Shown here: piece by piece, positions 1 to 64,000 of the stretch
Position numbering within the stretch: the first letter of the stretch is position 1
Layout: every line of letters starts with the position of its first letter
Assembly (NCBI GenBank): GCA_050273025.1
Contig: CP158635.1
Span: 12,090,001-12,154,000, forward strand
Length of the DNA stretch: 64,000 nucleotides
From: Cenococcum geophilum
Taxonomy: Eukaryota
Direction: 5' to 3'
Notes under the pieces: model-generated
What the model was told of the DNA's origin: nothing
Databases searched by the model: none
Seen by the model: the letters and a program-made list of their open reading frames with translations, nothing else
Position numbers and translations under genes: made by a program

Positions 1-84
1 TTACAACACCTAGTAGGTGTTATAGTTAGGCCCTTCCTTAAAAACATACTCCCTTAGCCCGGAGAGCCTCTGCTACTACTGGGG

Positions 85-1060
85 GTAAGCTTTGGGCAGA
101 GCCTCGCGCAGAGCCTCGTGCAGAGCCTTAGTAGACCTTCGTGCAGACCTTCGTGTAGACCTTCGTGCAGACCTTCGTGCAGACCTTCGTGCAGGCGTGT
201 AGACGTGTAGATGTGCAGATGTGCAGACGTTCGTACGGGCGATCAATTGCAGAGACGTTTGTAGAGACGATTGTATAGGCGTTCGTACGGGCGTTTGTAC
301 GGGCGATTGTAGAACCTTCCTAGTATACTAGTATATTAGTGCTGCGTGTTAGTAGAGCTTTGGGGCTCTATATAGGGCTTCGGGCAGAGCTTCGGGCAGA
401 GCTTCGGGCAGAGCTTCGAGCTTTGAGCAGAGCTTTGAGCAGAGCTTTGAGCAGAGCTTCGAGCAGAGCTTCGAGCAGAGCTTCGAGCAGAGCTTTGAGC
501 AGAGCTTCGTGCAGAGCTTAATGCAGAGCTTCGTGCAGAGCTTAATGCAGAGCTTCGTGCAGAGCCACGTGCAGGCGTGCAGACCTGCAGATGTGCAGAC
601 GTGCAGACGTGCAGACGTTCGTACGGGCGTGCAGACCTGTAGATGTGCAGATGTGTAGACGTGTAGACGTTCGTACGGGCGATCAATTGCAGAGACGTTT
701 GTAGAGACGATTGTATGGGCGTTCATACGGGCGTTCATACGAGCGATTATAGAACCTTCCTAGTATATTAGTGCTGCGTGTTAGTAGAGCTTTGGAGCTC
801 TATATAGGGCTTCGAGCAGAGCCTCGAGTAGAGCTTTGAGTAGAGCCTCGAGTAGAGCTTCGAGCAGAGCCTCGAGCAGAGCTTTAAGCAGCTTCAAGCA
901 GAGCTTCGAGCAGAGCTTTGAGCAGAGCTTTTACAGAGCTTCGTACAGAGCTTTGTGCAGAGCCTCCGCAGAGCCTTAGTAGAGCTCCGTGCAGAGCTCC
1001 GTGCAGGTCTCCCCCTAAGCTTCGTTCTGTAGAGCTCTCGCAAAGCTCTACAGCTCTACA
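85..1060. repeat. Minisatellite (~12-bp GCAGAGCTTCGA-type and 8-bp GTGCAGAC units) organised as a ~440-bp higher-order direct repeat
   Basis: Many GCAGAGCTT(C/T)G units. The block CGTTCGTACGGGCGATCAATTGCAGAGACGTTTGTAGAGACG occurs at ~228 and ~668. The overlapping ORFs are low-complexity artefacts. Confidence 0.85.
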
Positions 1061-1536
1061 CAGACGCGGAGCTTATAACTCTATTAGGGCCTACACTATA
1101 ACCTATAAAGGGCTGTAAAGTAAATAAATTAAATAGGTATATAGCAGATGGAATACCCACTAGTTGCGAAGAGGGCTGGTGGCGTAGGCGTAAGCGTGTT
1201 TACTACGCGCCTTAGTAGGGCAGTAGAATTGGAGCCTCTGCGGCAATAAACTCCTCTTAATATCGTGCGTGTATAAGGAGCTAAAGATCTCATAACTTAT
1301 AGAGTAGGCTTTTCTCTATAATTTGGTGTAATTTTTATATTAATAAGTATTGTAGGAGGGTAGATTAATTTTGTTAAAGTTAATAAGGTCTTCTTATATA
1401 AATGGTGTTTAGGTTTTCTATAAATCTCGCCAAAGTCCCTTAGACCAAGAAAACGATTGCCGTCCTAAATTAGCTTAGTGGACGGTGCGGATATTCCTAT
1501 ATCCGCACAATCGATTTCTTAGTCTGAGCTTCTGAG

Positions 1537-1915
1537 GTAATTATCCGGTAGCCCCAAAAACCACCAAAAATTGGAAAAACTGCACCTTAATATCTCGATA
1601 ACGGCTTAATAATAAATACCAAAATTTTATAATTAGCCTTTTATACCTATTTTAAACCTCTTATTAGATTTAAAAAATAATCTATTAAGTAGCTCTAGAG
1701 ATATCACGGATATTATAATTTAGTTTAAAATTGGGGGCTAAAACCCAATATCTAAATATTGGCCAGACTTATTATACTAGAACTTTATTAGGGGTCTTAA
1801 TATAGGCGTAAAAGGCTAATTATAAAATTTCAGAATTTATTATTAAGCCGTTGTCGAGATATTAAGGTGCAGTTTTTCTAGTTTTTGGTAGTTTTTGGGG
1901 CTACTGGATAGTTAC
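1537..1915. mobile_element. Foldback/MITE-like element with ~130-bp terminal inverted repeats
   Basis: GTAATTATCCGGTAGCCCCAAAAA...GCACCTTAATATCTCG at the left is the reverse complement (mostly transition differences) of CGAGATATTAAGGTGC...TTTTTGGGGCTACTGGATAGTTAC at the right. Confidence 0.7.
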
Positions 1916-4900
1916 GACCCGGGTTAATACGAGGTTAGGGCCACCCTTGCTAATAACGCGCCCGAACCCCACACGAGGTCGCGCAGCGACCGCCCCCGAG
2001 TACTTTCGCACGCGATTTTGGGCGAAAAGGTATATAATTTGTGTTAGATCAGTACTTCTAGACGGTCGCGTAATGTTGCTCTAAATTTATAACACCTAAA
2101 CGGGCTCTATTCCTACATTAAAGCGTCTTAGTTGCTGTAATACAGTCCTATATTAAGACGTCTTGGTTACTATAGTATAGTCCTATATTAAGGCGTCTTA
2201 GTTAATACAGTGCAGTCGTATATTAAGGCGTTTTAGTTACTATAATACAGTTCTATATTAAGGCGTCTTGGTCACTACAGTGCAGTTATATATTAAGGCG
2301 TCTTAGTTACTACAGTACAGTCCTATATTAAGACGTTTCGGTCACTAGTATAGTCCTATATTAAGGCGTCTCGGTTACTACAGTAAAATAGGTATTATTT
2401 ACTACTTAAGAGGGAGCCTCCCCTACCTTAGATATTCTTATAAAGCTAATCTAAAGAATACCGGCCTTATAGCTGTTCCAGCTAGTTAATAGCCTATTTC
2501 TTATCTCTTACCGTACCGTCTTCTACGCGCCGTTTTATATCCTTAATAATCCTACGGCAACGGCTATAGAATATAGCCTTACCATTAACCCGCTAGCGTG
2601 CCCCCTAGTAGCAATTAAGAGCTTTAATTAACGGCTTACCCGCTAGCCCTAAAGTCCACTTAGTCTAGAGCTAGAAAACCGAATTACCGCCTTAAAGTAT
2701 TTTATATTTCCTTGGCGGCGCCTATAGGTTAAGGATAAATAGAAGAGATAGTTAAGTATTAGCTTATGCCTGCGCTAGTAGGGGCGATGCGGATATAGTA
2801 GATGGTTAAGCGGGCGGTGCGGATATTATAGACGGCTAAGCGGATAGTATAGATATTATAGACGGCTAAGCAAACGGTACGGATATTGTAGACGGCGGCT
2901 AAGTAGGCAGTACGGATATTATAAACGGCTAAGTAGGCGGCGCAGATATGGTAGATATTATAGTAGACGGCGTAGGCTTGCCTAAAGGTAGATATATGGA
3001 CTCTATAGGCCCTATCTAGATACCCATCTTCCCTTACTAGATCTATATAGGTGTGAATAATGCTAATAACCTTTTTATTTCACTAAGGCGTTCTAAAATC
3101 GTCTATATGTGTAATTAAACCCCCTTTACCTTAGAGATCGCGGCCTTATATTTTAGCTTAGCTACGGCCTTATAAGCGGGCCAGTATTTCCGCATTATTA
3201 GCTTATTTAGCATAACTACGTTAGCTAGTAAACTTTCTACCCACGTAGCAAACCTCCGGTATTTCTTATAGCTAAAGAGGGGGTCCTTCTATAAGGGGTA
3301 GAGCGGGAACTACTTATATAGGATTACTAAGTCCTATAATAGGATTACCCTAAGCGCGTGGAGGAGGCGTAGAAATCCTAAGCCTGTAAGGTTAAGCTGT
3401 ATAACCTTATTATTAGCCCTACCTAGGTAGTAGGCCTCTATATGTTTTAGCTAGATATTAGTCTTAGGCCATATCTTTAAATAGAGGGCCTCCTCTAGCA
3501 CCTCCCGTGCGTAGGGGAGAAAGTAGCCCTTTCCTTCCTTTAGGAAGCCGGCAATTAACTGTATAAACGCACGGGGTAGGTAGCTAAGGTAGGCTCCTGT
3601 TATTACATCCGTATTCTAGCGTTTAGCCCGTTTAATTTAGGTCTCCTTAACGCCGCTAAGCTTAGTATATCGGACGCTCTGCTTATAGGCGCTATAGGTT
3701 TTCTCCTTTAAGTAAATTCCTACCCCCTAGAATATCTTTTTATTCCATTTAAACTGCGTATAATAGCTTAGCGGCTATTACGGTACTTTAATACTGCTAG
3801 GGAAGATATATAGGTTATAGTAGTCCTCCAGCTACTAAAAAAATAGGAAGCTCTTAGCACTGTCTTTACCCTAGTGGTTAAAGAAGTAGAAGGCTACTAT
3901 AGAGAGGGGGTAGAGGATAGGGTTAGCGTTCCGCATATAGCCCATATACTTAACCTTGCTGTGCTAATTCTGCTTCCCTTATATTATTAATATAATTATA
4001 TATAGCGCTAACTTGTCTAATTTAGGCCCTTCGTTCTTTAGTTTAATAAGGATAAGGTTAGTAAGCTAAATATCTTATCTACTTTTACTACGGGTAATAG
4101 TAGTATAGCTTAAGGAACAGGTTAGAAAACGGCAGCTATATAGACTAAATAGGGTATATATAAACCTAATAAATGCTTAGCTGCAGTTTAAAGGTAAAAC
4201 TTAACTAAATCTGGTATCTTAAAGCCCGTCTCCTAGCACTAAGTAATCGTCTTTTTAAGCCCTTTAACGTTATAGCCGCTAGTAATTATAAATAGGCCTT
4301 AATTAATAAAGTTAACGCGTTAAATCCGGTCCTTATTACGGCGGACGCTATCTAGTACTACTAAGAGCTTTACCCCCTATAGCGGCTGCGAGGTCTTACC
4401 TTCTAACTGCTATATATAAAGCTCGGTAATAGTGGAGATATAGCTATTTACAACTAAGTATTAGACTATTTTATTAAATAGGGCGTCTAAGGCCTCCTCG
4501 TCCTATATCTCCCCTTCCTCCTTTACAGCTTCCTCCCCTATACTTACGGCTGCCCCTATAGCTACCCCTATAGCTACCTTCCCCTCTAGCTACCCTACCC
4601 GCTTAACTATCTTCTACCTCTTCTTTACCCGCTTACTATCTTTCTATATCTCTTTCTGTTTTAACTTCCGTTTTTAATAACTAGCAGCCTATAATTCTTA
4701 GTTAATAACTTACTACTCTAAAAATAGGCAAAGCTTATCTTCTATTACCTAGGCGCTGTCCGTATTGCCTTCTAATCTTATATACCAGTCTTCCTACTCT
4801 TTTTGCTTTAGCTCGTACGCCCTTATAGTATTTTTTAAGCGCTAGGCCTTATAAATATTGTATAGCCATGCTATCTAGGCCTTAAATTCGCTCTAGAGGC

Positions 4901-5407
4901 TATAGGGGGAGAAGGCTAGGGGGGCTTCCGTTAACCGTAAAGTGAACTATAGGGTAAGGAGATTCTTAAAAGACTCTATATCCGTAAAAGGTAAGGGGGA
5001 GACGCGTAAGCGTAGTATAGGTAAATAAAGCCACCAAACGCGTAAATATTAAAGGAGAAGAAGGAGAAGAGGGCTTTATATTATATAATTATAATTACGG
5101 TAGGCCTTTCTATATAAAATTAGAAGCCCTACGCGAGCTAGCGCAGGTATAAGGATAGGAGAGGGTTGGAAAATAGATTATTAAGGTAATAGTAAGGTTA
5201 AAGGCACGCTAAGGCCCTCTATACTAACCTAATACTAACCTAGGCCTCAAAAACGCGTCTAAAAAGTAGGGGCCACTACTAAAGGGGGGGGGTAATATTT
5301 AGACGATATGTCGCGGACCTTAGGGGGTTATATGTAACCTAAGGTTATACTAAGCCTAACCCGGACCTCTAATACCTATTATATATTAGGGGGGCTAATT
5401 TGGCGCG
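1911..5407 (-). mobile_element. Crypton-F (tyrosine recombinase, Ndc10-like + GCR1_C domains) DNA transposon, copy 1, RIP-inactivated
   Basis: Minus-strand translation through RIP stops gives GKQN*HGKVKYMGYMRNANPILYPLS..AFYFF and GAYLSYLPRAFIQLIAGF (Ndc10/Crypton YR). A C-terminal KWTLGLAGKPLIKALN..GAR*RVNGKAIFYSRCRRII resembles GCR1_C. Relic CDS spans ~2440-4980. Confidence 0.85.
2116..2385. repeat. ~39-bp tandem repeat (about 7 units) in the Crypton 3' region; also at ~5613-5880
   Basis: Recurring TATTAAGGCGTCTTAGTTACTA..GT.CAGTCC units. Confidence 0.8.
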
Positions 5408-8400
5408 GTTATAACCCGGGTTAATATAAGGTTAGGGCCACCCTTATTAATAACGCGCCTAAACCCCATACGAGGTCGCGCAGCAACCGCCCCTAAGTAC
5501 TTTCGCACACGATTTTAGGCGAAAAGGTATATAATTTATATTAGATCGGTACTTCTGGACGGTCGCGTAATATTACTCTAAATTTATAATACCTAAACGG
5601 GCTCTATTCCTACATTAAGGCGTCTTAGTTATTATAATACAGTCCTATATTAAGACGTCTTAGTTACTATAGTATAGTCCTATATTAAGGCGTCTTAGTT
5701 AATACAGTATAGTTATATATTAAGGCGTTTTGGTTACTATAGTGCAGTTCTGCATTAAGGCGTCTTAGTCACTATAGTGCAGTTATATATTAAGGCGTCT
5801 TAGTTACTATAGTGCAGTCCTATATTAAGACGTTTCGGTCACTAGTATAGTCCTATATTAAGGCGTCTCGGTTACTATAGTAAAATAGATATTATTTACT
5901 ACTTAAGAGGGAGCCTCCTCTACCTTAGATATTCTTATAAAGCCAATCTAAAGAATGCCGGCCTTATAGCTGTTCCAGCTAGTTAATAGCCTATCTCTTA
6001 TCTCTTACCATACCGTCTTCTACGCGCCGTTTTATATCCTTAATAATCCTACGGCGACGGCTGTAGAATATAGCCTTGCCGTTAACCCGCTAGCGTACCC
6101 CCTAGTAATAATTAAGAGCTTTAATTAACGGTCTACCCGCTAGCCCTAAAGTCCACTTAGTCTAGAGCTAGAAAACTAAATTACCGCCTTAAAGCATTTT
6201 ATATTTCCTTAGCGGCGCCTATAGGTTAAGGATAAATAAGAGAGATAGTTAAGTATTAGCTTGTGCCTACGCTAGTAAGGGCAATATAGATATAGTAGAC
6301 GGCTAAGCGGGCGGTGCGGATATTGTAGACGGTTAAGTAAACGGTATAGATATTATAGACAGCTAAGCGGATAGTGCGGATATTATAAATGGCGGCTGAG
6401 CGGGTAGTACAGATATTATAAACGGCTAAGCAGGCGGCGCGGATATAGTAGATATTATAGTAGACGGCATAGGCTCGCCTAAAGGTAGACGTATAGACTC
6501 TATAGGCCCTATCTAGATACCCGTCTTCCCTTACTAGATCTATATAGGTGTAAATAATGCTAATAACCTTTTTATTTCGCTAAGGCGTTCTAAGATCATC
6601 TACACGCGTAATTAAACCCCCTTTACCTTAGAGATCGCGGCCTTATATCTTAGCTTAGCTACAGCCTTATAGGCAGGCCAATATTTCCACATTATTAGCT
6701 TATCTAGCGTAACTACATTAGCTAGCAAACTTTCTACCTATATAATAAACCTCTAGTATTCCTTATAGCCAAAGAGGGGGTCCTTCTATAGGGGGTAGAG
6801 CGGGAACTGCTTACGTAGAATTACTAAGTCCTATAATAGGATTACCCTAAGCGTATAGAGGAGGCGTAGAAATCCTAAGCCCGTAAGGTTAAGCCGTATA
6901 ACCTTATTATCGGCCCTACCTAGGTAGTAGGCCTCTATGCGTTTTAGCTAGACGTTAGTCTTAGGCCATATCTTTAAATAGAGGGCCTCCTCTGGCACCT
7001 CCCGTGCGTGGGGGAGAAAGTAGCCCTTTCCTTCCTTTAGGAAGCCGGCGATCGACTATATAAACGCATAGGGTAGGTAGCTAAGGTAGGCTCCTATTAT
7101 TGCATCTATATTCCAGCATCCGGCCTATTTAATTTGGGTCTCCTTAACGCCGCTAAGCTTGGTATATTAGACGCTCTACTTATAGGCGCTATAGGTCTTC
7201 TTCTTTAAGTAAATTCCTACCCCCTAGAATATCTTTTTATTCTATTTAAACTGCGTATAATAGCTTAGCGGCCGTTATAGTACTTTAATACTGCTAGGGA
7301 AGATATATAGGTTATAGTAGTCCTCCGGCTACCAAAAGGATAGAAAGCTTTTAGCGCCGTCTTTACCCTAGTAGTTAAAGAAGTAAAAGGCTACTATAGA
7401 GAGGGGGTAGAGGATAGGGTTAGCGTTCCGCATATAGCCTATATACTTAACCTTACCGTGCTAATTCTGCTTCCCTTATATTATTAATATAATTATATAC
7501 GGCGCTAACTCGTCTAGTTTAGGCCCTTCGTTCTCTAGTTTAATAAGAATAAGGTTAGTAAGCTAAACGTCTTATTTACTTTTACCACGGGTAACGGTAG
7601 TATGGCCTAAGGAATGGGTTAGAAAACGGTAACTATATAGACTAGATAGGGTATATACGAACCTAATAAATGCTTAGCTACAGTTTAAAGGTAAGACTTA
7701 ACTAAACCTAGTATCTTAGAGCCCGTCTCCTAGCACTAAGTAATCACCTTTTTAAGCTCTTTAACGTTATAGCCGCTAGTAATTATAAATAGGCCTTAAT
7801 TAATAAAGTTAACGCGTTAAATCCGGTCCTTATTACAGCGGATACTATCTAGTACTACTAAGAGCTTTGCCCCCCGCAGCGGCTGCGAGGTCTTGCCTTC
7901 TAACTGCCATATATAAAGCTTAGTAATAGTAAAGACGTAGCTATTTATAACTAAGTATTGGACTATCTCGTTAAATAGGGCGTCTAAGGCCTCCTTGTCC
8001 CATATCTCCCCTTTCTCCTTTATAGCTTCCTCCCCTATACTTGCGGCTGCCCCTATAGCTACCCCTACGGCTGCCTTCCCCCCTAGCTGCCCTACCCGCT
8101 TAACTATCTTCTGCCTCTTCTTTACCCGCTTGCTATTTTTCTATATCTCTTTCCGTTTTAACTTCCGTTTTTAATAGCTAGCAGCCTATAATTCTCGGTT
8201 AACAACTTACTGCTCTAAAAATAGGTAAAGCTTATCTTCTGTTACCTAGGCGCCGTCTATATTGCCTTCTAGTCTTACGCACCAGTCTTCCCACTCTTTT
8301 TGCTTTAGCTTATACGCCCTTATAGTATTCTTCAAGCGCTAGGCCTTATAAATATCATATAGCCATGCTGTCTGGGCCTTAAATTCGCTCTAAAGGCTAT

Positions 8401-8875
8401 AGGGGGAGGAGGCTAGGGGGGCTTCTATCAACCGTAAAGTGGACTATAGGGTAAGGAGATTCTTAAAAGACTCCATATCTATAAAAGGTAAGGGGGAGAC
8501 GCGTAAGCGTGGCGTGGGTAAATAAAGCCACCAAACGCGTAAATATTAAAGGAGAAGAAGGAGAAGAGGGCTTTATATTATATAATTATAATTACAGTAG
8601 GCCTTTCTATATAAAATTAGAAGCCCTACGCGAGCTAGCGCGGGCACGAGGACAGGAGAGGGTTGGAAAATGGATTATTAAGGCGACGGTAAGGTCAAAG
8701 GCGCGCTAAGGCCCTCTATACTAACCTAGTACTAACCTAGGCCTCAAAAACGCGTCCGAAAAGTAGGGGCCACCACCAAAGGGGGGGGGTGATATTTGGA
8801 CGATATGTCGCGGACCTTGGGGGGTCGTGCGTAACCTGAGGTTATGCCAAGCCTAACCCGGACCTCCGATACCTA
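5408..8875 (-). mobile_element. Crypton-F copy 2, directly tandem to copy 1, RIP-inactivated
   Basis: Colinear with 1911-5407 (start GTTATAACCCGGG vs GTTACGACCCGGG). ATG at 8476 leads into ...KNTIRAYKLKQKEWEDWCVRLEGNIDGA*VTEDKLYLFLEQ (Crypton N-terminal region). Lacks the last ~30 bp of copy 1. Confidence 0.85.
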
Positions 8876-8940
8876 ATATTACTGAATAACTAATAGAATA
8901 CGTTATACGCGAGAGCACGGGGCTCTCCTATAGAGGCCCC

Positions 8941-10455
8941 TGCGGTAGGGTTTCGTGACATTTTAATTATTTTAAATATTAATACTAATATTAACTAGCT
9001 TATCCAAAACAATCAAACACGTTAGAATTCTCTTTTTATAGCTATTAGTCGCTTTCTAAATTACAAGCAATGTGTTAAACAATTCTGCGATACCTATATA
9101 CTATTAGCCGGCTTAAAGCCTCTATTAAACAATAATAAGCTCTAAGACCACTACTAAAAGGAGCTTAAACATCTATATAATTACCTTAAAATGTTTTACG
9201 GGGCTACTATTATAGTAGAAGGCAACGTAATAGGCCTTGCGGATCACTTTTAAACACTTAATTAGCTTCTAAATAAGCTTAATTCTATAAAGTAGAAGTT
9301 CTTAAAGCTTTTAGCTAAGAAGTAAAAGTACTACTATACTCGCTAGAAAGCTTAAAGCTATAAATATCTTATAGGTAGAGTAGAAGCTACTTAAGTAAAG
9401 TGCGAGAAGTATTACAAAAAGGCTAATAATACTAGGGTATACTACGTAGTAATTATACTTAACCTAACGCTTAAGATAAAGTAGTTTAAGTAGTAATAGG
9501 AGGACTTAACTAAGAAGCAGAAGTAGATCCTTATAGTTAAGAATCTAGTTAAGGAGCTCTGGCTCAAATATAAAGGCAAATATTCATTAAGCCTCTTAAA
9601 TTTACCTACCCTAAATCCTCTACTACCTCAGCCACAGTTAGTAAAGACGTATACCTCTACTTAGGCTTATAAACGCCTAAAAGTCTTATACCTAGTTTAG
9701 TCAATTAATCAACCCAATAAGGATAGCTTTAGATCCTACCTTAAAACGAACTGTAAGCCAGTTAGTAAAAACAAACAATTTAATATCTTATAATACTGGC
9801 TAAATCGCTATAAGAGCCAACCGGATTTAGCTCACTTTGCTCTTAATATACTTATGGTGCCTCCTATATTAGATAAATACAAGAGACTATTTAGTAGTTG
9901 TAAGATTCTACTTAAAGATCGTTAGTCTTAATTGCGAATAGATATAATTAAGGCGAATAAGTGTCTTCAGCACTCATACGGGCCTCCGCAAAAAGGAGCA
10001 TTTAATAATTAGGAGGTTAGAGAGGTAAAAGGAGAGCCCGCAGCTCCTTTTCTATCACCTATATAAGCCTCTACCGCTCGTAAGGCTGCAGAAGCTCTGC
10101 CTTAACCACCTAAGGTAGTTAGTAAGGCTTAGGGTAAGGGCCTTAAGGAAGAGTTTAACGCAATTAAAGGCTTTAAGGTAGAAGATATACTTAGCAATAA
10201 GGTAGAGGTTATTAAGAACGATAAGATTATAGAGGGAGACTCAAAGGGAGGTAGTAAGCAAATCTAACACCCTTTTTAGTAAGTTCAACTACATTCTACT
10301 CCTTAATTATAACACCAAACCCATGCCAAGACTTACTATATATAGTATATATCTACACTGGAGCGCCATGGCGATCCTAGCGGCAAATCGTCTTTTTAAT
10401 GGATGGCGTGGATTTGGCCTCAGATCCACGCCACGCCAATCCAACAAGATCACTG
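8941..10455 (+). mobile_element. hAT transposon 3' remnant with C-terminal dimerisation domain and terminal inverted repeat
   Basis: ~9790-9980 translates YWLNRYKSQPDLAHFALNILMVPPILDKYKRLFSSCKILLKDR..LRIDIIKANKCL (RIP'd hATC consensus). The element ends ...AACAAGATCACTG (CAGTG terminus). Confidence 0.8.
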
Positions 10456-11307
10456 ACTCGTGTATAGATTAATCTATGAAGAAAAGAGACTGTATATACA
10501 TAAGGTGGATAGCGAAACGCTGACAACGACGATTCGTAATTGCCGCTGGGACCGCATTGCCACCTCGGTCAACAGCTATAAGTTTTATAGTAACTAATCC
10601 TAATAATTGAGATATAGGTAAACTGTGGGCTACAGATTTATATACCTCTAAGCACTGGCAAAGGCCTAGGACGGTAATTATAAAGATTAACAATGGAAAT
10701 TAAAATCCCGGTACCCAAGAGGGCTAAGAGATAAGTCGCCGCTATACCATAATAGGTATCTTTATGGACATTTTATGGACATGGGAAACGCGTGGTTTGG
10801 CTAAATAAAGAGACGATGCTTAAAAAAGGGTAGCAGCACACTAGGCCAGAATTTACCAGAGTTATTTTCGCTCTGCTATCAATGCGAGAGATTTGGGTTA
10901 TACACTAGAGATGGACTAAACCGAGATCTGTTGGATTTATATAGAGCACGGGCGGCGAGAGACCGATGGAGCATGCGAGCTATAACCATGGCGTGCAATA
11001 ATCATAAAAATGTCTCTCAGAACAGCCGACATAGGGTGAGAAATTCTCCGGTACGTTATTCAAGCGTTGAGCCCTAGACGCTCGTCATCCCATCCGTCTG
11101 CAATCTATCTGCAACACACGTGGCAAAAATCTCAGAACGGTTAACACAACCGTAACTCCATACAAGCTCCGACGAGTACAGTGCGCACGAATCAACGTAG
11201 GATGCCAATATGTAAGTGATATCCATAGGGTCCAAGCGTCTTCAAGGGTATGCAATGGGGTGCACACAATGCGGAGCGCCTATGCAACTCCTGCTGAATT
11301 CTGGGCT

Positions 11308-11929
11308 TAGGGATCATTTACTGACCTTTTCTCACCTGTTCGTCGCCCAAAAAACCCACTTAGAACGAACAGGTGCATATTTCCTGGCCGGTCAAATATC
11401 CAACAGGTAGGAGCTGTTTATTTTACCTCACCTGTTCGATTTCCACCTATTGGGCCGTCTTGGTAATGTTCCACCTGACCTGTTCGACCTCGCGCTTGCC
11501 GCGATTATGCGGTCAAAATAGTATATGTTGCGTGATCTTGCCCACCTGGACCATCATCGAACAGGTGGGATTCCACCTGCACCCTCTCTGTAGGAAAAAG
11601 GGGGTCTTGTATATTCACCTGGGCGGCCTGTTCGATCAATCCAACCTCGATCATGATGTTTTTTCGAAGGATGTACGCATCACGTGATTCTCACCAACCT
11701 CAACTAACTATAAGCTTATAACCCCTGCTCCACCGCTATTTCGCCTGCCTGCGACCTTGGCGACTACCTCTGGTAAACGAACCGCTCTCACCTGTTCGAT
11801 CTACACCCCTGCACGAGCGCTTGCTAGTGACGCTTACAATCCACCTGATAGGCCTTAATTTGATCCTCCTGGCGGCGTCGAATAGGTGAGCGTGAACAGG
11901 TGAAAAAATGGTAGTAAAACGAGCCCTTA
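11308..11929. mobile_element. Non-autonomous hAT/MITE-like element with imperfect TIRs and many CACCTGTTCG subterminal motifs
   Basis: Left end TTAGGGATCATTTACTGACCTTTTCTCACCTGTTCG vs reverse complement of right end TAAGGGCTCGTTTTACTACCATTTTTTCACCTGTTCA. About 9 copies of (CA)CCTGTTCG in both orientations. No clear TSD. Confidence 0.6.
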
Positions 11930-11931
11930 AT

Positions 11932-14902
11932 CTAGTGTTCCTTTAATTTTTTGATGTATTTTACGAAAGCCTTTTTGTGAACCTGAGAAACGGTTAGGGT
12001 CACGCTGCGAAAAAGAGTGCGCATTGAATAACGTACTAAACCAGCATACCGTCCATCTCGGAGTACGCAAATGTATCGTAACCCTAGCTTTACAAAACAT
12101 TCGTAGACGAGGTCCATCGGGGAATGGATGTCTAGTGCAACGGGAGCTGGATCAATGTAAGGCGTGAAGTCTGTTGGGTCATCGTCTTCTTCCTCGTCCT
12201 CCCGCGTATTCCATTGAACCTGGGTGGACATGAGGCATAGGCTGTTGTCTTCGTTTTCCAGTTTGTCGAGAGCAAATTCTAGATCCGGTGCTGGAATAAG
12301 TCCGACTAGGATTTTGTCTCGTACAATGGGTAAGCCACCATCTAGCTCCCCTGCCATGTGCAGATGCTCTTGCTTTTGCCGAAGCTCCTTGGCAAGGATA
12401 AGTGGAGAGTCTGAAATATCGATGATACGCTCTTCTCGAACAGGAGGTGTGATGTCCCCAAGCTCTGTAGTAAAGACGGGTCGAACTTTGTTATCGAGGA
12501 AGGGATATGAATTCATGTCCGTCAATAGGTCCTAAAATCGTTAGAAATTGATGGTCAAAGCAACTAGGAAAATACTTACATAGATACTTAAGGGCTCAAG
12601 AGCATCTGCAGTCCATTTAGAGACCAATATCCCGATTGAGAAAGGAAGGACGTGATCCAAACTACCAGTCAACTCGAACAGAATAACAGCAAGCGTAACC
12701 GATAGTCTCGTGACTCCAGTCATGGTCGCCCCGGCTGCAACCATTGCGTAGACTCCGGGAACGACACAAGCTTCCGGATTATCATCAGCGTTACACGTTC
12801 CAAATAGGCCGGTGTGTGAGTAATTCAGAGCCAGATATTGGACGATGTGGCCGACAATTCGCCCAAGCAGACCGCCAACTACCATAGAAGGCACATAAAT
12901 TCCGGCAGGCACTTTGATGCCAAAAGTGATAACGGTAAGAATCGCCTTTACAAAGAATGCGATGCACAAATACCATATGACGCTCGGAATCTGCTCCTTA
13001 GCCGGACAAAGGCCTGTCCCGCTATTGGTGAAGGTATGACAGGGGCTAGCAAGCTCGAAAAGGAGTTCTGCTACTGGTAGTTTTGTGTACCTATTCCAAA
13101 AGCTTACGAGGCCGGTGATCAAAGCTACAAGGAAGACCTCGAGCAGAGGCCATTTTTTGATTGTTGGAATGCGGCGAAATGTCCTTGCCCATATCCTGGA
13201 TGCTTTGATGAAAAGAGCTCCTAGAATACCTCCAAGAATGCCGAGTAAGATGAAGGCTATCATCTCAAAGAATTGCCAGTCGGTAAGATAACGAACTTCG
13301 AATAAGACGATCTTATTTGTTCCATACGGATTGAGAAATTTTAGTGAAAGAGCTGCGGCCTATAGTTGTGTTAGCAAAACAAAGCCAATTAAAAGCGAAG
13401 CTCTTAACCTACAATGCAGCAGAAGAACGTCCGGAAAAGAGTCTTTGGGGGGAAGTAATAGCTGACTTCCTCTAAACTAAATAGAACTCCACCGATAGGC
13501 GCACCAAAAGCTACTGCTACACCGCTGGCAGCACTTGCGCTGAGAACTTCCCTGCGCTTTCCATCATTGTGATTGTATTTTGAGAACAAACGACACGCAA
13601 CATTTCCAACGCAGGTGGCGATGTGAACGTATGGGCCTTCTTTACCAAGACTGAGCCCAGAGGCAACACTGAGGACCAGGCCCAAGGTTTTGATAGTCAG
13701 AGTCCTTACACCGAGATACCCATGGAGAACAAATCCACTCAATATGACTTTCACTTCTGCAACACCACTTCCAGCTGCAGAATAGTAGACCATAGGTGGG
13801 CGTCTTTGAGACTCGTTATACCTTTGAGTAGGACTCAGACTACGTTTGTTTCCTTCTTCATCACGATCAAGTCGTAGTACATCTGCGCCAAGATTCTCGT
13901 CAAGCGTAGCTAGTGAGATCGCGGAAGGGATGATTGTCTTGGTGGTGAGCGTCAGGACGCAAGAAGCCATGGCTAGAATCACTACAGAGACGACGAAAAC
14001 AACGAACTGTGTTCCTTCATCGCCGAGCTTGTTCATTCCAATGACATCTGACCAATGATGCCATTCATCACATATGCTGGCTCCAACACAGCACTTCTTT
14101 TTGCTATAGTACCATGCTGTTTTGCAGTGTCCGGATTTGTAGTCGAATAACATGCTCTCGGTGACGTTAACAAAATATGCAATAGTCGCCGTGATGCAAC
14201 CGATGATGGCGACCAGTATCCATCCTTGTGCGCCGTCAAACCATGCTTGTATTTTCCCTCGGATATCTTTTCTGCCTCGTAGCGCTTTCACGCGATAGGC
14301 ATCCGCGATGCTATCATGGACCCAGTCGGTCGAGGTAAATTGATTGTACCACACCCGGTCATCGTGCCAAAAGGAATTTTTAGAGTCGTGCAAGCTTGCT
14401 TCTGGAATGGAAAATATTAGCAAGCGTTATTCCTAAAACATCGAACTCCATCGAATGAAGTCAACCCTTGGTAAATTCTCCTTCAACACTTACCAAGCGC
14501 TTGCCTCCGTTCTGAGCCCAAGGCATTCACCAGCCGCGTGCTGAACGAGCCAACGCGACCATGATGACGAAGCCTTGTGCTTGCCGTCAGGTTCTGACTG
14601 TTATGCCGGGTCAAATAATGGCGGGGTGTACCAGGCACAGAAGAGGATAAACTTGTATAGGACCTAAAAGTGCCATGGCTGTATCCTAAGAGACTTGATT
14701 GTTCAGTAGGGAATCGTCCTTGTAGGTCGAGGTCGGAGGTGCGGTTCGGCCTGAGTCTACGAGATGTAATAGGAGACGTTGGAGTCGTGCTGCTGTATGT
14801 ATCATGTTGTTCATTTGGGTCTACGTCATCCTCGTCGTAGTGGTCATCGCCATCGCGACTGCTGCGTGCTAAGCTGTGATAGGAGGCTATCGACTTCGGC
14901 AT
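11932..14902 (-). CDS. CLC voltage-gated chloride channel/antiporter with C-terminal CBS domains (multi-exon)
   Basis: Signature motifs GSGVAE, GKEGPYVH, AFGAPIGGVLFSLEE, GIYVPSM and a CBS region. About 4 GT-AG introns join ORFs 14483-14902, 13404-14423, 12541-13263 and 11932-12525. Confidence 0.95.
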
Positions 14903-16233
14903 AGTGGGTGTACGTGGGGTAGGTGGTCAATAGCTGTGGGAGGCCGTGCGGTTAGCAACGAAGCTCCAAGAAAGTAGCGTGGGAAGAAAGTATGAAAAGT
15001 ATGAGTCTAAAAGCGTGAAAACCATTCTGTCTTGATCATCTGAAGAAGGCACACCTGGCAGTATTATGGTATCATGAGGCCATTGTGGCTCATCCGGTTT
15101 CAGAGAATGGGGGTGGTCCTACCAAACATTGCTTAGACTATGGCGCCTCGGAGAAAACAAGTAATGTGGAGTTAGTGGCTGGCTTGGGGAGGCCATCGAT
15201 GAAAACCGAGGAGGCGCAAAGAGATTTGGCTTGGTGGTTATCAAAGGAGGGGCAGTATTAGCAATCGCAGCAGTCGGCGCACAAAGCATCAATATCGTCG
15301 ATGTTGTTAGAAGCCAAGATGCCTAACATGACCTGCTGACTTTGTGTTAGGCAGGCCTCGGGGATTTTGTGTTTGGCGGGCCTCGGGAATTTTTGGCTGG
15401 CGCTGTCATGCTTGGCAGGGTCCTATGACCTGTCAGGCAGTCGGAAGTTATCTAGTGCGAACGGTTGATGTCTGGCACTTGTGCCCTGCGTCTCGTTCCC
15501 AGACTAACCACCCCAGGAAGCGAGTTGCAGCTCGGCGCTATCACGGAAAAGCTCGGCGTGGTCGGCGAAAGCTGAGCGTTTACATCAGCAGACCCAGACC
15601 ATACAGCCACGCGCACGACCAGCCCCCACCCTTTTAGCGAGCGCTGCGAGATTTCAAATTCGGTACGCACATCCAAGCTTTTAGTGGACCTACCTTTTAG
15701 CGTGATAGTGCACAGGCTATATCGTCGATATCTTCTCGAGCGATCGAGCTCCATAGCCTCTCATATATATTCTACGCCACGCCTAGTTAGTGATCTTATA
15801 AAGCGTAATCATTTTATTTAGATTTAATATAGAGGCGTTGTTAATTTTATTATTAATACAGATGCATCCGGGGTTAGGTGACTCGCTTAGAGGTGTAATA
15901 CATTTTCTCTTTGACGCGAAGGCTTTGGAAGTATACATTTCGTCTTCTCTAATAGTACAACCGTTGTTGCTTTCAAGAAATTTATCCGGGATAAGAGGCC
16001 TTATAAGCTGTTTTATAACTAACTAGTATTGCTCCACCCTATCCCTGGCTGTTCTGCTATTTTCTCAGCTTTCAGGCATCGTCTTCGGCTTGCGCATTGG
16101 AAGTAAAGTAAACAGCTGCCAGCCTAAGCATAAATACCATTCTCCTCTGCTTGCCCTTGGAGTATTCCCTATATTGTCCGTAATCATAACTTTCACACCT
16201 CAGGCAATTACATTTTTTTCACCAGACCTCACT

Positions 16234-17302
16234 ATGGTATGTGAAGAAACCCATTGTTCACTCCCTTACCAACACCGAATATGTAGGCCACGGCCTACGA
16301 TCAATTTATTCTCTTTGGAGACTCAATTACCCAGGAATCCGGCACTCAAGAGCGTGGTTTTGGCTTTGCTCGAGCTCTGCAGAATGGTTGGTACATCGGC
16401 TGCAGCTTTCCTTTTCTTATTTGATGCCGATCTCGTACTCCATTCTCTGACATTGAACAAGCCTACATCAGACGCCTCGATATTGTCAACAGGGGACTTA
16501 GGTATGCAATTATAAAGTTCTTCGGTAAATCATACAGACCATTAACCTTTCGTCAGCGGCTACAACACGGATCAGGCTGTGAAGGTGCTCCCCACTATCA
16601 TTCCATCTCCGGAACAAGCCCGGATTCGGTTCTTGGTGCGCTCTACATGTTTTCGTAACCTATATCAAGCAAAATTAAACTGAATCAACGTAGATGATCT
16701 TCTTCGGCGCTAATGATGCCTCATTGCCTGAAGCCCAGGACAACCAGCATGTCCCTATTCCCAGGTACAAGGAAAATTTAGCCAAGATAATCACTCATCC
16801 CGCAGTAGTAGCGCACAAACCTCGGATTGTGCTCGTTGCGCCACCGCCAGTTAATGAGTATCTGATTTGGATTGGCGATAAAGCTAAGGGATATGACAAG
16901 CCATCAAGAACCGCAATTGGCACGAAAAGCTATGCCGATGCCGCTTGTGAACTTGGCAAGGAGCTTGGGATCCCTGTTCTAAATCTATGGAGTGCTTTCA
17001 TGTCGAAGACTGGCTGGAGTATAGGGGAGCCAGTTCCTGGTTCTTTGGATATTGCACAAAACTCAATACTTGTGGACTTAATGCATGACGGTAAGTTCAC
17101 ATTCCCACAATGAATTGACCAGTTCGGGCTGATTTCTGCTATCCAAGGCCTACACCTCAATCCTACGGGATACTATATCCTTTACGACGAGTTGATCAAG
17201 TTGATAGCAGAACAATGGCCGGATCAACTCCCGGACGATCTCCCTTACGTCCTCCCTCGGTGGAATGAACCATCCGAATGGGCGAGCTTCGAGTCTTCTT
17301 AG
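16234..17302 (+). CDS. IAH1: SGNH/GDSL hydrolase (isoamyl acetate-hydrolysing esterase IAH1-like), multi-exon
   Basis: Spliced translation gives YDQFILFGDSITQ (block I), NRGL..GYNT, IFFGANDA (block III) and DGLH (split by an intron at ~17090-17148). Confidence 0.88.
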
Positions 17303-18095
17303 ATCACATTGTGGAGTTTCAAAGGGCCGAGACATAAACAGAATACAACAGGGATAGAATAGCTAATAGATTATAAATTTGTATGTGATATAATACGCGC
17401 TGCGGTGGTTAAGGAAGTTCGAGATGCATAATCGGAAGCCAGCCCTATTGGGCGGAATGTTAGCGTTCTATGTCTAAACCTAATTAGGCGGCTGGGCCAT
17501 TCCCGTGTACTATGAGATTCGTCTGTTGTATCAGAACCTGCAACTCTCCCTTCCTGTCAGGCGCTCACGCAAATAATCCCTTTTGAGCGAAGAAAGCTAG
17601 TTGTCTTCTTACCGCGAACCTTAATACTGTAATACTATTTGAAGCTTCTTTCTGCTGCTCTTTCATCACCACACCCACCAACAACAACGTATAATCATCG
17701 TCAACCCGCGCAGTCTCGCCATCATTCTGCCATATCTACCACGCCAGAGATTCTGCGACTCTACGCTGGAGCTCATCCGCTATTTAAGTTGACAATTTTC
17801 GCACACACCACTTTCCCTGCATTCTGCAATCAATACTGTCAACCAACCTATAGCACCCTCTTAGGCTTATAGTCTCTATCATACTGGTCTATCCCGCTCG
17901 GCGGCCGATAATACGAGGTCTTTTTCGCAAAGCTGGTGGATATTGTGGTTATACATCCTGTGGTGGTTGACGGCTCCGCCGCCTGGGCTTCGGTGAAGGT
18001 GGAGCGTCGGTAGGGGTTGGCCAGAGCTGTGGCCTGGAAGGAGGGATCGTTTGCCTAGGCAAATATAGGATACCGAGGGATGCTTAGCCTTTGTG

Positions 18096-19943
18096 ATGGA
18101 TCCACAGAGCCTTGCCTTTACTCCTCGTGACGACTTTTGGCGCTTTCAAAGCGAGATGCTTCGGGTTCAGCAGACTCAAGCAGATCACGGAGAACGTCTC
18201 TCTCGCTTGGAAAGACGACAAGATGAGGATGCTAGAGTGAAGTCGGTTTGGGGAGCGTCTTCCCCCTTCCCTTCAGTCTTAAGTGGCACGCCACAACAGG
18301 GTCAGCTCGTTCTCGTCTTCGGTGGTACCCTTTTTGCTGACATTTGGCTCATAGTTGCACTGCACCACCCTCCTCCAGAGCACTTTTCCAACTTCGACGA
18401 TCATTCAAATACACTCATTGGAAATTTACAATTAGATGCTGATGATGAACCAAGGCGGATGGGAGCAACATCACGCGCCAACAGCGTTCGATTCGACGAG
18501 ACTGCGAACCAAGGGCACTGGGCACACGCTTCACGATCGTCTGTAGATCTGATACCTCGCATAGGTAGTGGATTAGGTGGTCACCTTATGACCGAAAGGA
18601 GCTATTCGCATAAATCTGACGGTCGACAGAGCTCAGCGGGGCATTCTGTTCATTCGGCAACTTCTGGGCGTGCAAACAGTCTGGGTCTGGACACTGCATA
18701 TGGACTCAGTCATTCTGGTACCTCTCCACTAGATCCTCCTGGACTCGCTCCTGGACTGTTCATCTTAGGCTCTGTGCCTGCAATCATTCGATGCTGGCTT
18801 AACACTAATTTCAAGCATGACGCACTTCTTTATGCAGCCGTCTGCTGTGGCTCATACGCATCATATTTGGATATCCGTCTCATTGATCGCCTCGGATTTC
18901 GAGATGAGGTCGTTCAAGGTGAGGAGGGGCTACGCAAAATCAAGCTCGCTGTGTACCTTCCGGAAGCTATTCCACTAACAGCTTCATCTCGGTCAAATAG
19001 CCCTGCACCTCAACTCCCGTCTTTGACTGTAGAGTTCACAGTTGTCGAGCGAAACGAAGATGAGTGCGATCCAAAGGCCATTCAAATATTCATTGGAAGT
19101 GATATGCTTCGTGCTCACAACGCAGACATTCTCTTCTCTTCCAATACTCTAACGTTGTTCGACAATGATCGTAGTAAGCTACGGATACCCCTTGTAAGAC
19201 CAGAGGAGGAGAGGACATTTAAATCTTTGTTCGTTACTAGTGGGTCGCCTAATGTTCAAAAACGACATGCAGAGCCTATAAAGGTGGCGCGTTCAACTGC
19301 GCCTGAGGCACCCAAGATTCCAGAAAAGGTTCATTCTGTATTGAACGACCAACAGCATGTAAGTGCTAGCGCAGAGTTGAATGACGGTGGGGTTGCGGTA
19401 GGATCGGATGATGGCGCATCCACCGGACGCCAAAGCCTTGAACAGCGACCATCCCTTGGCCTTTTGACCAACCGTACTGAGTCTAAAGAGGGGAGTGACC
19501 CAAGCCCTGCAACCAGCTCAGCAGCGCATTCGGGTGCATCTCCTGCCATATGGAGCAATTGGAGACGTTACGGAGAGAAGACGAACACTATGGACTGGGC
19601 GAATGCAAGTAAGAATGCAAGCGCCAACTATCAGCGCAGAGACACCGGCATTAAGGTGCTGAAACCAGCAAAAGCCGGAATTCGTACGCTCTCAAGCAGC
19701 AATACACTCTCTTCGTCCCCTGTGACAGGGCAGTCTCGCTTTTTCGATGACGGACGCCGCAGAACGAGCACAACTTCTGGAAGCGAAGCGAGTGATGCTC
19801 AGTTTAAGAGAGCCGTGTCTGTAGAGAAGACCCAATCCTTAGCCAAGGAGAACATGCCCACGCTTACCAAACCGCGTTCTGCAAATCCGGTTGGGGGTGC
19901 TTCTGCGTTCGCATGGTTGAATAATGGCGGGCATTCTAAGTAA
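18096..19943 (+). CDS. Conserved fungal protein with N-terminal coiled coil and a degenerate retropepsin/aspartyl-protease-like domain
   Basis: 616-aa ORF with a probable in-frame 54-nt intron (18301-18354). Motifs LLYAAVCCGS and IFIGSDML. Confidence 0.75.
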   Translation: MDPQSLAFTPRDDFWRFQSEMLRVQQTQADHGERLSRLERRQDEDARVKSVWGASSPFPSVLSGTPQQGQLVLVFGGTLFADIWLIVALHHPPPEHFSNFDDHSNTLIGNLQLDADDEPRRMGATSRANSVRFDETANQGHWAHASRSSVDLIPRIGSGLGGHLMTERSYSHKSDGRQSSAGHSVHSATSGRANSLGLDTAYGLSHSGTSPLDPPGLAPGLFILGSVPAIIRCWLNTNFKHDALLYAAVCCGSYASYLDIRLIDRLGFRDEVVQGEEGLRKIKLAVYLPEAIPLTASSRSNSPAPQLPSLTVEFTVVERNEDECDPKAIQIFIGSDMLRAHNADILFSSNTLTLFDNDRSKLRIPLVRPEEERTFKSLFVTSGSPNVQKRHAEPIKVARSTAPEAPKIPEKVHSVLNDQQHVSASAELNDGGVAVGSDDGASTGRQSLEQRPSLGLLTNRTESKEGSDPSPATSSAAHSGASPAIWSNWRRYGEKTNTMDWANASKNASANYQRRDTGIKVLKPAKAGIRTLSSSNTLSSSPVTGQSRFFDDGRRRTSTTSGSEASDAQFKRAVSVEKTQSLAKENMPTLTKPRSANPVGGASAFAWLNNGGHSK

Positions 19944-20692
19944 AGGGCAGCGTTAATGGAGGCGGCTGATGATGCTGGCTATGGATGATGCTTTCATCCA
20001 TCTTTTGTATTATTAGGATTCCTCTGGAGCATTCTACCGTTTTCTTGCTTGACTGATTAGCTGGGTGGCTGCCTTTGCGGCCTGGAAGGGAATGGAAGAG
20101 AAACGAAGGGAACCGCGTGAGACGGTGCTGGGATTATTTTGGCACCGTAAATGATGGTGACGCTTTAATTCTAGGCAATAGGTTGCCTACAAAAGCGTCT
20201 GGGACATTTGTCCTCATCGTCACCACTATTAGCGAACCATGATGAATATTTATGGATTCGCGGTGTTGCTTGTGTGGCTCCAGGTCATCAAGTAACTGCT
20301 CAATAAAAAGATACCCAAACATTTCGAACGAGAAGATCCAGTTACCATGCAGGGTGAAGAGCGTGCTTTGTGGCGGCGGAGGAGATGGCAGCCTGGCCTG
20401 TTGTTGGTCTTTCGTACTCGCTTGTGAGAAGCTTCAGCCTTTACAGGCACTCAGCAGGCGTCTACGGTCGGTCTCCGACAGGTGCCATAAAAAGGCTTCG
20501 GAGCCAGCGCATAAATGTAAACCCTATCGTCTCCTACTGTCTCGTGAAAGGCAGAATCCTGGGGTGTGCCAAAGGAGCCTTGTTGGTCAGCAGCCACCGC
20601 CCCTGTCGCGATGCGGTCTGTGTCCCACGGTATTGGTTGCTGATTTTGCAGGGCTGAGTCCGGCAAACTCCATCAGAGAAGCACGACGATCG

Positions 20693-23600
20693 ATGTCACG
20701 GCCCATTTTCCTCCACCACAGCCTGACTCTCAGGTACAAATCGATTGCCACCTATCACCCATGCGCCACGTCCCCCTTTCTTATTTACTAAACTAGCAAT
20801 CAGGTTGCAGGCGCAGTCACAACGCGTTTCTCTTTACTGGCAACCTTTCTGCCTGCCCTGGGAGCTTCATCGGCTCCACAGGTAGGCTGTCTCTCTTCAC
20901 AACGGCTTCCACAAAGAAGCGCAAGCTCGCACCAGCCGGACATTCAGAAAGCCAACAACGAGGCACCAACAACTTAGCAAATTCACTGAATGAGGTTTCG
21001 GGTTTAAGTTCGCCACGATCGTCCCCGCATCCTCCTTCCATCGGTATCAGAGCCTCAGCCTCTCCTCCACGATACATTCCTCCGCATCTTCACGAAGAGG
21101 TCCTTGAAGCGTCGCAAGAGTTCAACAATTTATCAAGAGACACTATATCGAGCGCAGCAAGCTCACCTAGCGAAGCTTGCGCTAACTTAACGTTGGATAA
21201 CGGAGATTTTAGTGCGAGCATACCTGGCTCGACAACCCAGGATCGGCGTGGCTCAATGACAGAGAACTCATCAAGAAATCCAGAACTGCCTACGCAAGCC
21301 ACCCTACGACCCTCACCTCGATCGTCTTCTCCCGCCAAGAGACCAGCATCTGACATGGAGGACGGCAGAAAAGAGCGTATGGATATCGATCCATCGCCAG
21401 GCACAAGTGGGGATCTCGAGAACAGGAGCGATGAAAGTAGTACGCGGGCAACGAAACCCCTACCAGGAGCCCGTTCGAACCTCGGAGAACAGCAGGGACC
21501 TCCGCGGGCTACGTCTGTGGATATGGCTGACGATCTGGGCTCTTCTGTCATGAATGGAGTCAGCGCAGCTAGCTCAGATACAGCCTCTGTCTCGAACCAG
21601 GAATCAACTGCAACCAGCGTTTCGACAATGAGTTGTGCTCAGACATCTCCTCCAACTTCGGGCTTTGTCACCGGGTATGCATCAGAAGGGGAGGTGGCAG
21701 GTCCATCGTTGCTACCAAGTGTAGACGATCAAGTTGCGAAAGTTATGGCACTCCATGCTAGACCTCTTGTAGAGAGACAAGAAGGATATCTACTTTCTAC
21801 CTCATGGCTGGCTCGAGTACTAGCAAGGACTTCGGACAACATAAAACACCCCGGGCAGTTCGATAAAACTGCTTTGGAAGGAGAAATAGGCCCTGTGGAT
21901 AATTCCGATCTTGTTGCCGAAGGTATGCTCCTGTTGAAGCTAATTGTACTGTTGCATGTTCTCATACTCACCTGTCATAGGGTTTGCCGATGATGACCTT
22001 GCCGACGAGCAGGGCGAAGACTTCATCCCACTCAAGTCTGGGCTTACGATGGCTACTGACTTTGAAGTTCTTCCACCCGATGCCTGGGGGTTGATACTCT
22101 CTTGGTATGGCCAGAAAACCGGATCACCAACAATTCGACGGTATGTTCATAACACATCGCCCAAGGAATCTGCTATGGAAAACCTCCAGTATGAACTTTA
22201 TCCGCCTATTTTTACAATTCGCAAAGTTCGAAACGACCAAGCTGGCTTGACACAGCAAACATTAAAAGATAATCAAAAACTAGGTCCAAGAGTAGTTGCT
22301 AGTCGTGGCGAGCTATACCAGCGATTTTTGCAGCACGCCAAGAAAGCTGCTGGAATAGACATGAAAACAAAAGTTCAAGTTTGGAGAGTGCTCAACACAG
22401 CCCAGACAGACCAGATGCAAGAGACGGAGGCTGGTCCATCGGGGATCCTAACTCCTGCAACTTCACGGGACGGATCTCCATCCCCTGCGACATCTACGCA
22501 GCAGCGGCCTCCCCTATTAATTGATGTTGCCAGCTTTACTTCCCTAGCTGAAGGGACTCAACGTGAAATGGTAACCGGGAAAGACGAAACAGCGAATGAG
22601 AAATACAATGGCCATCTAAACCTTTCGACTGCGGGTCTTGCGGAGGATCAGGTTCTCATTTTAGAAGAACAAATTGGAGGTCCAGGCGGTGGGGAGTACA
22701 TTTCTGACACTTCAAGAAAGGTTGCCATAAAAAACGGTGTGCTGCTCGGCTCTGGTAAAAATGGCTCTGGGAAATCTCAAACCAAGGGGATTCAAGGAAA
22801 CGGTGATAGTGGCAGAAGCAGTCCTGTTCCCGGTGGTCCAGCCACAAGAGGTAGGACGCGGAGAGATGGCCGTACGAAAGGCACCGTAGGATTGACTAAT
22901 CTCGGGAACACCTGCTACATGAATTCTGCTCTGCAGTGTATCCGGAGTGTGGAAGAGTTGTCACTCTATTTTCTTCGTAAGTCAATAGTAGTACAGAGGA
23001 TCTCGGCTTTTGAACCGGCTAACATTCAACAGAGGAGGAATATAAGCGAGACCTCAACCCCAAAAATCCACTAGGCCATGGTGGCTCTATTGCCAAGGCA
23101 TACGCAGGTTTGCTTAGTGCAGTGTACGATGATAGTGCTCTATCATCCTTCGCACCCAAAAACTTCAAGTATGCTTTAGGTAAAGCCCAGCCACTATTTT
23201 CAGGTTATGGGCAACAAGACTCTCAAGAATTCTTAAGTTTCCTAGTTGATGGTCTCCATGAGGATCTCAACCGGGTCCTGAAGAAGCCTTATGTTGAGAA
23301 TCCTGAATCTGATGACAAGACAGTCAATGATCCGGAGGCTATTCGTGCACTTGGAGAGAAGTTCCGGGAAATTCATCATGCCCGCAACGATTCTGTAGCT
23401 ATGGACCTTTTTAACGGTTTTTATAAGAATACCATGGTTTGTCCAGAGTGCGACAAAGTCAGTATCACATTCGACCCATTCTCTCTCCTCACCCTACAGC
23501 TACCCATAGAACAAACATGGCAACACACAATTACCTTTGCCCCTCTTCATGGTTACCCCTTCCAAATCGATATTGATATTGACAAAAATGGAACTATTCG

Positions 23601-26218
23601 GTCACTCAAGGAATACATAGCCAAGAGGGTTCCTGGCCTCAAGTGGAACCGCCTAATGGGTGCGGAAATATACAGCCACAAGTTCTATCGCACTCTGGAC
23701 GACAGCAAAACCATCGCAGAATCTAACATACAAGCACGCGATGACATTGTGATATACGAACTGGAAGATGCACCTACCAATTTTCCGCCTCCCAAGAAGA
23801 AGCACAACAAGATCAGATCGATGGTGTCGTGGCATAATGCATCATCCGAAGAAGACATTCCAGATTCGGAATCTCCGCTCGCTGATAGAATGGTCGTGCC
23901 TCTCTTCCACCGTGCACCGACTTACAACATGTATAGCACTTCGAGGGGTCTAAAGTTATGGCCGTCTTTCGTCCTTGTTACAAGGGAAGAAGCTAAAGAC
24001 TATGACTCGATACTCCGAAAAGTACTCGCGAAAGTTGCCACGATGACAACAAGACCGATTCTGACCGAGATATCCAACAGCATAGGGTCCTTCGACAATT
24101 CGCGAAATTGCTCGGACGCAGTCCTAACAACGGAAGATGATGCTTCTTCTACTGTGGACCCAAGAGTTCAAGATGGTTCTATCGAAGGAGAAGACAGTAT
24201 CGTGGATGTCTCCATGACTGAGCCTGTGGGGACACCATTAGACCAAGGAATGGATGCATCTAATAGCGCCGAAGACTCACAGCAACTCCCCGAGGTTCTT
24301 CAGCCCGGGAGCTTCATCCCGCCAGAGTTCCGAAATATGTTCCAAATGAAGTACTCTCGCGCTGGCAGGGAAATGGTACCCACAGGATGGAGCACGATTG
24401 ATACAAACAAAGATTATCCCACAATCGAATCCCGAGTTCCAGTTCAGCAGAGTCGAAGATCTTCGATGCAATCTGGAGAGGAGAACTTCCATTCTTCTTC
24501 TGGCGAGGAAGCCGACGATACAATTCAATTCTCAGCTAACGCGCAAGAATCTTTCGAACAGGATAACGAAAGCAGTGATGACAGTCTTCCATCTACGGAG
24601 CTTTTCACTAGGCCTGGTCGACACCATAACTCTCGCAAAGCGAATCGCGGAAAGAACAAGAAGTTCGCAACATACTCGAAGAAGGGCAAGCAACGGTACG
24701 GCCAGCCAATAAACCAGTCCTTAGAACCCGAGCAGGACGATAACCCCGCATTGATCCGGTTGGGCGAGGGCATCATCCTCGACTGGGAACCGAGCGTCTA
24801 TGAAGCACTTTTCGAGGGCACTAGCGAAGACGACGCACGGGGTACAGATTCCTGGACGGTAATGACTACGTTAGAGGATCCAGAGCTTCAAGAAAAGAAG
24901 GCCAGGAGAGCTCTACGGAAGAAATCCGGAATCACTCTGCAAGAATGCTTCGCCGAGACATCAAAAGGAGAGATCTTGTCTGAAGAGAATGCGTGGTATT
25001 GCAACCGCTGCAAGGAACTCCGACGAGCTAGCAAGACCTTAGAGATCTGGACACTGCCAGATATTCTCGTCGTGCACCTAAAGCGTTTCAGCGCTAATAG
25101 GGGCTTCCGGGATAAGATTGATGTGCTTGTCGACTTTCCGATTGAAGGACTAGATCTCAGTGAACGCGTTGGTCTACCAGAAGGCAAGGAGATGATCTAC
25201 GATCTCTTCGCTGTTGACAACCACTACGGCGGTCTTGGAGGTGGTCACTACACCGCCTTTGCACAGAACTTCTTCGACAAAAAGTGGTATGAATACAATG
25301 GTATGTAACTTGTTCCTAAATTACTTCTTGTTCCCCAAAACGGTATAGCTAATCACTATTCATTCAACAGACTCCTCAGTCAGCCAACGCAACCCCAAAT
25401 CAGTTATAACATCCGCCGCATACCTTCTATTCTACCGTCGCAGATCTTCTACCCCTTTAGGCCCTCATTACCTTCAAAAAATTGTGGAATTAGCCTACTC
25501 CCCCGAATCTGAAGACGCCGCAGACTCGCAGCCCGGCTCACGCCAGACATCACGCTCGCCGGCGGGAAACGGCCGGCGCCTCGACGACTCGTCCTGCATT
25601 GGGTCGTCGAGCGCTTCAGCCGGAGTCGCAGCGGGTCACCTGCGCGGGGATGGTTTGGATTCGGAGGAAACAGGAGCAGGGATGCGAGCGAGGAAGACAG
25701 GCGCTCCCGGGCACCTAGCCGGGATCGGGAGTCCGGAGGATGAGGAGACGACGGACGTAGAACATGACGCTTTTGAACTGGATACCGAGCCACCGCCGTA
25801 TCACGACGAGGGATATGACGAGGGCTTTTCGGGCATGACCGAGAGCATCATCGGGCCGATGAATTACAACAACATCTATGGAGACACCCCGGGCTGGGGT
25901 TTTGCGGGCATCCCGATAGGCGGCGCGCGCGGCGGTGCGGATGAGGATGAGGATGCGTTTGGCGATGCGGCATCCGACCAGCCTGCTATGGGAGACGACC
26001 CTGGGGACCGCCTGAGGCAGGATTTCGGCGACGACGTGATGAATCCGGGCCAGAACTCCCGCGCTATGACGCCCATGAGCGAGGAGATGCCAGAGCTGGT
26101 GAGCAACAATGGCGCGGTGCAGGTCGAGGACATGGATATGGTTGGGGCTGACGATGAGGTCACGGACGTGGTTGTCGATGAAGGGGACGTGGGCGGTGGG
26201 CATGCCAAGATGGACTGA
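20693..26218 (+). CDS. UBP12: Ubiquitin-specific protease with DUSP domain (Ubp12/USP4-15 family), multi-exon
   Basis: Cys box GLTNLGNTCYMNSALQC, QQDSQEFL, His box NHYGGLGGGHYTA, zinc ribbon WYCNRC and a DUSP region. The start at 20693 is inferred from a spliceable exon (intron 20734-20810). Confidence 0.92.
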
Positions 26219-27300
26219 GTATCCTCCGAGCTTCCTTGACCCACCTGCGTGCGCGTTTCTGTTTCGGTGTCGTCGCCGGCGTTGTTGTTGCTGATATTTG
26301 TGTCTTGTGTGGCCAGCTGCGTGTTTTCCTTCGCATGGGTCCTTCGGGTCTTTTTGCTGTTTGTCGTACCTGCTTGCCTGCCCACCTGCCTGTTTCGCCT
26401 AATGCAAATGAATAAGTGGACGGCTGGGGTTTGATGGCTGCGTGAGGAATAGAGTCCTGAGTAGACTTAGAGTTATTCATTGCCGCGGCAGGCTTGATTG
26501 TGCCAAAGGCCTTTTTTTATTTCGTTTGGGTCCTTATAGGACAGATGGTGGGCGAGGGTCATGGGATGCAGTGAGTATAGGGGTTTTTTGAAAGGTGTGA
26601 AGTGGGAGAATATGCAGAGTACATAGAGTTGTGCATGGTTTGCGGCGTATATAGGTTATGATATGGATTATGCCTTCTATGAAAATTGGGTGGTTGTGAG
26701 ATGATGACGAAGGAGAGATGATTTAATGAAAGGCTGAGTTGAGGATTACCAGAAAGCCGGAAAAGGGCTCTAAGACCAGATTCGATGGGAGATCCTAATT
26801 TAGACTGTTAAATATTTATACCTCATGGACTACCCTTTGGCCTTCTCTATGATAAGTGGTGGGATATATGAGACTCGAGGAACTGTATATAAAATAAAGA
26901 TGATTTGATGTCAAGGAGGGACAGTGGTATCAGTGACCTAATAAAACTCTTAACATCAAGCGTTCTTTGCTTAATATAAAGTCACCTTATTCTTATGGTT
27001 AGAGTGAAATCAGAGGTCGCCGTAGTGAAGGTTTTGACCAGATAAGCTGAGAACCGAGGTAGCAAAGGAGAATAGCAAAATAACAAGCTTATCTACCGAA
27101 CCCGTAGGCAGCTCAGCCTGAAGAAGCGTTCCAAGTGGTTTCTAAAAGACTGCAGAGGCTGCAACGCATGTTTAAGTAAAACCCTGACGGGGGTTATGCT
27201 CAGCGGAAGGTATAGTATGTACGTGATTTCATGCTAGATTCAGACGGTTCTACTCTTTCTAACTGAAAGCTAATATTTGCTGGCAAGTTGGACATTCTAT

Positions 27301-28432
27301 TTACATAACAATTTGATGCTCACCTACGCCTTCTACTCTCTCAGCTTCCGAATCTTTCCCGTCTTCGACTACATTTTCAGACATCCATGCCCCCATGTCC
27401 TCATCCTCATCAAGTTCTTCCTCAGAGCCACCGGTAGAATAATCCACTGGTACATCACACGATGAGCTACCGTCTAGTAGCGCCATGAGTAGATCCAAAG
27501 GAGTGTCATCGCTTTTTGGCCTGTAGAAATCCTCATCATTATCTTCATCAGTGACCTCATTGTCCAGATTCACGCTCTAAATTTCCTTCCTTTTCTTTTC
27601 TTCGACTTTCTGTATCATCTTTCTCCTCCCCGTCATCGCTAGATTCACCCCAAGAAGCGCGACGTGCGGCAGCAACCAAATTTCCGAGACGTTCCGCCTC
27701 ATCCTCACCAAACAAATCATCGGGGTAATCCCAACCGACGTTACCCTTGTATCATTCCTTGATCCGAATACAACGTATTTCCCTGCGAATAGTTTCACGT
27801 TTTCGCCTGAAATAAGGTAAGATGATCAGCAACAGGCCTAGTGTATACCAACTCCCAGGAACGAGACTTACAAGAGGCGCCCATAACCATTTCATATGCT
27901 CGGCCTCGCGGAAGAATACCGAATACATTCTTCGCCAATCGAAAGATATCTCTCACTTTTCGTAATCGACCTTTAAGCTCGGCAACTTGGTATCGTTGAC
28001 ATCATGTCTGACCGTGATGACATATGGTGGCACATCAAACCTCCCTCTGTCTGCCCTGGCGTCCTCGCCTTTCCCACCGTATAAAAGTCCATCTGACGCC
28101 TCCATACTGCAACAATATACGATAGTCGACCGGAAATTCGATTGTAGTCCTCGTTAGTTCCGTCATATTTGAAATACGCGAGTTTCTTATTCCCCGAGAA
28201 CCGGTTAAACCCAGTGCGGACATTGAGTTCGTAGCGGACACCTTCGAGGCGCACTGATCCGAGATTGTGAAGGTCAATGTGAGCCTTCCGGATGGTTTCT
28301 CGGCAAAGACTTGATCGACACAGTCACAGAAGTGGTAGGAAACTTGCCGCACGTCATCCACAAGTGGGTAAGGTCTATGTTACCGGAAAGGATGCAGATC
28401 CACAACTCCGAGGGTAAGATTGGGAGTCCCAT
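27301..28432 (-). pseudogene. F-box domain protein pseudogene with acidic tail
   Basis: MGLPILPSELWICIL..HLWMTC then a frame change to QVSYHFCDCVDQVF (F-box). A second frame change lies near 28260. The C-terminal segment is acidic. Confidence 0.65.
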
Positions 28433-28936
28433 TTTCGGAAGTGATGCTAGATAGTTTACATAGATGAAATTCCTTTCGATCAAGTCATTTCTTGGAGGAA
28501 GTGAGGGTTCAATTGTTCTTATATCAGATGCGCAATTGAGTGCGAATGCATCAGAACATGGGAGTTGGCAGGAGGCAGAGGTTGGGGTCGGAGTCCCGAC
28601 GTTTTGGTGTGTAAGGCTGAACTAGGCCTTTTAAGGTATGGATTGAAAGTATACCTCGACCTCCACATTTCCACCCAAAATTTTGCTCAATTACTGTCTT
28701 ATCAAATACAGTCGTGTCCCAGCCAAGCATTAGGAATGATCTGAACAACAATTATAACGCCCTCCTCAGATATCCAAAAGGTAAATATCATCACTCGCTA
28801 CATCTATTCAACGAGCATAATTAGTTACTAGAATCCTTCCAAACATAACAAGCACCACATGGTTCGCCGATGAAAAAAATCCGAAACCCCGTTATCAGCA
28901 CAATCCAGAATAAAAAAAAGAAAAAGGAACCAATGA

Positions 28937-31900
28937 TCACCTATGCGAGAATCCGACAAATCTGTCATATTCCCCCGGACTTATGCCTAGTTCGGAAAAT
29001 TCAGCCCCAACAATTTTTGATCTATGCTTCTTTCCTTTTTTCATATAGCGTGCAGCCATTTTAGGGTTACCAATGCGTTCGTAAACTTCGGATAGCGCAA
29101 ATGCGGTCCGACAGGATGCACCTGGGTGGCATTCACTAGAGCCGAGGATTTGAAGTGATTCATGGAAGAACTGGCTGATTATTGTCAGAAGTGCTCGAAT
29201 GAAATCATTTGGATAAATCTTACATAGACGACTTAGGATCGCCTCGTTTGCACATAAGGGTGCCAACTTTGTACAGGGTAAAGCCAGTATAATGATGATG
29301 TGGCATCACCTTTTGCCGGATAATGAAAGAGTCTTGAAATGCCTCAAAGGCCTGGTCTGTTCTACCCTGCTGATAGTAAATGGTGCCAAGGTAGAAGTGA
29401 AGTCTAGTACAAGTTAGTCAATAGTGAGGGGTCTAAGCAGAATAGATTTGCACTCACATTGCCATCTGAGCGCTGCATTTTCCTCGCAATTGCTGTACTG
29501 CAACCATAGACTCGAAGCAGAATTCTAGGGCCTCACCGAGTCGTTGCATTTGTATCAGGCAGATGCAGATGTTGCTCATATATATATCTCTGTTAGTCTC
29601 CATATCTTTTCGCTGAAGGAGTTCCAGCAAAATTGGATAAGCCTCTTCTGGACGACTTTCTGCCATCAGAGATACGGCTATGTTTCCGTCCGCAGCTGCA
29701 AGCCATTTGAGATCCTCCGGATTGCCCGGTCGCTTATTGTCCTCCCTAATTGCTTTGATCTTCAAATAAAGACCAAGTCCGCTATCAGGACTGACTCTCT
29801 CGAACATAATGGATGCTTGAACATTGTACAAATAGCTTGTCAGGTCTCGTACATACCATTCACTGAATCCTAGATGTTTGCTTGTTGTTAAGGATTCTTC
29901 ACAGAGCACTATAGCATCCTCAGCCATGCTAAACGCAATATTGTATTGGCCGCTTTCAAAAAGGAACCTAGTATGGCTATCAGACAGAAAGAGACAGGGC
30001 GCAATGTTTTATTCTTACCATGCACAACGAGTTACAATTTCACATAGCAGAATGGGATATCCCACCTCATCCTTATACCAACTATACGTCTCCAGAAGTG
30101 ATGATACTTGGCGGGAAAGCTCTTGGCAAATCTTCCAATTCTCATGCATTGGTTTGCCATCCTGTTGTTGAGGGAATTTCGCATTCAAAAGGAAGACTGT
30201 TCGGTTGAAAATCTCGGCTTTCCGTTCAGAATCCATGGACTGCGAGACGGCAATTCGGACAAGGCGGTGGCACGCAATTCGGTCCTGTTCACGGTTTCTA
30301 TTAATCAATGAAATCCTAAGTAGCGCAGCAACAGATCTTTCAATTCTGTGAATTGTCGTATTCTATTAGTAAATAGTGGTATATATCAGGCTTAACACAC
30401 TCACATTGGGATATCTGTAAAAGGGTTCTGCAACAGGCTTTCGAGTCCAGGAATGTCGGTAGGAATGTCTGGGCCTTCATATAACCTTTTAGTTCGTCAA
30501 TAATGTGGGTTTTTTGGGTCCCGATTTATAGATTTGAAGAGTACTAACATATCATCTCGCTTAGCCGAAAATAGCGAAAGTGGAACCCCATCACCATCAA
30601 GGAATGCGAGCATTTGAATGAGTGACAAAGTGTCATTATCAAGGACAGACATACTTCCTGACGGCGATGTATTCATTGTCCAGGTCGTATTTATTGAATT
30701 CTGGTATGATTGTGTGTCCCACAAGCGTGTTGCCTCGTTGAACAGAAAATTCCGTTCGAAATGCCTATTTGTATCAAGGAATCGCCTTGAGGACATGCCG
30801 GTGGATGAAATATAACCCCCAACAAGGCTCAGAGCAAGAGGAAGGTTACCAACAGCCTGTGAAATTTTAGAAGCAGTTTCCCGGTCTTCTTCCGAACTAT
30901 ATCTGTTCTCATTATCCTGCAAAAGACTGAGAAGGAAGTTTTCGCCGTCATGCAATGAGAAGGGAAGTACTTCAATCCGTGCATGGACAGTTGCAAAATG
31001 GCGAGCAACGCCTGGGTTCCTCGATGTCATGATTATGGCACCTTTCGTAGCCCGCGGCCAATACCGTTCGAGTATCTTACAGTCCTGGATGTTGTCGTAA
31101 ATAATTAGCCATTTCACCACTCGATTAGGCGGTTCTGACACATAAATTAGCTTAATCGAGAGACATACACGGGGTGACGGACCTCTCTTGCTGGTCTTGA
31201 ATAGCCAATCTTTAAGCAGTTCGCGAGCTTGATCTGTGTTCTGATTTGAATCATCAACAATACCGATTTGCTGTCCAATAGACTTGAAAGAATCTGCCAG
31301 CTTCAGGGAAGATTCTGCGGTCACCCACAAGATTGCATCATAGCTGCTCACGAATCTGTAAGCGTACTCCAGGGCTATCTGAGTCTTGCCGCCACCTCCT
31401 AAGCCATGAAGGCCAGCTATTAAGAGCTTTTTCGGAATATTACCAGGATGCAGATGTTGCACAAGTCTCTGTAATTCCAAATCTCTTCCGTAGAAGGCTG
31501 GGTTTTGTATAGTAGGAAGATTTTGGAACGGTAGCCTGCCGAGCAACATCGTATCTTGCAGCTCCCGTCCAAATCTGTCTAGTCGCTGTAATAACTCCTG
31601 GTGTTGAACTTCTCTCTTTGTTTCCTTAGCATGCTCACAAGCAACACTCGCTTCTTGTTCCACCCACTCGATCAGTCGACGGAATCTCTGAAGTCTCGTA
31701 TTAATTGTCTCGCGAAGCGGCGTAAAAGATATACGGAGTATATTGCCTATCGGTTTAGCGTTGCTTAAACGGTGTTGGGGGCGAACGCTTACTTATCGTG
31801 CGTCGCCGGAAGAAACGAATTGAGTCTTGGAAGAAACCAATAAGCTCGGCAAAGAAATTAACCAAAGCTGCCTCTAACTGGCAAATGTCCTGAGAACCGA

Positions 31901-32401
31901 ACTTGGTGATGTAATAAAGGAACCTGGGGAGCGCGCGATCGATGCATTGGAATGCTTCAACAATCTGGTTAAGGCCATGGGCATGGCGTAAGGACAACTT
32001 ATGCGCTGTTAGCAGCCGCACGCTGCCTAACTCAAACCGTACGCCTTGACGGGTTATGGGGTAAGTTAACCCCGAAAGCCGCCGGAACGCGTTCGGGACA
32101 TCACCCCTACCTCCAAAACAAAGCAAATGGAACCCCAAACCAATGCAGAGACCGTAGGGTTGGACTGCAGGAAGACCTTCACAACTTCGGAAAAGGAGTG
32201 AATTGTTGTCAAAAAAGGATTGACTTGCTCAAGTCTCCGCGTAATTCTCCGTTCGCTGTAGCGTTTCTGCAACTCTTTTGCTCGTTCGAGCAGCGACTGC
32301 TGGCTTGTGACAGCCTCGATCTTCTGGATCTCCTCGGGTGTCAGCGAAGCTAGATACATTTCTAGCGCAGCCGCCCAAATTTGCTCGCGTTTGGTATTCA
32401 T
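28937..32401 (-). CDS. Fungal NLR (STAND): N-terminal helical domain, NB-ARC NTPase, TPR-like repeats; multi-exon
   Basis: N-terminal ..SALVWGSICFVLE; Walker A GLHGLGGGGKTQIALEYAY; Walker B WLIIYDNI; IMTSRN; GNLPLAL; HRLVR; helical TPR-like C-terminal exons. Confidence 0.88.
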
Positions 32402-32641
32402 TGGTAATCGCCGGGGCCGAATTTTCCACTGAGATCTTCCTAGCGTTAAGTTTAATGACTATATAGCTAACCCAAGCGAAAGAATCCCTCGGTTGCCCGT
32501 TGCCCATTGCCCAGCATGATATTTACCATTGGTTATTATTCTATCAGGCATAAGGCAAATGCAAAAGCTCAGAGTTAACGTGTCTCAATTTGTAGCGTTA
32601 AGAAGTTATGCCCCGTTAGCCTCACAACTCCATCATTGGAT

Positions 32642-32948
32642 TCAATCCAGCGCCGCCCAAATAGATATCTTCGTTCCGGTATGAATGATGCATTGAAGAA
32701 AGATGCCTAGTCCATGCTCCGCCTCCCTTATTTCTCGAGCTAGCGACCCAAAGTCGAGTGTTGCCTTACTGGTGGCTACCAAGCATTTGAGAAACGTATC
32801 TAACATTTGATACACAAGGATGATATTACCTATGCTGACTTGTGCCGCTACTCCCTCCTCCTGTGGCCGTCCCTCCGCCATTGCCACCACCAGTTGGACC
32901 ACTGCCCCCTCCGGTCGTACTATCACCTAGCGGTGGGGAATCGCTCAT
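32642..32948 (-). CDS. Possible small two-exon Gly-rich protein (~80 aa) upstream of the NLR
   Basis: ATG 32948 starts MSDSPPLGDSTTGGGSGPTGGGNGGGTATGGGSSGTSQH, followed by a GTAATA donor. A CAG acceptor at ~32770 continues KATLDFGSLAREIREAEHGLGIFLQC..*. Confidence 0.35.
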
Positions 32949-34123
32949 CGTGAGAGCCCTCAATGATGTGCTGTTTGTACTGCTTTTGCTGCTGTGCTTT
33001 CTGGGCGGTACTGCGCGTAAGCCGATGGCTAATGACTGTTACGACAGATGCTTCGTTACCTTGTAATGTTACTCACGTAACAGGAGCAGCGCCGGGCTCC
33101 GAGAGACACTCGTTGACTTGGCTAAATGTCGCGAGGCAGCTTTCGAAGGCCTGGTCATAGAAAGTTCCGGGCGCACTAGAAAGGGGGTAGGTTTGGACAC
33201 TTGAGAAATCCAGACGTCAGTAACAGTAGAAGGTTGCGAGGCGTCTAATGACATAATAAGCGTTATAACACTAACAGGTCATCTGGATGATAGCCTTGCT
33301 CGAGGGCTGATGTTCCCGCCAATGGCGGCCAGTGCGCATGGGTTGAGGATGGGCAGCATTCGAATAATTTGGGTACGCACGCAATGGAGGTGCTGCAGGT
33401 GTGCCTGAACTTCGCGCGAGATAGCGAACGGGTGAACTTCATTCTGCGGTGTTTTGGGCGGGAAGTGAAATAGGGCCTGTTAGCCCCAACCAAAATAATG
33501 ACGCGATAATGAGTCCAGGCAGAGGAATGGCGCAAGCTGATGTGATACGAGTACAGTAAGTGTCCGCACAAAAAAGTCTCACGACCCCGTCCGGGAACCG
33601 TCCGCGATTCTTACTCTTCTCCATGATTACAGCTTCGATCCGGTGTCATCCTAACCCTCGTCTCTTCCCCTCCCCGAGTCCTAACGACCCACATTAAATT
33701 CGGTAATGTTCTCATGAGACATCCTCGGGAATCTCTCCTCTCCATCGCGTTTCACCGGCGCTGCGAGGCCACTCGAAGCCTGATATGAGGCAAGCACAGA
33801 CTCGACGATCATGACAACGCAACTGGCAGGTGGGACTCTCCTGCAGTGAGCCCGATTCACCCAGAGAATTTCAGCCTCCATCCCAAATGGTAGGGCGACG
33901 ACTCGAGTAGCACATGGTGTATTGAGCATCGCTTTGATTGCTCACCTCAGCCAGGTTTCCCCCACCGGATATTCTTTCCCGGCACAGCCTACCCGTCTAC
34001 TGGACCGCTCGCCTAAAATAAACCCCACATCGAAATACCCAACAACAACCCTGTCCCATCCGAAAAGTTAAAAATTATACCTCACATTCGTTTACAGCCA
34101 TTGTGGTTAGACTGTTTAGAAGG

Positions 34124-35859
34124 ATGGCGTCTGGGGTAGGTTGAGGTCTAATTCTGTCTCTAATACATAGCTAAACATAGTGCAGGAAGAGATACCTCAT
34201 CGTTTTGAGAATGTATTGGACATCATTGACGAAATCAAGACACGATGCAAAGTGGCATCCATATCCATAGGTGTTCTCCATGAAGGAAAGGCAATCTTCA
34301 GGAAGAGTTTCGGATACCGCGACGTGGAAAACATGCTGCCTGCCGATTCAGATAGCATGTACATGCTGGCATCGCTCTCGAAGAACTTTCTTGTTGCATC
34401 TGTTGGAATTCTTGTTCATGAGGGGAAACTGAAATGGGAGGATCCTGTGTCTGTCCACGTGCCCGGCTTTAATCCCAAAGATGATCCTCGAATTAGGGAA
34501 AAGGCGAATTTCATCGACATTCTTAGGCATTCAGGAGGTCTATCAAACCCAGTCGTTTCTATTCTGGGACCCGATGGCAAGGTCCTTCTACTACCAAAAG
34601 ATTTTATCCGCCTTGCCAATACCGCGCCCACTGGAAATGATGTTGGTCAGTATTATGATAGGACCTGGGAGTACAGTAACGTCGGGTACGGAGTAGTGGC
34701 CTTGGCAGTAGAGAATGCAAGTCAAATGTCCTATTCAGACTTTGTCCAAAAGAAGATCCTGGAGCCGTTGAGCCTACGAAGAACAGCTGTAACCGAATCA
34801 CAAGTCGCAACGGACGATAATATCGCCTATCCGTATGTACAGCTTCAAGATGGTACATGGGAAAAGTTACAATACGAATGGACCTCTGAGAAACACACTC
34901 CTATCCTTGCGGCTTTTGGCAAGCGGAGCTGTGTGAATGATCTCTTGACATGGTGTGCTGCCACTATGTCGGCGGAATTCGAAGAAGAGGAGGAGATGAA
35001 ACCAGGCATTCTGCAAGACATTCAACGAAACCCTCTTAAACAGATGAAGAGGATCCGCAAAGGGTACTGGACCCGACCCCATGACGACCCATTCCAGAAC
35101 CAGTCAGAGTACTGCATGGGATGGATGAGGGCTGTTATGCCTTCATGTCAAGTTGGTTGGGGCTCATATAATACTCTGACCACTTACGACGCTGAAAGGA
35201 CTTCCCACAAATACATACTAGGGACGGAGTCGCCAAAGAGGCCCTTTCTAAAGCATACAGGGCTGGGTATCGGCACGGCTATCTGTGTACACACTTTTCC
35301 CGATACCCGTAGTGCAGTTGTCGTCCTTAGCAATGGGCTGAATTTGGGGGACGCAAGTGATTTTACCGCTCAAATCCTTATCCAAGAGCTGTTCGATCTT
35401 CATCCGCGCATTGATCTGATGCCTTGGGTAAAACTTGAAACAGAGAGACGCCTTGCTGAATTTCACAACACGATCATGCTCGGTTGGCTGGAAAACCGTG
35501 ATGTAAGCGAGGCAGAGAGACCGCAGGAAGAATTTATTGGTGACTACTGTGGATTAGCCATCACTCTGTCCGTGACAAGGAACGAAAAAACGAAAAAGCT
35601 GCAGCTGCAATTTAATAGAGATGATTGTGTTGTGCAACTAGAGTATTACAACGTTGACAAATACAGCTATATGCCGACAACTCGCGACGACTGGCTCGCT
35701 GGAGGGTGGCTCGATTGGGATTATTATATGGTTGGCGTGTTGGATTTTAGGAGAGAGAAAGGCGAGGTCAGTGGACTTTGGTGGAAATGGGAGGAACCGT
35801 CCAAACCCTCCTGGTTCACGAAAAAGAAGCTGCCGCGGTCAAAGTGGACCTTCCTTTAA
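34124..35859 (+). CDS. Beta-lactamase/AmpC-family serine hydrolase (peptidase S12) with C-terminal extension
   Basis: SxxK (ASLSK), LRHSGG, YSN and HTG motifs. Short first exon MASG with intron 34136-34185. Confidence 0.9.
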
Positions 35860-36594
35860 TGATACAATGAGGCAGGGTTCCAGTGAATTACCCAAATAGG
35901 AAATGGACTACTCTCCGTCAAGCTTCGCTGTCGGTTTTTCAACACCTCTCACGCCTGAAAAAAGCCTTCAACTGCTTTTTACATTACGCATCTCCCTAGC
36001 AGGAGGCCCGTGTATTTTTTAAAGAAGGCAATAATAACCATCGCCCTATGAATAGACCAGTGAAGATTGCTTATCTAATAGCTCTTATCCGGCTTGGGAC
36101 TTATTTTGCTTAGTTATATGAGCATCTAAGTCCCTGTCTGGGCCTCCGGATGCCGTAAGTGTAACCTTGGAAGCTACATTTATATACAGTCTAGACCTAC
36201 GGTGGGTCTATCCCTTGAAACGGCAGTGTCCTTAGAGAAAGTGGTCTGTGCGCGAACGCCGGGATCAAAACAACGCGTATATCTATATAGAATTCAATCA
36301 TTAATTACACCACCACCGTGCCTTCCAATCATACTAGAATTGATGCAGACCTTGTTCAGAAGACTTAATATAATATTCCTCCAAAGTAAATCGCAAAAAA
36401 CCTCTGCCCTAAGCCCCGACCGTTATATAGGTTCCTACGGCGCAGCATAAACTAATTAAGTTGTTTAATAAGCCAATTAACTACTTAGCTTGCGTAGAGG
36501 CCCGCAGGCATACTTAGGTACAGCGTATGGGGCGTCGGAAAGCTCTATTAGAGCTATCACCAAATACTATAATGCAAGCGCGCGATAGTAAGGA

Positions 36595-36942
36595 ATGGCG
36601 GAAACAGGCTCCGAGGACCAATTTTGGGTGCAGTTCTACAAGATACCGTTCTGCAGAAAGGACGAGTGCTGGTTACCTTATATCGAGCGACTCAATTCCA
36701 AAGAATATGCCTATATATCAAATAGCTATAAAATCAAAAGCTTCGTATTTCTAAGAACGGCTGCTCGATTCGGCTGGTTTGATTGGTGGACTCTTATCGA
36801 TACCGTAAGGCCCAATTTTGCCGTGTCAAGGGATAGGAGTTTTTCTCGACTCCTTAACATATATAAAGACACAAGTTTGGACCTTGAAAACCCTTCCATA
36901 CATTTTAATATCTCTATTTTACTTCCTGCTATCATTTTTTAG
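36595..36942 (+). pseudogene. Relic of an unknown gene, paralogous to the relic at ~38900-39100
   Basis: KSFVFLRTAARFGWFDWWTLID aligns with TSLIFLSTTIRFG*FNWLVLID at ~38935-39000. Confidence 0.4.
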
Positions 36943-39376
36943 TTTACGCAAAAACAGTTTTAGATGTCAGGAGATCAATCTTGTCTGGGAATATTTCCAC
37001 TCATACAAATTACCAGTATTCACCTATGCAAGAAAATCTAATGCCGCGTTTGTCGATACGCCCTCATGCATAATTAAGCTTTGATAACCCCTTGCTAAAA
37101 CCAATAACAGGTGCATATGGTCTTTTTTTGGTAAATCAAAACGATAAAATCTTCATGTTTGTAATGGGGAACTAAGCTGGGAAACGCTTTATTCAGTCAA
37201 TGAGGAGCTGCTTCTTCGAACTTACCAGTAGATTATCAAGATTATCACCACATCAGCCTCACTGTGGTTCTCCGCCATCAGATTTAATAATCTTGCAGGT
37301 AGTAGAGGCTCTTGTGGAGGCTCTACGAGAGGTGCATTATTAGAGACGGCAAGTTTACAAAATTTTATTGCGATCCCAGAGTTACGAGCTGTAGCTGCCG
37401 CTGCCGCTGCCCTTTGCCTCCCTAGCTCTCTGCTTCTACCTTGTGGCTCCAGGGTCTGCACGTGAGAAGGAACGAGGAAAAAGAAGAGAAGGATGAGCGG
37501 TTGGCAGAGGAGTAGTATACGGTGGGACGGGGTGGGTGTATCCTCGCGTTGATTAGAGTTTCCCCTCCCTCACATTCTCACATTAAAAGGTTAGAACTGG
37601 GCAGCCTAGCAAACTGTCGATCTGAATCAGGTTGTACTACCACCCTGTTTCAGATGTATTGTGTACCCCCTGTTCCCCCCCTATTGCCTGCACCTACACT
37701 GTGTATATATAGCCTCTTTTTCTTCATAGATCAATCTTTACACGAGTCCTTCTTTTCTTATAATCGGTGCACGGACTACCGATCGACACAAACAAAATAA
37801 GCTAATGAGATTGATAAGTCTGATAAGATTAATGGGTTCGATAATCCTATTTTATTGATGGCCCTGGTGGACTTCGTAAAACGCTGAAGTATGATGGTGT
37901 GTTGACAAACGCGGCGCGAGTAATTGTTAATTGTTGACCAGCTACGCTATCCATGAACAAATGGAAAATCTATATCTTATCCTCTTTTTGACATCTTTTA
38001 TAATGTGCCCGTAGGTATCGACGCATTCTTTTTAAACTTGGCGAAATCATTTTCTTCGATTCTTCGTCGTCGAAGTCATTGGTAATTTTTATAACTTAAT
38101 TTTACTCTATTTAGATCCCAGAGCAAATCTAGAAAATGCTCGAGCCATTTAGAGGTTCGTGGAAACGCCAAGTAACTAGTAATTGAGCGGTACCCACAGC
38201 TTTCAGGGATACCCCACTTTTTATTTAACGACAACAAGCGGTTCAAATACTAGCGTGTGAAGCATATTTGAACGTCGAGTCTCTGAGATTTCTCTATAAA
38301 AACCTGCTATGCGGTTAGACCTCGTTCACATACTCTTTTGCTCCGTAGATATAATTCGTGATCTACACCTGGAATATGATGAGTGTAAGATATCATCTAG
38401 CCTCGAAACCTTCGGTATTCGGTCGAGCGGCTTCGGATAAGTTATGCACAACCGAGATGGCATCAAAATCAAGAAGTTTAGTCACAGAATTGACAGCGCT
38501 ACGATCAAAGAGCTGGCTTACACTCGAGATCAAATAAATCCATAGCAGTACGTAACGTGATCTGCATACCTAGGCGACTACAATATAGATTCTTGGCGAC
38601 ATGGGACGTATATTCGCCAAGCGTTTTGGAGAACACGTTCTTTATTTCTCACCTTGGCCCCGATACATGCCAAAGACCTGAAAATGTCCTCGAATTAAAT
38701 TTCAATGGTTAGTAGAGCCACAGTGTCTTGGCTGGTAAAGAAACTTCCTATTCACGGATCGCTTTATCCACGTATTTTCATTGATTCAGGCTCTTACACC
38801 AATACGGCGCTGACATAACCCAAAAGTGAGGAGAGTTCTTTCGTGATTCATAAAAGCATTTATTATTTTAAGATCATGGCTAGGCCATACGTCAGCGTCC
38901 ATCTAAGAATATGGTCCGTGCGCGGAACACCAAAACCAGCCTCATATTCCTGAGCACGACGATTCGATTCGGTTGATTTAATTGGCTAGTCCTTATCGAT
39001 AACATATGGACGCAGACTGACGTGTTAAGGAATAAGCCTTGTTTTGCGTCAGGATCAAGCTGGACAACTACTATAAAGCTTGGCACAGTAATAGAATACT
39101 GTCCAAAATCCACGACCTCCAAAGAAACGTGATAGTATTACTCAACGAGTATGCTTTTTAGGACTCTGACTATTTTCGGCGCTTGTTCTAACAGTTCAAA
39201 TCATGGGATGTGGCGGCAATTTCAGCACCTTACGGGAAGCCGGCTTGGCAGTAATTCTAATAGCAGAACTACATAACCGAAGCACCATACTGATCCTGTA
39301 TTAGAGCGTATATCAAGCCGCGCGCATTGAACATCAACATGGTTGGCGCAGTTGCATGTTCCCTAGCTACGACAGA

Positions 39377-39428
39377 CAGTGATCTATTTGGACTGGCGTG
39401 GCGTGGATCTGAGGTCAAATCCACTCCA
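39377..39428 (+). mobile_element. Isolated hAT terminal fragment (~52 bp)
   Basis: CAGTGATCTATTTGGACTGGCGTGGCGTGGATCTGAGGTCAAATCCACTCCA is near-identical to the reverse complement of 10404-10455. Confidence 0.75.
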
Positions 39429-40120
39429 ATGCTGCAATCTGGATCCAGTGCACCATACCTAAATAGGAATAATAGTTATCTATATAGGCTAGCCCGAAAT
39501 TTCGGACCTAATTGGCGCGAGCGTCCGCGCTGGTCCAAATAGACCACTGACGACAGACGACCCAGCATACCCCCTCGCTTTAATGAGGGCTAAACCCCTT
39601 TGAAGACGAAAGTTTTGATCTCGGTAGATTGTACGTTGGGTTTTCATGGTAACGTCGTATATGTCTTGCGCCTTTAAAATTCCTGTAATCCACAACATAT
39701 TCGGTAGGTTCGCCGTGATGATAACAACGCGTGGGGTAGGCGGCGAAGGCTGGCTCTAATTCGCCTCCGGAGAAGAGTTAATATTACCCATGTCAAACAA
39801 GATAAGGATTGGCAATCAAGAGCCTGGTAACATGAAAAAGATGATACCTGATATTGTCGTTCATGACTTGAAGTACGATTCCACTGCTGCCTTGTTTAAT
39901 CTGGTGATGAAACAGGTCCTCAGCCTCAGCCTCAGCCGATCGGCCGCATACCTAAGTACGGAGTTCGAGGATTGTTATGGTTCTTAACAATAAATGAAGC
40001 TACCAGAGTCGATAAATGAGATTTTATTAACCATTTCTAAACTCAAAGGTGAAACCTGTAACCCCCCAAAAAATTGAATGGCGCTAGAGTGATTTCGCCT
40101 TCACTTCAAGTTTCTTGATA

Positions 40121-40961
40121 TTAGATATTTAATTTAAGAGTAGCGCAATCATTTGCCCGCGACTCTTCTGAGGGATTGACACGGGTAATCTCCACATCCT
40201 TCAAGCTATCGTTGTTTTGACTGTCGTCCTCATCTTCACTCCCGTCTCCAAATATTGCATCCTTGCCCTTTCCTCGATAAGTACTATTACCCAACTTCAC
40301 CCGACCTGAACCCAAAAAAGACCTCTTCGTGACCTTGCGATATTGAACCCCAAATATCCTCTAACCGTCCGCTTTATACGTTTCAGACTGCGTGGTGGCC
40401 AAGCCGCGCTGAGTCCCGGTGCTGGCTGGAGGTTGTACACAGCCGGGAAGGTTCTGGCCGCTGTTGGTGCGTATAACGCTATTACGATTATGCCCTACTG
40501 TGAGCTGAGCATCTGTGAGTACCAGTGCTGCTAGGCCATGTACACGATGCCCCCGTTGCGACGCAATGACTCGATCAGCTCAGTCCGTATCTGATTGTGC
40601 TTCATCATTTGGTCGAACATATCGTAGAAGTTTTGTGCCTTGTGAACTATGGCATGTTGTGCGCGCATTTTGAAGTTTACCCCATTTTCTACCGTGCCTG
40701 ACCTTAAATATGTCAGACAGCTGTGCTTGAGCTTGCCATGCGCTAGAGTCATTCGCTTGGCTTTCAAAGTCTGATAAGGGAAGTTCGACAACTGGGAAAG
40801 TTAAGGCACCTAGTATAGCCGCAAGCTTTGTTCGATCTTTAGGAACAAACGAAGCCACAGGGTCATACGGATTTTGGACAAAGGCCCCAACGATTTGGCC
40901 AGGTCTTCTGAATATCCAGAGGCGGTCGAAGCAGAAGAAAGGTTCGGCTCTCAGAAGGCAT
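40121..40961 (-). pseudogene. Fungal gasdermin-like (RCD-1/HET-Q1-type) gene, disrupted by ~3 frameshifts and one nonsense codon
   Basis: Reconstructed ~280 aa: MPSESRTFLLLRPP../QIVGAFVQNPYDP../..GIVYMA/LAALVLTDAQL..YKADG*RIFGVQYRKV..AIFGDGSEDEDDS.. This matches remembered fungal gasdermin motifs (LGxxVxNPxDP, VYMxxGxxxxxDA, GERIFAVQYRKV, acidic tail). Confidence 0.65.
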
Positions 40962-41180
40962 CTTTGCGTAACGCAAGGGGAACACCAAATATGTGCAGCA
41001 AGTGTTGGGAGATGTAGATAATCATGCCATGGAGAAGGTTGATCAGCCTGGAATAAACTGGAGCCTCAGCTCCTCTTATTATGAGGATTCGTATTGGTTG
41101 GCCCTCTCTGCCAAGAGGAAACTGCTGCAGGTGCCCATGACTTTCCCGCTTCCGGCAGGACTCTCCTGGTTAAAAACCTT

Positions 41181-42291
41181 TCAAGAATGCCGGAAATATA
41201 GGAAAACGGGGCTCCTCCAGGAATAATTGGGTGAGCGACCTAAGTATTATCAGTTACCTGCTATTGTATAAAATGAAATAAATGATGTACTGACGATAGT
41301 CTTTCCGAACAACTTTATACACCGTCTTGTAGAGCACGCGAAGCAGGCCTGAGCCACCAACAATGAGAGGGAGTATTTGCCCCGTGTTCCCTAACGTATT
41401 GACACCTTGGATGTGATTCCATTTGATGATGAGCTCTATAGTTAAAATGAAAAGCGCAAGGTCTAGAGAAAAACTGGTATGTGTCAAGACTGTTTCGTGC
41501 TGTCCAGAGTGGCCCGTCGCTACACTCGTGTTTGAGGCAGTGTGTTCCTCGTGGAAAGCCAAAATCTTGCCCACAGCAGAAATTGCCCCATGCACACGCC
41601 AGAGGCGGGCAACACCAAGAGAGCTCTCCAGAATCAAGAAGCTGCTAACGATTCCTGAGAGGGTAAATATAACCTTTAAGAAGGCGCGATACCAATGATA
41701 AAGATCGACCGGCGCAAAGAAAAAAGCTGTTCGGCTACATGGTGGATGAGCCATATTATCCATACCAATGTAAACGAACCAGATCCCGTAGTAAATAGAT
41801 GCTGCTGCAATAAGAACCCGGACTATTTGGCCGATGCGTGAGGCTTTGTAATCCGCGAAAGTCGTAGGAACTCGTTCGCCCAAAGCCTGGTCGTCATCGC
41901 TGGCATTTCCAAGTCCGCGGCCAGAACATACGCCGCCTGTGCAGAGTAGTAAGACTATGAAAGCTTCTACGGCGTAGGTAGTCCCGCTATTCTGAGATGA
42001 GCCCCGTCCTAGGGTAATGTACATAAGACCAGCGAAAGTCGACAATTGAAAGCAGTTATTCACGCCGCGCATCATGGCAGCTTCTTCTGGAACAAAGTTG
42101 TTGGAGATAGACGTTGTAACCCACTGAAAATACACGCCAAGTCTTATTCCCAGCCCATACATGTTATCGTCGCCTTTGAATCCGCATGGAGTCTCGATCA
42201 AGGGCTCTGAAGGAGAACAGGCGCCGAGGCTGATCATAAAAAATAAGGTAAAGAAAAATGCCAACAGCAGGGTGGGGGTGATTGTAGTCAT
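41181..42291 (-). CDS. Multi-pass membrane protein of a conserved fungal family (D.YGLGIR motif)
   Basis: Signal-like N-terminus, GDDNMYGLGIRLGVYFQW, several TM helices and IELIIKWNHI..GQILPL. A short last exon after an intron at ~41240-41295 is likely. Confidence 0.75.
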
Positions 42292-42775
42292 GGTTAAGGT
42301 TCTAGCGTCTGAAGTTAAATCTAGGAGTATTGAGATGGAGGTAGTAGAAACGCGAAGAATCATTTACCTTCAGCCTTTCCAAGTTGCGCGTTCGAACACG
42401 TGATACCAGCCACAGCCAGGCTCCTAGGCACTGCCTCCATCAGTATCTTCCATTATGTTACTTTGCCACTAACAAATCTGTAATGAGACTAAGTACACAG
42501 CACTGAAGACAGGGCGCTTCCACATTGAACCCTCGAAAACTCCAAGACTAATAAGCGAGATTTTCTCTTTTGGGTCGACCAGCATGACCATTGTTCGACA
42601 GGTCATAGCGAACCACATGAGCTGTGACCGACGCGTCTGAAACGTTTAGCACGCGCAGTTTTCTCACCTCACCCTTCCCCTCTTTTAAATTCCCAAGCCT
42701 CTCTCGTGGAACCTTTCCTAAACAATTATCCTAGCCGCCGGCCTTGCAAAACTCTTCATCAGCCAACAGGAAGCA

Positions 42776-43804
42776 ATGTCGAAAGCAAAAATTGCCATGA
42801 TAGCGGCTGCCGGCGCTGCTACCGGAGCAGCAGCAACAGCGGCGTTCTATTCCATCAGGAAAGACACACCCATCTCTCCCGCAGCGACAACGACAACGAT
42901 CACCACGGTGTCTACACCAACCCGTACCGGCCCTCCAGCGCCTGTCGCCATCTCTCCAGCTGTTCCTACAAGAGCTTCCCCAACCCTAGTTGACCCGAAT
43001 GGCCTCTTTCAATACGGTTTCCCCGGCCCTGTAGCCGACCTCCGCCCAGCAACCTCACTAACATCGTCCTACGACCGCCGTACTCGCAACCCGGCCTGGG
43101 TCGCCGAACACATAACTCCCGCTTCCCTCGCGGCTCACAATGCGGATCGCGAGCACAGCGCCTTCATTGAAGATCTTTCGATCCCCGAGAAATTCCGCGC
43201 GAAGCTGAAGGACTACTTCCGCAGCGGATACGACCGTGGGCATCAGGTCCCCGCAGCGGACGCAAAATGGAGCCAGGAGGCCATGGACGACACATTTCTG
43301 CTCAGTAATATGTGCCCGCAGGTAGGGAACGGATTCAATCGGGACTACTGGGCGCATTTCGAGGATTTCTGCCGCCGCCTGACCGGGAAATATCCTAGTG
43401 TGCGGATCGTGACAGGCCCATTGTACTTACCGCGTAGGGAACCGGATGGGAAGTGGAGGATCAGTTACGAGGTCATCGGAAATCCGCCAAATGTGGCTGT
43501 GCCGACCCACTTCTACAAGGTTATATTTGCGGAGGATGGGAGCGTGGGTGGAAAAGTGGCATTGGGGGCTTTTGTGCTGCCTAATGCACAGATAGCGAAC
43601 GACAAGCCCTTGACGGATTTTGAGGTCCCAGTCGAGGCGGTGGAGAGGGCTTCAGGGCTCGAGTTTGCGACAAAGCTCCCAGAGGTCAGGAGGAAGAGGC
43701 TGTGCCAGGAGATAAGCTGCTCGATCCTGGTTAGGGAGTACAAAGACCGCCAAAAAGCTTTCTTACCATCGGATAAGAGTCGCAATCCACCACTTAGCAG
43801 ATAA
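42776..43804 (+). CDS. NUC1: Mitochondrial endonuclease G (DNA/RNA non-specific nuclease)
   Basis: YDRRTRNPAWVAEH, SGYDRGHQVPAAD (DRGH motif), TFLLSNMCPQ, FNRDYW and VAVPTHFYKV; intronless 342 aa. Confidence 0.96.
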   Translation: MSKAKIAMIAAAGAATGAAATAAFYSIRKDTPISPAATTTTITTVSTPTRTGPPAPVAISPAVPTRASPTLVDPNGLFQYGFPGPVADLRPATSLTSSYDRRTRNPAWVAEHITPASLAAHNADREHSAFIEDLSIPEKFRAKLKDYFRSGYDRGHQVPAADAKWSQEAMDDTFLLSNMCPQVGNGFNRDYWAHFEDFCRRLTGKYPSVRIVTGPLYLPRREPDGKWRISYEVIGNPPNVAVPTHFYKVIFAEDGSVGGKVALGAFVLPNAQIANDKPLTDFEVPVEAVERASGLEFATKLPEVRRKRLCQEISCSILVREYKDRQKAFLPSDKSRNPPLSR

Positions 43805-44201
43805 GTTTAGCGTTCAGGCATTCCACTTGGCACATTCTGTTTTTTTGGGCTGGGCCGGCACTTCAACAGCGTATGCATAGGGTGGAGTAATTGCTGTGCT
43901 CTGCACTGTATTTCAGAAGTTCTCATGAAAGCTGTACAATACATTCGGCATTTCGTTTTTTGGGAGAGTCTGGACATTTTGCAAACTGTCCCGTGCTATA
44001 GTACAAGTTTTTTTGTTAAATGTAGACCGGTAATCTGCGCCATCCATCTCTATCACACCCTTAGTGGTACAACCATAACAATATACATAGCCGCCTAGAG
44101 TCCTTCCAAGTGGTAGCCGGCTGACATGTCCCATATATATCCTATACACCGCAATGCAGTTGTAAATTCATCAACCACTTACTCTAGCGTCTTGCCCAAC
44201 C

Positions 44202-44641
44202 CTAAAATGTTCCGCCTAGGCCTCCTGTGCTAGCTTCTTTCTGTATTCGCGCCACATACTGTCTCGAGACGACGTTCCACGCTGTCATATATTTCTCCAT
44301 GCATGCTGTGAAGCATGATTCCTCGCCCTTTGAGAGAGTGTTGCCGGGCTTGGGAACACAGCGCTCAAAGCAATGCTCATTGAGTTTCTGCAATGAAAGA
44401 ATCCATCAGTTGCTGCTTTGAAAAGGGGAAGAACACGAATTAATTTTTTGAGATGACTATGGTTTGGACCGAGAAGCCAGAAAGCACGGCGATGCAAGAA
44501 CAGTCATTCAAGGAGACCATTTACCTCTACCAACATCCGCGCATTTTGCACTGCCGCTTCCTGCTGGATTTGGCGCATGACGGCAGTTTTTGGGTCGCTG
44601 GAGGCAAAGGCGGAGAGGTTGGACCCGCCGAGGGAGTCCAT
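44202..44641 (-). CDS. TIM13: Mitochondrial intermembrane-space chaperone Tim13 (two exons)
   Basis: Exon 1 MDSLGG..DPKTAVMRQIQQEAAVQNARMLVE; exon 2 KLNEHCFERCVPKPG..EESCFTACMEKYMTAWN (twin CX3C). Confidence 0.93.
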
Positions 44642-45012
44642 TTTGAGAGATATTCAGGGCGATAGTTAAAATAATTGGTATTCGAATTGGAATAATCTCA
44701 AAGGGGTAAGATGATGAGATATCAACCCTGACGGCTGTAATTGAAGCTTGGGGTTGACGTTCAAGATTTGACGATGACCTCCGGCGGAACATCTTCGCTT
44801 CGCCTGCCGGCGTTCCCTCTTGGAAAGGACAGCTTGACACGAGCCGAGCGCTTCATCACAACCGTCTCTCCCTCACAGCCGCCCAACATTTTCCTTTTCT
44901 TTTCTTATATACGAATTACCTTCTCTCGAATTGCAGGAGTAAATATTTCCCCTGCGAATTTTCTCGCGCTCTCTTTTGACTTTCGTTTCACGGGGAGGTA
45001 TTGTAGTGCATA

Positions 45013-46278
45013 ATGCTGCTCCCGCGGCCATGGACTTGCCTGTGTCTGCTAGCAGGGAGCTTGACGGGGACTTGGGGTCTGGGATTGTCTGAGAACCCTG
45101 ATATCAAGGCCATATCAGTATGATCTTCCCTTATGCAAAGGACTAAGTGGAAGCTGATTTTGGGAATATAGCTACGGACACATAGTTTGGAGCCCGTGAG
45201 TTATCCCAGAATTCCACGGCTGCCTTTAGAGCCTATATTATCAAGGTTGAATTTGTAATCCTAACTCCAAGTTCTAGCCCTACCTCGATTCGGACATGCA
45301 AAGTCGTTGGTTCGATTTTGGTGGAGACACAATTGTTCGAACAGATAAATACATTCGTCTAGTGTCAGACAAGCCTTCAAGATCAGGATGGCTGTTCTCG
45401 CGAGTGCCACTGACGGCGACGAATTGGGAGGTACGCACGAAGCTCATACATGTTGCGCTTGTGGTATTGTTAAAATGTTAAGAATCTATGCTCACACGAC
45501 TACAGATCATCGTAGAATTCAAGATCCACGGGCAAGGAAACCTTTATGGCGACGGCATGGCAATGTGGCTCACCAAACAGCGAGCGCAACCGGGACCAGT
45601 CTTTGGATCCACAGACAACTTTGAAGGTTTAGGCATAATCTTTGACACGTACAAAAATAACAGGCCCGGTGTGGTGTTTCCGTATGTGATGGCAGTGAGC
45701 GGAGATGGTAACACAGTCTACGATAAGGATAATGATGGAAAGGCGAATGAATTGGCTGGATGCTCCGTACGCTTTCCCACGTCGCCTCTCACTCTACAAG
45801 GCCTCTGTCCTTAGTCCAATATCGAATCACTGACCGCTCCTAGGCCCGTGGCATTCGCAACCAAAATATTCCCACCAAAGCCCGTCTTACTTATTTCCAA
45901 GAGCAGTCTCTTAAACTTGACTTACAATACAAATCAGAAGACGAATGGACGGAGTGTTTCGAGATTCCAAATTTCAAAGTACCACCAGTCGCCTACCTTG
46001 GGTTCTCAGCCGAAACAGGCGAGCTCTCAGACCACCACGATATCATTTACGTCGGTACTAAGAATCTGTACCAACACAACACAGGGTCGAACAGTGGTAC
46101 TGCTGGACCGTCAACCTCAGGGAAGGGTGGAACAAAATTTGATAAGTATAACGCTGGGAAGAAAAAAGGGAGCTGGAGTTGGTTCTTTTTAAAGTTTGTG
46201 TTGTTTGGGCTGGCACTTACGGGGGCGTACGTGGGTTTCACCGTGTATCGGACGAAGAAGCGGGGATCAAGGTTCTAG
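45013..46278 (+). CDS. L-type lectin cargo receptor (VIP36/EMP47-like), multi-exon, type I membrane protein
   Basis: Signal peptide, RWFDFGGDTIVR, LYGDGMAMWLT, FEGLGIIFDTYKN, YLGFSAETGELSDHHDII, TM helix and ..KKRGSRF* tail. Confidence 0.9.
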
Positions 46279-46502
46279 GCAACACGAAAGGAAGGACATG
46301 GATCTGGGTGGGGCTTAACGTGTGCGTTCTGTACGAGTTTGGAAAAAAGGGAGTTCTCAAGCGTTTCATTAGTGGTATATATTCCTCTTCATTCAGACCC
46401 TTATTACGTTCCCTACCAATGCCATCACCATTTAAAGCATGGGACAAAAGGAGTAGCACAGAGATGATCTTTTCATTCCAATTGATAACCCAATTAAAGT
46501 CA

Positions 46503-47299
46503 CAGGGGTCCTCAGATTAGCTCTCACGTTCTCACCGACAACCACGCGCACCTCACCAACCATTTCCCCTCGCGGAGTCCAGAATCGGTTAGCTGCCGGG
46601 CTGCCTGTCCAAATTTGGCTTTTGACACATGGATATCATCACCGGACCAAACCACCGCCTCCTCCGTCCCACCTTGCCCTCCCCGCTCTAAAACGGCTAA
46701 GGGTAACCCACCACAACCCCACACGCCGAGCTGGCGACTCGCGCTCCGATTGAAAACTACTATGTAATGTCTCAGCAGCGACACGCGCGCCTCCCTGAGG
46801 ATGACGGGGCGCTTCGAGGAGGAAGGTGTCGTCACAGCGCGCTCGGCGGGGGGTAGATTGGAGGGTTGGATGGGCGGATCGGGACGGGCCTGAGAACCGC
46901 GGCGGGCTTTCAGTGGCTACGAACGCGCAGAGCGGAGGCCGCCCGTACTGCAGCGCGGGGCTGCGAGTACTCCCATCTGGTTTCTGTTCGGTGTCGCGCA
47001 TCGCGGGGACCTAAGCCTGATGGTGAAGGGCGCCACTTGCGTAGCTCGGTGAGATCTTCATCACTGGGATACTAGGGGGAGTTAGTTTGGAGAGGTTGCG
47101 GGGACTGGGGTGGGGGGCTGTACTCGCTGTTCGTGCGTGAGGGAAGAATGGATAGGCACGAGGTGAGGTTGAAGTACAGTAGACGCGATTTGCGAGGTGG
47201 GCGTTGTGGGTCGCCGAAGCTCTGACGGGGTTCTTGGCAATGTGGAATTTTTGAACATCACAAAGCTTCAATTCGGCTGTCACCGTATTCAGACCCCTG
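46503..47299. ncRNA. Candidate large structured non-coding RNA (class unknown)
   Basis: GC-rich intergenic tract closed by CAGGGGTC/GACCCCTG, with nested complementary segments. Sm-like AATTTTTG at 47246-47253. No credible protein. Confidence 0.4.
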
Positions 47300-47388
47300 C
47301 ACCGATAATGAATAAATGCGGCTTTCAAAAGTAATAGCTCTTATTAGCTAGTATATTCTTTTGTTACCCGAAGTGGCTCTGATTCGGC

Positions 47389-49057
47389 ATGTCATCCTGG
47401 ATATCCAGAGCCACGGCATCACATAATGCGCAGCTGGTCACCACGGCTGTAATTTCCGGTGTGGTTGTTGCAGGTGCCATTCTAGGTTTCCAAAAAGCAA
47501 GAAGGCAATATATGGTTGAGGACTTGAAGGCTTCTATTCCATCTATAAGTCAAGAGCACGTGGTAACTAGGGTAATTATCTGCTATTTCTTTCACGGATC
47601 ACAGAAGCTATATTGGCGACTAGTAATTGAAACTTGGTTTGACTGCATGGCTAACTTTCGAAATGAAGCTGACAAAATACGGTGCGGCTGCAGATATATT
47701 TGCACCCACTAAGGAAGACGAGCGAAGTGTGGCCCTTGCCGTGAGAGCTAGGCAGGGTGATTACGATAATGGTATAGCATTTACTTTTCAACCTATTTTA
47801 CCCTACTCCTATAGATTCTAACGACATTCCATAGATCTCATACTCGAGCAACTTGCCCGAAATCGAGTCTTCCTCACTGATGAAGGCCTTGCCAAACTCC
47901 GTTCCTCTTTCATTATCGTGGTTGGTTGTGGGGGCGTGGGATCTCACGCCACCGCAGCCCTCGCTCGCTCAGGGGTCTCAAAGATCCGCCTCATCGACTT
48001 TGACCAGGTTACTCTCTCTTCCCTGAACCGGCACGCAGTTGCCACTCTTGCAGACGTGGGTACGCCGAAGGTGCATTGCATTCGCAAGCGGCTTGAACAA
48101 ATTACGCCTTGGACGCACTTCGACTGCAGGAACGAGCTCTTCAATGAGGCTAGCGCAGAACGCCAATTATCTGCTTTGGATGGACACGAGCCTGACTACG
48201 TCATTGATGCCATCGACAATATTGACAGCAAAGTAGCATTGTTAAACTATTGCCACAAGCGCAGGGTCCGGGTGATCTCTTCAATGGGAGCAGGATGCAA
48301 ATCCGACCCTACCAGGATCCTCATAGGGGATATTTCAACGAGCACAGACGATCCGCTATCAAAATCTACAAGGCGACGACTCAGGGCCCTAGGAGTCAAA
48401 GATGGCATCCCGGTAGTCTTTTCGACCGAAAAAACTGGGCCCGGAAAAGCGCAGCTACTTCCTTTACCGGAAGACGAGTTCGCTAAAGGCAGCGTTGGTG
48501 AATTAGGAGTTCTTCCGGATTTTCGGGTTAGGATATTGCCCGTGTTAGGGACTATGCCTGCGATATTTGGACTTGCTGTCGCAAACCATGTTATTCTGGA
48601 TATTACAGGATATCCGCACGAGTACCTACCGTCAAAGGCACGGGACAAGATGTACGATGGTATTCTAGGCACTTTACAAGGTTTCGAAGAGCGGCTGGCG
48701 CGAGCGAGGGGCGAAGACACCCAGGGACTACGCATTCCCATTACGCACGACGACGTAGGTTATCTAATCGAAGAGGTCTATCATGGCCGCAGCGTCATTA
48801 GTGGCCTCTCCACTAGGCTGTGCTTAACTAGATGGAGAGCGCCTGAAGAGGGCTTTGTGGATAAGAGGACGCCCAGCCAGAAGAACTCCTTATTGCAAAT
48901 GAAAGATTTAGTTTGTATGACCAAGGAGGAAGCAGCCAAGCATGAAAAGGAAATTTTGAACGGAAAGAAGATGCCGGAAGATGTGTATGATGCCGGAACT
49001 ATAGAAGCGGTGAGAGAGAGAATGGAGGAAGAGGAGAGGTACGAGCGGTTCAGGTAA
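47389..49057 (+). CDS. TCD2: ThiF/E1-like tRNA threonylcarbamoyladenosine dehydratase (Tcd1/Tcd2 family)
   Basis: N-terminal TM, ILEQLARNRVF, VVGCGGVGSH, IDFDQVTLSSLNRH, IDAIDNID and DPLSKSTRRRL. Confidence 0.9.
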
Positions 49058-50559
49058 TGTATATATATGTACTCTTCTCTGCATAGGAAATAGCGACATG
49101 TACAAGTACAATACTCTCGCTCGACCCCTATGTTCTCGGACCTCGTAAATGTAATTCCCAATCTCTAGAAGATAAACTCTACCGTTGCCTTTTCTACAAA
49201 GTAAACCAAAGCTCAGATCATTTCCTGCAATCGAGCTTACCAGCAGAATGCAAATTTCCTTCTTTAATAATTGTAGTCCAGCCTAGCTAGGCTAACTATA
49301 AACCTACGGGGCCGCCGTGTCCAAGAGGGTACAGGCCAGTGCTGGGTGTGGGGGGACTAGGGTTCATGATATATAGAGATTTTCGGTGACTGTTTCGTCC
49401 AGTAAATAGGCAGTTCCAACCTGTCCCATTACTAAATTCAAACCCTAAGTTCACCGGAATAATATGTTATGATATCTCGCCACAAAATTGCCTTGTAGAG
49501 CCGTAAGGAATTGTATTAGCTATAAGAAGGGTATAGATCCTGGAAGGATGCTCTTCTTAGGACAATGTCTCGCGTAATATCAGCCGCTATATATGTTTTA
49601 CGAATGGTTAACTGTCACCAATGCCCATGCAAGGGAGCAGTTTCTCGAAGCTGCTGTGTGGCATTCGATCGGCACAAAAACCAAAGGCTTCATGTCGGGT
49701 ATCTGGAGGCCCAAGCCAAAGGAATGGGAGGAAATTGCGAATAGGTCAAAGGCGCTGTGAAATCCTATTATGGTTTTGAGTGCGTTGGAATAGTTCCAAA
49801 GTCTCAGTATTTCTCCCGATGAATCCGTGGCGCGGCAACATATTGTGAGGCCTACTAAATTTATTTTTAACAACAATAGTTAGCCAAGATCATTGCAGAA
49901 ACAAGGAAAGTATTAGCGCATAGGATAAGATAGTCTTCTTCTTTACCGCAGTAACTCTGTGTCCTGGGACACTGGTATCCATTTTCGGGTGGTTTACTCT
50001 GTTTTAAGCAGCGCTTGTCCCATGCGCTAAGCCCTAAGCAATATATCTCCCCCATTAAAACCTTTAACCTTATATATTTCTATATTTAATTACCTATTAC
50101 TAGTATAGCCCTATATTCCTAATTCTGAAAATGGGCTATCTATTATCCTACTAAATTATAATTAGTGCTTCACCTATTATATAGGATATATCTAGTAAAA
50201 GGGCTAAAGTAGTAAAGAAAAATCATTTACCTTTAATAATAAATAATATAAATAAGATTTTAATTTAATAGACAAGGTAAAGGTCTTTTAATTTAAAATA
50301 AAATTCTATAGCTTACTCTTTAGATTCTATAAGAATATTAAAAAATATCCTATTTAACTTATTAGAAATACCTTAAATAATAATATAAAGCTTTTTTTTT
50401 TTTAAATAAATTTTAGATAATTATTTATTATAGAAAAAGTTTAGTATTTTTTGGAAATTTAAATATTAAAGGTAACTGTATAATTACAGCAGCTGGTATA
50501 CCAAACGCGTATCTACGCGTTTGGTGTACCAACTACTCGCTTATAACTAATTAGGGGGG

Positions 50560-53500
50560 AGGGCGCGTTAGTATATAGACTACGTAGTCTACCTCAATAG
50601 AATTAAAAAGTCACCACCATCTAAAAGAGCATACGATACTATACGTATTTTGTGCCCCTGGATATAACTTACTTATATTATTAAGTTGATACAAATACTG
50701 ATTAGTGAGCGCGCATAGATCAGCAATTACTTGATACCTCCCCTGAGCGATACACGACAGCGACTACCCGTTTAATCCTAGTACGACCTACTAGAAGGTC
50801 GGAAGTTGGGGATTACGGACTATATCACCATCTCTATATACTTATTTAAGTCTTAGTACGGTTTACTAGAAGTTTATAAACGCGAATATAGACCTTTATG
50901 GAACCTCTTACCCTCCTATAAACTATTATGGACCTATTAATTGCCTTTACGGACCGTTATAAGACTTTATAGAACCCCCTGCCCTCCTATAAACTATTAC
51001 GGACCTATTAATTGCCTTTATAGACCATTATAAGACCTCTTAAACTATTACGGACCCGTTAATTGATTTTACGGACCGTTATAAGACCTCCTCTACCCGC
51101 TATAAGCTACTACTACCCGTTATAGCTTATATAGATATACTACGCTATATAATATAGTAGATATAAGCAAGCAAATTAATAAAGGTTAAAAGAAGTGGAG
51201 TTAGGGAGTCGACCTTACGTCTATAAACGGCGTTAATAACTATATTAATTTTAAAATCCTTAAATACGGACACTTTAAGCTTCTAAATAATAATCTATGG
51301 GAATAATATAAGGAAGACTTTGCGGACTTTACGGAAGCTATCTTTAAGACTTATAACCTTATAGCTACCTATAACCTATAAACCCTTCTACACAACTAAG
51401 GTGTATAGGTTAAAAAGGATAGGTAAGTTACTATTGCATGGTCTCTGTACAATATATTATATAAGGAGGACTAAACGGACTAGACTAAAGAGTAGATCCT
51501 AGACTATATTAAAACTAGTAAACTCTTTACCTTTTTTAAACTTAATAGGATCTTTAGTCTTATTAATAACCTATTTAACTAAATTCGTCCTATAGACTAA
51601 AGAGATCTTAAAATTAATCTTATAGGCTAAAGTATACCTAGTACCTAAGTTATAGACTATAATACCCCCGTAAACCAAAATATGGACTAAAACCCTTCTA
51701 TTACTTAAGTTATAGATCCGTAAACTACCTAAGTAAAGACCTATAGTAAGGAGCTAGCTAACCTAGCTAAGCTCTATACTAACAAATCTAAGTATAGCGG
51801 TGAAAACGATAATTTTAACTTTAAACTAACTATTTTTACGGACCTTTGCTAGAAGGCTGATATTCCTAAATAGGAGTTTAGCTAAGCCTACTCTACTATA
51901 CTACGTGGCCTAGCCCTTAACTACTATTATACTAACCTTAAGAGTAAACCCCTTAGTGCTCCCTTTAATAAGCTATGCGAGGCTATATATAACTACTTTA
52001 AAGGGCCAGAATATAAGCGTAATATTCTTACCTAATAGAATGTAATTAAGTTATAGATTATAATTGACAAGAATACCGAAAAATTGACTATAGAGTGCCT
52101 GTAAATTCTTATTAAAGACCTTTAATACCTATAGCACGGCCTTAATATTAAGCTTTAAATAGACGACTTTCTATATAATAAACTTATTACAGCTTACCAG
52201 GAAGTAAAGCCCTGTAAGTACGCCTATTATAAGCCTATAGACACCTTAACTGGCCTTATTCACGATTTATGGTCCTTTATTATAATATACAAAGTTTTAA
52301 ACCCGCTAGGTAGTACTTAAGCCTTTATTATAGACCTATAAAACCTATAAACTAACTTAGATGCCTACTTTACGGACCGCCGCTATTGCTAGCAGTACCT
52401 ATACTAACTAAGTCCTACCTATAACCCCCGTAGTAACTTCTATATAAAAGCATACCCCTATAAACGAACTAGCTAGAAGTGCTTTATATGCAGTAAGAAA
52501 GAATATTAGTTTATAAGGTATACCTAGGAAGAACATAATAAGTCTAAGAAGAGATTTAATAATTGGATTAATTAGTTTATTTTAGACTATAAAGGAAAGG
52601 AAGTAAAGGAGTCTCTTAACGAGTTAATGGAAGCCCTTATAATTAACTTTAACTTAAATACTTAGGAATAGGAGACCTTAGAGATGTTCTTAACTACTTT
52701 TAGACCTTTTACGGATAGCTAAGCCTTTAATATTATAACCGTATTAGCTAACCGCTCCTTTATATACTTAATTGCACCTAAAAACTAGCCTATAAGTATA
52801 CCTATTAGACCTATTATAGACGTTATAGACCGCGAATAGGACTTATTTGCATATATTACTATAGAATGCTATACCCCTAAAGAATTCTATAGCGTTATAA
52901 TTAATATAGGTGCCTCTAAGAAGTCTACTATAGGTTATAGATAATACCTTATATATAAGACCACTATAAATAATAATACGGATATTGATACTATGCAAAC
53001 TAGAGCTGTAAACGTCTAATTCGGCATCGGCTTAACTATATTAATTAGATTAGTTACAGCTAAGACTCTAATTGGCCTAGTTAACTTCTATATAGTAAAA
53101 GCAGATACCCCTTTTCTACTTTGCCTTATAGATATGGATAAGTTATAGGTTTACTATAACAATATTATAGACACCTTAATTAGCCCTGTAACTGCCCTAG
53201 GAAGTAAGTATATTACCTTACTAATTACGTGACGATTCGGACACCCATTCCTTATATAGGGAGAGACTTTATAGACCTATATTTAGGGATCTTTTAACTA
53301 TAACCCGTGCTACCTTACCAGTACTAAAATCTATCGCCTATACCGCTGTTTTGGCTACTTATTAGCCGAAAAGCTGTATAGAGTCCTTAAACGCTCTGGA
53401 CATGATGACGTTAATAGAAAGGTAATTAACTACCTAACTAAATACTGCTCCTTCTGCTAGAAATACGGACGTTCCCTATGCCGATTTAAGTTTACTCTTT

Positions 53501-54594
53501 ATAAAGACCTTAATTTTAACTACTTAGTATATATAGACATTATATACATTAATAGCAGCCTAGTATTATATATAATTGACGAGGTAACCCGCTATTAAGC
53601 CGCCCGTTGGTTATAAAACATATCTATAAAATATACTTAGGATATTTTACGGACCTGCTAGATTGATATATACGTTGGACCCCCTAAGTATATTACCTAT
53701 AACGCTAGTAGGAACTTTATTAGCAAGGAATTCTAATAGCATGCTATGGCTATAGCTATTTTAATAAAAGCCGTTCTAGTTAAGGCGTATTAGTCCATTA
53801 GGCTTATTAAGCAAGCTTACCTAGCTTTATAAAGAGCTTACTAGATTATTATGGACGAGTGTAAGGATATTTAAAAGGAACTAGCTTTATAGATAGCTGT
53901 AAAAGCTATTAATAATACCGCTGGCCCTAATGGACTAGTATTTACCCTCTTAGTTTATAGAGCCTACCTAAGGATAAGCAACCTAGGCCCTCTTACCCCG
54001 TCTATTATAGAACGAGTAGCTGTAATACGGAAAGTAATAGCCGAAATAGTTAAATTACGGGCTAAATAAGCTGTTAATAGCGCCCTATATTACTGTAACG
54101 GACCTAATACAACCTTAGTTTATAACCTCCTGCTTAATTCTAAAGTCCTTATATAGCGTAAGAGCGGCAATTAGACTGGACCTTATTGTTTACTAGCTGT
54201 AGAAGACGAAACGTGCTATATATAACTTTCTAGCAAACTAACTAGCTTTAGAAGCACGTCCATAAAACCCTATTTTTAGTTTAAAAATACCTATACTATT
54301 AAACTAGACGAACTAGAAGCACCTACTAAACTAGATAAACTAGAAGCACCTCTACCTACTCTAGAAGTCCCTTAAAAACCCACTAAACCTACTAAACCTG
54401 CTGTAAAGCATAGTTAAGGACGCCCCTAAAAGCACCATATAACTAAGAACCCTATAATAGAAAATCACTTAACCTTCGCAAGTATATTTATAAGGCAACC
54501 TCCGCCTATAGATATATTAGTTTTAGTATAGGAAAACCCTTTTACGGACTTAAGACGTAAAGAGATTAACGGACTACTTAAAAAGGGCGTCTTT
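50560..54594 (+). mobile_element. Ty1/Copia-type LTR retrotransposon, 5' part (gag, protease, integrase), RIP'd and interrupted at the start of RT
   Basis: KYSGENDNFNFKLTIFTDLC (gag), zinc knuckle KCFICSK, protease-like VIINIGAS (from IDTGAS) and integrase RNFISKEF. Ends KEINGLLKKGVF, so the order is IN before RT. The left boundary is approximate. Confidence 0.8.
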
Positions 54595-57500
54595 TATAAC
54601 GGAACCTTATAGCAAGAACTACGGTGGGCTCGTTAATAGGCTAGGTGTGTAGGAAATGCAAAGACAGTAGTTAACAACGTAATAACAACTAGTGGAGTGG
54701 TTGCCTAATAGATTAACTCCAATTATATTCTAAGAATTACTATAAGGAAGGAACTATCTAGGTAGGGACTAAGGGTCCTTAAATACACAACCGTACTCCT
54801 ATAAAATCCTTCTTATATGTGATATACGTCTTATATATAAGGTATATAAGTTCCTCTTATTCCTCTTATTTAATATGTAGCATATTATATAACCTTAGTT
54901 ACCATTCCTTATTATATAGTTCTACCGGTTCCATCTTAGACTGTGCCTAAATTAACTAACTAGCTTCTTCCAACTCCTCTCTTAGTAGTTATAATATTAT
55001 ACTTAAAGCGTCCGTAATACTATTTCCCTCCTCTTTATCTTTATCCTTAAAGATTTAAAACATCTCTAAGTTATTTACTAGAGGTATAATATCCGTCTAA
55101 TTAATTTAGTTAATATTGTTACTTATTATACCTAAAGCACTTTCTTCTTTATATGCCCAACGTCGTGCCCGCACTATTACTGCGATATTATTTCTTAGTG
55201 AGATTATACCGTCTCCGTATTCTTATTGTGCGAAAAAGGGGTTAGTTTATATTACATTAATAAGCCCTTCCTTATAATAACCATCCTCTTACTTAAAGTG
55301 TACTAAAGCGAATATTTGTTTGTTCTGTGACGTTCGCTTTACCTTTAATGCTAAATATACGCGACCTATTACTCTTAATAGTCGTCTAGTTCCCTAATTA
55401 ATTTGTCTTAGGGTCTTATATTTAATCTGCTGCTGCACGGCTAGATAGTAAACTATCTTAAGCCCTTACTAAGTTAGAATGTTCTTAAGATACGGAATAG
55501 AAGGCTCTAGATACTCGCATCGCGGCGTTTACTTAATTACTTCGCCTTAAAAAGGTCCGTAAGAAGGTTTGTTTTAAGGAGTGGAAACTTATAAAATAAG
55601 GTCTTTAGGAACTAGGTAATAAGAGAACTAACTTTCCTCTTATAGTAAAGGGAATAACTTTAAGTAGTTTGGCAGTCGCTCTTTCTAGGTCCCCCTTAGG
55701 TAACTTATTCTTTAATACTCCTTCCTTATTAATATTGCCTAACCTATTTTCTTTTAATACTCCTATACCTTTCCTATAGCGTTCTTTAAATTCTTTAGTA
55801 GTTCCTAGGTAGTCTTATTATAGCCTATCCACTTTACTTTATACTATATTTTATTATTAACATCCTTATAACTAACGATCTTTAAAACTTACTATTTATC
55901 CTTTTCTTATCCTTTATATGTGTCTGCTTTATAGACTGGTGGCTTAATATCTCTATATACTAGCTCTAGCATTGCAATATGCTATATAGGGTAGATTTTT
56001 ATTTTAGCTAGTAGGTTTAACTTAAATATAACTAGTAAAATCCTTTGCGTGATTTTAAAAGGTCCTAGTCTAACGTAGTCTAACTTTTTACTTAGTTGTT
56101 GACTCTTAAAATTTTTGTATAGTAGCTATACTTTATCTCCCTCCTTAAGATCTGGTCCCTTAGATCTCTTAGTATCATAGTACTTCTTTATTCTTTACTA
56201 TACTATCTTAGCTATTTCTATAAGGTTCGTATAAAGATTTATTAAAGTCTCTATCCTTTACTTAGCTCTACTACTCGTTTTCTTTACTTATTATAGCGAT
56301 AATAAGGTTCTTAGCTTATATCCGTAATTTATTTTAAATAGTAACATACCTATTCCTTCTTATGGTGTTGCATTATATATAAACTATATAATTAGTAATA
56401 GTAATACCTAATTGTTCTGTGTATGATTAATATAATGCCTTAGATACTGCTCTAGTGTCTAATTTAATCTTTCCGTTTGACCGTCTATCTGTGGATAATA
56501 TGCGGTAGAAGTTACTGCTCGAACTCCTTACTCTGCTAAGAATACTTCTTAGAATGCTGCTACGAATCTTAAATCTCTATCCGATATAATTTTGTTTAGT
56601 GCTCTATATCTTATAAACACTTCTTTAATATAGATTCTAGTAACATCTTCTGCTAAGATTTCTTCCGTATATGCTATAAAGTATCCCTACTTTATAAGCT
56701 TATCTACTATTACTAAAATTACGTTATAATCTTATTTAGTAATAGGATCTCTTAACTTTGGCAACTTAATAATAAAGTCCTATAATATAACCTCCTATAG
56801 TCTCTCTGGTATTTTAATAGGTTATAGCCCTCTATATGGCTTATACCTTATTAGTTTATTTCTTTAGCAATTTAAACACTCTTTAGTGACCTTCTTAGCT
56901 ATTCTTTAAATTCCGTCAATAATATACTCCTCCTAGAGTCTTAACACTAAGCTTATAGCTCTATTATATTCTTAAGTTAGTCCCTTATAGAAGTCTTCCA
57001 CGAACTCCTCTGCTATGCTTTTTAGGATATACCTTACTTCTTGGTTTTTGTATATCTCTATCTGTAGATCTTCTAGCTATACTTCTAGAATCCTTTATGC
57101 CTAAAAGCTTTCTAGTATCTTGTAGACTTTTTCTAATTCTTTCTCTTAAGTTGCTATAATCTTTAGATGATTATACCTAATTAATCTATCTATATCTTTT
57201 CGCAATAAAGCCTCTAATAGCTTTTTATTGTTTTATAGTTTAGCTTTTCTGCTTAGAGCATCTGCTCGTGTATTCTCTGTACCCTTAGTATACTAAATCT
57301 TAAAATAGTATTCTGCAAGTATCTCCGCCTATTTAACCTATCTTTAGTTAAGTTTCTTTATTATTAGGAATCCCGTTAGGTTTTTATAATCCGTTTTAAC
57401 TATAAATAGTTTCTCTATACCTTATAAGAATGCTCTTTATTCCTTTAGTACTATAACTATTCCTAGTAACTCCTTATTATAGATATTATAGTTTAGTTCT

Positions 57501-57951
57501 GGTAGTATTATCTTCCGACTATAGTATACCACTAGGTGCCATCTATCTGGATGCTTTTATATAAAATATGCTCCTAGTATAAAGTCTAATATATCTATTT
57601 CTACAACTGTCTTTAGTCCTAGTTAATAGATCTTAAGAACTGGCTCCTAGGTAAACAATTCTTTAATCTTCCTAAAGAGTTCCTACTATTTCTCTCTCTA
57701 TACCTATAGTTCTTCTTTTTTTATTAATCTTATAAACGGCTTAATGTCCTTTAACTATTAAGCTATAAACCTTCTACAGTAATTGCAGAACCCTAGAAAT
57801 GACCTTAGCTACATTACATTTTCTGGTTCTTACCAATTTACTATAGCCTTAATTTTCTTTAGATCTATGCTAAGTTAGCCTGGTTTAATAATAAATCTAA
57901 CAAAATTGGTCTTCCTAGTGAAGAACTTGTATTTCTTAATTACTACCAGCA
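54595..57951 (-). mobile_element. Ty3/Gypsy retrotransposon 3' half (RT end, RNase H, integrase, 3' LTR 54595-55019) nested in the Copia
   Basis: LTR TATAACGG...CCGTAATA (RIP'd TG..CA) with a purine tract on the minus strand at ~55020-55035. Minus-strand SFLGFCNYCRRFI, KELLGIV, NTRADALSR and YYPQIDGQTER motifs. Confidence 0.85.
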
Positions 57952-60093
57952 TATCACGAAGTGAGTATAAGCGACGATAATATATAGTAAGGTAGATATT
58001 ATTAAGCTATATACATAAACTGTATAAGGAGGTCAAGACGTTACGTAAGGAAAGAAGGTAGGAAAACGGGAAGAAAGGGCATATATTGTTAACTTAGTTG
58101 CTTAGTTAACACGTGCATAGGCAAAATAGGGTTTAGGTCGTGGTCCTAGCAGAACTTAACAGAATTTGGTAGAACTTAGCAGAATATAGCAGAATGCCGT
58201 AAATTGCCGTTAGATTGCTATTAGATTGCCATTAAATTGCCATTTCACGGTTAGTCTCTAATTGCTAAGTTGGTAGAAATAGGTAAACGTATATAAGGTA
58301 TTACGGGGGTATCCCGTAACAGTACCCCCCCTTTAAACTTAAGCTTCTGCGAGATAGGGCTGTAGTAGTTCTAGGTAAAGTTTGTAAAAGTCTTCTGCGG
58401 CTTATATAAGTCCTATAGAGTTAACGGGTTCCTATAAGGACTTAGTAAAGCCTCTCCATTTTATAAGATATATATATTAGCGTTTTTATTTATTATACTT
58501 AATATTATTAATTCTTTTAATAAAGTACTCGTTCTTACTATCTACTTTAACTAGTAGGGGAGGGTCTTATATCTATCTAGGTAGGGCGTCTAATACGGGG
58601 GTAGTAGGGTGGAGGACTGACGTATAGAATATAGGGTAGATTTTAACTGTATTAGGGAGCTTTAGTTAGTAGGCATAAGGAGAGATAACCTTTTTAACCT
58701 TATAAGGGCCAGCGTTCTTCTAATTAAGTTTCTTAGTAGGTTATTTCGTATTTAGATTTCTTATATCTAGCCAAATAAAATCGCCAATTTAGTAGGCCGG
58801 TGCTGGGGTTTGTTTCTTATTCGCTGCGGCTTTATAGACAGATTAAGCTCATATTATCTTATTAGTAAGGAACTGTTATAGTTCCTCTATCTTCTTTATA
58901 AATTTATTTACTTCTACAACTTATAAGGCGTAATAAGTAGGGTAAGAAACATTACTAAAGGGTTTAAAACTTATTTGTGGGTGCTAGCCGTAATTAGCTA
59001 GAAACGGGGAGACTTTTATAGTTTCTAAGACGGAATTATTTATAGTAAACTCGGCGAATATAAGCCAGTTAATTTAGTTATCCTATAAATACGACGTGTA
59101 TATCTAAATATACTATTCCATTATAGTATTTACGCGTTCCGTTTGGCTATCCGTTTCTAGGTAATATATAGTAGACAATAGTGCTTTAATGCGGAGTTAA
59201 GTAGTTAGTTCTTTCTAGAATGCTAAGATAAACTAGCTGCCTTTATCGGAGATAATTATTTTAGGGAGTCCGTAGAGTTTCCATACGTAATCTAGAAATA
59301 GTTAGGTAATAGTAGGCGTTAATATATTAGGGCAGGCGATTAAGTGTCTTATTTTAGATAGTTGGTCTATAACTACCATAATATTTATACAGCCTCTACT
59401 ATTAGGAAGGTCAATAATAAAGTTAATTAAGATATCCTTCTATCTTTGGTTTAGAATAGGTAGTGGCTTTAAAAGACCGTTATATATCTTATACGAGGCT
59501 TTAGCTCATTAGTAGGTATAGTAGCTAGAGACGTACCTTCGTATTATATTATACATATTCGGCTAATAATACTCCTATTAGAGTAGTTCTAGGGTCTTTT
59601 CTTAGCCTAGGTGGCTAGTAATAGGTAGATTATATATATGTTTAAGGAGTTTAAGCTTAAGCTTATTATAATTAGGGATAACTAGACGGTTCTAGTAATA
59701 TAAGCGGTTTCCACAGGCTTCGCATTTACTTAAAAAAATCTTTTTAGAGCGTTTAATACCATCTTATATTAGCTTAAGCGTCTCTTAAATAAACTTGTTA
59801 TTTAAATATTCGTTAACTATAATCTATTTAATTAATTAATTAGTTATTTTAAGGACGTGTACCATAAGATCTTTAATGGGAGGGTTAAATAGTTTAGGGC
59901 GAAGCAGGGTCTGATTTTAGTAAGAGTGCGCTTCTTCTAGGGCTAGCGCGTCTTGCGAGCGTTAGGTTAGGGCATTAGGCTTCTAACCTTAGACGCCTAG
60001 GTAGTATATAATTAAGAATCGGAAACGAGATAGATATTCTAACCAGCGGGCCTAACGATAACTTAGCTGTTTTGTGGTTGTGAAGTACTATAG

Positions 60094-61560
60094 CTCTACG
60101 TAGCCGAAATAAGTGTCGGTTTGGGGCACGTGCGCACCCACCAAAATCATAGTTCACGATCACAATACCATAATACAGCCAAATCAATTCAATATCGAGT
60201 CATCTGCCCGTCAGCCCTAATGCACTCATGTAGGCGCTTCGTGTACCAGCTGTACATCTCTGCAATCTTCTCCTGATCCACTTGGTTCTCCTAAACATCT
60301 ATAAAACGCTCTAATGCTGTGTCCTCTTCCACGCGCTTTGAATGGAATTTCTTCTTAATAGGATGGGCTAAGGACTCTATAATTGATAGATCTAGTGATA
60401 AACCAGGCAATGTTAGAAGCTTTAAGTCCCATTCCTTTACCCAGGCTAAAGACTCCCTTGATTTATGCGCTGAATCTGCATCCTGGCATAAAGTAATTCC
60501 CTTAATATTAAACTTTAAAAGAAGCTATGGTAACACCTGCTTGGTATAGGCTTTTAAATTTATCTTACCCACCTGGTTATCCACCTTATATAAGAAGAAC
60601 TTTTTTTAGGTCCTGCTAATAACAATAAAGACATTAAACAGTTTAAGATACTTCTTCTCTTAGGCCTTCTCCTTTTCATCCTTTTTAGTAACCCCCTTCT
60701 TCCTATAAATATTCTGTGGTAAATAGCGGTAAAGATTACTACTTCTTCTCTTAATTCTATGGGTTTCTTCTACACCTAAACTAAAGTGATATTTATTATA
60801 AAAAGCAATATTATTCCAGTCTTTAGGATAGGGTCTTTTTTCTAGCTATAAATAGTACCAATTCTTTCTTCTATCTGCCTGCTCCTAGTTAAGCCACTTC
60901 TCTTCTTCTATCTTTGCATTAATATACCCTTTATCCTTTTTTATGGCTCTTTAAATTAGCTTATTTCCAAGAGGTTAGCAACCTGTTCTTTAAGTTGGAA
61001 CCATTAGAAGATCTTTATAATTTAGGGCCTTTTAAACAATAGTCTGCTATAGGGCTAATTTTGAGTCTTAATTGAGATTGGGGTCGTCTAAATACACGGC
61101 AATAGCGTGGGTATCTTCCTTTGTAAGAGCTCGATTTCTCCCTCTTATTTCTAGCCTAAAATTATATATAGTTCTGCATTGCTTTAAGGCCACAATACGT
61201 TGCTAAGAGTGCTCTATAATTCCAGTAGCCTGCTATATAATAGCCGGAGGAATGGCCTTGCCTAGTAATTGGCCAAAGATTTTGGCGTAGAGAACTCCTA
61301 TGCGTGGAGGAGTCTTTAGATGCTTATTTTCCCCAGCATTATAGTATAATTCTGGGGGTGGGGTAAAGTGTTTTGCCCGTATTTTTTAGGATGCAGGCTC
61401 CTTGGTAACTTGGGTTATAATTAGTAATTGCAGCGAACGAATTTGGGTGCGAAATGGTGGTGTTGTAAGGTTTGTTATGATTGTGAGGCATGCTCAGGGG
61501 GCTTTGTTTGGGTGGGGCGCGCACGTGCCCCAAACCGACACTTATTTCGGCTACGTAGAG
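60094..61560 (-). mobile_element. Tc1/mariner (IS630-Tc1, DDE) DNA transposon with ~40-bp TIRs, inserted in the Gypsy RNase H
   Basis: Perfect TIR CTCTACGTAGCCGAAATAAGTGTCGGTTTGGGGCACGTGCGC. Relic CDS ~61339-60189 has LCQDADSAHKS and LPGLSLDLSIIE (SPDLNPIE-like) and ends DGQMTRY*. Confidence 0.9.
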
Positions 61561-62938
61561 TATAGGTTCTTATAGTCGCTAAGGACCTTAATTAGAAATC
61601 CAGCGCCTTCTAGTTCGGGTCGCCATTGTTTAAAATACCTAATAATAGCTAACAATTCCTTATTATAGATCTCGTAGTTATATTTGGCTAGGCTTAGTTG
61701 TTTTAAGAAGTATACTATAGGGTGTAATACTCTATCCTTATTATATTGAGATAGGATGCCTCTAGTGACGTAGTTAGATAAGTCGGCTTCTATAATACTT
61801 ATTTAGTTTAGGTTAAAGTATTAGAGTACGGGCGTAGTAGTAAATATAACCTTTAGATAGGCAAAGGCCTTCTTATATTCCTTATTAAAGACAAAAACTT
61901 TATCCTTTTAGGTTAGAGCTATAAGGGGTAAAACCAGGGCGGAGAAGTTATTAATAAACTATTAGTAGAAATTAGCAAATCCTATAAAGGCTCTTACGTC
62001 CTTAATATTCTTAGGTTCTTACTAGTTTACAATTACTTCGACTTTCTTTAGGTCTATTTATATACCGTTTATAAAAATAAGGAGTTTAAGGTATAGGACT
62101 TCCGTTTTATAGAACTTATATTTATCTACATCTAATTATAGACCAGCTCTATATAGGGCTTATAGGATAAGGTTAACGTGTTTCCAATATTTGGTTAGGT
62201 TATTACTGTATATTAGGATATTATTAATATAAGCAGTATAGAAGATGTCTAGGTAGGGGCGTAGGGTGTTATTTATATAATATTAAAACGAACTTGGGGC
62301 GTTTATAAGGCCAAAGGGTGTTACTAAGTACTTAAATAGTCTATATTGGGTACGAAATGCAGTAAGCTATTTATCCCCTTTTATAATACGGAGACGGTTA
62401 AATATAGAGATAATATCAAGCTTTATGTAGTAATAAGCCTTACTTAGTTAGTTTAGTATCTCCTATATTAACGGGATTAGATATTAATTCTTAATAGTAA
62501 CGGCGTTAAGAGCTTAGTAGTCTATATAAAAGCATAGACCGCCGCCAGGTTTCTTAACGAAGATTACTAGTACGGCTATAGGTGATAAGCTTGCTCTAAT
62601 AAATCCTTTACTTAGGTTCTTATCTAAATACTTTTATAGTACTTAGAGTTCGTTTTAAGACATCCCATATAAGGGTCTAAATCTAGGCTACTTTCCTTCT
62701 TTAAGTACAATCTTATAGTTATACGATCGGTGTTCCGGTAGCTTATTAACTTCCTTTTATAAGAATGCCTCTAGGCGGTTATAGTACTCTACTAGTACCT
62801 TTATAGCAGGGTTGGTGTGCTTCTTTAGTGCTAAGGCCTTCTTAATATCAGCTATAGTAACAGTAAAGATCGTATATTTAGGTTTTTTAGCAAGTTACGC
62901 TAATGAAGTAGCTTTAATTATGCGGATATCTAGGGTAC

Positions 62939-63381
62939 TATAAGAGTATATATATTAGGTCCCGCCGCGCTTGCGACAAGTTCGCAAGCACTCTCAGTCT
63001 TTTTAGCCGTATGGTGACGTAGAGGCGGGCTACGTTACAATTGTGCTTGCGAACTTACCGGGGCTAGGTATTATAGGTTCGATCCCTAGCGGTTACTTCG
63101 CTCTAGTACAGTCTAACACATATCTATGCAATAAGGCGGGTTGGCTAAGTCCGATCGCTTATGTTACTGGGGACTAACTAATATAGTGATACTCTTGGCG
63201 TTTAATCCCTATGGCGCGAACAGGCGCATAGAGGAATCCCTGCGAGCGCTTAAGGACGAGCGCGTAGAGGAGAGGGCAATTGTAAGAGTATATATATTAG
63301 GTCCCGCCGCGCTTACAACAAGTTCGCAAGCACTCTCAGTCTTTTTGGCCGTATGGCGACGTGGAGGCGGGCCACGTTATA
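62939..63381 (+). mobile_element. TRIM (terminal-repeat retrotransposon in miniature): 101-bp LTRs, ~240-bp non-coding interior, 5-bp TSD GGTAC
   Basis: LTRs 62939-63039 and 63281-63381 (TGTAAG..GTTACA, partly RIP'd); GGTAC on both flanks; PPT AGAGGAGAGGG before LTR2. Confidence 0.88.
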
Positions 63382-64000
63382 GGTACCGAGCTCATTTGGC
63401 TCGTCCGTAGTTTCTTATTTAGGTTTAGGTTTAGTGTTAGGTACGGAGTTAGTGTCAGATTTAGGTTTAGGTTCTTTAAGTATTCTTTTTATTATAGAAT
63501 ACTAGTCCTTTTAGTAGTTTTATATGCTAAGCTTAAGTTTCTATTTAGTTTAGGGCGGTGTAGTGCTTAGTAATAACTTATAGAGCTTAGTAGAATTTTT
63601 AGATCCTTGGTGGGTGTTAGTAGAATTCTTATATTAGTAGAATTCGGTAGAAATCTTATATTAGTGGAATCTAGTAAATTCTTTAGATTTTGGTTCTAGG
63701 TCTAAGTAGTAAGTTATAAAGCACTTCTACTTATAACGGGAGGCGGTAAATAGAAGCTTAAGGTTATCCTAATTAATAATCACCTTATATAGCTTTATCT
63801 AGGGTTATTTAAGGATTACTAAGTAACCTAGGGTGGTAACGAAAAGCTTAATTAGTTCTTTATAGTTTAGGTATTAAAGTCTTAGGGTTACCACGTGGGT
63901 AATACGGCCTAAAATGGTGCGTTTACTATTAAATCTAAATACGTTAATATGCCGGTTAAGGGAAATTAGGGTAAAACTATTATCTTATATAAAGATCTTA

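Follow-up and report, generated by a model that had tools for sequence, protein, structure and literature searches.

A probable gasdermin-like pseudogene in Cenococcum geophilum, transcribed and broken by different lesions in two strains

The locus described in this study lies in a 64,000-nucleotide stretch of Cenococcum geophilum DNA (contig CP158635.1), referred to below as the window, and is very probably a pseudogene that is still transcribed and that belongs to a small, divergent subfamily of fungal gasdermin-like proteins. An uninterrupted reading frame is absent from the locus, which carries three frameshifts and one nonsense codon; in the strain represented by the window, translation from the ATG at 40961 ends after 32 codons. 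Whole relatives of the broken copy were found in the databases, the predicted structures of two of them match solved gasdermins best, and RNA data show that the locus is transcribed and that the gene has been inactivated differently in another strain.

Reading frame, lesions and relatives

The minus strand was translated in three frames and compared with database relatives, and the resulting pieces (A to E) are listed with the lesions between them in Table 1. When the relatives were aligned with the window by tblastn, all pieces mapped in the same order onto one protein. With the breaks bridged, the 199 codons at 40364-40961, the TAG codon and 79 further codons give 279, and translation and tblastn order together confirm the proposal of the preliminary description that one protein of about 280 aa starts at ATG 40961 and is split into frame pieces. 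Piece A is matched by residues 73-90 of P0010 (40961-40908, 61% identity) and by P0006 (40934-40896); piece C is matched by residues 99-143 of P0012 (40668-40534, E 9e-5) and is 84-92% identical to P0002 and P0009. Piece E contains the motif G-K-D-A-I-F-G-D at 40241-40267, a column that is conserved in the family alignment (A1).

Judged against the relatives, the window contains three frameshifts, two caused by an extra base and one by a missing base. In tblastn, P0006 reads without interruption across the first break, P0008, P0004 and P0013 read across the second, and P0002, P0004, P0008 and P0009 read across the third. About three single-base frameshifts had been predicted from the letters alone, and exactly three were found. 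The nonsense codon had been explained as a probable GAG>TAG change. Because P0002 and P0009 carry Gln at this place, the TAG at 40361-40363 most likely derives from CAG, not GAG.

Table 1. Features of the pseudogene and of its transcribed surroundings (positions in the window)
Feature	Position	Strand	Description and evidence
Gasdermin-like pseudogene, whole	40121-40961	minus	Ancestral ORF with 279 codons and a stop codon; supported by three-frame translation, tblastn and homology to P0005 and further relatives
Piece A, frame 1	40896-40961	minus	ATG at 40961 and N-terminal strand; tblastn
Lesion 1	40894-40896	minus	+1 shift, one extra base within a run of three identical bases
Piece B, frame 2	40697-40893	minus	Homology of the frame-2 read-through; tblastn
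Lesion 2	40695	minus	+1 shift, one extra base
Piece C, frame 3	40534-40694	minus	Helical region and beginning of the conserved core strand; tblastn
Lesion 3	between 40533 and 40534	minus	-1 shift, one base missing; brings TAG 40531-40533 into frame
Piece D, frame 2	40364-40533	minus	Core strand, then a loop of low model confidence (model segment 162-189, pLDDT <50)
Lesion 4	40361-40363	minus	In-frame TAG; Gln at the same place in P0002 and P0009, the closest relatives
Piece E, frame 2	40124-40360	minus	Last core strands, motif and acidic 42-aa tail
TAA stop of the ancestral ORF	40121-40123	minus	
Transcribed stretch	40010-41236	minus	RNA-library contigs, gapless, continuing into the upstream gene
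Upstream neighbour, 375-aa spliced ORF	41181-42363	minus	Joint in three contigs and two reads

The frame-2 read-through, which comprises pieces B, D and E and has X in place of its two stops, served as the query P0001 in an exhaustive phmmer search of 1,835,955,588 representative proteins, and 16 proteins were returned at E<=0.001. Seven of these, with lengths of 228-561 aa, are complete or almost complete relatives with 27-33% identity and a best E of 2e-26, namely P0005 (282 aa), P0012 (283 aa), P0014 (267 aa), P0010 (310 aa), P0017 (310 aa), P0015 (228 aa) and P0011 (561 aa). Residues 2-257 of the query align with residues 22-280 of P0005. An E of 2.1e-26 against this whole 282-aa protein, among 1.84 billion, puts the homology of the locus to the family far beyond chance by the measure of sequence similarity. 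Eight of the 16 are close relatives (59-100% identity), which are exclusively fragments of 65-162 aa. Some of these fragments come from contigs of 1.8-5 kb, where a contig end does not simply explain the truncation. This suggests, at the level of truncated ORF calls rather than of DNA, that the gene is broken in close relatives too.

Some of the matches have peculiarities of their own. In P0016, a protein of 2438 aa, 15 separate stretches match residues 117-206 of the query (E 1.3e-6); they may represent a repeat similar to the family's conserved strand pair, or low-complexity noise. Residues 54-82 of P0009 match the translated opposite strand (window 40333-40419, plus), an indication that this relative has either a small inversion or a chimeric assembly. 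The only named member is P0011, the hypothetical protein KAF2264119.1 of Lojkania (Didymosphaeria) enalia. Its residues 288-424 form a HET domain without the first 30 profile positions (PF06985, E 1.6e-19), and it is either a true gasdermin-HET fusion or the product of a gene model in which two neighbouring genes were merged. If the two parts are neighbours, the family may be paired with HET-domain genes rather than with proteases.

Alignment A1 has ten rows and is conserved in blocks along its whole length. These are the N-terminal strand, the motif L-G-R-F..N-P..P, the block Q-A-Q-L..G-I-F, the strand pair A-Y-M-A-V-A-T-L-x-L-x-D-A-E-L-T, which is very conserved, the strand K-I-F-G-I-x-Y-x-K-V and, ahead of the acidic tail, the motif G-x-x-x-V-Y-G-D. 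As aligned, the window pieces belong to a real protein family of about 280 aa.

Profile and sequence searches connected this family with no known gasdermin. The Pfam gasdermin models matched none of nine relatives at E<=1 and none of the five window pieces even at E<=10; an ATP11 match on the pieces (E 0.033) was below threshold and was dismissed as chance. PADLOC matched none of seven relatives. Against PDB sequences, including RCD-1, piece B, pieces D and E together and the A1 profile gave no gasdermin match at E<=10 and nothing but chance-level matches (E 0.57 or worse). A word-index protein search gave no match with piece B, returned only P0005 when P0005 itself was the query, and returned only P0005 and P0014 with A1. 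Since the relatives were recovered only by the exhaustive search, the word index is too coarse for this family. As no sequence-profile link was found, the gasdermin assignment rests on predicted structure. By the part of the literature consulted (PMC8851545), the link between fungal and animal gasdermins itself required HHpred, so a missing HMMER match does not exclude gasdermin membership.

Allelic decay and transcription

Four public runs (X8, X19, X5 and X21) were compared with the window over 39800-41400. Logan contigs of X8, X19 and X5 are the same as the window over 40031-41236, with no other letter and no gap; these are separate data sets from three other studies, though they may represent the same strain, and rare variants are lost in contigs. 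The lesions are real: since contigs from three other studies are identical to the window, neither the frameshifts nor the stop can be errors of a single assembly. The preliminary description had left room for a gene that is intact if the indels are assembly errors, and this is refuted by the same contigs. Sequencing or assembly errors in the source assembly have next to no probability as an explanation. The indel at 40894 does lie in a three-base homopolymer run, a classic context for such errors, but the contigs of the three runs agree with the window across all four lesions, all sampled 31-mers of the stretch of about 1 kb are present in 20 of the 24 listed public runs, and the TAG is a substitution, not an indel.

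The fourth run, X21, consists of raw stranded RNA reads from a strain that is 95-99% alike, and its allele has none of the three window frameshifts. The base at 40894 is absent from three of five reads, the base at 40695 is absent from all four reads, and an additional base follows 40533 in 39 of 41 reads; applied together, these differences restore one frame across all three breaks. The depth of X21 is below 1 at the TAG (40361-40363) and no read extends below 40340, and the comparison with this strain is one of the three frameshifts. X21 has lesions of its own, a 1-base deletion at 40797 and a G>A change at 40834 that turns an Arg codon into a stop (each in 12 of 12 reads). Both alleles are therefore dead through different mutations, and the gene has been inactivated independently at least twice. 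Since X21 lacks the window frameshifts yet has its own deletion and nonsense codon, decay has proceeded independently between lineages. Of the two alternatives that had been offered, the decayed gene is thus the right one, and the raw reads that had been proposed as a test of the indels revealed a second broken allele.

Over 40440-41137, X21 differs from the window at 25 listed positions and by 4 indels over about 1 kb, mostly by transitions. Between the two alleles pN/pS is 0.45 (9 non-synonymous changes, 1 nonsense change and 6 synonymous changes), which is too few changes to decide and by itself no demonstration of neutral evolution. X21 and X5 bear one species label, though X5 is identical to the window and X21 is divergent. 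Because X21 differs from X5 and the window at many positions, this one label covers clearly diverged lineages.

The locus is transcribed. RNA-library contigs cover it without a gap in X19 (40010-41236), X5 (40016-41236) and X8 (40031-41236). In the stranded reads of X21, the first mate is on the plus strand in all cases; in most stranded libraries, this corresponds to minus-strand RNA, and the pseudogene is read in sense on that strand. The upstream neighbour on the same strand has a 55-nt GT..AG intron at 41237-41291, whose cut is ambiguous by 3, and its stop (41181) lies about 220 nt before the pseudogene ATG. No Pfam family was found in its 375-aa ORF, which is rich in hydrophobic stretches and by eye resembles a multi-pass membrane protein.

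Transcription in sense agrees with the alternative that the full protein is still made, which would be so if the frame changes were introns or were overcome by recoding, such as programmed frameshifting or A-to-I editing of UAG, and editing of UAG stop codons is known from some sexual-stage genes of filamentous ascomycetes. This explanation is exceedingly improbable. No joint occurs inside 40010-41236 in any of the four runs, in which the neighbour intron is the only joint; the RNA-library contigs have the unchanged genomic sequence; the proteins of relatives cross each break and leave no room for an intron; and editing cannot undo three separate frameshifts of both signs. A persisting function could also reside in the RNA, if the pseudogene now belongs to the transcript of the upstream 375-aa gene as a long 3' UTR or by read-through, which would explain its transcription. 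The closeness of the upstream stop agrees with this, as do the contigs of X8, X19 and X5, which join the spliced upstream gene to the pseudogene down to 40010-40031, but a contig over two genes does not prove a single transcript. The depth of X21 is 0.6-1.2 at 41150-41311 against 8-13 over 40934-41095; this dip between the genes favours a separate transcript start of the pseudogene, with the caveat that the 95% identity filter could cause it. A function of this type is considered unlikely, and a transcribed pseudogene is the preferred reading of the locus.

The surroundings of the locus look fungal: there are introns of the spliceosomal GT..AG type, an NB-ARC/TPR gene is present, and AT-rich blocks are RIP-like. 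These blocks (1-10000 and 50001-64000; GC 0.30-0.41) have almost no ORFs of at least 90 aa and show RIP-type bias, with TpA/ApT of 1.6-1.9 and (CpA+TpG)/(ApC+GpT) of 0.40-0.56; between them, at 10-50 kb, lies a gene island whose composition is normal. RIP was rejected as the cause of decay at the pseudogene, where the two indices are 0.84 and 1.24, as in the surrounding genes. An NLR-like gene is located at 28940-32458 (minus), 8 kb from the pseudogene, and consists of six stop-to-stop ORFs in different frames without a protease domain. From its 5' end, it encodes DUF7708 (split over two ORFs at profile position 42), NB-ARC (E 1.7e-12), DUF7779 and TPR_12; its frame changes may be introns or further decay.

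Predicted fold and comparison with known gasdermins

Fold tests were carried out on AlphaFold models of the whole relatives P0005 and P0014, not on the broken window copy, which is tied to the modelled P0005 by sequence (E 2.1e-26). The P0005 model (AlphaFold2 on A1) has a pLDDT of 69.7 and a pTM of 0.70, with low-confidence loops at 162-189 and 220-249. In Foldseek against the PDB, all five of its matches at E<=0.001 are gasdermins, including the RCD-1 pore as the best match (2.1e-5), RCD-1-2 and the bacterial 7n50; the top 10 are all gasdermins, and the TM-scores are low (0.30-0.51). VIA-align gave Z 12.1 for RCD-1-2 (rmsd 3.2 A, 164 aligned residues), 11.7 for the RCD-1 pore and 10.6 for RCD-1-1, followed by bacterial gasdermins at 7.1-8.7, animal and placozoan gasdermins at 5.8-7.2 and cholesterol-dependent cytolysins at 5-6. 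In a wide search independent of Foldseek, gasdermins take the first eight places among 48,161 chains and account for all five chains with Z>=8.

The model of P0014, the most divergent whole member, has a pLDDT of 75.6. Its wide search also placed gasdermins in the top 8 of 48,161 chains, with RCD-1 at 11.8, 9.6 and 9.5. Both models are of middling confidence and were built on one shallow 10-row alignment, so they are not fully independent of each other. As a lead, ESM Atlas features agree: the nearest clusters comprise hypothetical proteins of 279-293 aa from Ascomycota, and Bact_GSDM clusters account for 9 of the 30 hits. The predicted structures show a gasdermin-type fold in the whole relatives. 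The gasdermin assignment, which had originally been made from motifs with a suggestion to compare an AlphaFold model with RCD-1 and bacterial gasdermins in Foldseek, is supported by these results; the comparison was run on two whole relatives, gasdermins rank first, and RCD-1 is at the top in every structure search.

RCD-1-1 and RCD-1-2 of Neurospora crassa (PDB 8jyx, 8jyy, 8jyz) are the best structural matches of both models. They resemble the present family in size (about 250-280 aa), in their fungal origin and in consisting of one pore-forming domain, with no large C-terminal repressor domain attached. They differ in sequence, with 8-10% identity in structural alignments and no HMMER match. 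RCD-1 is described, in the portion of PMC13475620 used here, as being activated by the pairing of two allelic forms without cleavage, whereas the conserved loop motif and the acidic tail of the family described here suggest cleavage. The window copy, in addition, is dead.

Bacterial gasdermins (PDB 7n50, 7n51, 7n52, 8sl0; Pfam PF26164 Bact_GSDM) match the fold at Z 7.0-8.7, and the alignment of full-length 7n50 with P0005 extends to model residue 277, tail included. They belong to another kingdom and to phage-defence operons with caspase-like proteases, and their Pfam and PADLOC models do not match the family.

HET-Q1 of Podospora anserina was compared by its published description, and no solved HET-Q1 structure was among the fold-search matches (Foldseek 'pdb' library up to April 2026). 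PMC13475620 names 9UV9 as its solved pore. According to the excerpts of PMC13475620 and PMC8851545 on which this comparison draws, HET-Q1 has 278 aa and is cut by HET-Q2 at F238-A239 to release a 40-aa inhibitory peptide, and the peptides of HET-Q1-like members have 38-43 residues. The ancestral product of the locus has a similar length of about 279 aa and a putative tail of about 42 aa; the aromatic residue 238, after which HET-Q1 is cut, has its counterpart in a conserved Phe/Tyr-Gly at about 237, and the described conserved blocks of HET-Q1 near 148-155 and 210-217 coincide with the two most conserved strands of the family. Because length, position and residue type match, the same activation logic as in HET-Q1 is suggested. 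HET-Q1-type genes mostly adjoin a gene for an S8 or CHAT protease, whereas the search of the window yielded none. Unpaired members, marked 'n/f', also occur in the published list of het-Q1 homologues (PMC8851545, supplement file 1); P0011 is missing from this list, though three other genes of the same strain are present.

Proposed mechanism and significance

The ancestral product would have been a protein of about 279 aa in which a gasdermin-type pore-forming domain (about 1-215) is followed by a flexible loop and then by an acidic tail at the C-terminus. The loop would carry the motif Gly-Lys-Asp-Ala-(Ile/Val)-(Phe/Tyr)-Gly-Asp near residue 237. In P0005, the low-confidence loop at 220-249 holds Y237-G238, and the ancestral frame of the window has Phe-Gly at about 237-238. 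The tail, which has 45 aa in P0005 and 42 aa in the window copy, consists of short strands and helices and is placed against the core in the models. By position and layout, a cleavable tail like that of HET-Q1 is plausible. By analogy with HET-Q1 and bacterial gasdermins, a protease cut in the loop would release the tail, after which the freed domain would assemble into oligomeric membrane pores that kill the cell, for instance during allorecognition or defence. Pore formation, cleavage-dependent activation and a part in cell death are all inferred from known gasdermins. The gene of the window strain cannot make this protein, given two 1-base insertions, one 1-base deletion and the CAG>TAG change; as the two strains have distinct lesion sets, constraint on the gene has been lost in this lineage.

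A partner protease was searched for in the window. Peptidase_S8 and CHAT domains were found in none of 91 of the 92 stop-to-stop ORFs of at least 90 aa, the 92nd being that of the pseudogene itself, and in none of the 44 ORFs of 40-89 aa within 35.9-40.1 kb; a search of this type could miss an intron-rich or decayed gene. The NB-ARC/TPR gene was considered as a partner and rejected, because it lacks a protease domain and does not adjoin the pseudogene, from which a beta-lactamase-family gene separates it. It is a matter of speculation whether loss of the partner protease caused the gene to decay.

The family might merely share the beta-sheet architecture of gasdermins and work differently, for example as an RCD-1-style system of allelic partners, or might contain no cell-death protein at all. 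The lack of a sequence-level gasdermin link and of a protease neighbour in the window agrees with such an explanation, and the best structural matches are those of RCD-1, which by the same portion of PMC13475620 is activated by heterodimer formation rather than by cleavage. However, RCD-1 reaches Z 10-12 over 154-192 aligned residues, compared with at most 6.4 for non-gasdermin chains, and the conserved loop motif and the tail of HET-Q1-like length and position fit control by cleavage. A shared architecture without this control is therefore rather improbable, and a gasdermin-like family with a putative cleavable tail is the reading preferred here. A more far-reaching proposal is held only tentatively and is somewhat doubtful: that the family is an unrecognised, very sparsely sampled clade of fungal gasdermins whose gene is being lost in parallel by different mutations in strains of one species group, possibly after loss of the protease, and is still transcribed.

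In sum, this study describes a family that has no Pfam model, 16 detectable sequences among 1.84 billion and one named member outside the published het-Q1 census. Fungal gasdermins connect fungal allorecognition, animal pyroptosis and bacterial phage defence, and the known set of them would be incomplete, as this family goes unrecognised by Pfam, by PADLOC and by HMMER against solved structures and is not covered by the het-Q1 census. In annotation, the locus should be treated as a pseudogene and not as four small ORFs, as some public calls evidently do (P0003, fragments P0002-P0013). If the proposed reading is true, P0005, P0012 and P0014 are whole relatives in which a gasdermin lineage with a conserved aromatic-Gly cleavage loop can be tested. 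The locus would then illustrate how a cell-death executioner is dismantled in nature, and the snapshot of gene death that it offers, in which two strains have allele-specific lesions, transcription persists and a RIP signature is absent, may serve the question of how and why such executioners are lost.

Follow-up and report, generated by a model that had tools for sequence, protein, structure and literature searches.

A conserved three-module box C/D RNA in Cenococcum geophilum, apparently undescribed, with predicted guides for U2 and U4 snRNA methylation

Results

An abundant minus-strand RNA between two plus-strand genes

The window analysed here is a 64,000-nt stretch of Cenococcum geophilum DNA, and the tract under study (46503..47299) lies between a VIP36-like L-type lectin gene and a ThiF-family (TCD-like) gene, both on the plus strand. 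The last exon of the lectin gene (45844..46278), identical to a C. geophilum protein, converges on the RNA described below and its 3′ UTR reads peter out by ~46420; the main exon frame of the ThiF-family gene (47822..49057) diverges from it, with reads starting near 47330. A DNA search of the 178-Mb, 7-contig assembly returned the tract as its 1 match, making it single copy at this level of search, as an earlier note on this DNA had supposed. That note had proposed a plus-strand, self-complementary RNA of ~800 nt, and the motifs it relied on are present on re-reading: CAGGGGTC (46503-10) with GACCCCTG (47292-99), CCCTCGCG (46567-74) with CGTGAGGG (47136-43), CCGTCCC with GGGACGG, CGCCGAGC (46724-31) with GCTCGGCG (46841-48), and the Sm-like AATTTTTG (47246-53). 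In relatives, the ThiF gene mostly lies on the opposite side of the lectin gene. Elsewhere in the window, 50001-64000 is AT-rich (GC 29-39%) with strong skew changes and probably consists of decayed repeats.

We aligned 4 of the 24 listed RNA-seq runs, among which X19 alone is raw and stranded; it derives from another strain, and ~12% of its reads were used. First mates in X19 fell on the minus strand for both flanking plus-strand genes and on the plus strand for the tract. Because this orientation is opposite to that of the neighbours, the tract RNA is a minus-strand transcript, which overturns the plus-strand transcription previously argued from G-U pairs. The stranded reads define a non-coding RNA body of ~563 nt, from 47071 to ~46509, preceded by a short leader exon of ~30 nt (47124..47152, minus strand, 3′ end GCGA) and a 52-nt GT..AG spliceosomal intron (47072..47123, minus strand; branch CTAAC at 47085-81) that stops 7 nt short of the first box C. 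The leader joint is spanned by 38 reads from 15 starts in X19 and by a contig of run X8. 5′ ends pile up at 47152 (8/24 molecules; depth 28 at 47145), upstream of which a few reads extend, and at 47071, where part of the pile consists of clipped spliced reads.

Peak depth in X19 reached ~3,400 over the RNA versus ~100 (106) over the lectin gene, a ~30-fold excess, and 29 over the ThiF gene. Depth along the RNA varied 30-50-fold, from 51-82 over 46510-46782 through 620 in the next interval to 2,928 and 2,231 over 46874-47055 and then 137, with modules 2 and 3 (see below) the lowest; it then fell to 3.3 in 47147-47237 and to zero in 47238-47328. The transcribed span is thus only ~46509-47152 on the minus strand, short of the proposed ~800 nt, and both the arm at 47292-99 and the Sm-like motif lie outside it. 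In this one raw-read run, 3′ ends accumulated at 46847 (422/1091), 46745 (36/109) and 46511 (5/10). The last two fall at or just past a box D, 46745 being the final base of D2 and 46511 lying 1 nt beyond D3. The pile at 46847 is at the site of a strain insertion, which causes alignments to be clipped. Stranded RNA-seq, suggested earlier as a check, reveals an abundant discrete RNA of ~563 nt, on the minus strand. In the other runs, X20 covered the lectin gene and left the RNA without coverage, and X15 showed a gap at 47004-47268. The deep segment 46847-47071 (module 1 plus linker 1) could be a stable ~225-nt product or could reflect priming or reverse-transcription bias against the G-rich strand. 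Only ~180 nt (47153-47330) separate the RNA start from the first ThiF-gene reads, a compact bidirectional promoter.

The RNA matches no Rfam family and is not a well-known structural RNA

Across the window, Rfam models gave 0 matches at the gathering score, and the E-value mode gave 6 weak matches far below the cut-off. Models for U1, U2, U4, U5, U6, U3, RNase P, MRP and SRP all matched elsewhere in the genome and none in the tract, with the best U1 match (67.5 bits) slightly below its cut-off of 69.5. The prior exclusion of U1-U6, U3, SRP, RNase P and MRP accordingly holds, each having its own gene elsewhere; we dropped RNase P, MRP, SRP, U1 and U3 as identities on this ground, RNase P having been considered because of plus-strand look-alikes of CR-I/IV/V. 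Telomerase RNA was rejected as well: the RNA has no TTAGGG template and the Sm-like motif is outside it. The RF02462 telomerase model matched nowhere in the genome and is uninformative. The earlier view of the tract as a discrete, apparently undescribed, structured non-coding RNA was right.

The structure itself differs from the one first proposed. On the plus strand the 797-nt tract folds no better than chance (z 0.16); the minus strand of the tract folds modestly better (z -2.19), and the mature 565 nt reach z -0.96. Two of the six pairings listed in the earlier note are compatible with the minus-strand model, namely 46887-80/46671-64 and 46848-41/46731-24. Among the others, TCACCGG turns out to be a box C (C3), box C2 is partly covered by GTGTCGT, and CGTGAGGG belongs to the leader exon. 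The observed asymmetry between a C/A-rich and a G/T-rich half is real, and corresponds to two linkers that form a rod with module 2 at its tip. Folding the strain variants did not settle the choice of strand.

Three box C/D modules are joined by variable linkers

The lead that proved correct was a side remark on minus-strand box motifs: two GTGATGA (47064-58 and 46642-36) and a CTGA (46515-12) are present as described. From reads, alignment and constrained folding, we divide the RNA body (46509..47071, minus strand) into three box C/D modules with variable base-paired linkers. Module 1 (46971..47069) contains C1 GUGAUGA (47064-58), the guide GAACAGA (46989-83) and D1 CAGA (46979-76), closed by a UCCC/GGGA stem. 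Linker 1 (46841..46970), C/A-rich on the RNA and the 5′ strand of the rod in the constrained fold, is conserved in neither length nor sequence. It leads to module 2 (46741..46840), with C2 GUGACGA (46835-29), D′ UCGA (46817-14), a C′-like CUGAGA (46775-70), the guide GUAGUUUUCAAU (46760-49), D2 CGGA (46748-45) and a GCGC/GCGC stem. Linker 2 (46649..46740), placed by alignment and constrained fold, is G/U-rich on the RNA and supplies the 3′ strand of the rod. In module 3 (46507..46648), C3 GUGAUGA (46642-36) is followed by a D′ guide, AAGCCAAA (46621-14), a degenerate D′ UUGG (46612-09), an inner stem (46605-599/46543-37), C′ UGAGAA (46534-29), the guide GAGAGCU (46525-19) plus AAU, D3 CUGA (46515-12) and a closing stem GGUCC/GGACC. 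All five features are on the minus strand.

Each of the three C/D pairs is thus closed by a flanking stem, with C-to-D spans of 88 nt (C1 47064 to D1 46976), 90 nt (C2 46835 to D2 46745) and 130 nt (C3 46642 to D3 46512); C2, D1, D2 and D′3 (UUGG) are degenerate. Stems next to cognate C/D pairs averaged 4.0, 3.25 and 5.25 bp versus 0.9-2.9 bp for mixed pairs (10-12 members), a comparison that is partly circular, as the boxes were picked by eye and partly by their stems. In module 3, 90.5% of 169 alignment cells were paired, against 24-49% in slid controls, and 5/13 pairs showed two-sided changes; its covariation score was reached by 0/500 shuffles, and the pair count alone by 43/500. Covariation among relatives, another check suggested at the outset, favours the closing stems of the three modules, with the figures just given for module 3; the linkers of the rod are not conserved. 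A single snoRNA running from C1 to D3 with a closing stem UCUCACCGA/UCGGUGAGA was rejected in favour of the C1-D1 and C3-D3 stems, which have more base pairs and show covariation.

The module fold (-192 kcal/mol) lies 42 kcal/mol above the unconstrained minimum (-234 kcal/mol), so proteins would have to impose it. Strain variants break linker pairs in 7/10 paired changes, and this, together with the fold cost, indicates that the linkers are only loosely constrained.

The modules are conserved among Dothideomycete-like loci

A 27-sequence lectin alignment led to 177 confirmed metagenome loci, of which we retrieved 80. These we searched with a 3′-module model trained on the window sequence and 12 of the 80. 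RNA homologues lay near the lectin gene in 19/80 fungal loci at E <= 6e-7 (12 of the 19 belong to the training alignment); in many of the loci that gave no match, the sequence is too short or synteny has been lost. Judged by nearest lectin, all 19 are Dothideomycete-like, with two Cenococcum-like and the others Pleosporales-, Dothideales- or Capnodiales-like or unnamed. In Leotiomycete-, Sordariomycete- and lichen-like loci the RNA was absent from the lectin neighbourhood, which is the scope of this search as opposed to whole genomes, and a GTDB scan gave no lectin locus.

Full-length members measure 567-953 nt and occur in either orientation relative to the lectin gene. Six-mers common to at least 7 of 10 non-redundant members numbered 48, compared with a mean of 2.2 and a maximum of 7 in 200 shuffles, and the conserved parts are the three box C/D modules, not the rod, whose linkers vary in length and sequence. 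The leader is recognizable too, with GCGA ahead of a GT donor in 10/15 homologous loci examined and a branch-like CT[AG]AC just 5′ of box C1 in 12/15. The tract therefore belongs to a conserved RNA family of ~560-950 nt that is real and is expressed in C. geophilum. In most loci only a few bases lie between the intron end and box C1, perhaps reflecting splicing-coupled RNP loading. Module 1 of L044, L045, L063 and L070 has a common GCACGUA element, partly antisense to the 5′ end of U4, in no clear D+5 register.

The guides are predicted to target U2 and U4

A C/D antisense element usually comprises 10-21 bp upstream of D or D′ and selects its target in the +5 register. We applied this D+5 rule to snRNAs, rRNAs, U3, SRP, RNase P and MRP from the C. 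geophilum genome alone (12 RNAs, 7,304 positions, 684 of them snRNA), using a family-mean score with G-U at half weight. Four snRNA positions ranked first among the 7,304: U2 C39 for D1 (10 members), and U4 A66 for D2, U2 G18 for D′3 and U2 G2 for D3 (12 members each). The naive chance that 4/4 guides fall in snRNA is 0.094^4, or ~8e-5, for boxes that were chosen post hoc. A scan of every D-like tetramer against the snRNAs recovered the same four sites at fixed relative positions, U2 C39 in 13/15 members, U4 A66 in 15/15, U2 G18 in 14/15 and U2 G2 in 13/15; the same scan also gave U5 92 and U6 38 in 15/15, these matches being weaker and secondary and due mostly to the D2 guide.

Pairing is strongest for module 2, whose guide forms 12 pairs with U4 A66 in C. 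geophilum and 14 in L021. The three U2 guides form 7-8 pairs each in C. geophilum, short of the usual length, and 11-12 at most in relatives: the module 1 guide makes 7 bp around U2 C39, with an A.A mismatch at -3, and up to 12 pairs in L037, and the D3 guide reaches 11 bp in L044/45/63. Margins over rRNA are narrow, with D′3 tied with LSU 3021 (8.58 each), D2 ahead of SSU 922 by 0.67 and D3 ahead of LSU 126 by 0.25; in C. geophilum alone, two LSU sites (-12.7 and -13.3 kcal/mol) form more stable duplexes with the D3 guide than U2 does (-11.8 kcal/mol). U6 G54 was tried as a D3 target and discarded (6 bp, -7.0 kcal/mol), as were two adjacent 9-mers complementary to 18S nt ~390-405, which are not conserved in relatives.

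We take U2 C39, U4 A66, U2 G18 and U2 G2 to be the counterparts of human Cm40, Am65, Gm19 and Um2. All of these are listed as human 2′-O-methyl sites, together with U5 Um41 (PMC7960923); S. pombe U2 has Cm40 (PMC5733568), and in N. crassa a U2 methylation guided by a C/D RNA has been verified (PMC2780460). In 5/7 Pleosporales-like loci, the D′ guide of module 2 has U5 U39 as its best or tied snRNA match, which is the human Um41 position when mapped by loop position from published context (PMC7960923). This U5 guide is absent in C. geophilum, where the best snRNA score was 5, and none was found in the other groups. Here the D′ slot of module 2 (46828-46818) reads ACACCUUCCUCC, varies among strains and lacks an snRNA target, apparently a lost guide. 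On these complementarities we predict that the three-module RNA guides ribose methylation at the U2 and U4 sites.

The D3 guide may face the second nucleotide of U2

In 16/19 loci, as well as in the window, the spacing between GAGAGCU and box D3 is precisely 3 nt. The two intact U2 genes examined have a common sequence only from AGCTCTC, that is, from the A after a pyrimidine run; U4 and U5 likewise start at an A after pyrimidines, and the complement to U2 in helix II of C. geophilum U6 ends at that same A. From the gene starts and the end of the U6 complement, the fifth base of the D3 guide therefore most likely faces nucleotide 2. As the U2 5′ end is deduced from gene sequence, "G2" is a predicted position; the N. 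crassa numbering (A31) puts the start two bases earlier and would make the site G4 (PMC2780460). We suggest that the unpaired AAU of the D3 guide is partly accounted for by pairing with the flank of box C3.

These features raise the possibility, which we advance tentatively and consider rather less than even in likelihood, that the D3 guide directs Nop1 to the second nucleotide of U2, yielding a cap-2-type mark placed by a guide RNA, with one three-module RNA supplying several U2, U4 and U5 methylations. The catalytic K-D-K triad is missing from the CMTR-like proteins of fungi (PMC3113572); human Am1 and Um2 are described as exceptions to RNA-guided methylation (PMC7960923). The nucleotide concerned, U2 position 2, is the one that CMTR2, the protein-only enzyme used in animals, would modify. 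G2 methylation, if true, would be a new route to a cap-2 structure. Against this reading, the target is preceded by no more than a single nucleotide and the cap. Moreover, three Dothideales-like loci (L035, L036, L073) lack the D3 register, for which reason the D3 guide may chiefly serve as an anchor for G18. In L073 (2253-2290) the D3 guide has changed and best matches U2 C27 (8.5), a possible target switch, and the guides of L035 and L036 have changed too.

Discussion

We consider it highly probable that the tract is transcribed as a unit of its own, from the minus strand, into a box C/D guide RNA whose three snoRNA-sized modules direct methylation of U2 and U4. Under this model, Pol II would make a capped leader that is then spliced, Snu13, Nop56, Nop58 and Nop1 would bind each module, and 3′ trimming would halt at the D boxes. 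Nop1 would then 2′-O-methylate U2 C39 from module 1, U4 A66 from module 2 and U2 G18 from module 3, and in Pleosporales-like relatives module 2 would also aim Nop1 at U39 in the U5 loop. With its two guides, module 3 could hold the two strands of U2 stem-loop I simultaneously (nt 1-7 and 15-22) and thereby open this structure, with the D3 guide acting at least as an anchor and possibly in G2 methylation.

The guide function would be the same if the 563-nt RNA were an intermediate, a polycistronic exonic precursor cut by an RNase III-like activity in the linker rod to release three snoRNAs of ~90-135 nt. We regard this arrangement as a serious contender, albeit one we would not bet on. Module sizes are ordinary for snoRNAs (88, 90 and 130 nt versus 80-135 nt, PMC5824354), linker lengths vary freely, fungal C/D clusters are on record (PMC2780460), and 3′ ends pile up at D2 and, at 46847, near the 5′ edge of module 2. 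The latter pile, however, is the one at the strain insertion, both linkers are covered by reads, and the deepest stretch (2,200-2,900x, 46874-47055) joins module 1 to linker 1; the clusters described in N. crassa are mostly intronic (PMC2780460).

It is improbable, in our judgement, that the modules aim at rRNA (18S A922, 25S G3021 or G1931) and not at snRNAs. These sites have second or tied scores and comparable duplex energies, but they require G-U pairs or mismatches at guide positions that are invariant in the family. We prefer the snRNA reading because the invariant bases are Watson-Crick to snRNA and because relatives lengthen the snRNA pairing (D3 in L044/45/63, D2 in L021). Furthermore, the longest Watson-Crick run to the rDNA unit is 10 nt, at chance level, with none of at least 11 nt, and none of the three positions is known to be among the methyl sites listed for yeast or human. 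A non-catalytic chaperone in the manner of U3, U8 or snR190, holding the U2 5′ end, the branch-site region and U4 during snRNP assembly, seems just as doubtful. The U2 elements do cover U6-pairing regions, the boxes are degenerate, and Dothideales-like L073 keeps the U2 5′-end element out of D+5 register; yet the exact +5 register of four guides onto human-methylated positions would be superfluous for a chaperone.

We give practically no credence to a plus-strand ~800-nt Sm-class rod or telomerase-like RNA. The DNA does contain its 8-bp terminal inverted repeat and an Sm-like motif, but reads in the plus-RNA orientation make up ~1.5% of all reads at the depth peak and are absent from both proposed ends, the plus strand folds at chance level, and an insertion interrupts the terminal repeat in X15. 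The same verdict falls on a small spliced protein gene or a plain UTR or promoter: there is a 120-codon minus-strand frame (ATG at 47001) in a transcript with an intron, but a 1-nt insertion after 46971 shifts the frame in X19 (3,100/3,490 reads) and X15, homologues conserve only boxes and guides, and the RNA is transcribed against the direction of both neighbouring genes and, in relatives, stands either way round relative to the lectin gene.

Returning to the three-module guide RNA, its closest functional parallels are human SCARNA2 (mgU2-25/61), SCARNA9 (mgU2-19/30) and SCARNA17 (mgU12-22/U4-8), which likewise carry several C/D domains on one long RNA and have snRNA targets, here predicted. 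They have in common with the fungal RNA the U2 G19 position and a short leader. A stable full-length RNA with internal processing is another trait of this class; coverage of the fungal RNA in X19 is continuous but very uneven, with internal end piles that may be signs of such processing. A 5′ cap and Cajal-body localisation also mark the class, and linker 2 of the fungal RNA is G/U-rich. SCARNA2 and SCARNA17 are independently transcribed (PMC5612246), as is the fungal RNA. It differs from them in having three modules instead of two, another target set and a spliced leader. Because the SCARNA2, SCARNA9 and SCARNA17 Rfam families matched neither at the gathering score nor among the 6 weak matches, we do not file it with them; it is apparently an undescribed fungal box C/D snRNA guide, like these RNAs in working and not homologous to them.

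Module 2 also recalls SCARNA5/U87. U87 carries an H/ACA insert, which has no counterpart in the 90-nt module (there is no room for one and no H/ACA Rfam match). SCARNA5/U87 guides U4 Am65 and U5 Um41 (PMC7960923), the predicted sites of module 2 in Pleosporales-like relatives, whereas C. geophilum lacks the U5 guide. Drosophila scaRNA:MeU2-C41 and mouse MBII-19, both guides for U2 Cm40, address the equivalent of the C predicted for module 1 but are stand-alone; orthologues of the fly RNA were reported as not found in other species (PMC5733568). Among Pezizomycotina C/D snoRNAs (N. crassa CD1-55, the A. fumigatus Afu series, snoStrip), box motifs and module size are alike, and Nc CD29/Afu-191 also targets U2, at the A30 position (PMC2780460), but the longest family there is 200-300 nt (PMC5824354) versus ~563 nt here. 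None of the targets listed in the parts covered of two surveys is U2 G19, C40 or N2 or U4 A65 (PMC2780460, PMC2377427), and by eye none of the N. crassa snoRNA sequences given in the former has these guides in register (PMC2780460). The Rfam families of the Afu series gave no match; Afu-222 (535/250 nt), Afu-67, Afu-484 and afu-254 may yet be homologues by sequence. The literature covered, outside of which fall most subscription papers and the snoStrip, A. fumigatus and bioRxiv supplements, contained no fungal multi-module snRNA guide and no cap-adjacent guide.

The family adds a conserved, abundant and unannotated RNA to a large fungal class, and offers candidate fungal guides for U2 Gm19, U2 Cm40, U4 Am65 and U5 Um41, none of which we found in the literature searched. 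Multi-domain snRNA guides are known from animals; with a three-module fungal form, their ancestry may be deep or the resemblance may be due to convergence. Both Um2 and Gm19 have been reported as essential in human extracts (PMC7960923). In a haploid, one deletion could strip three to five marks at once, making the role of snRNA ribose methylation in splicing testable.

The genes of the presumed targets have peculiarities of their own. Judging from sequence, the C. geophilum U2 genes appear to contain one (L097, C4) and two (L099, C3) spliceosomal introns and the U6 gene (L096, C5) one. At ~4.364-4.368 Mb of C7, a U1 variant without a normal 5′ end (L008) is found 3.5 kb from a U2 variant (L098) whose 5′ end and branch-site region are altered; the two are either pseudogenes or variant snRNAs. 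The rDNA unit (L013) has insertions in the 3′ end of 18S and in the LSU, which we take to be group I introns.
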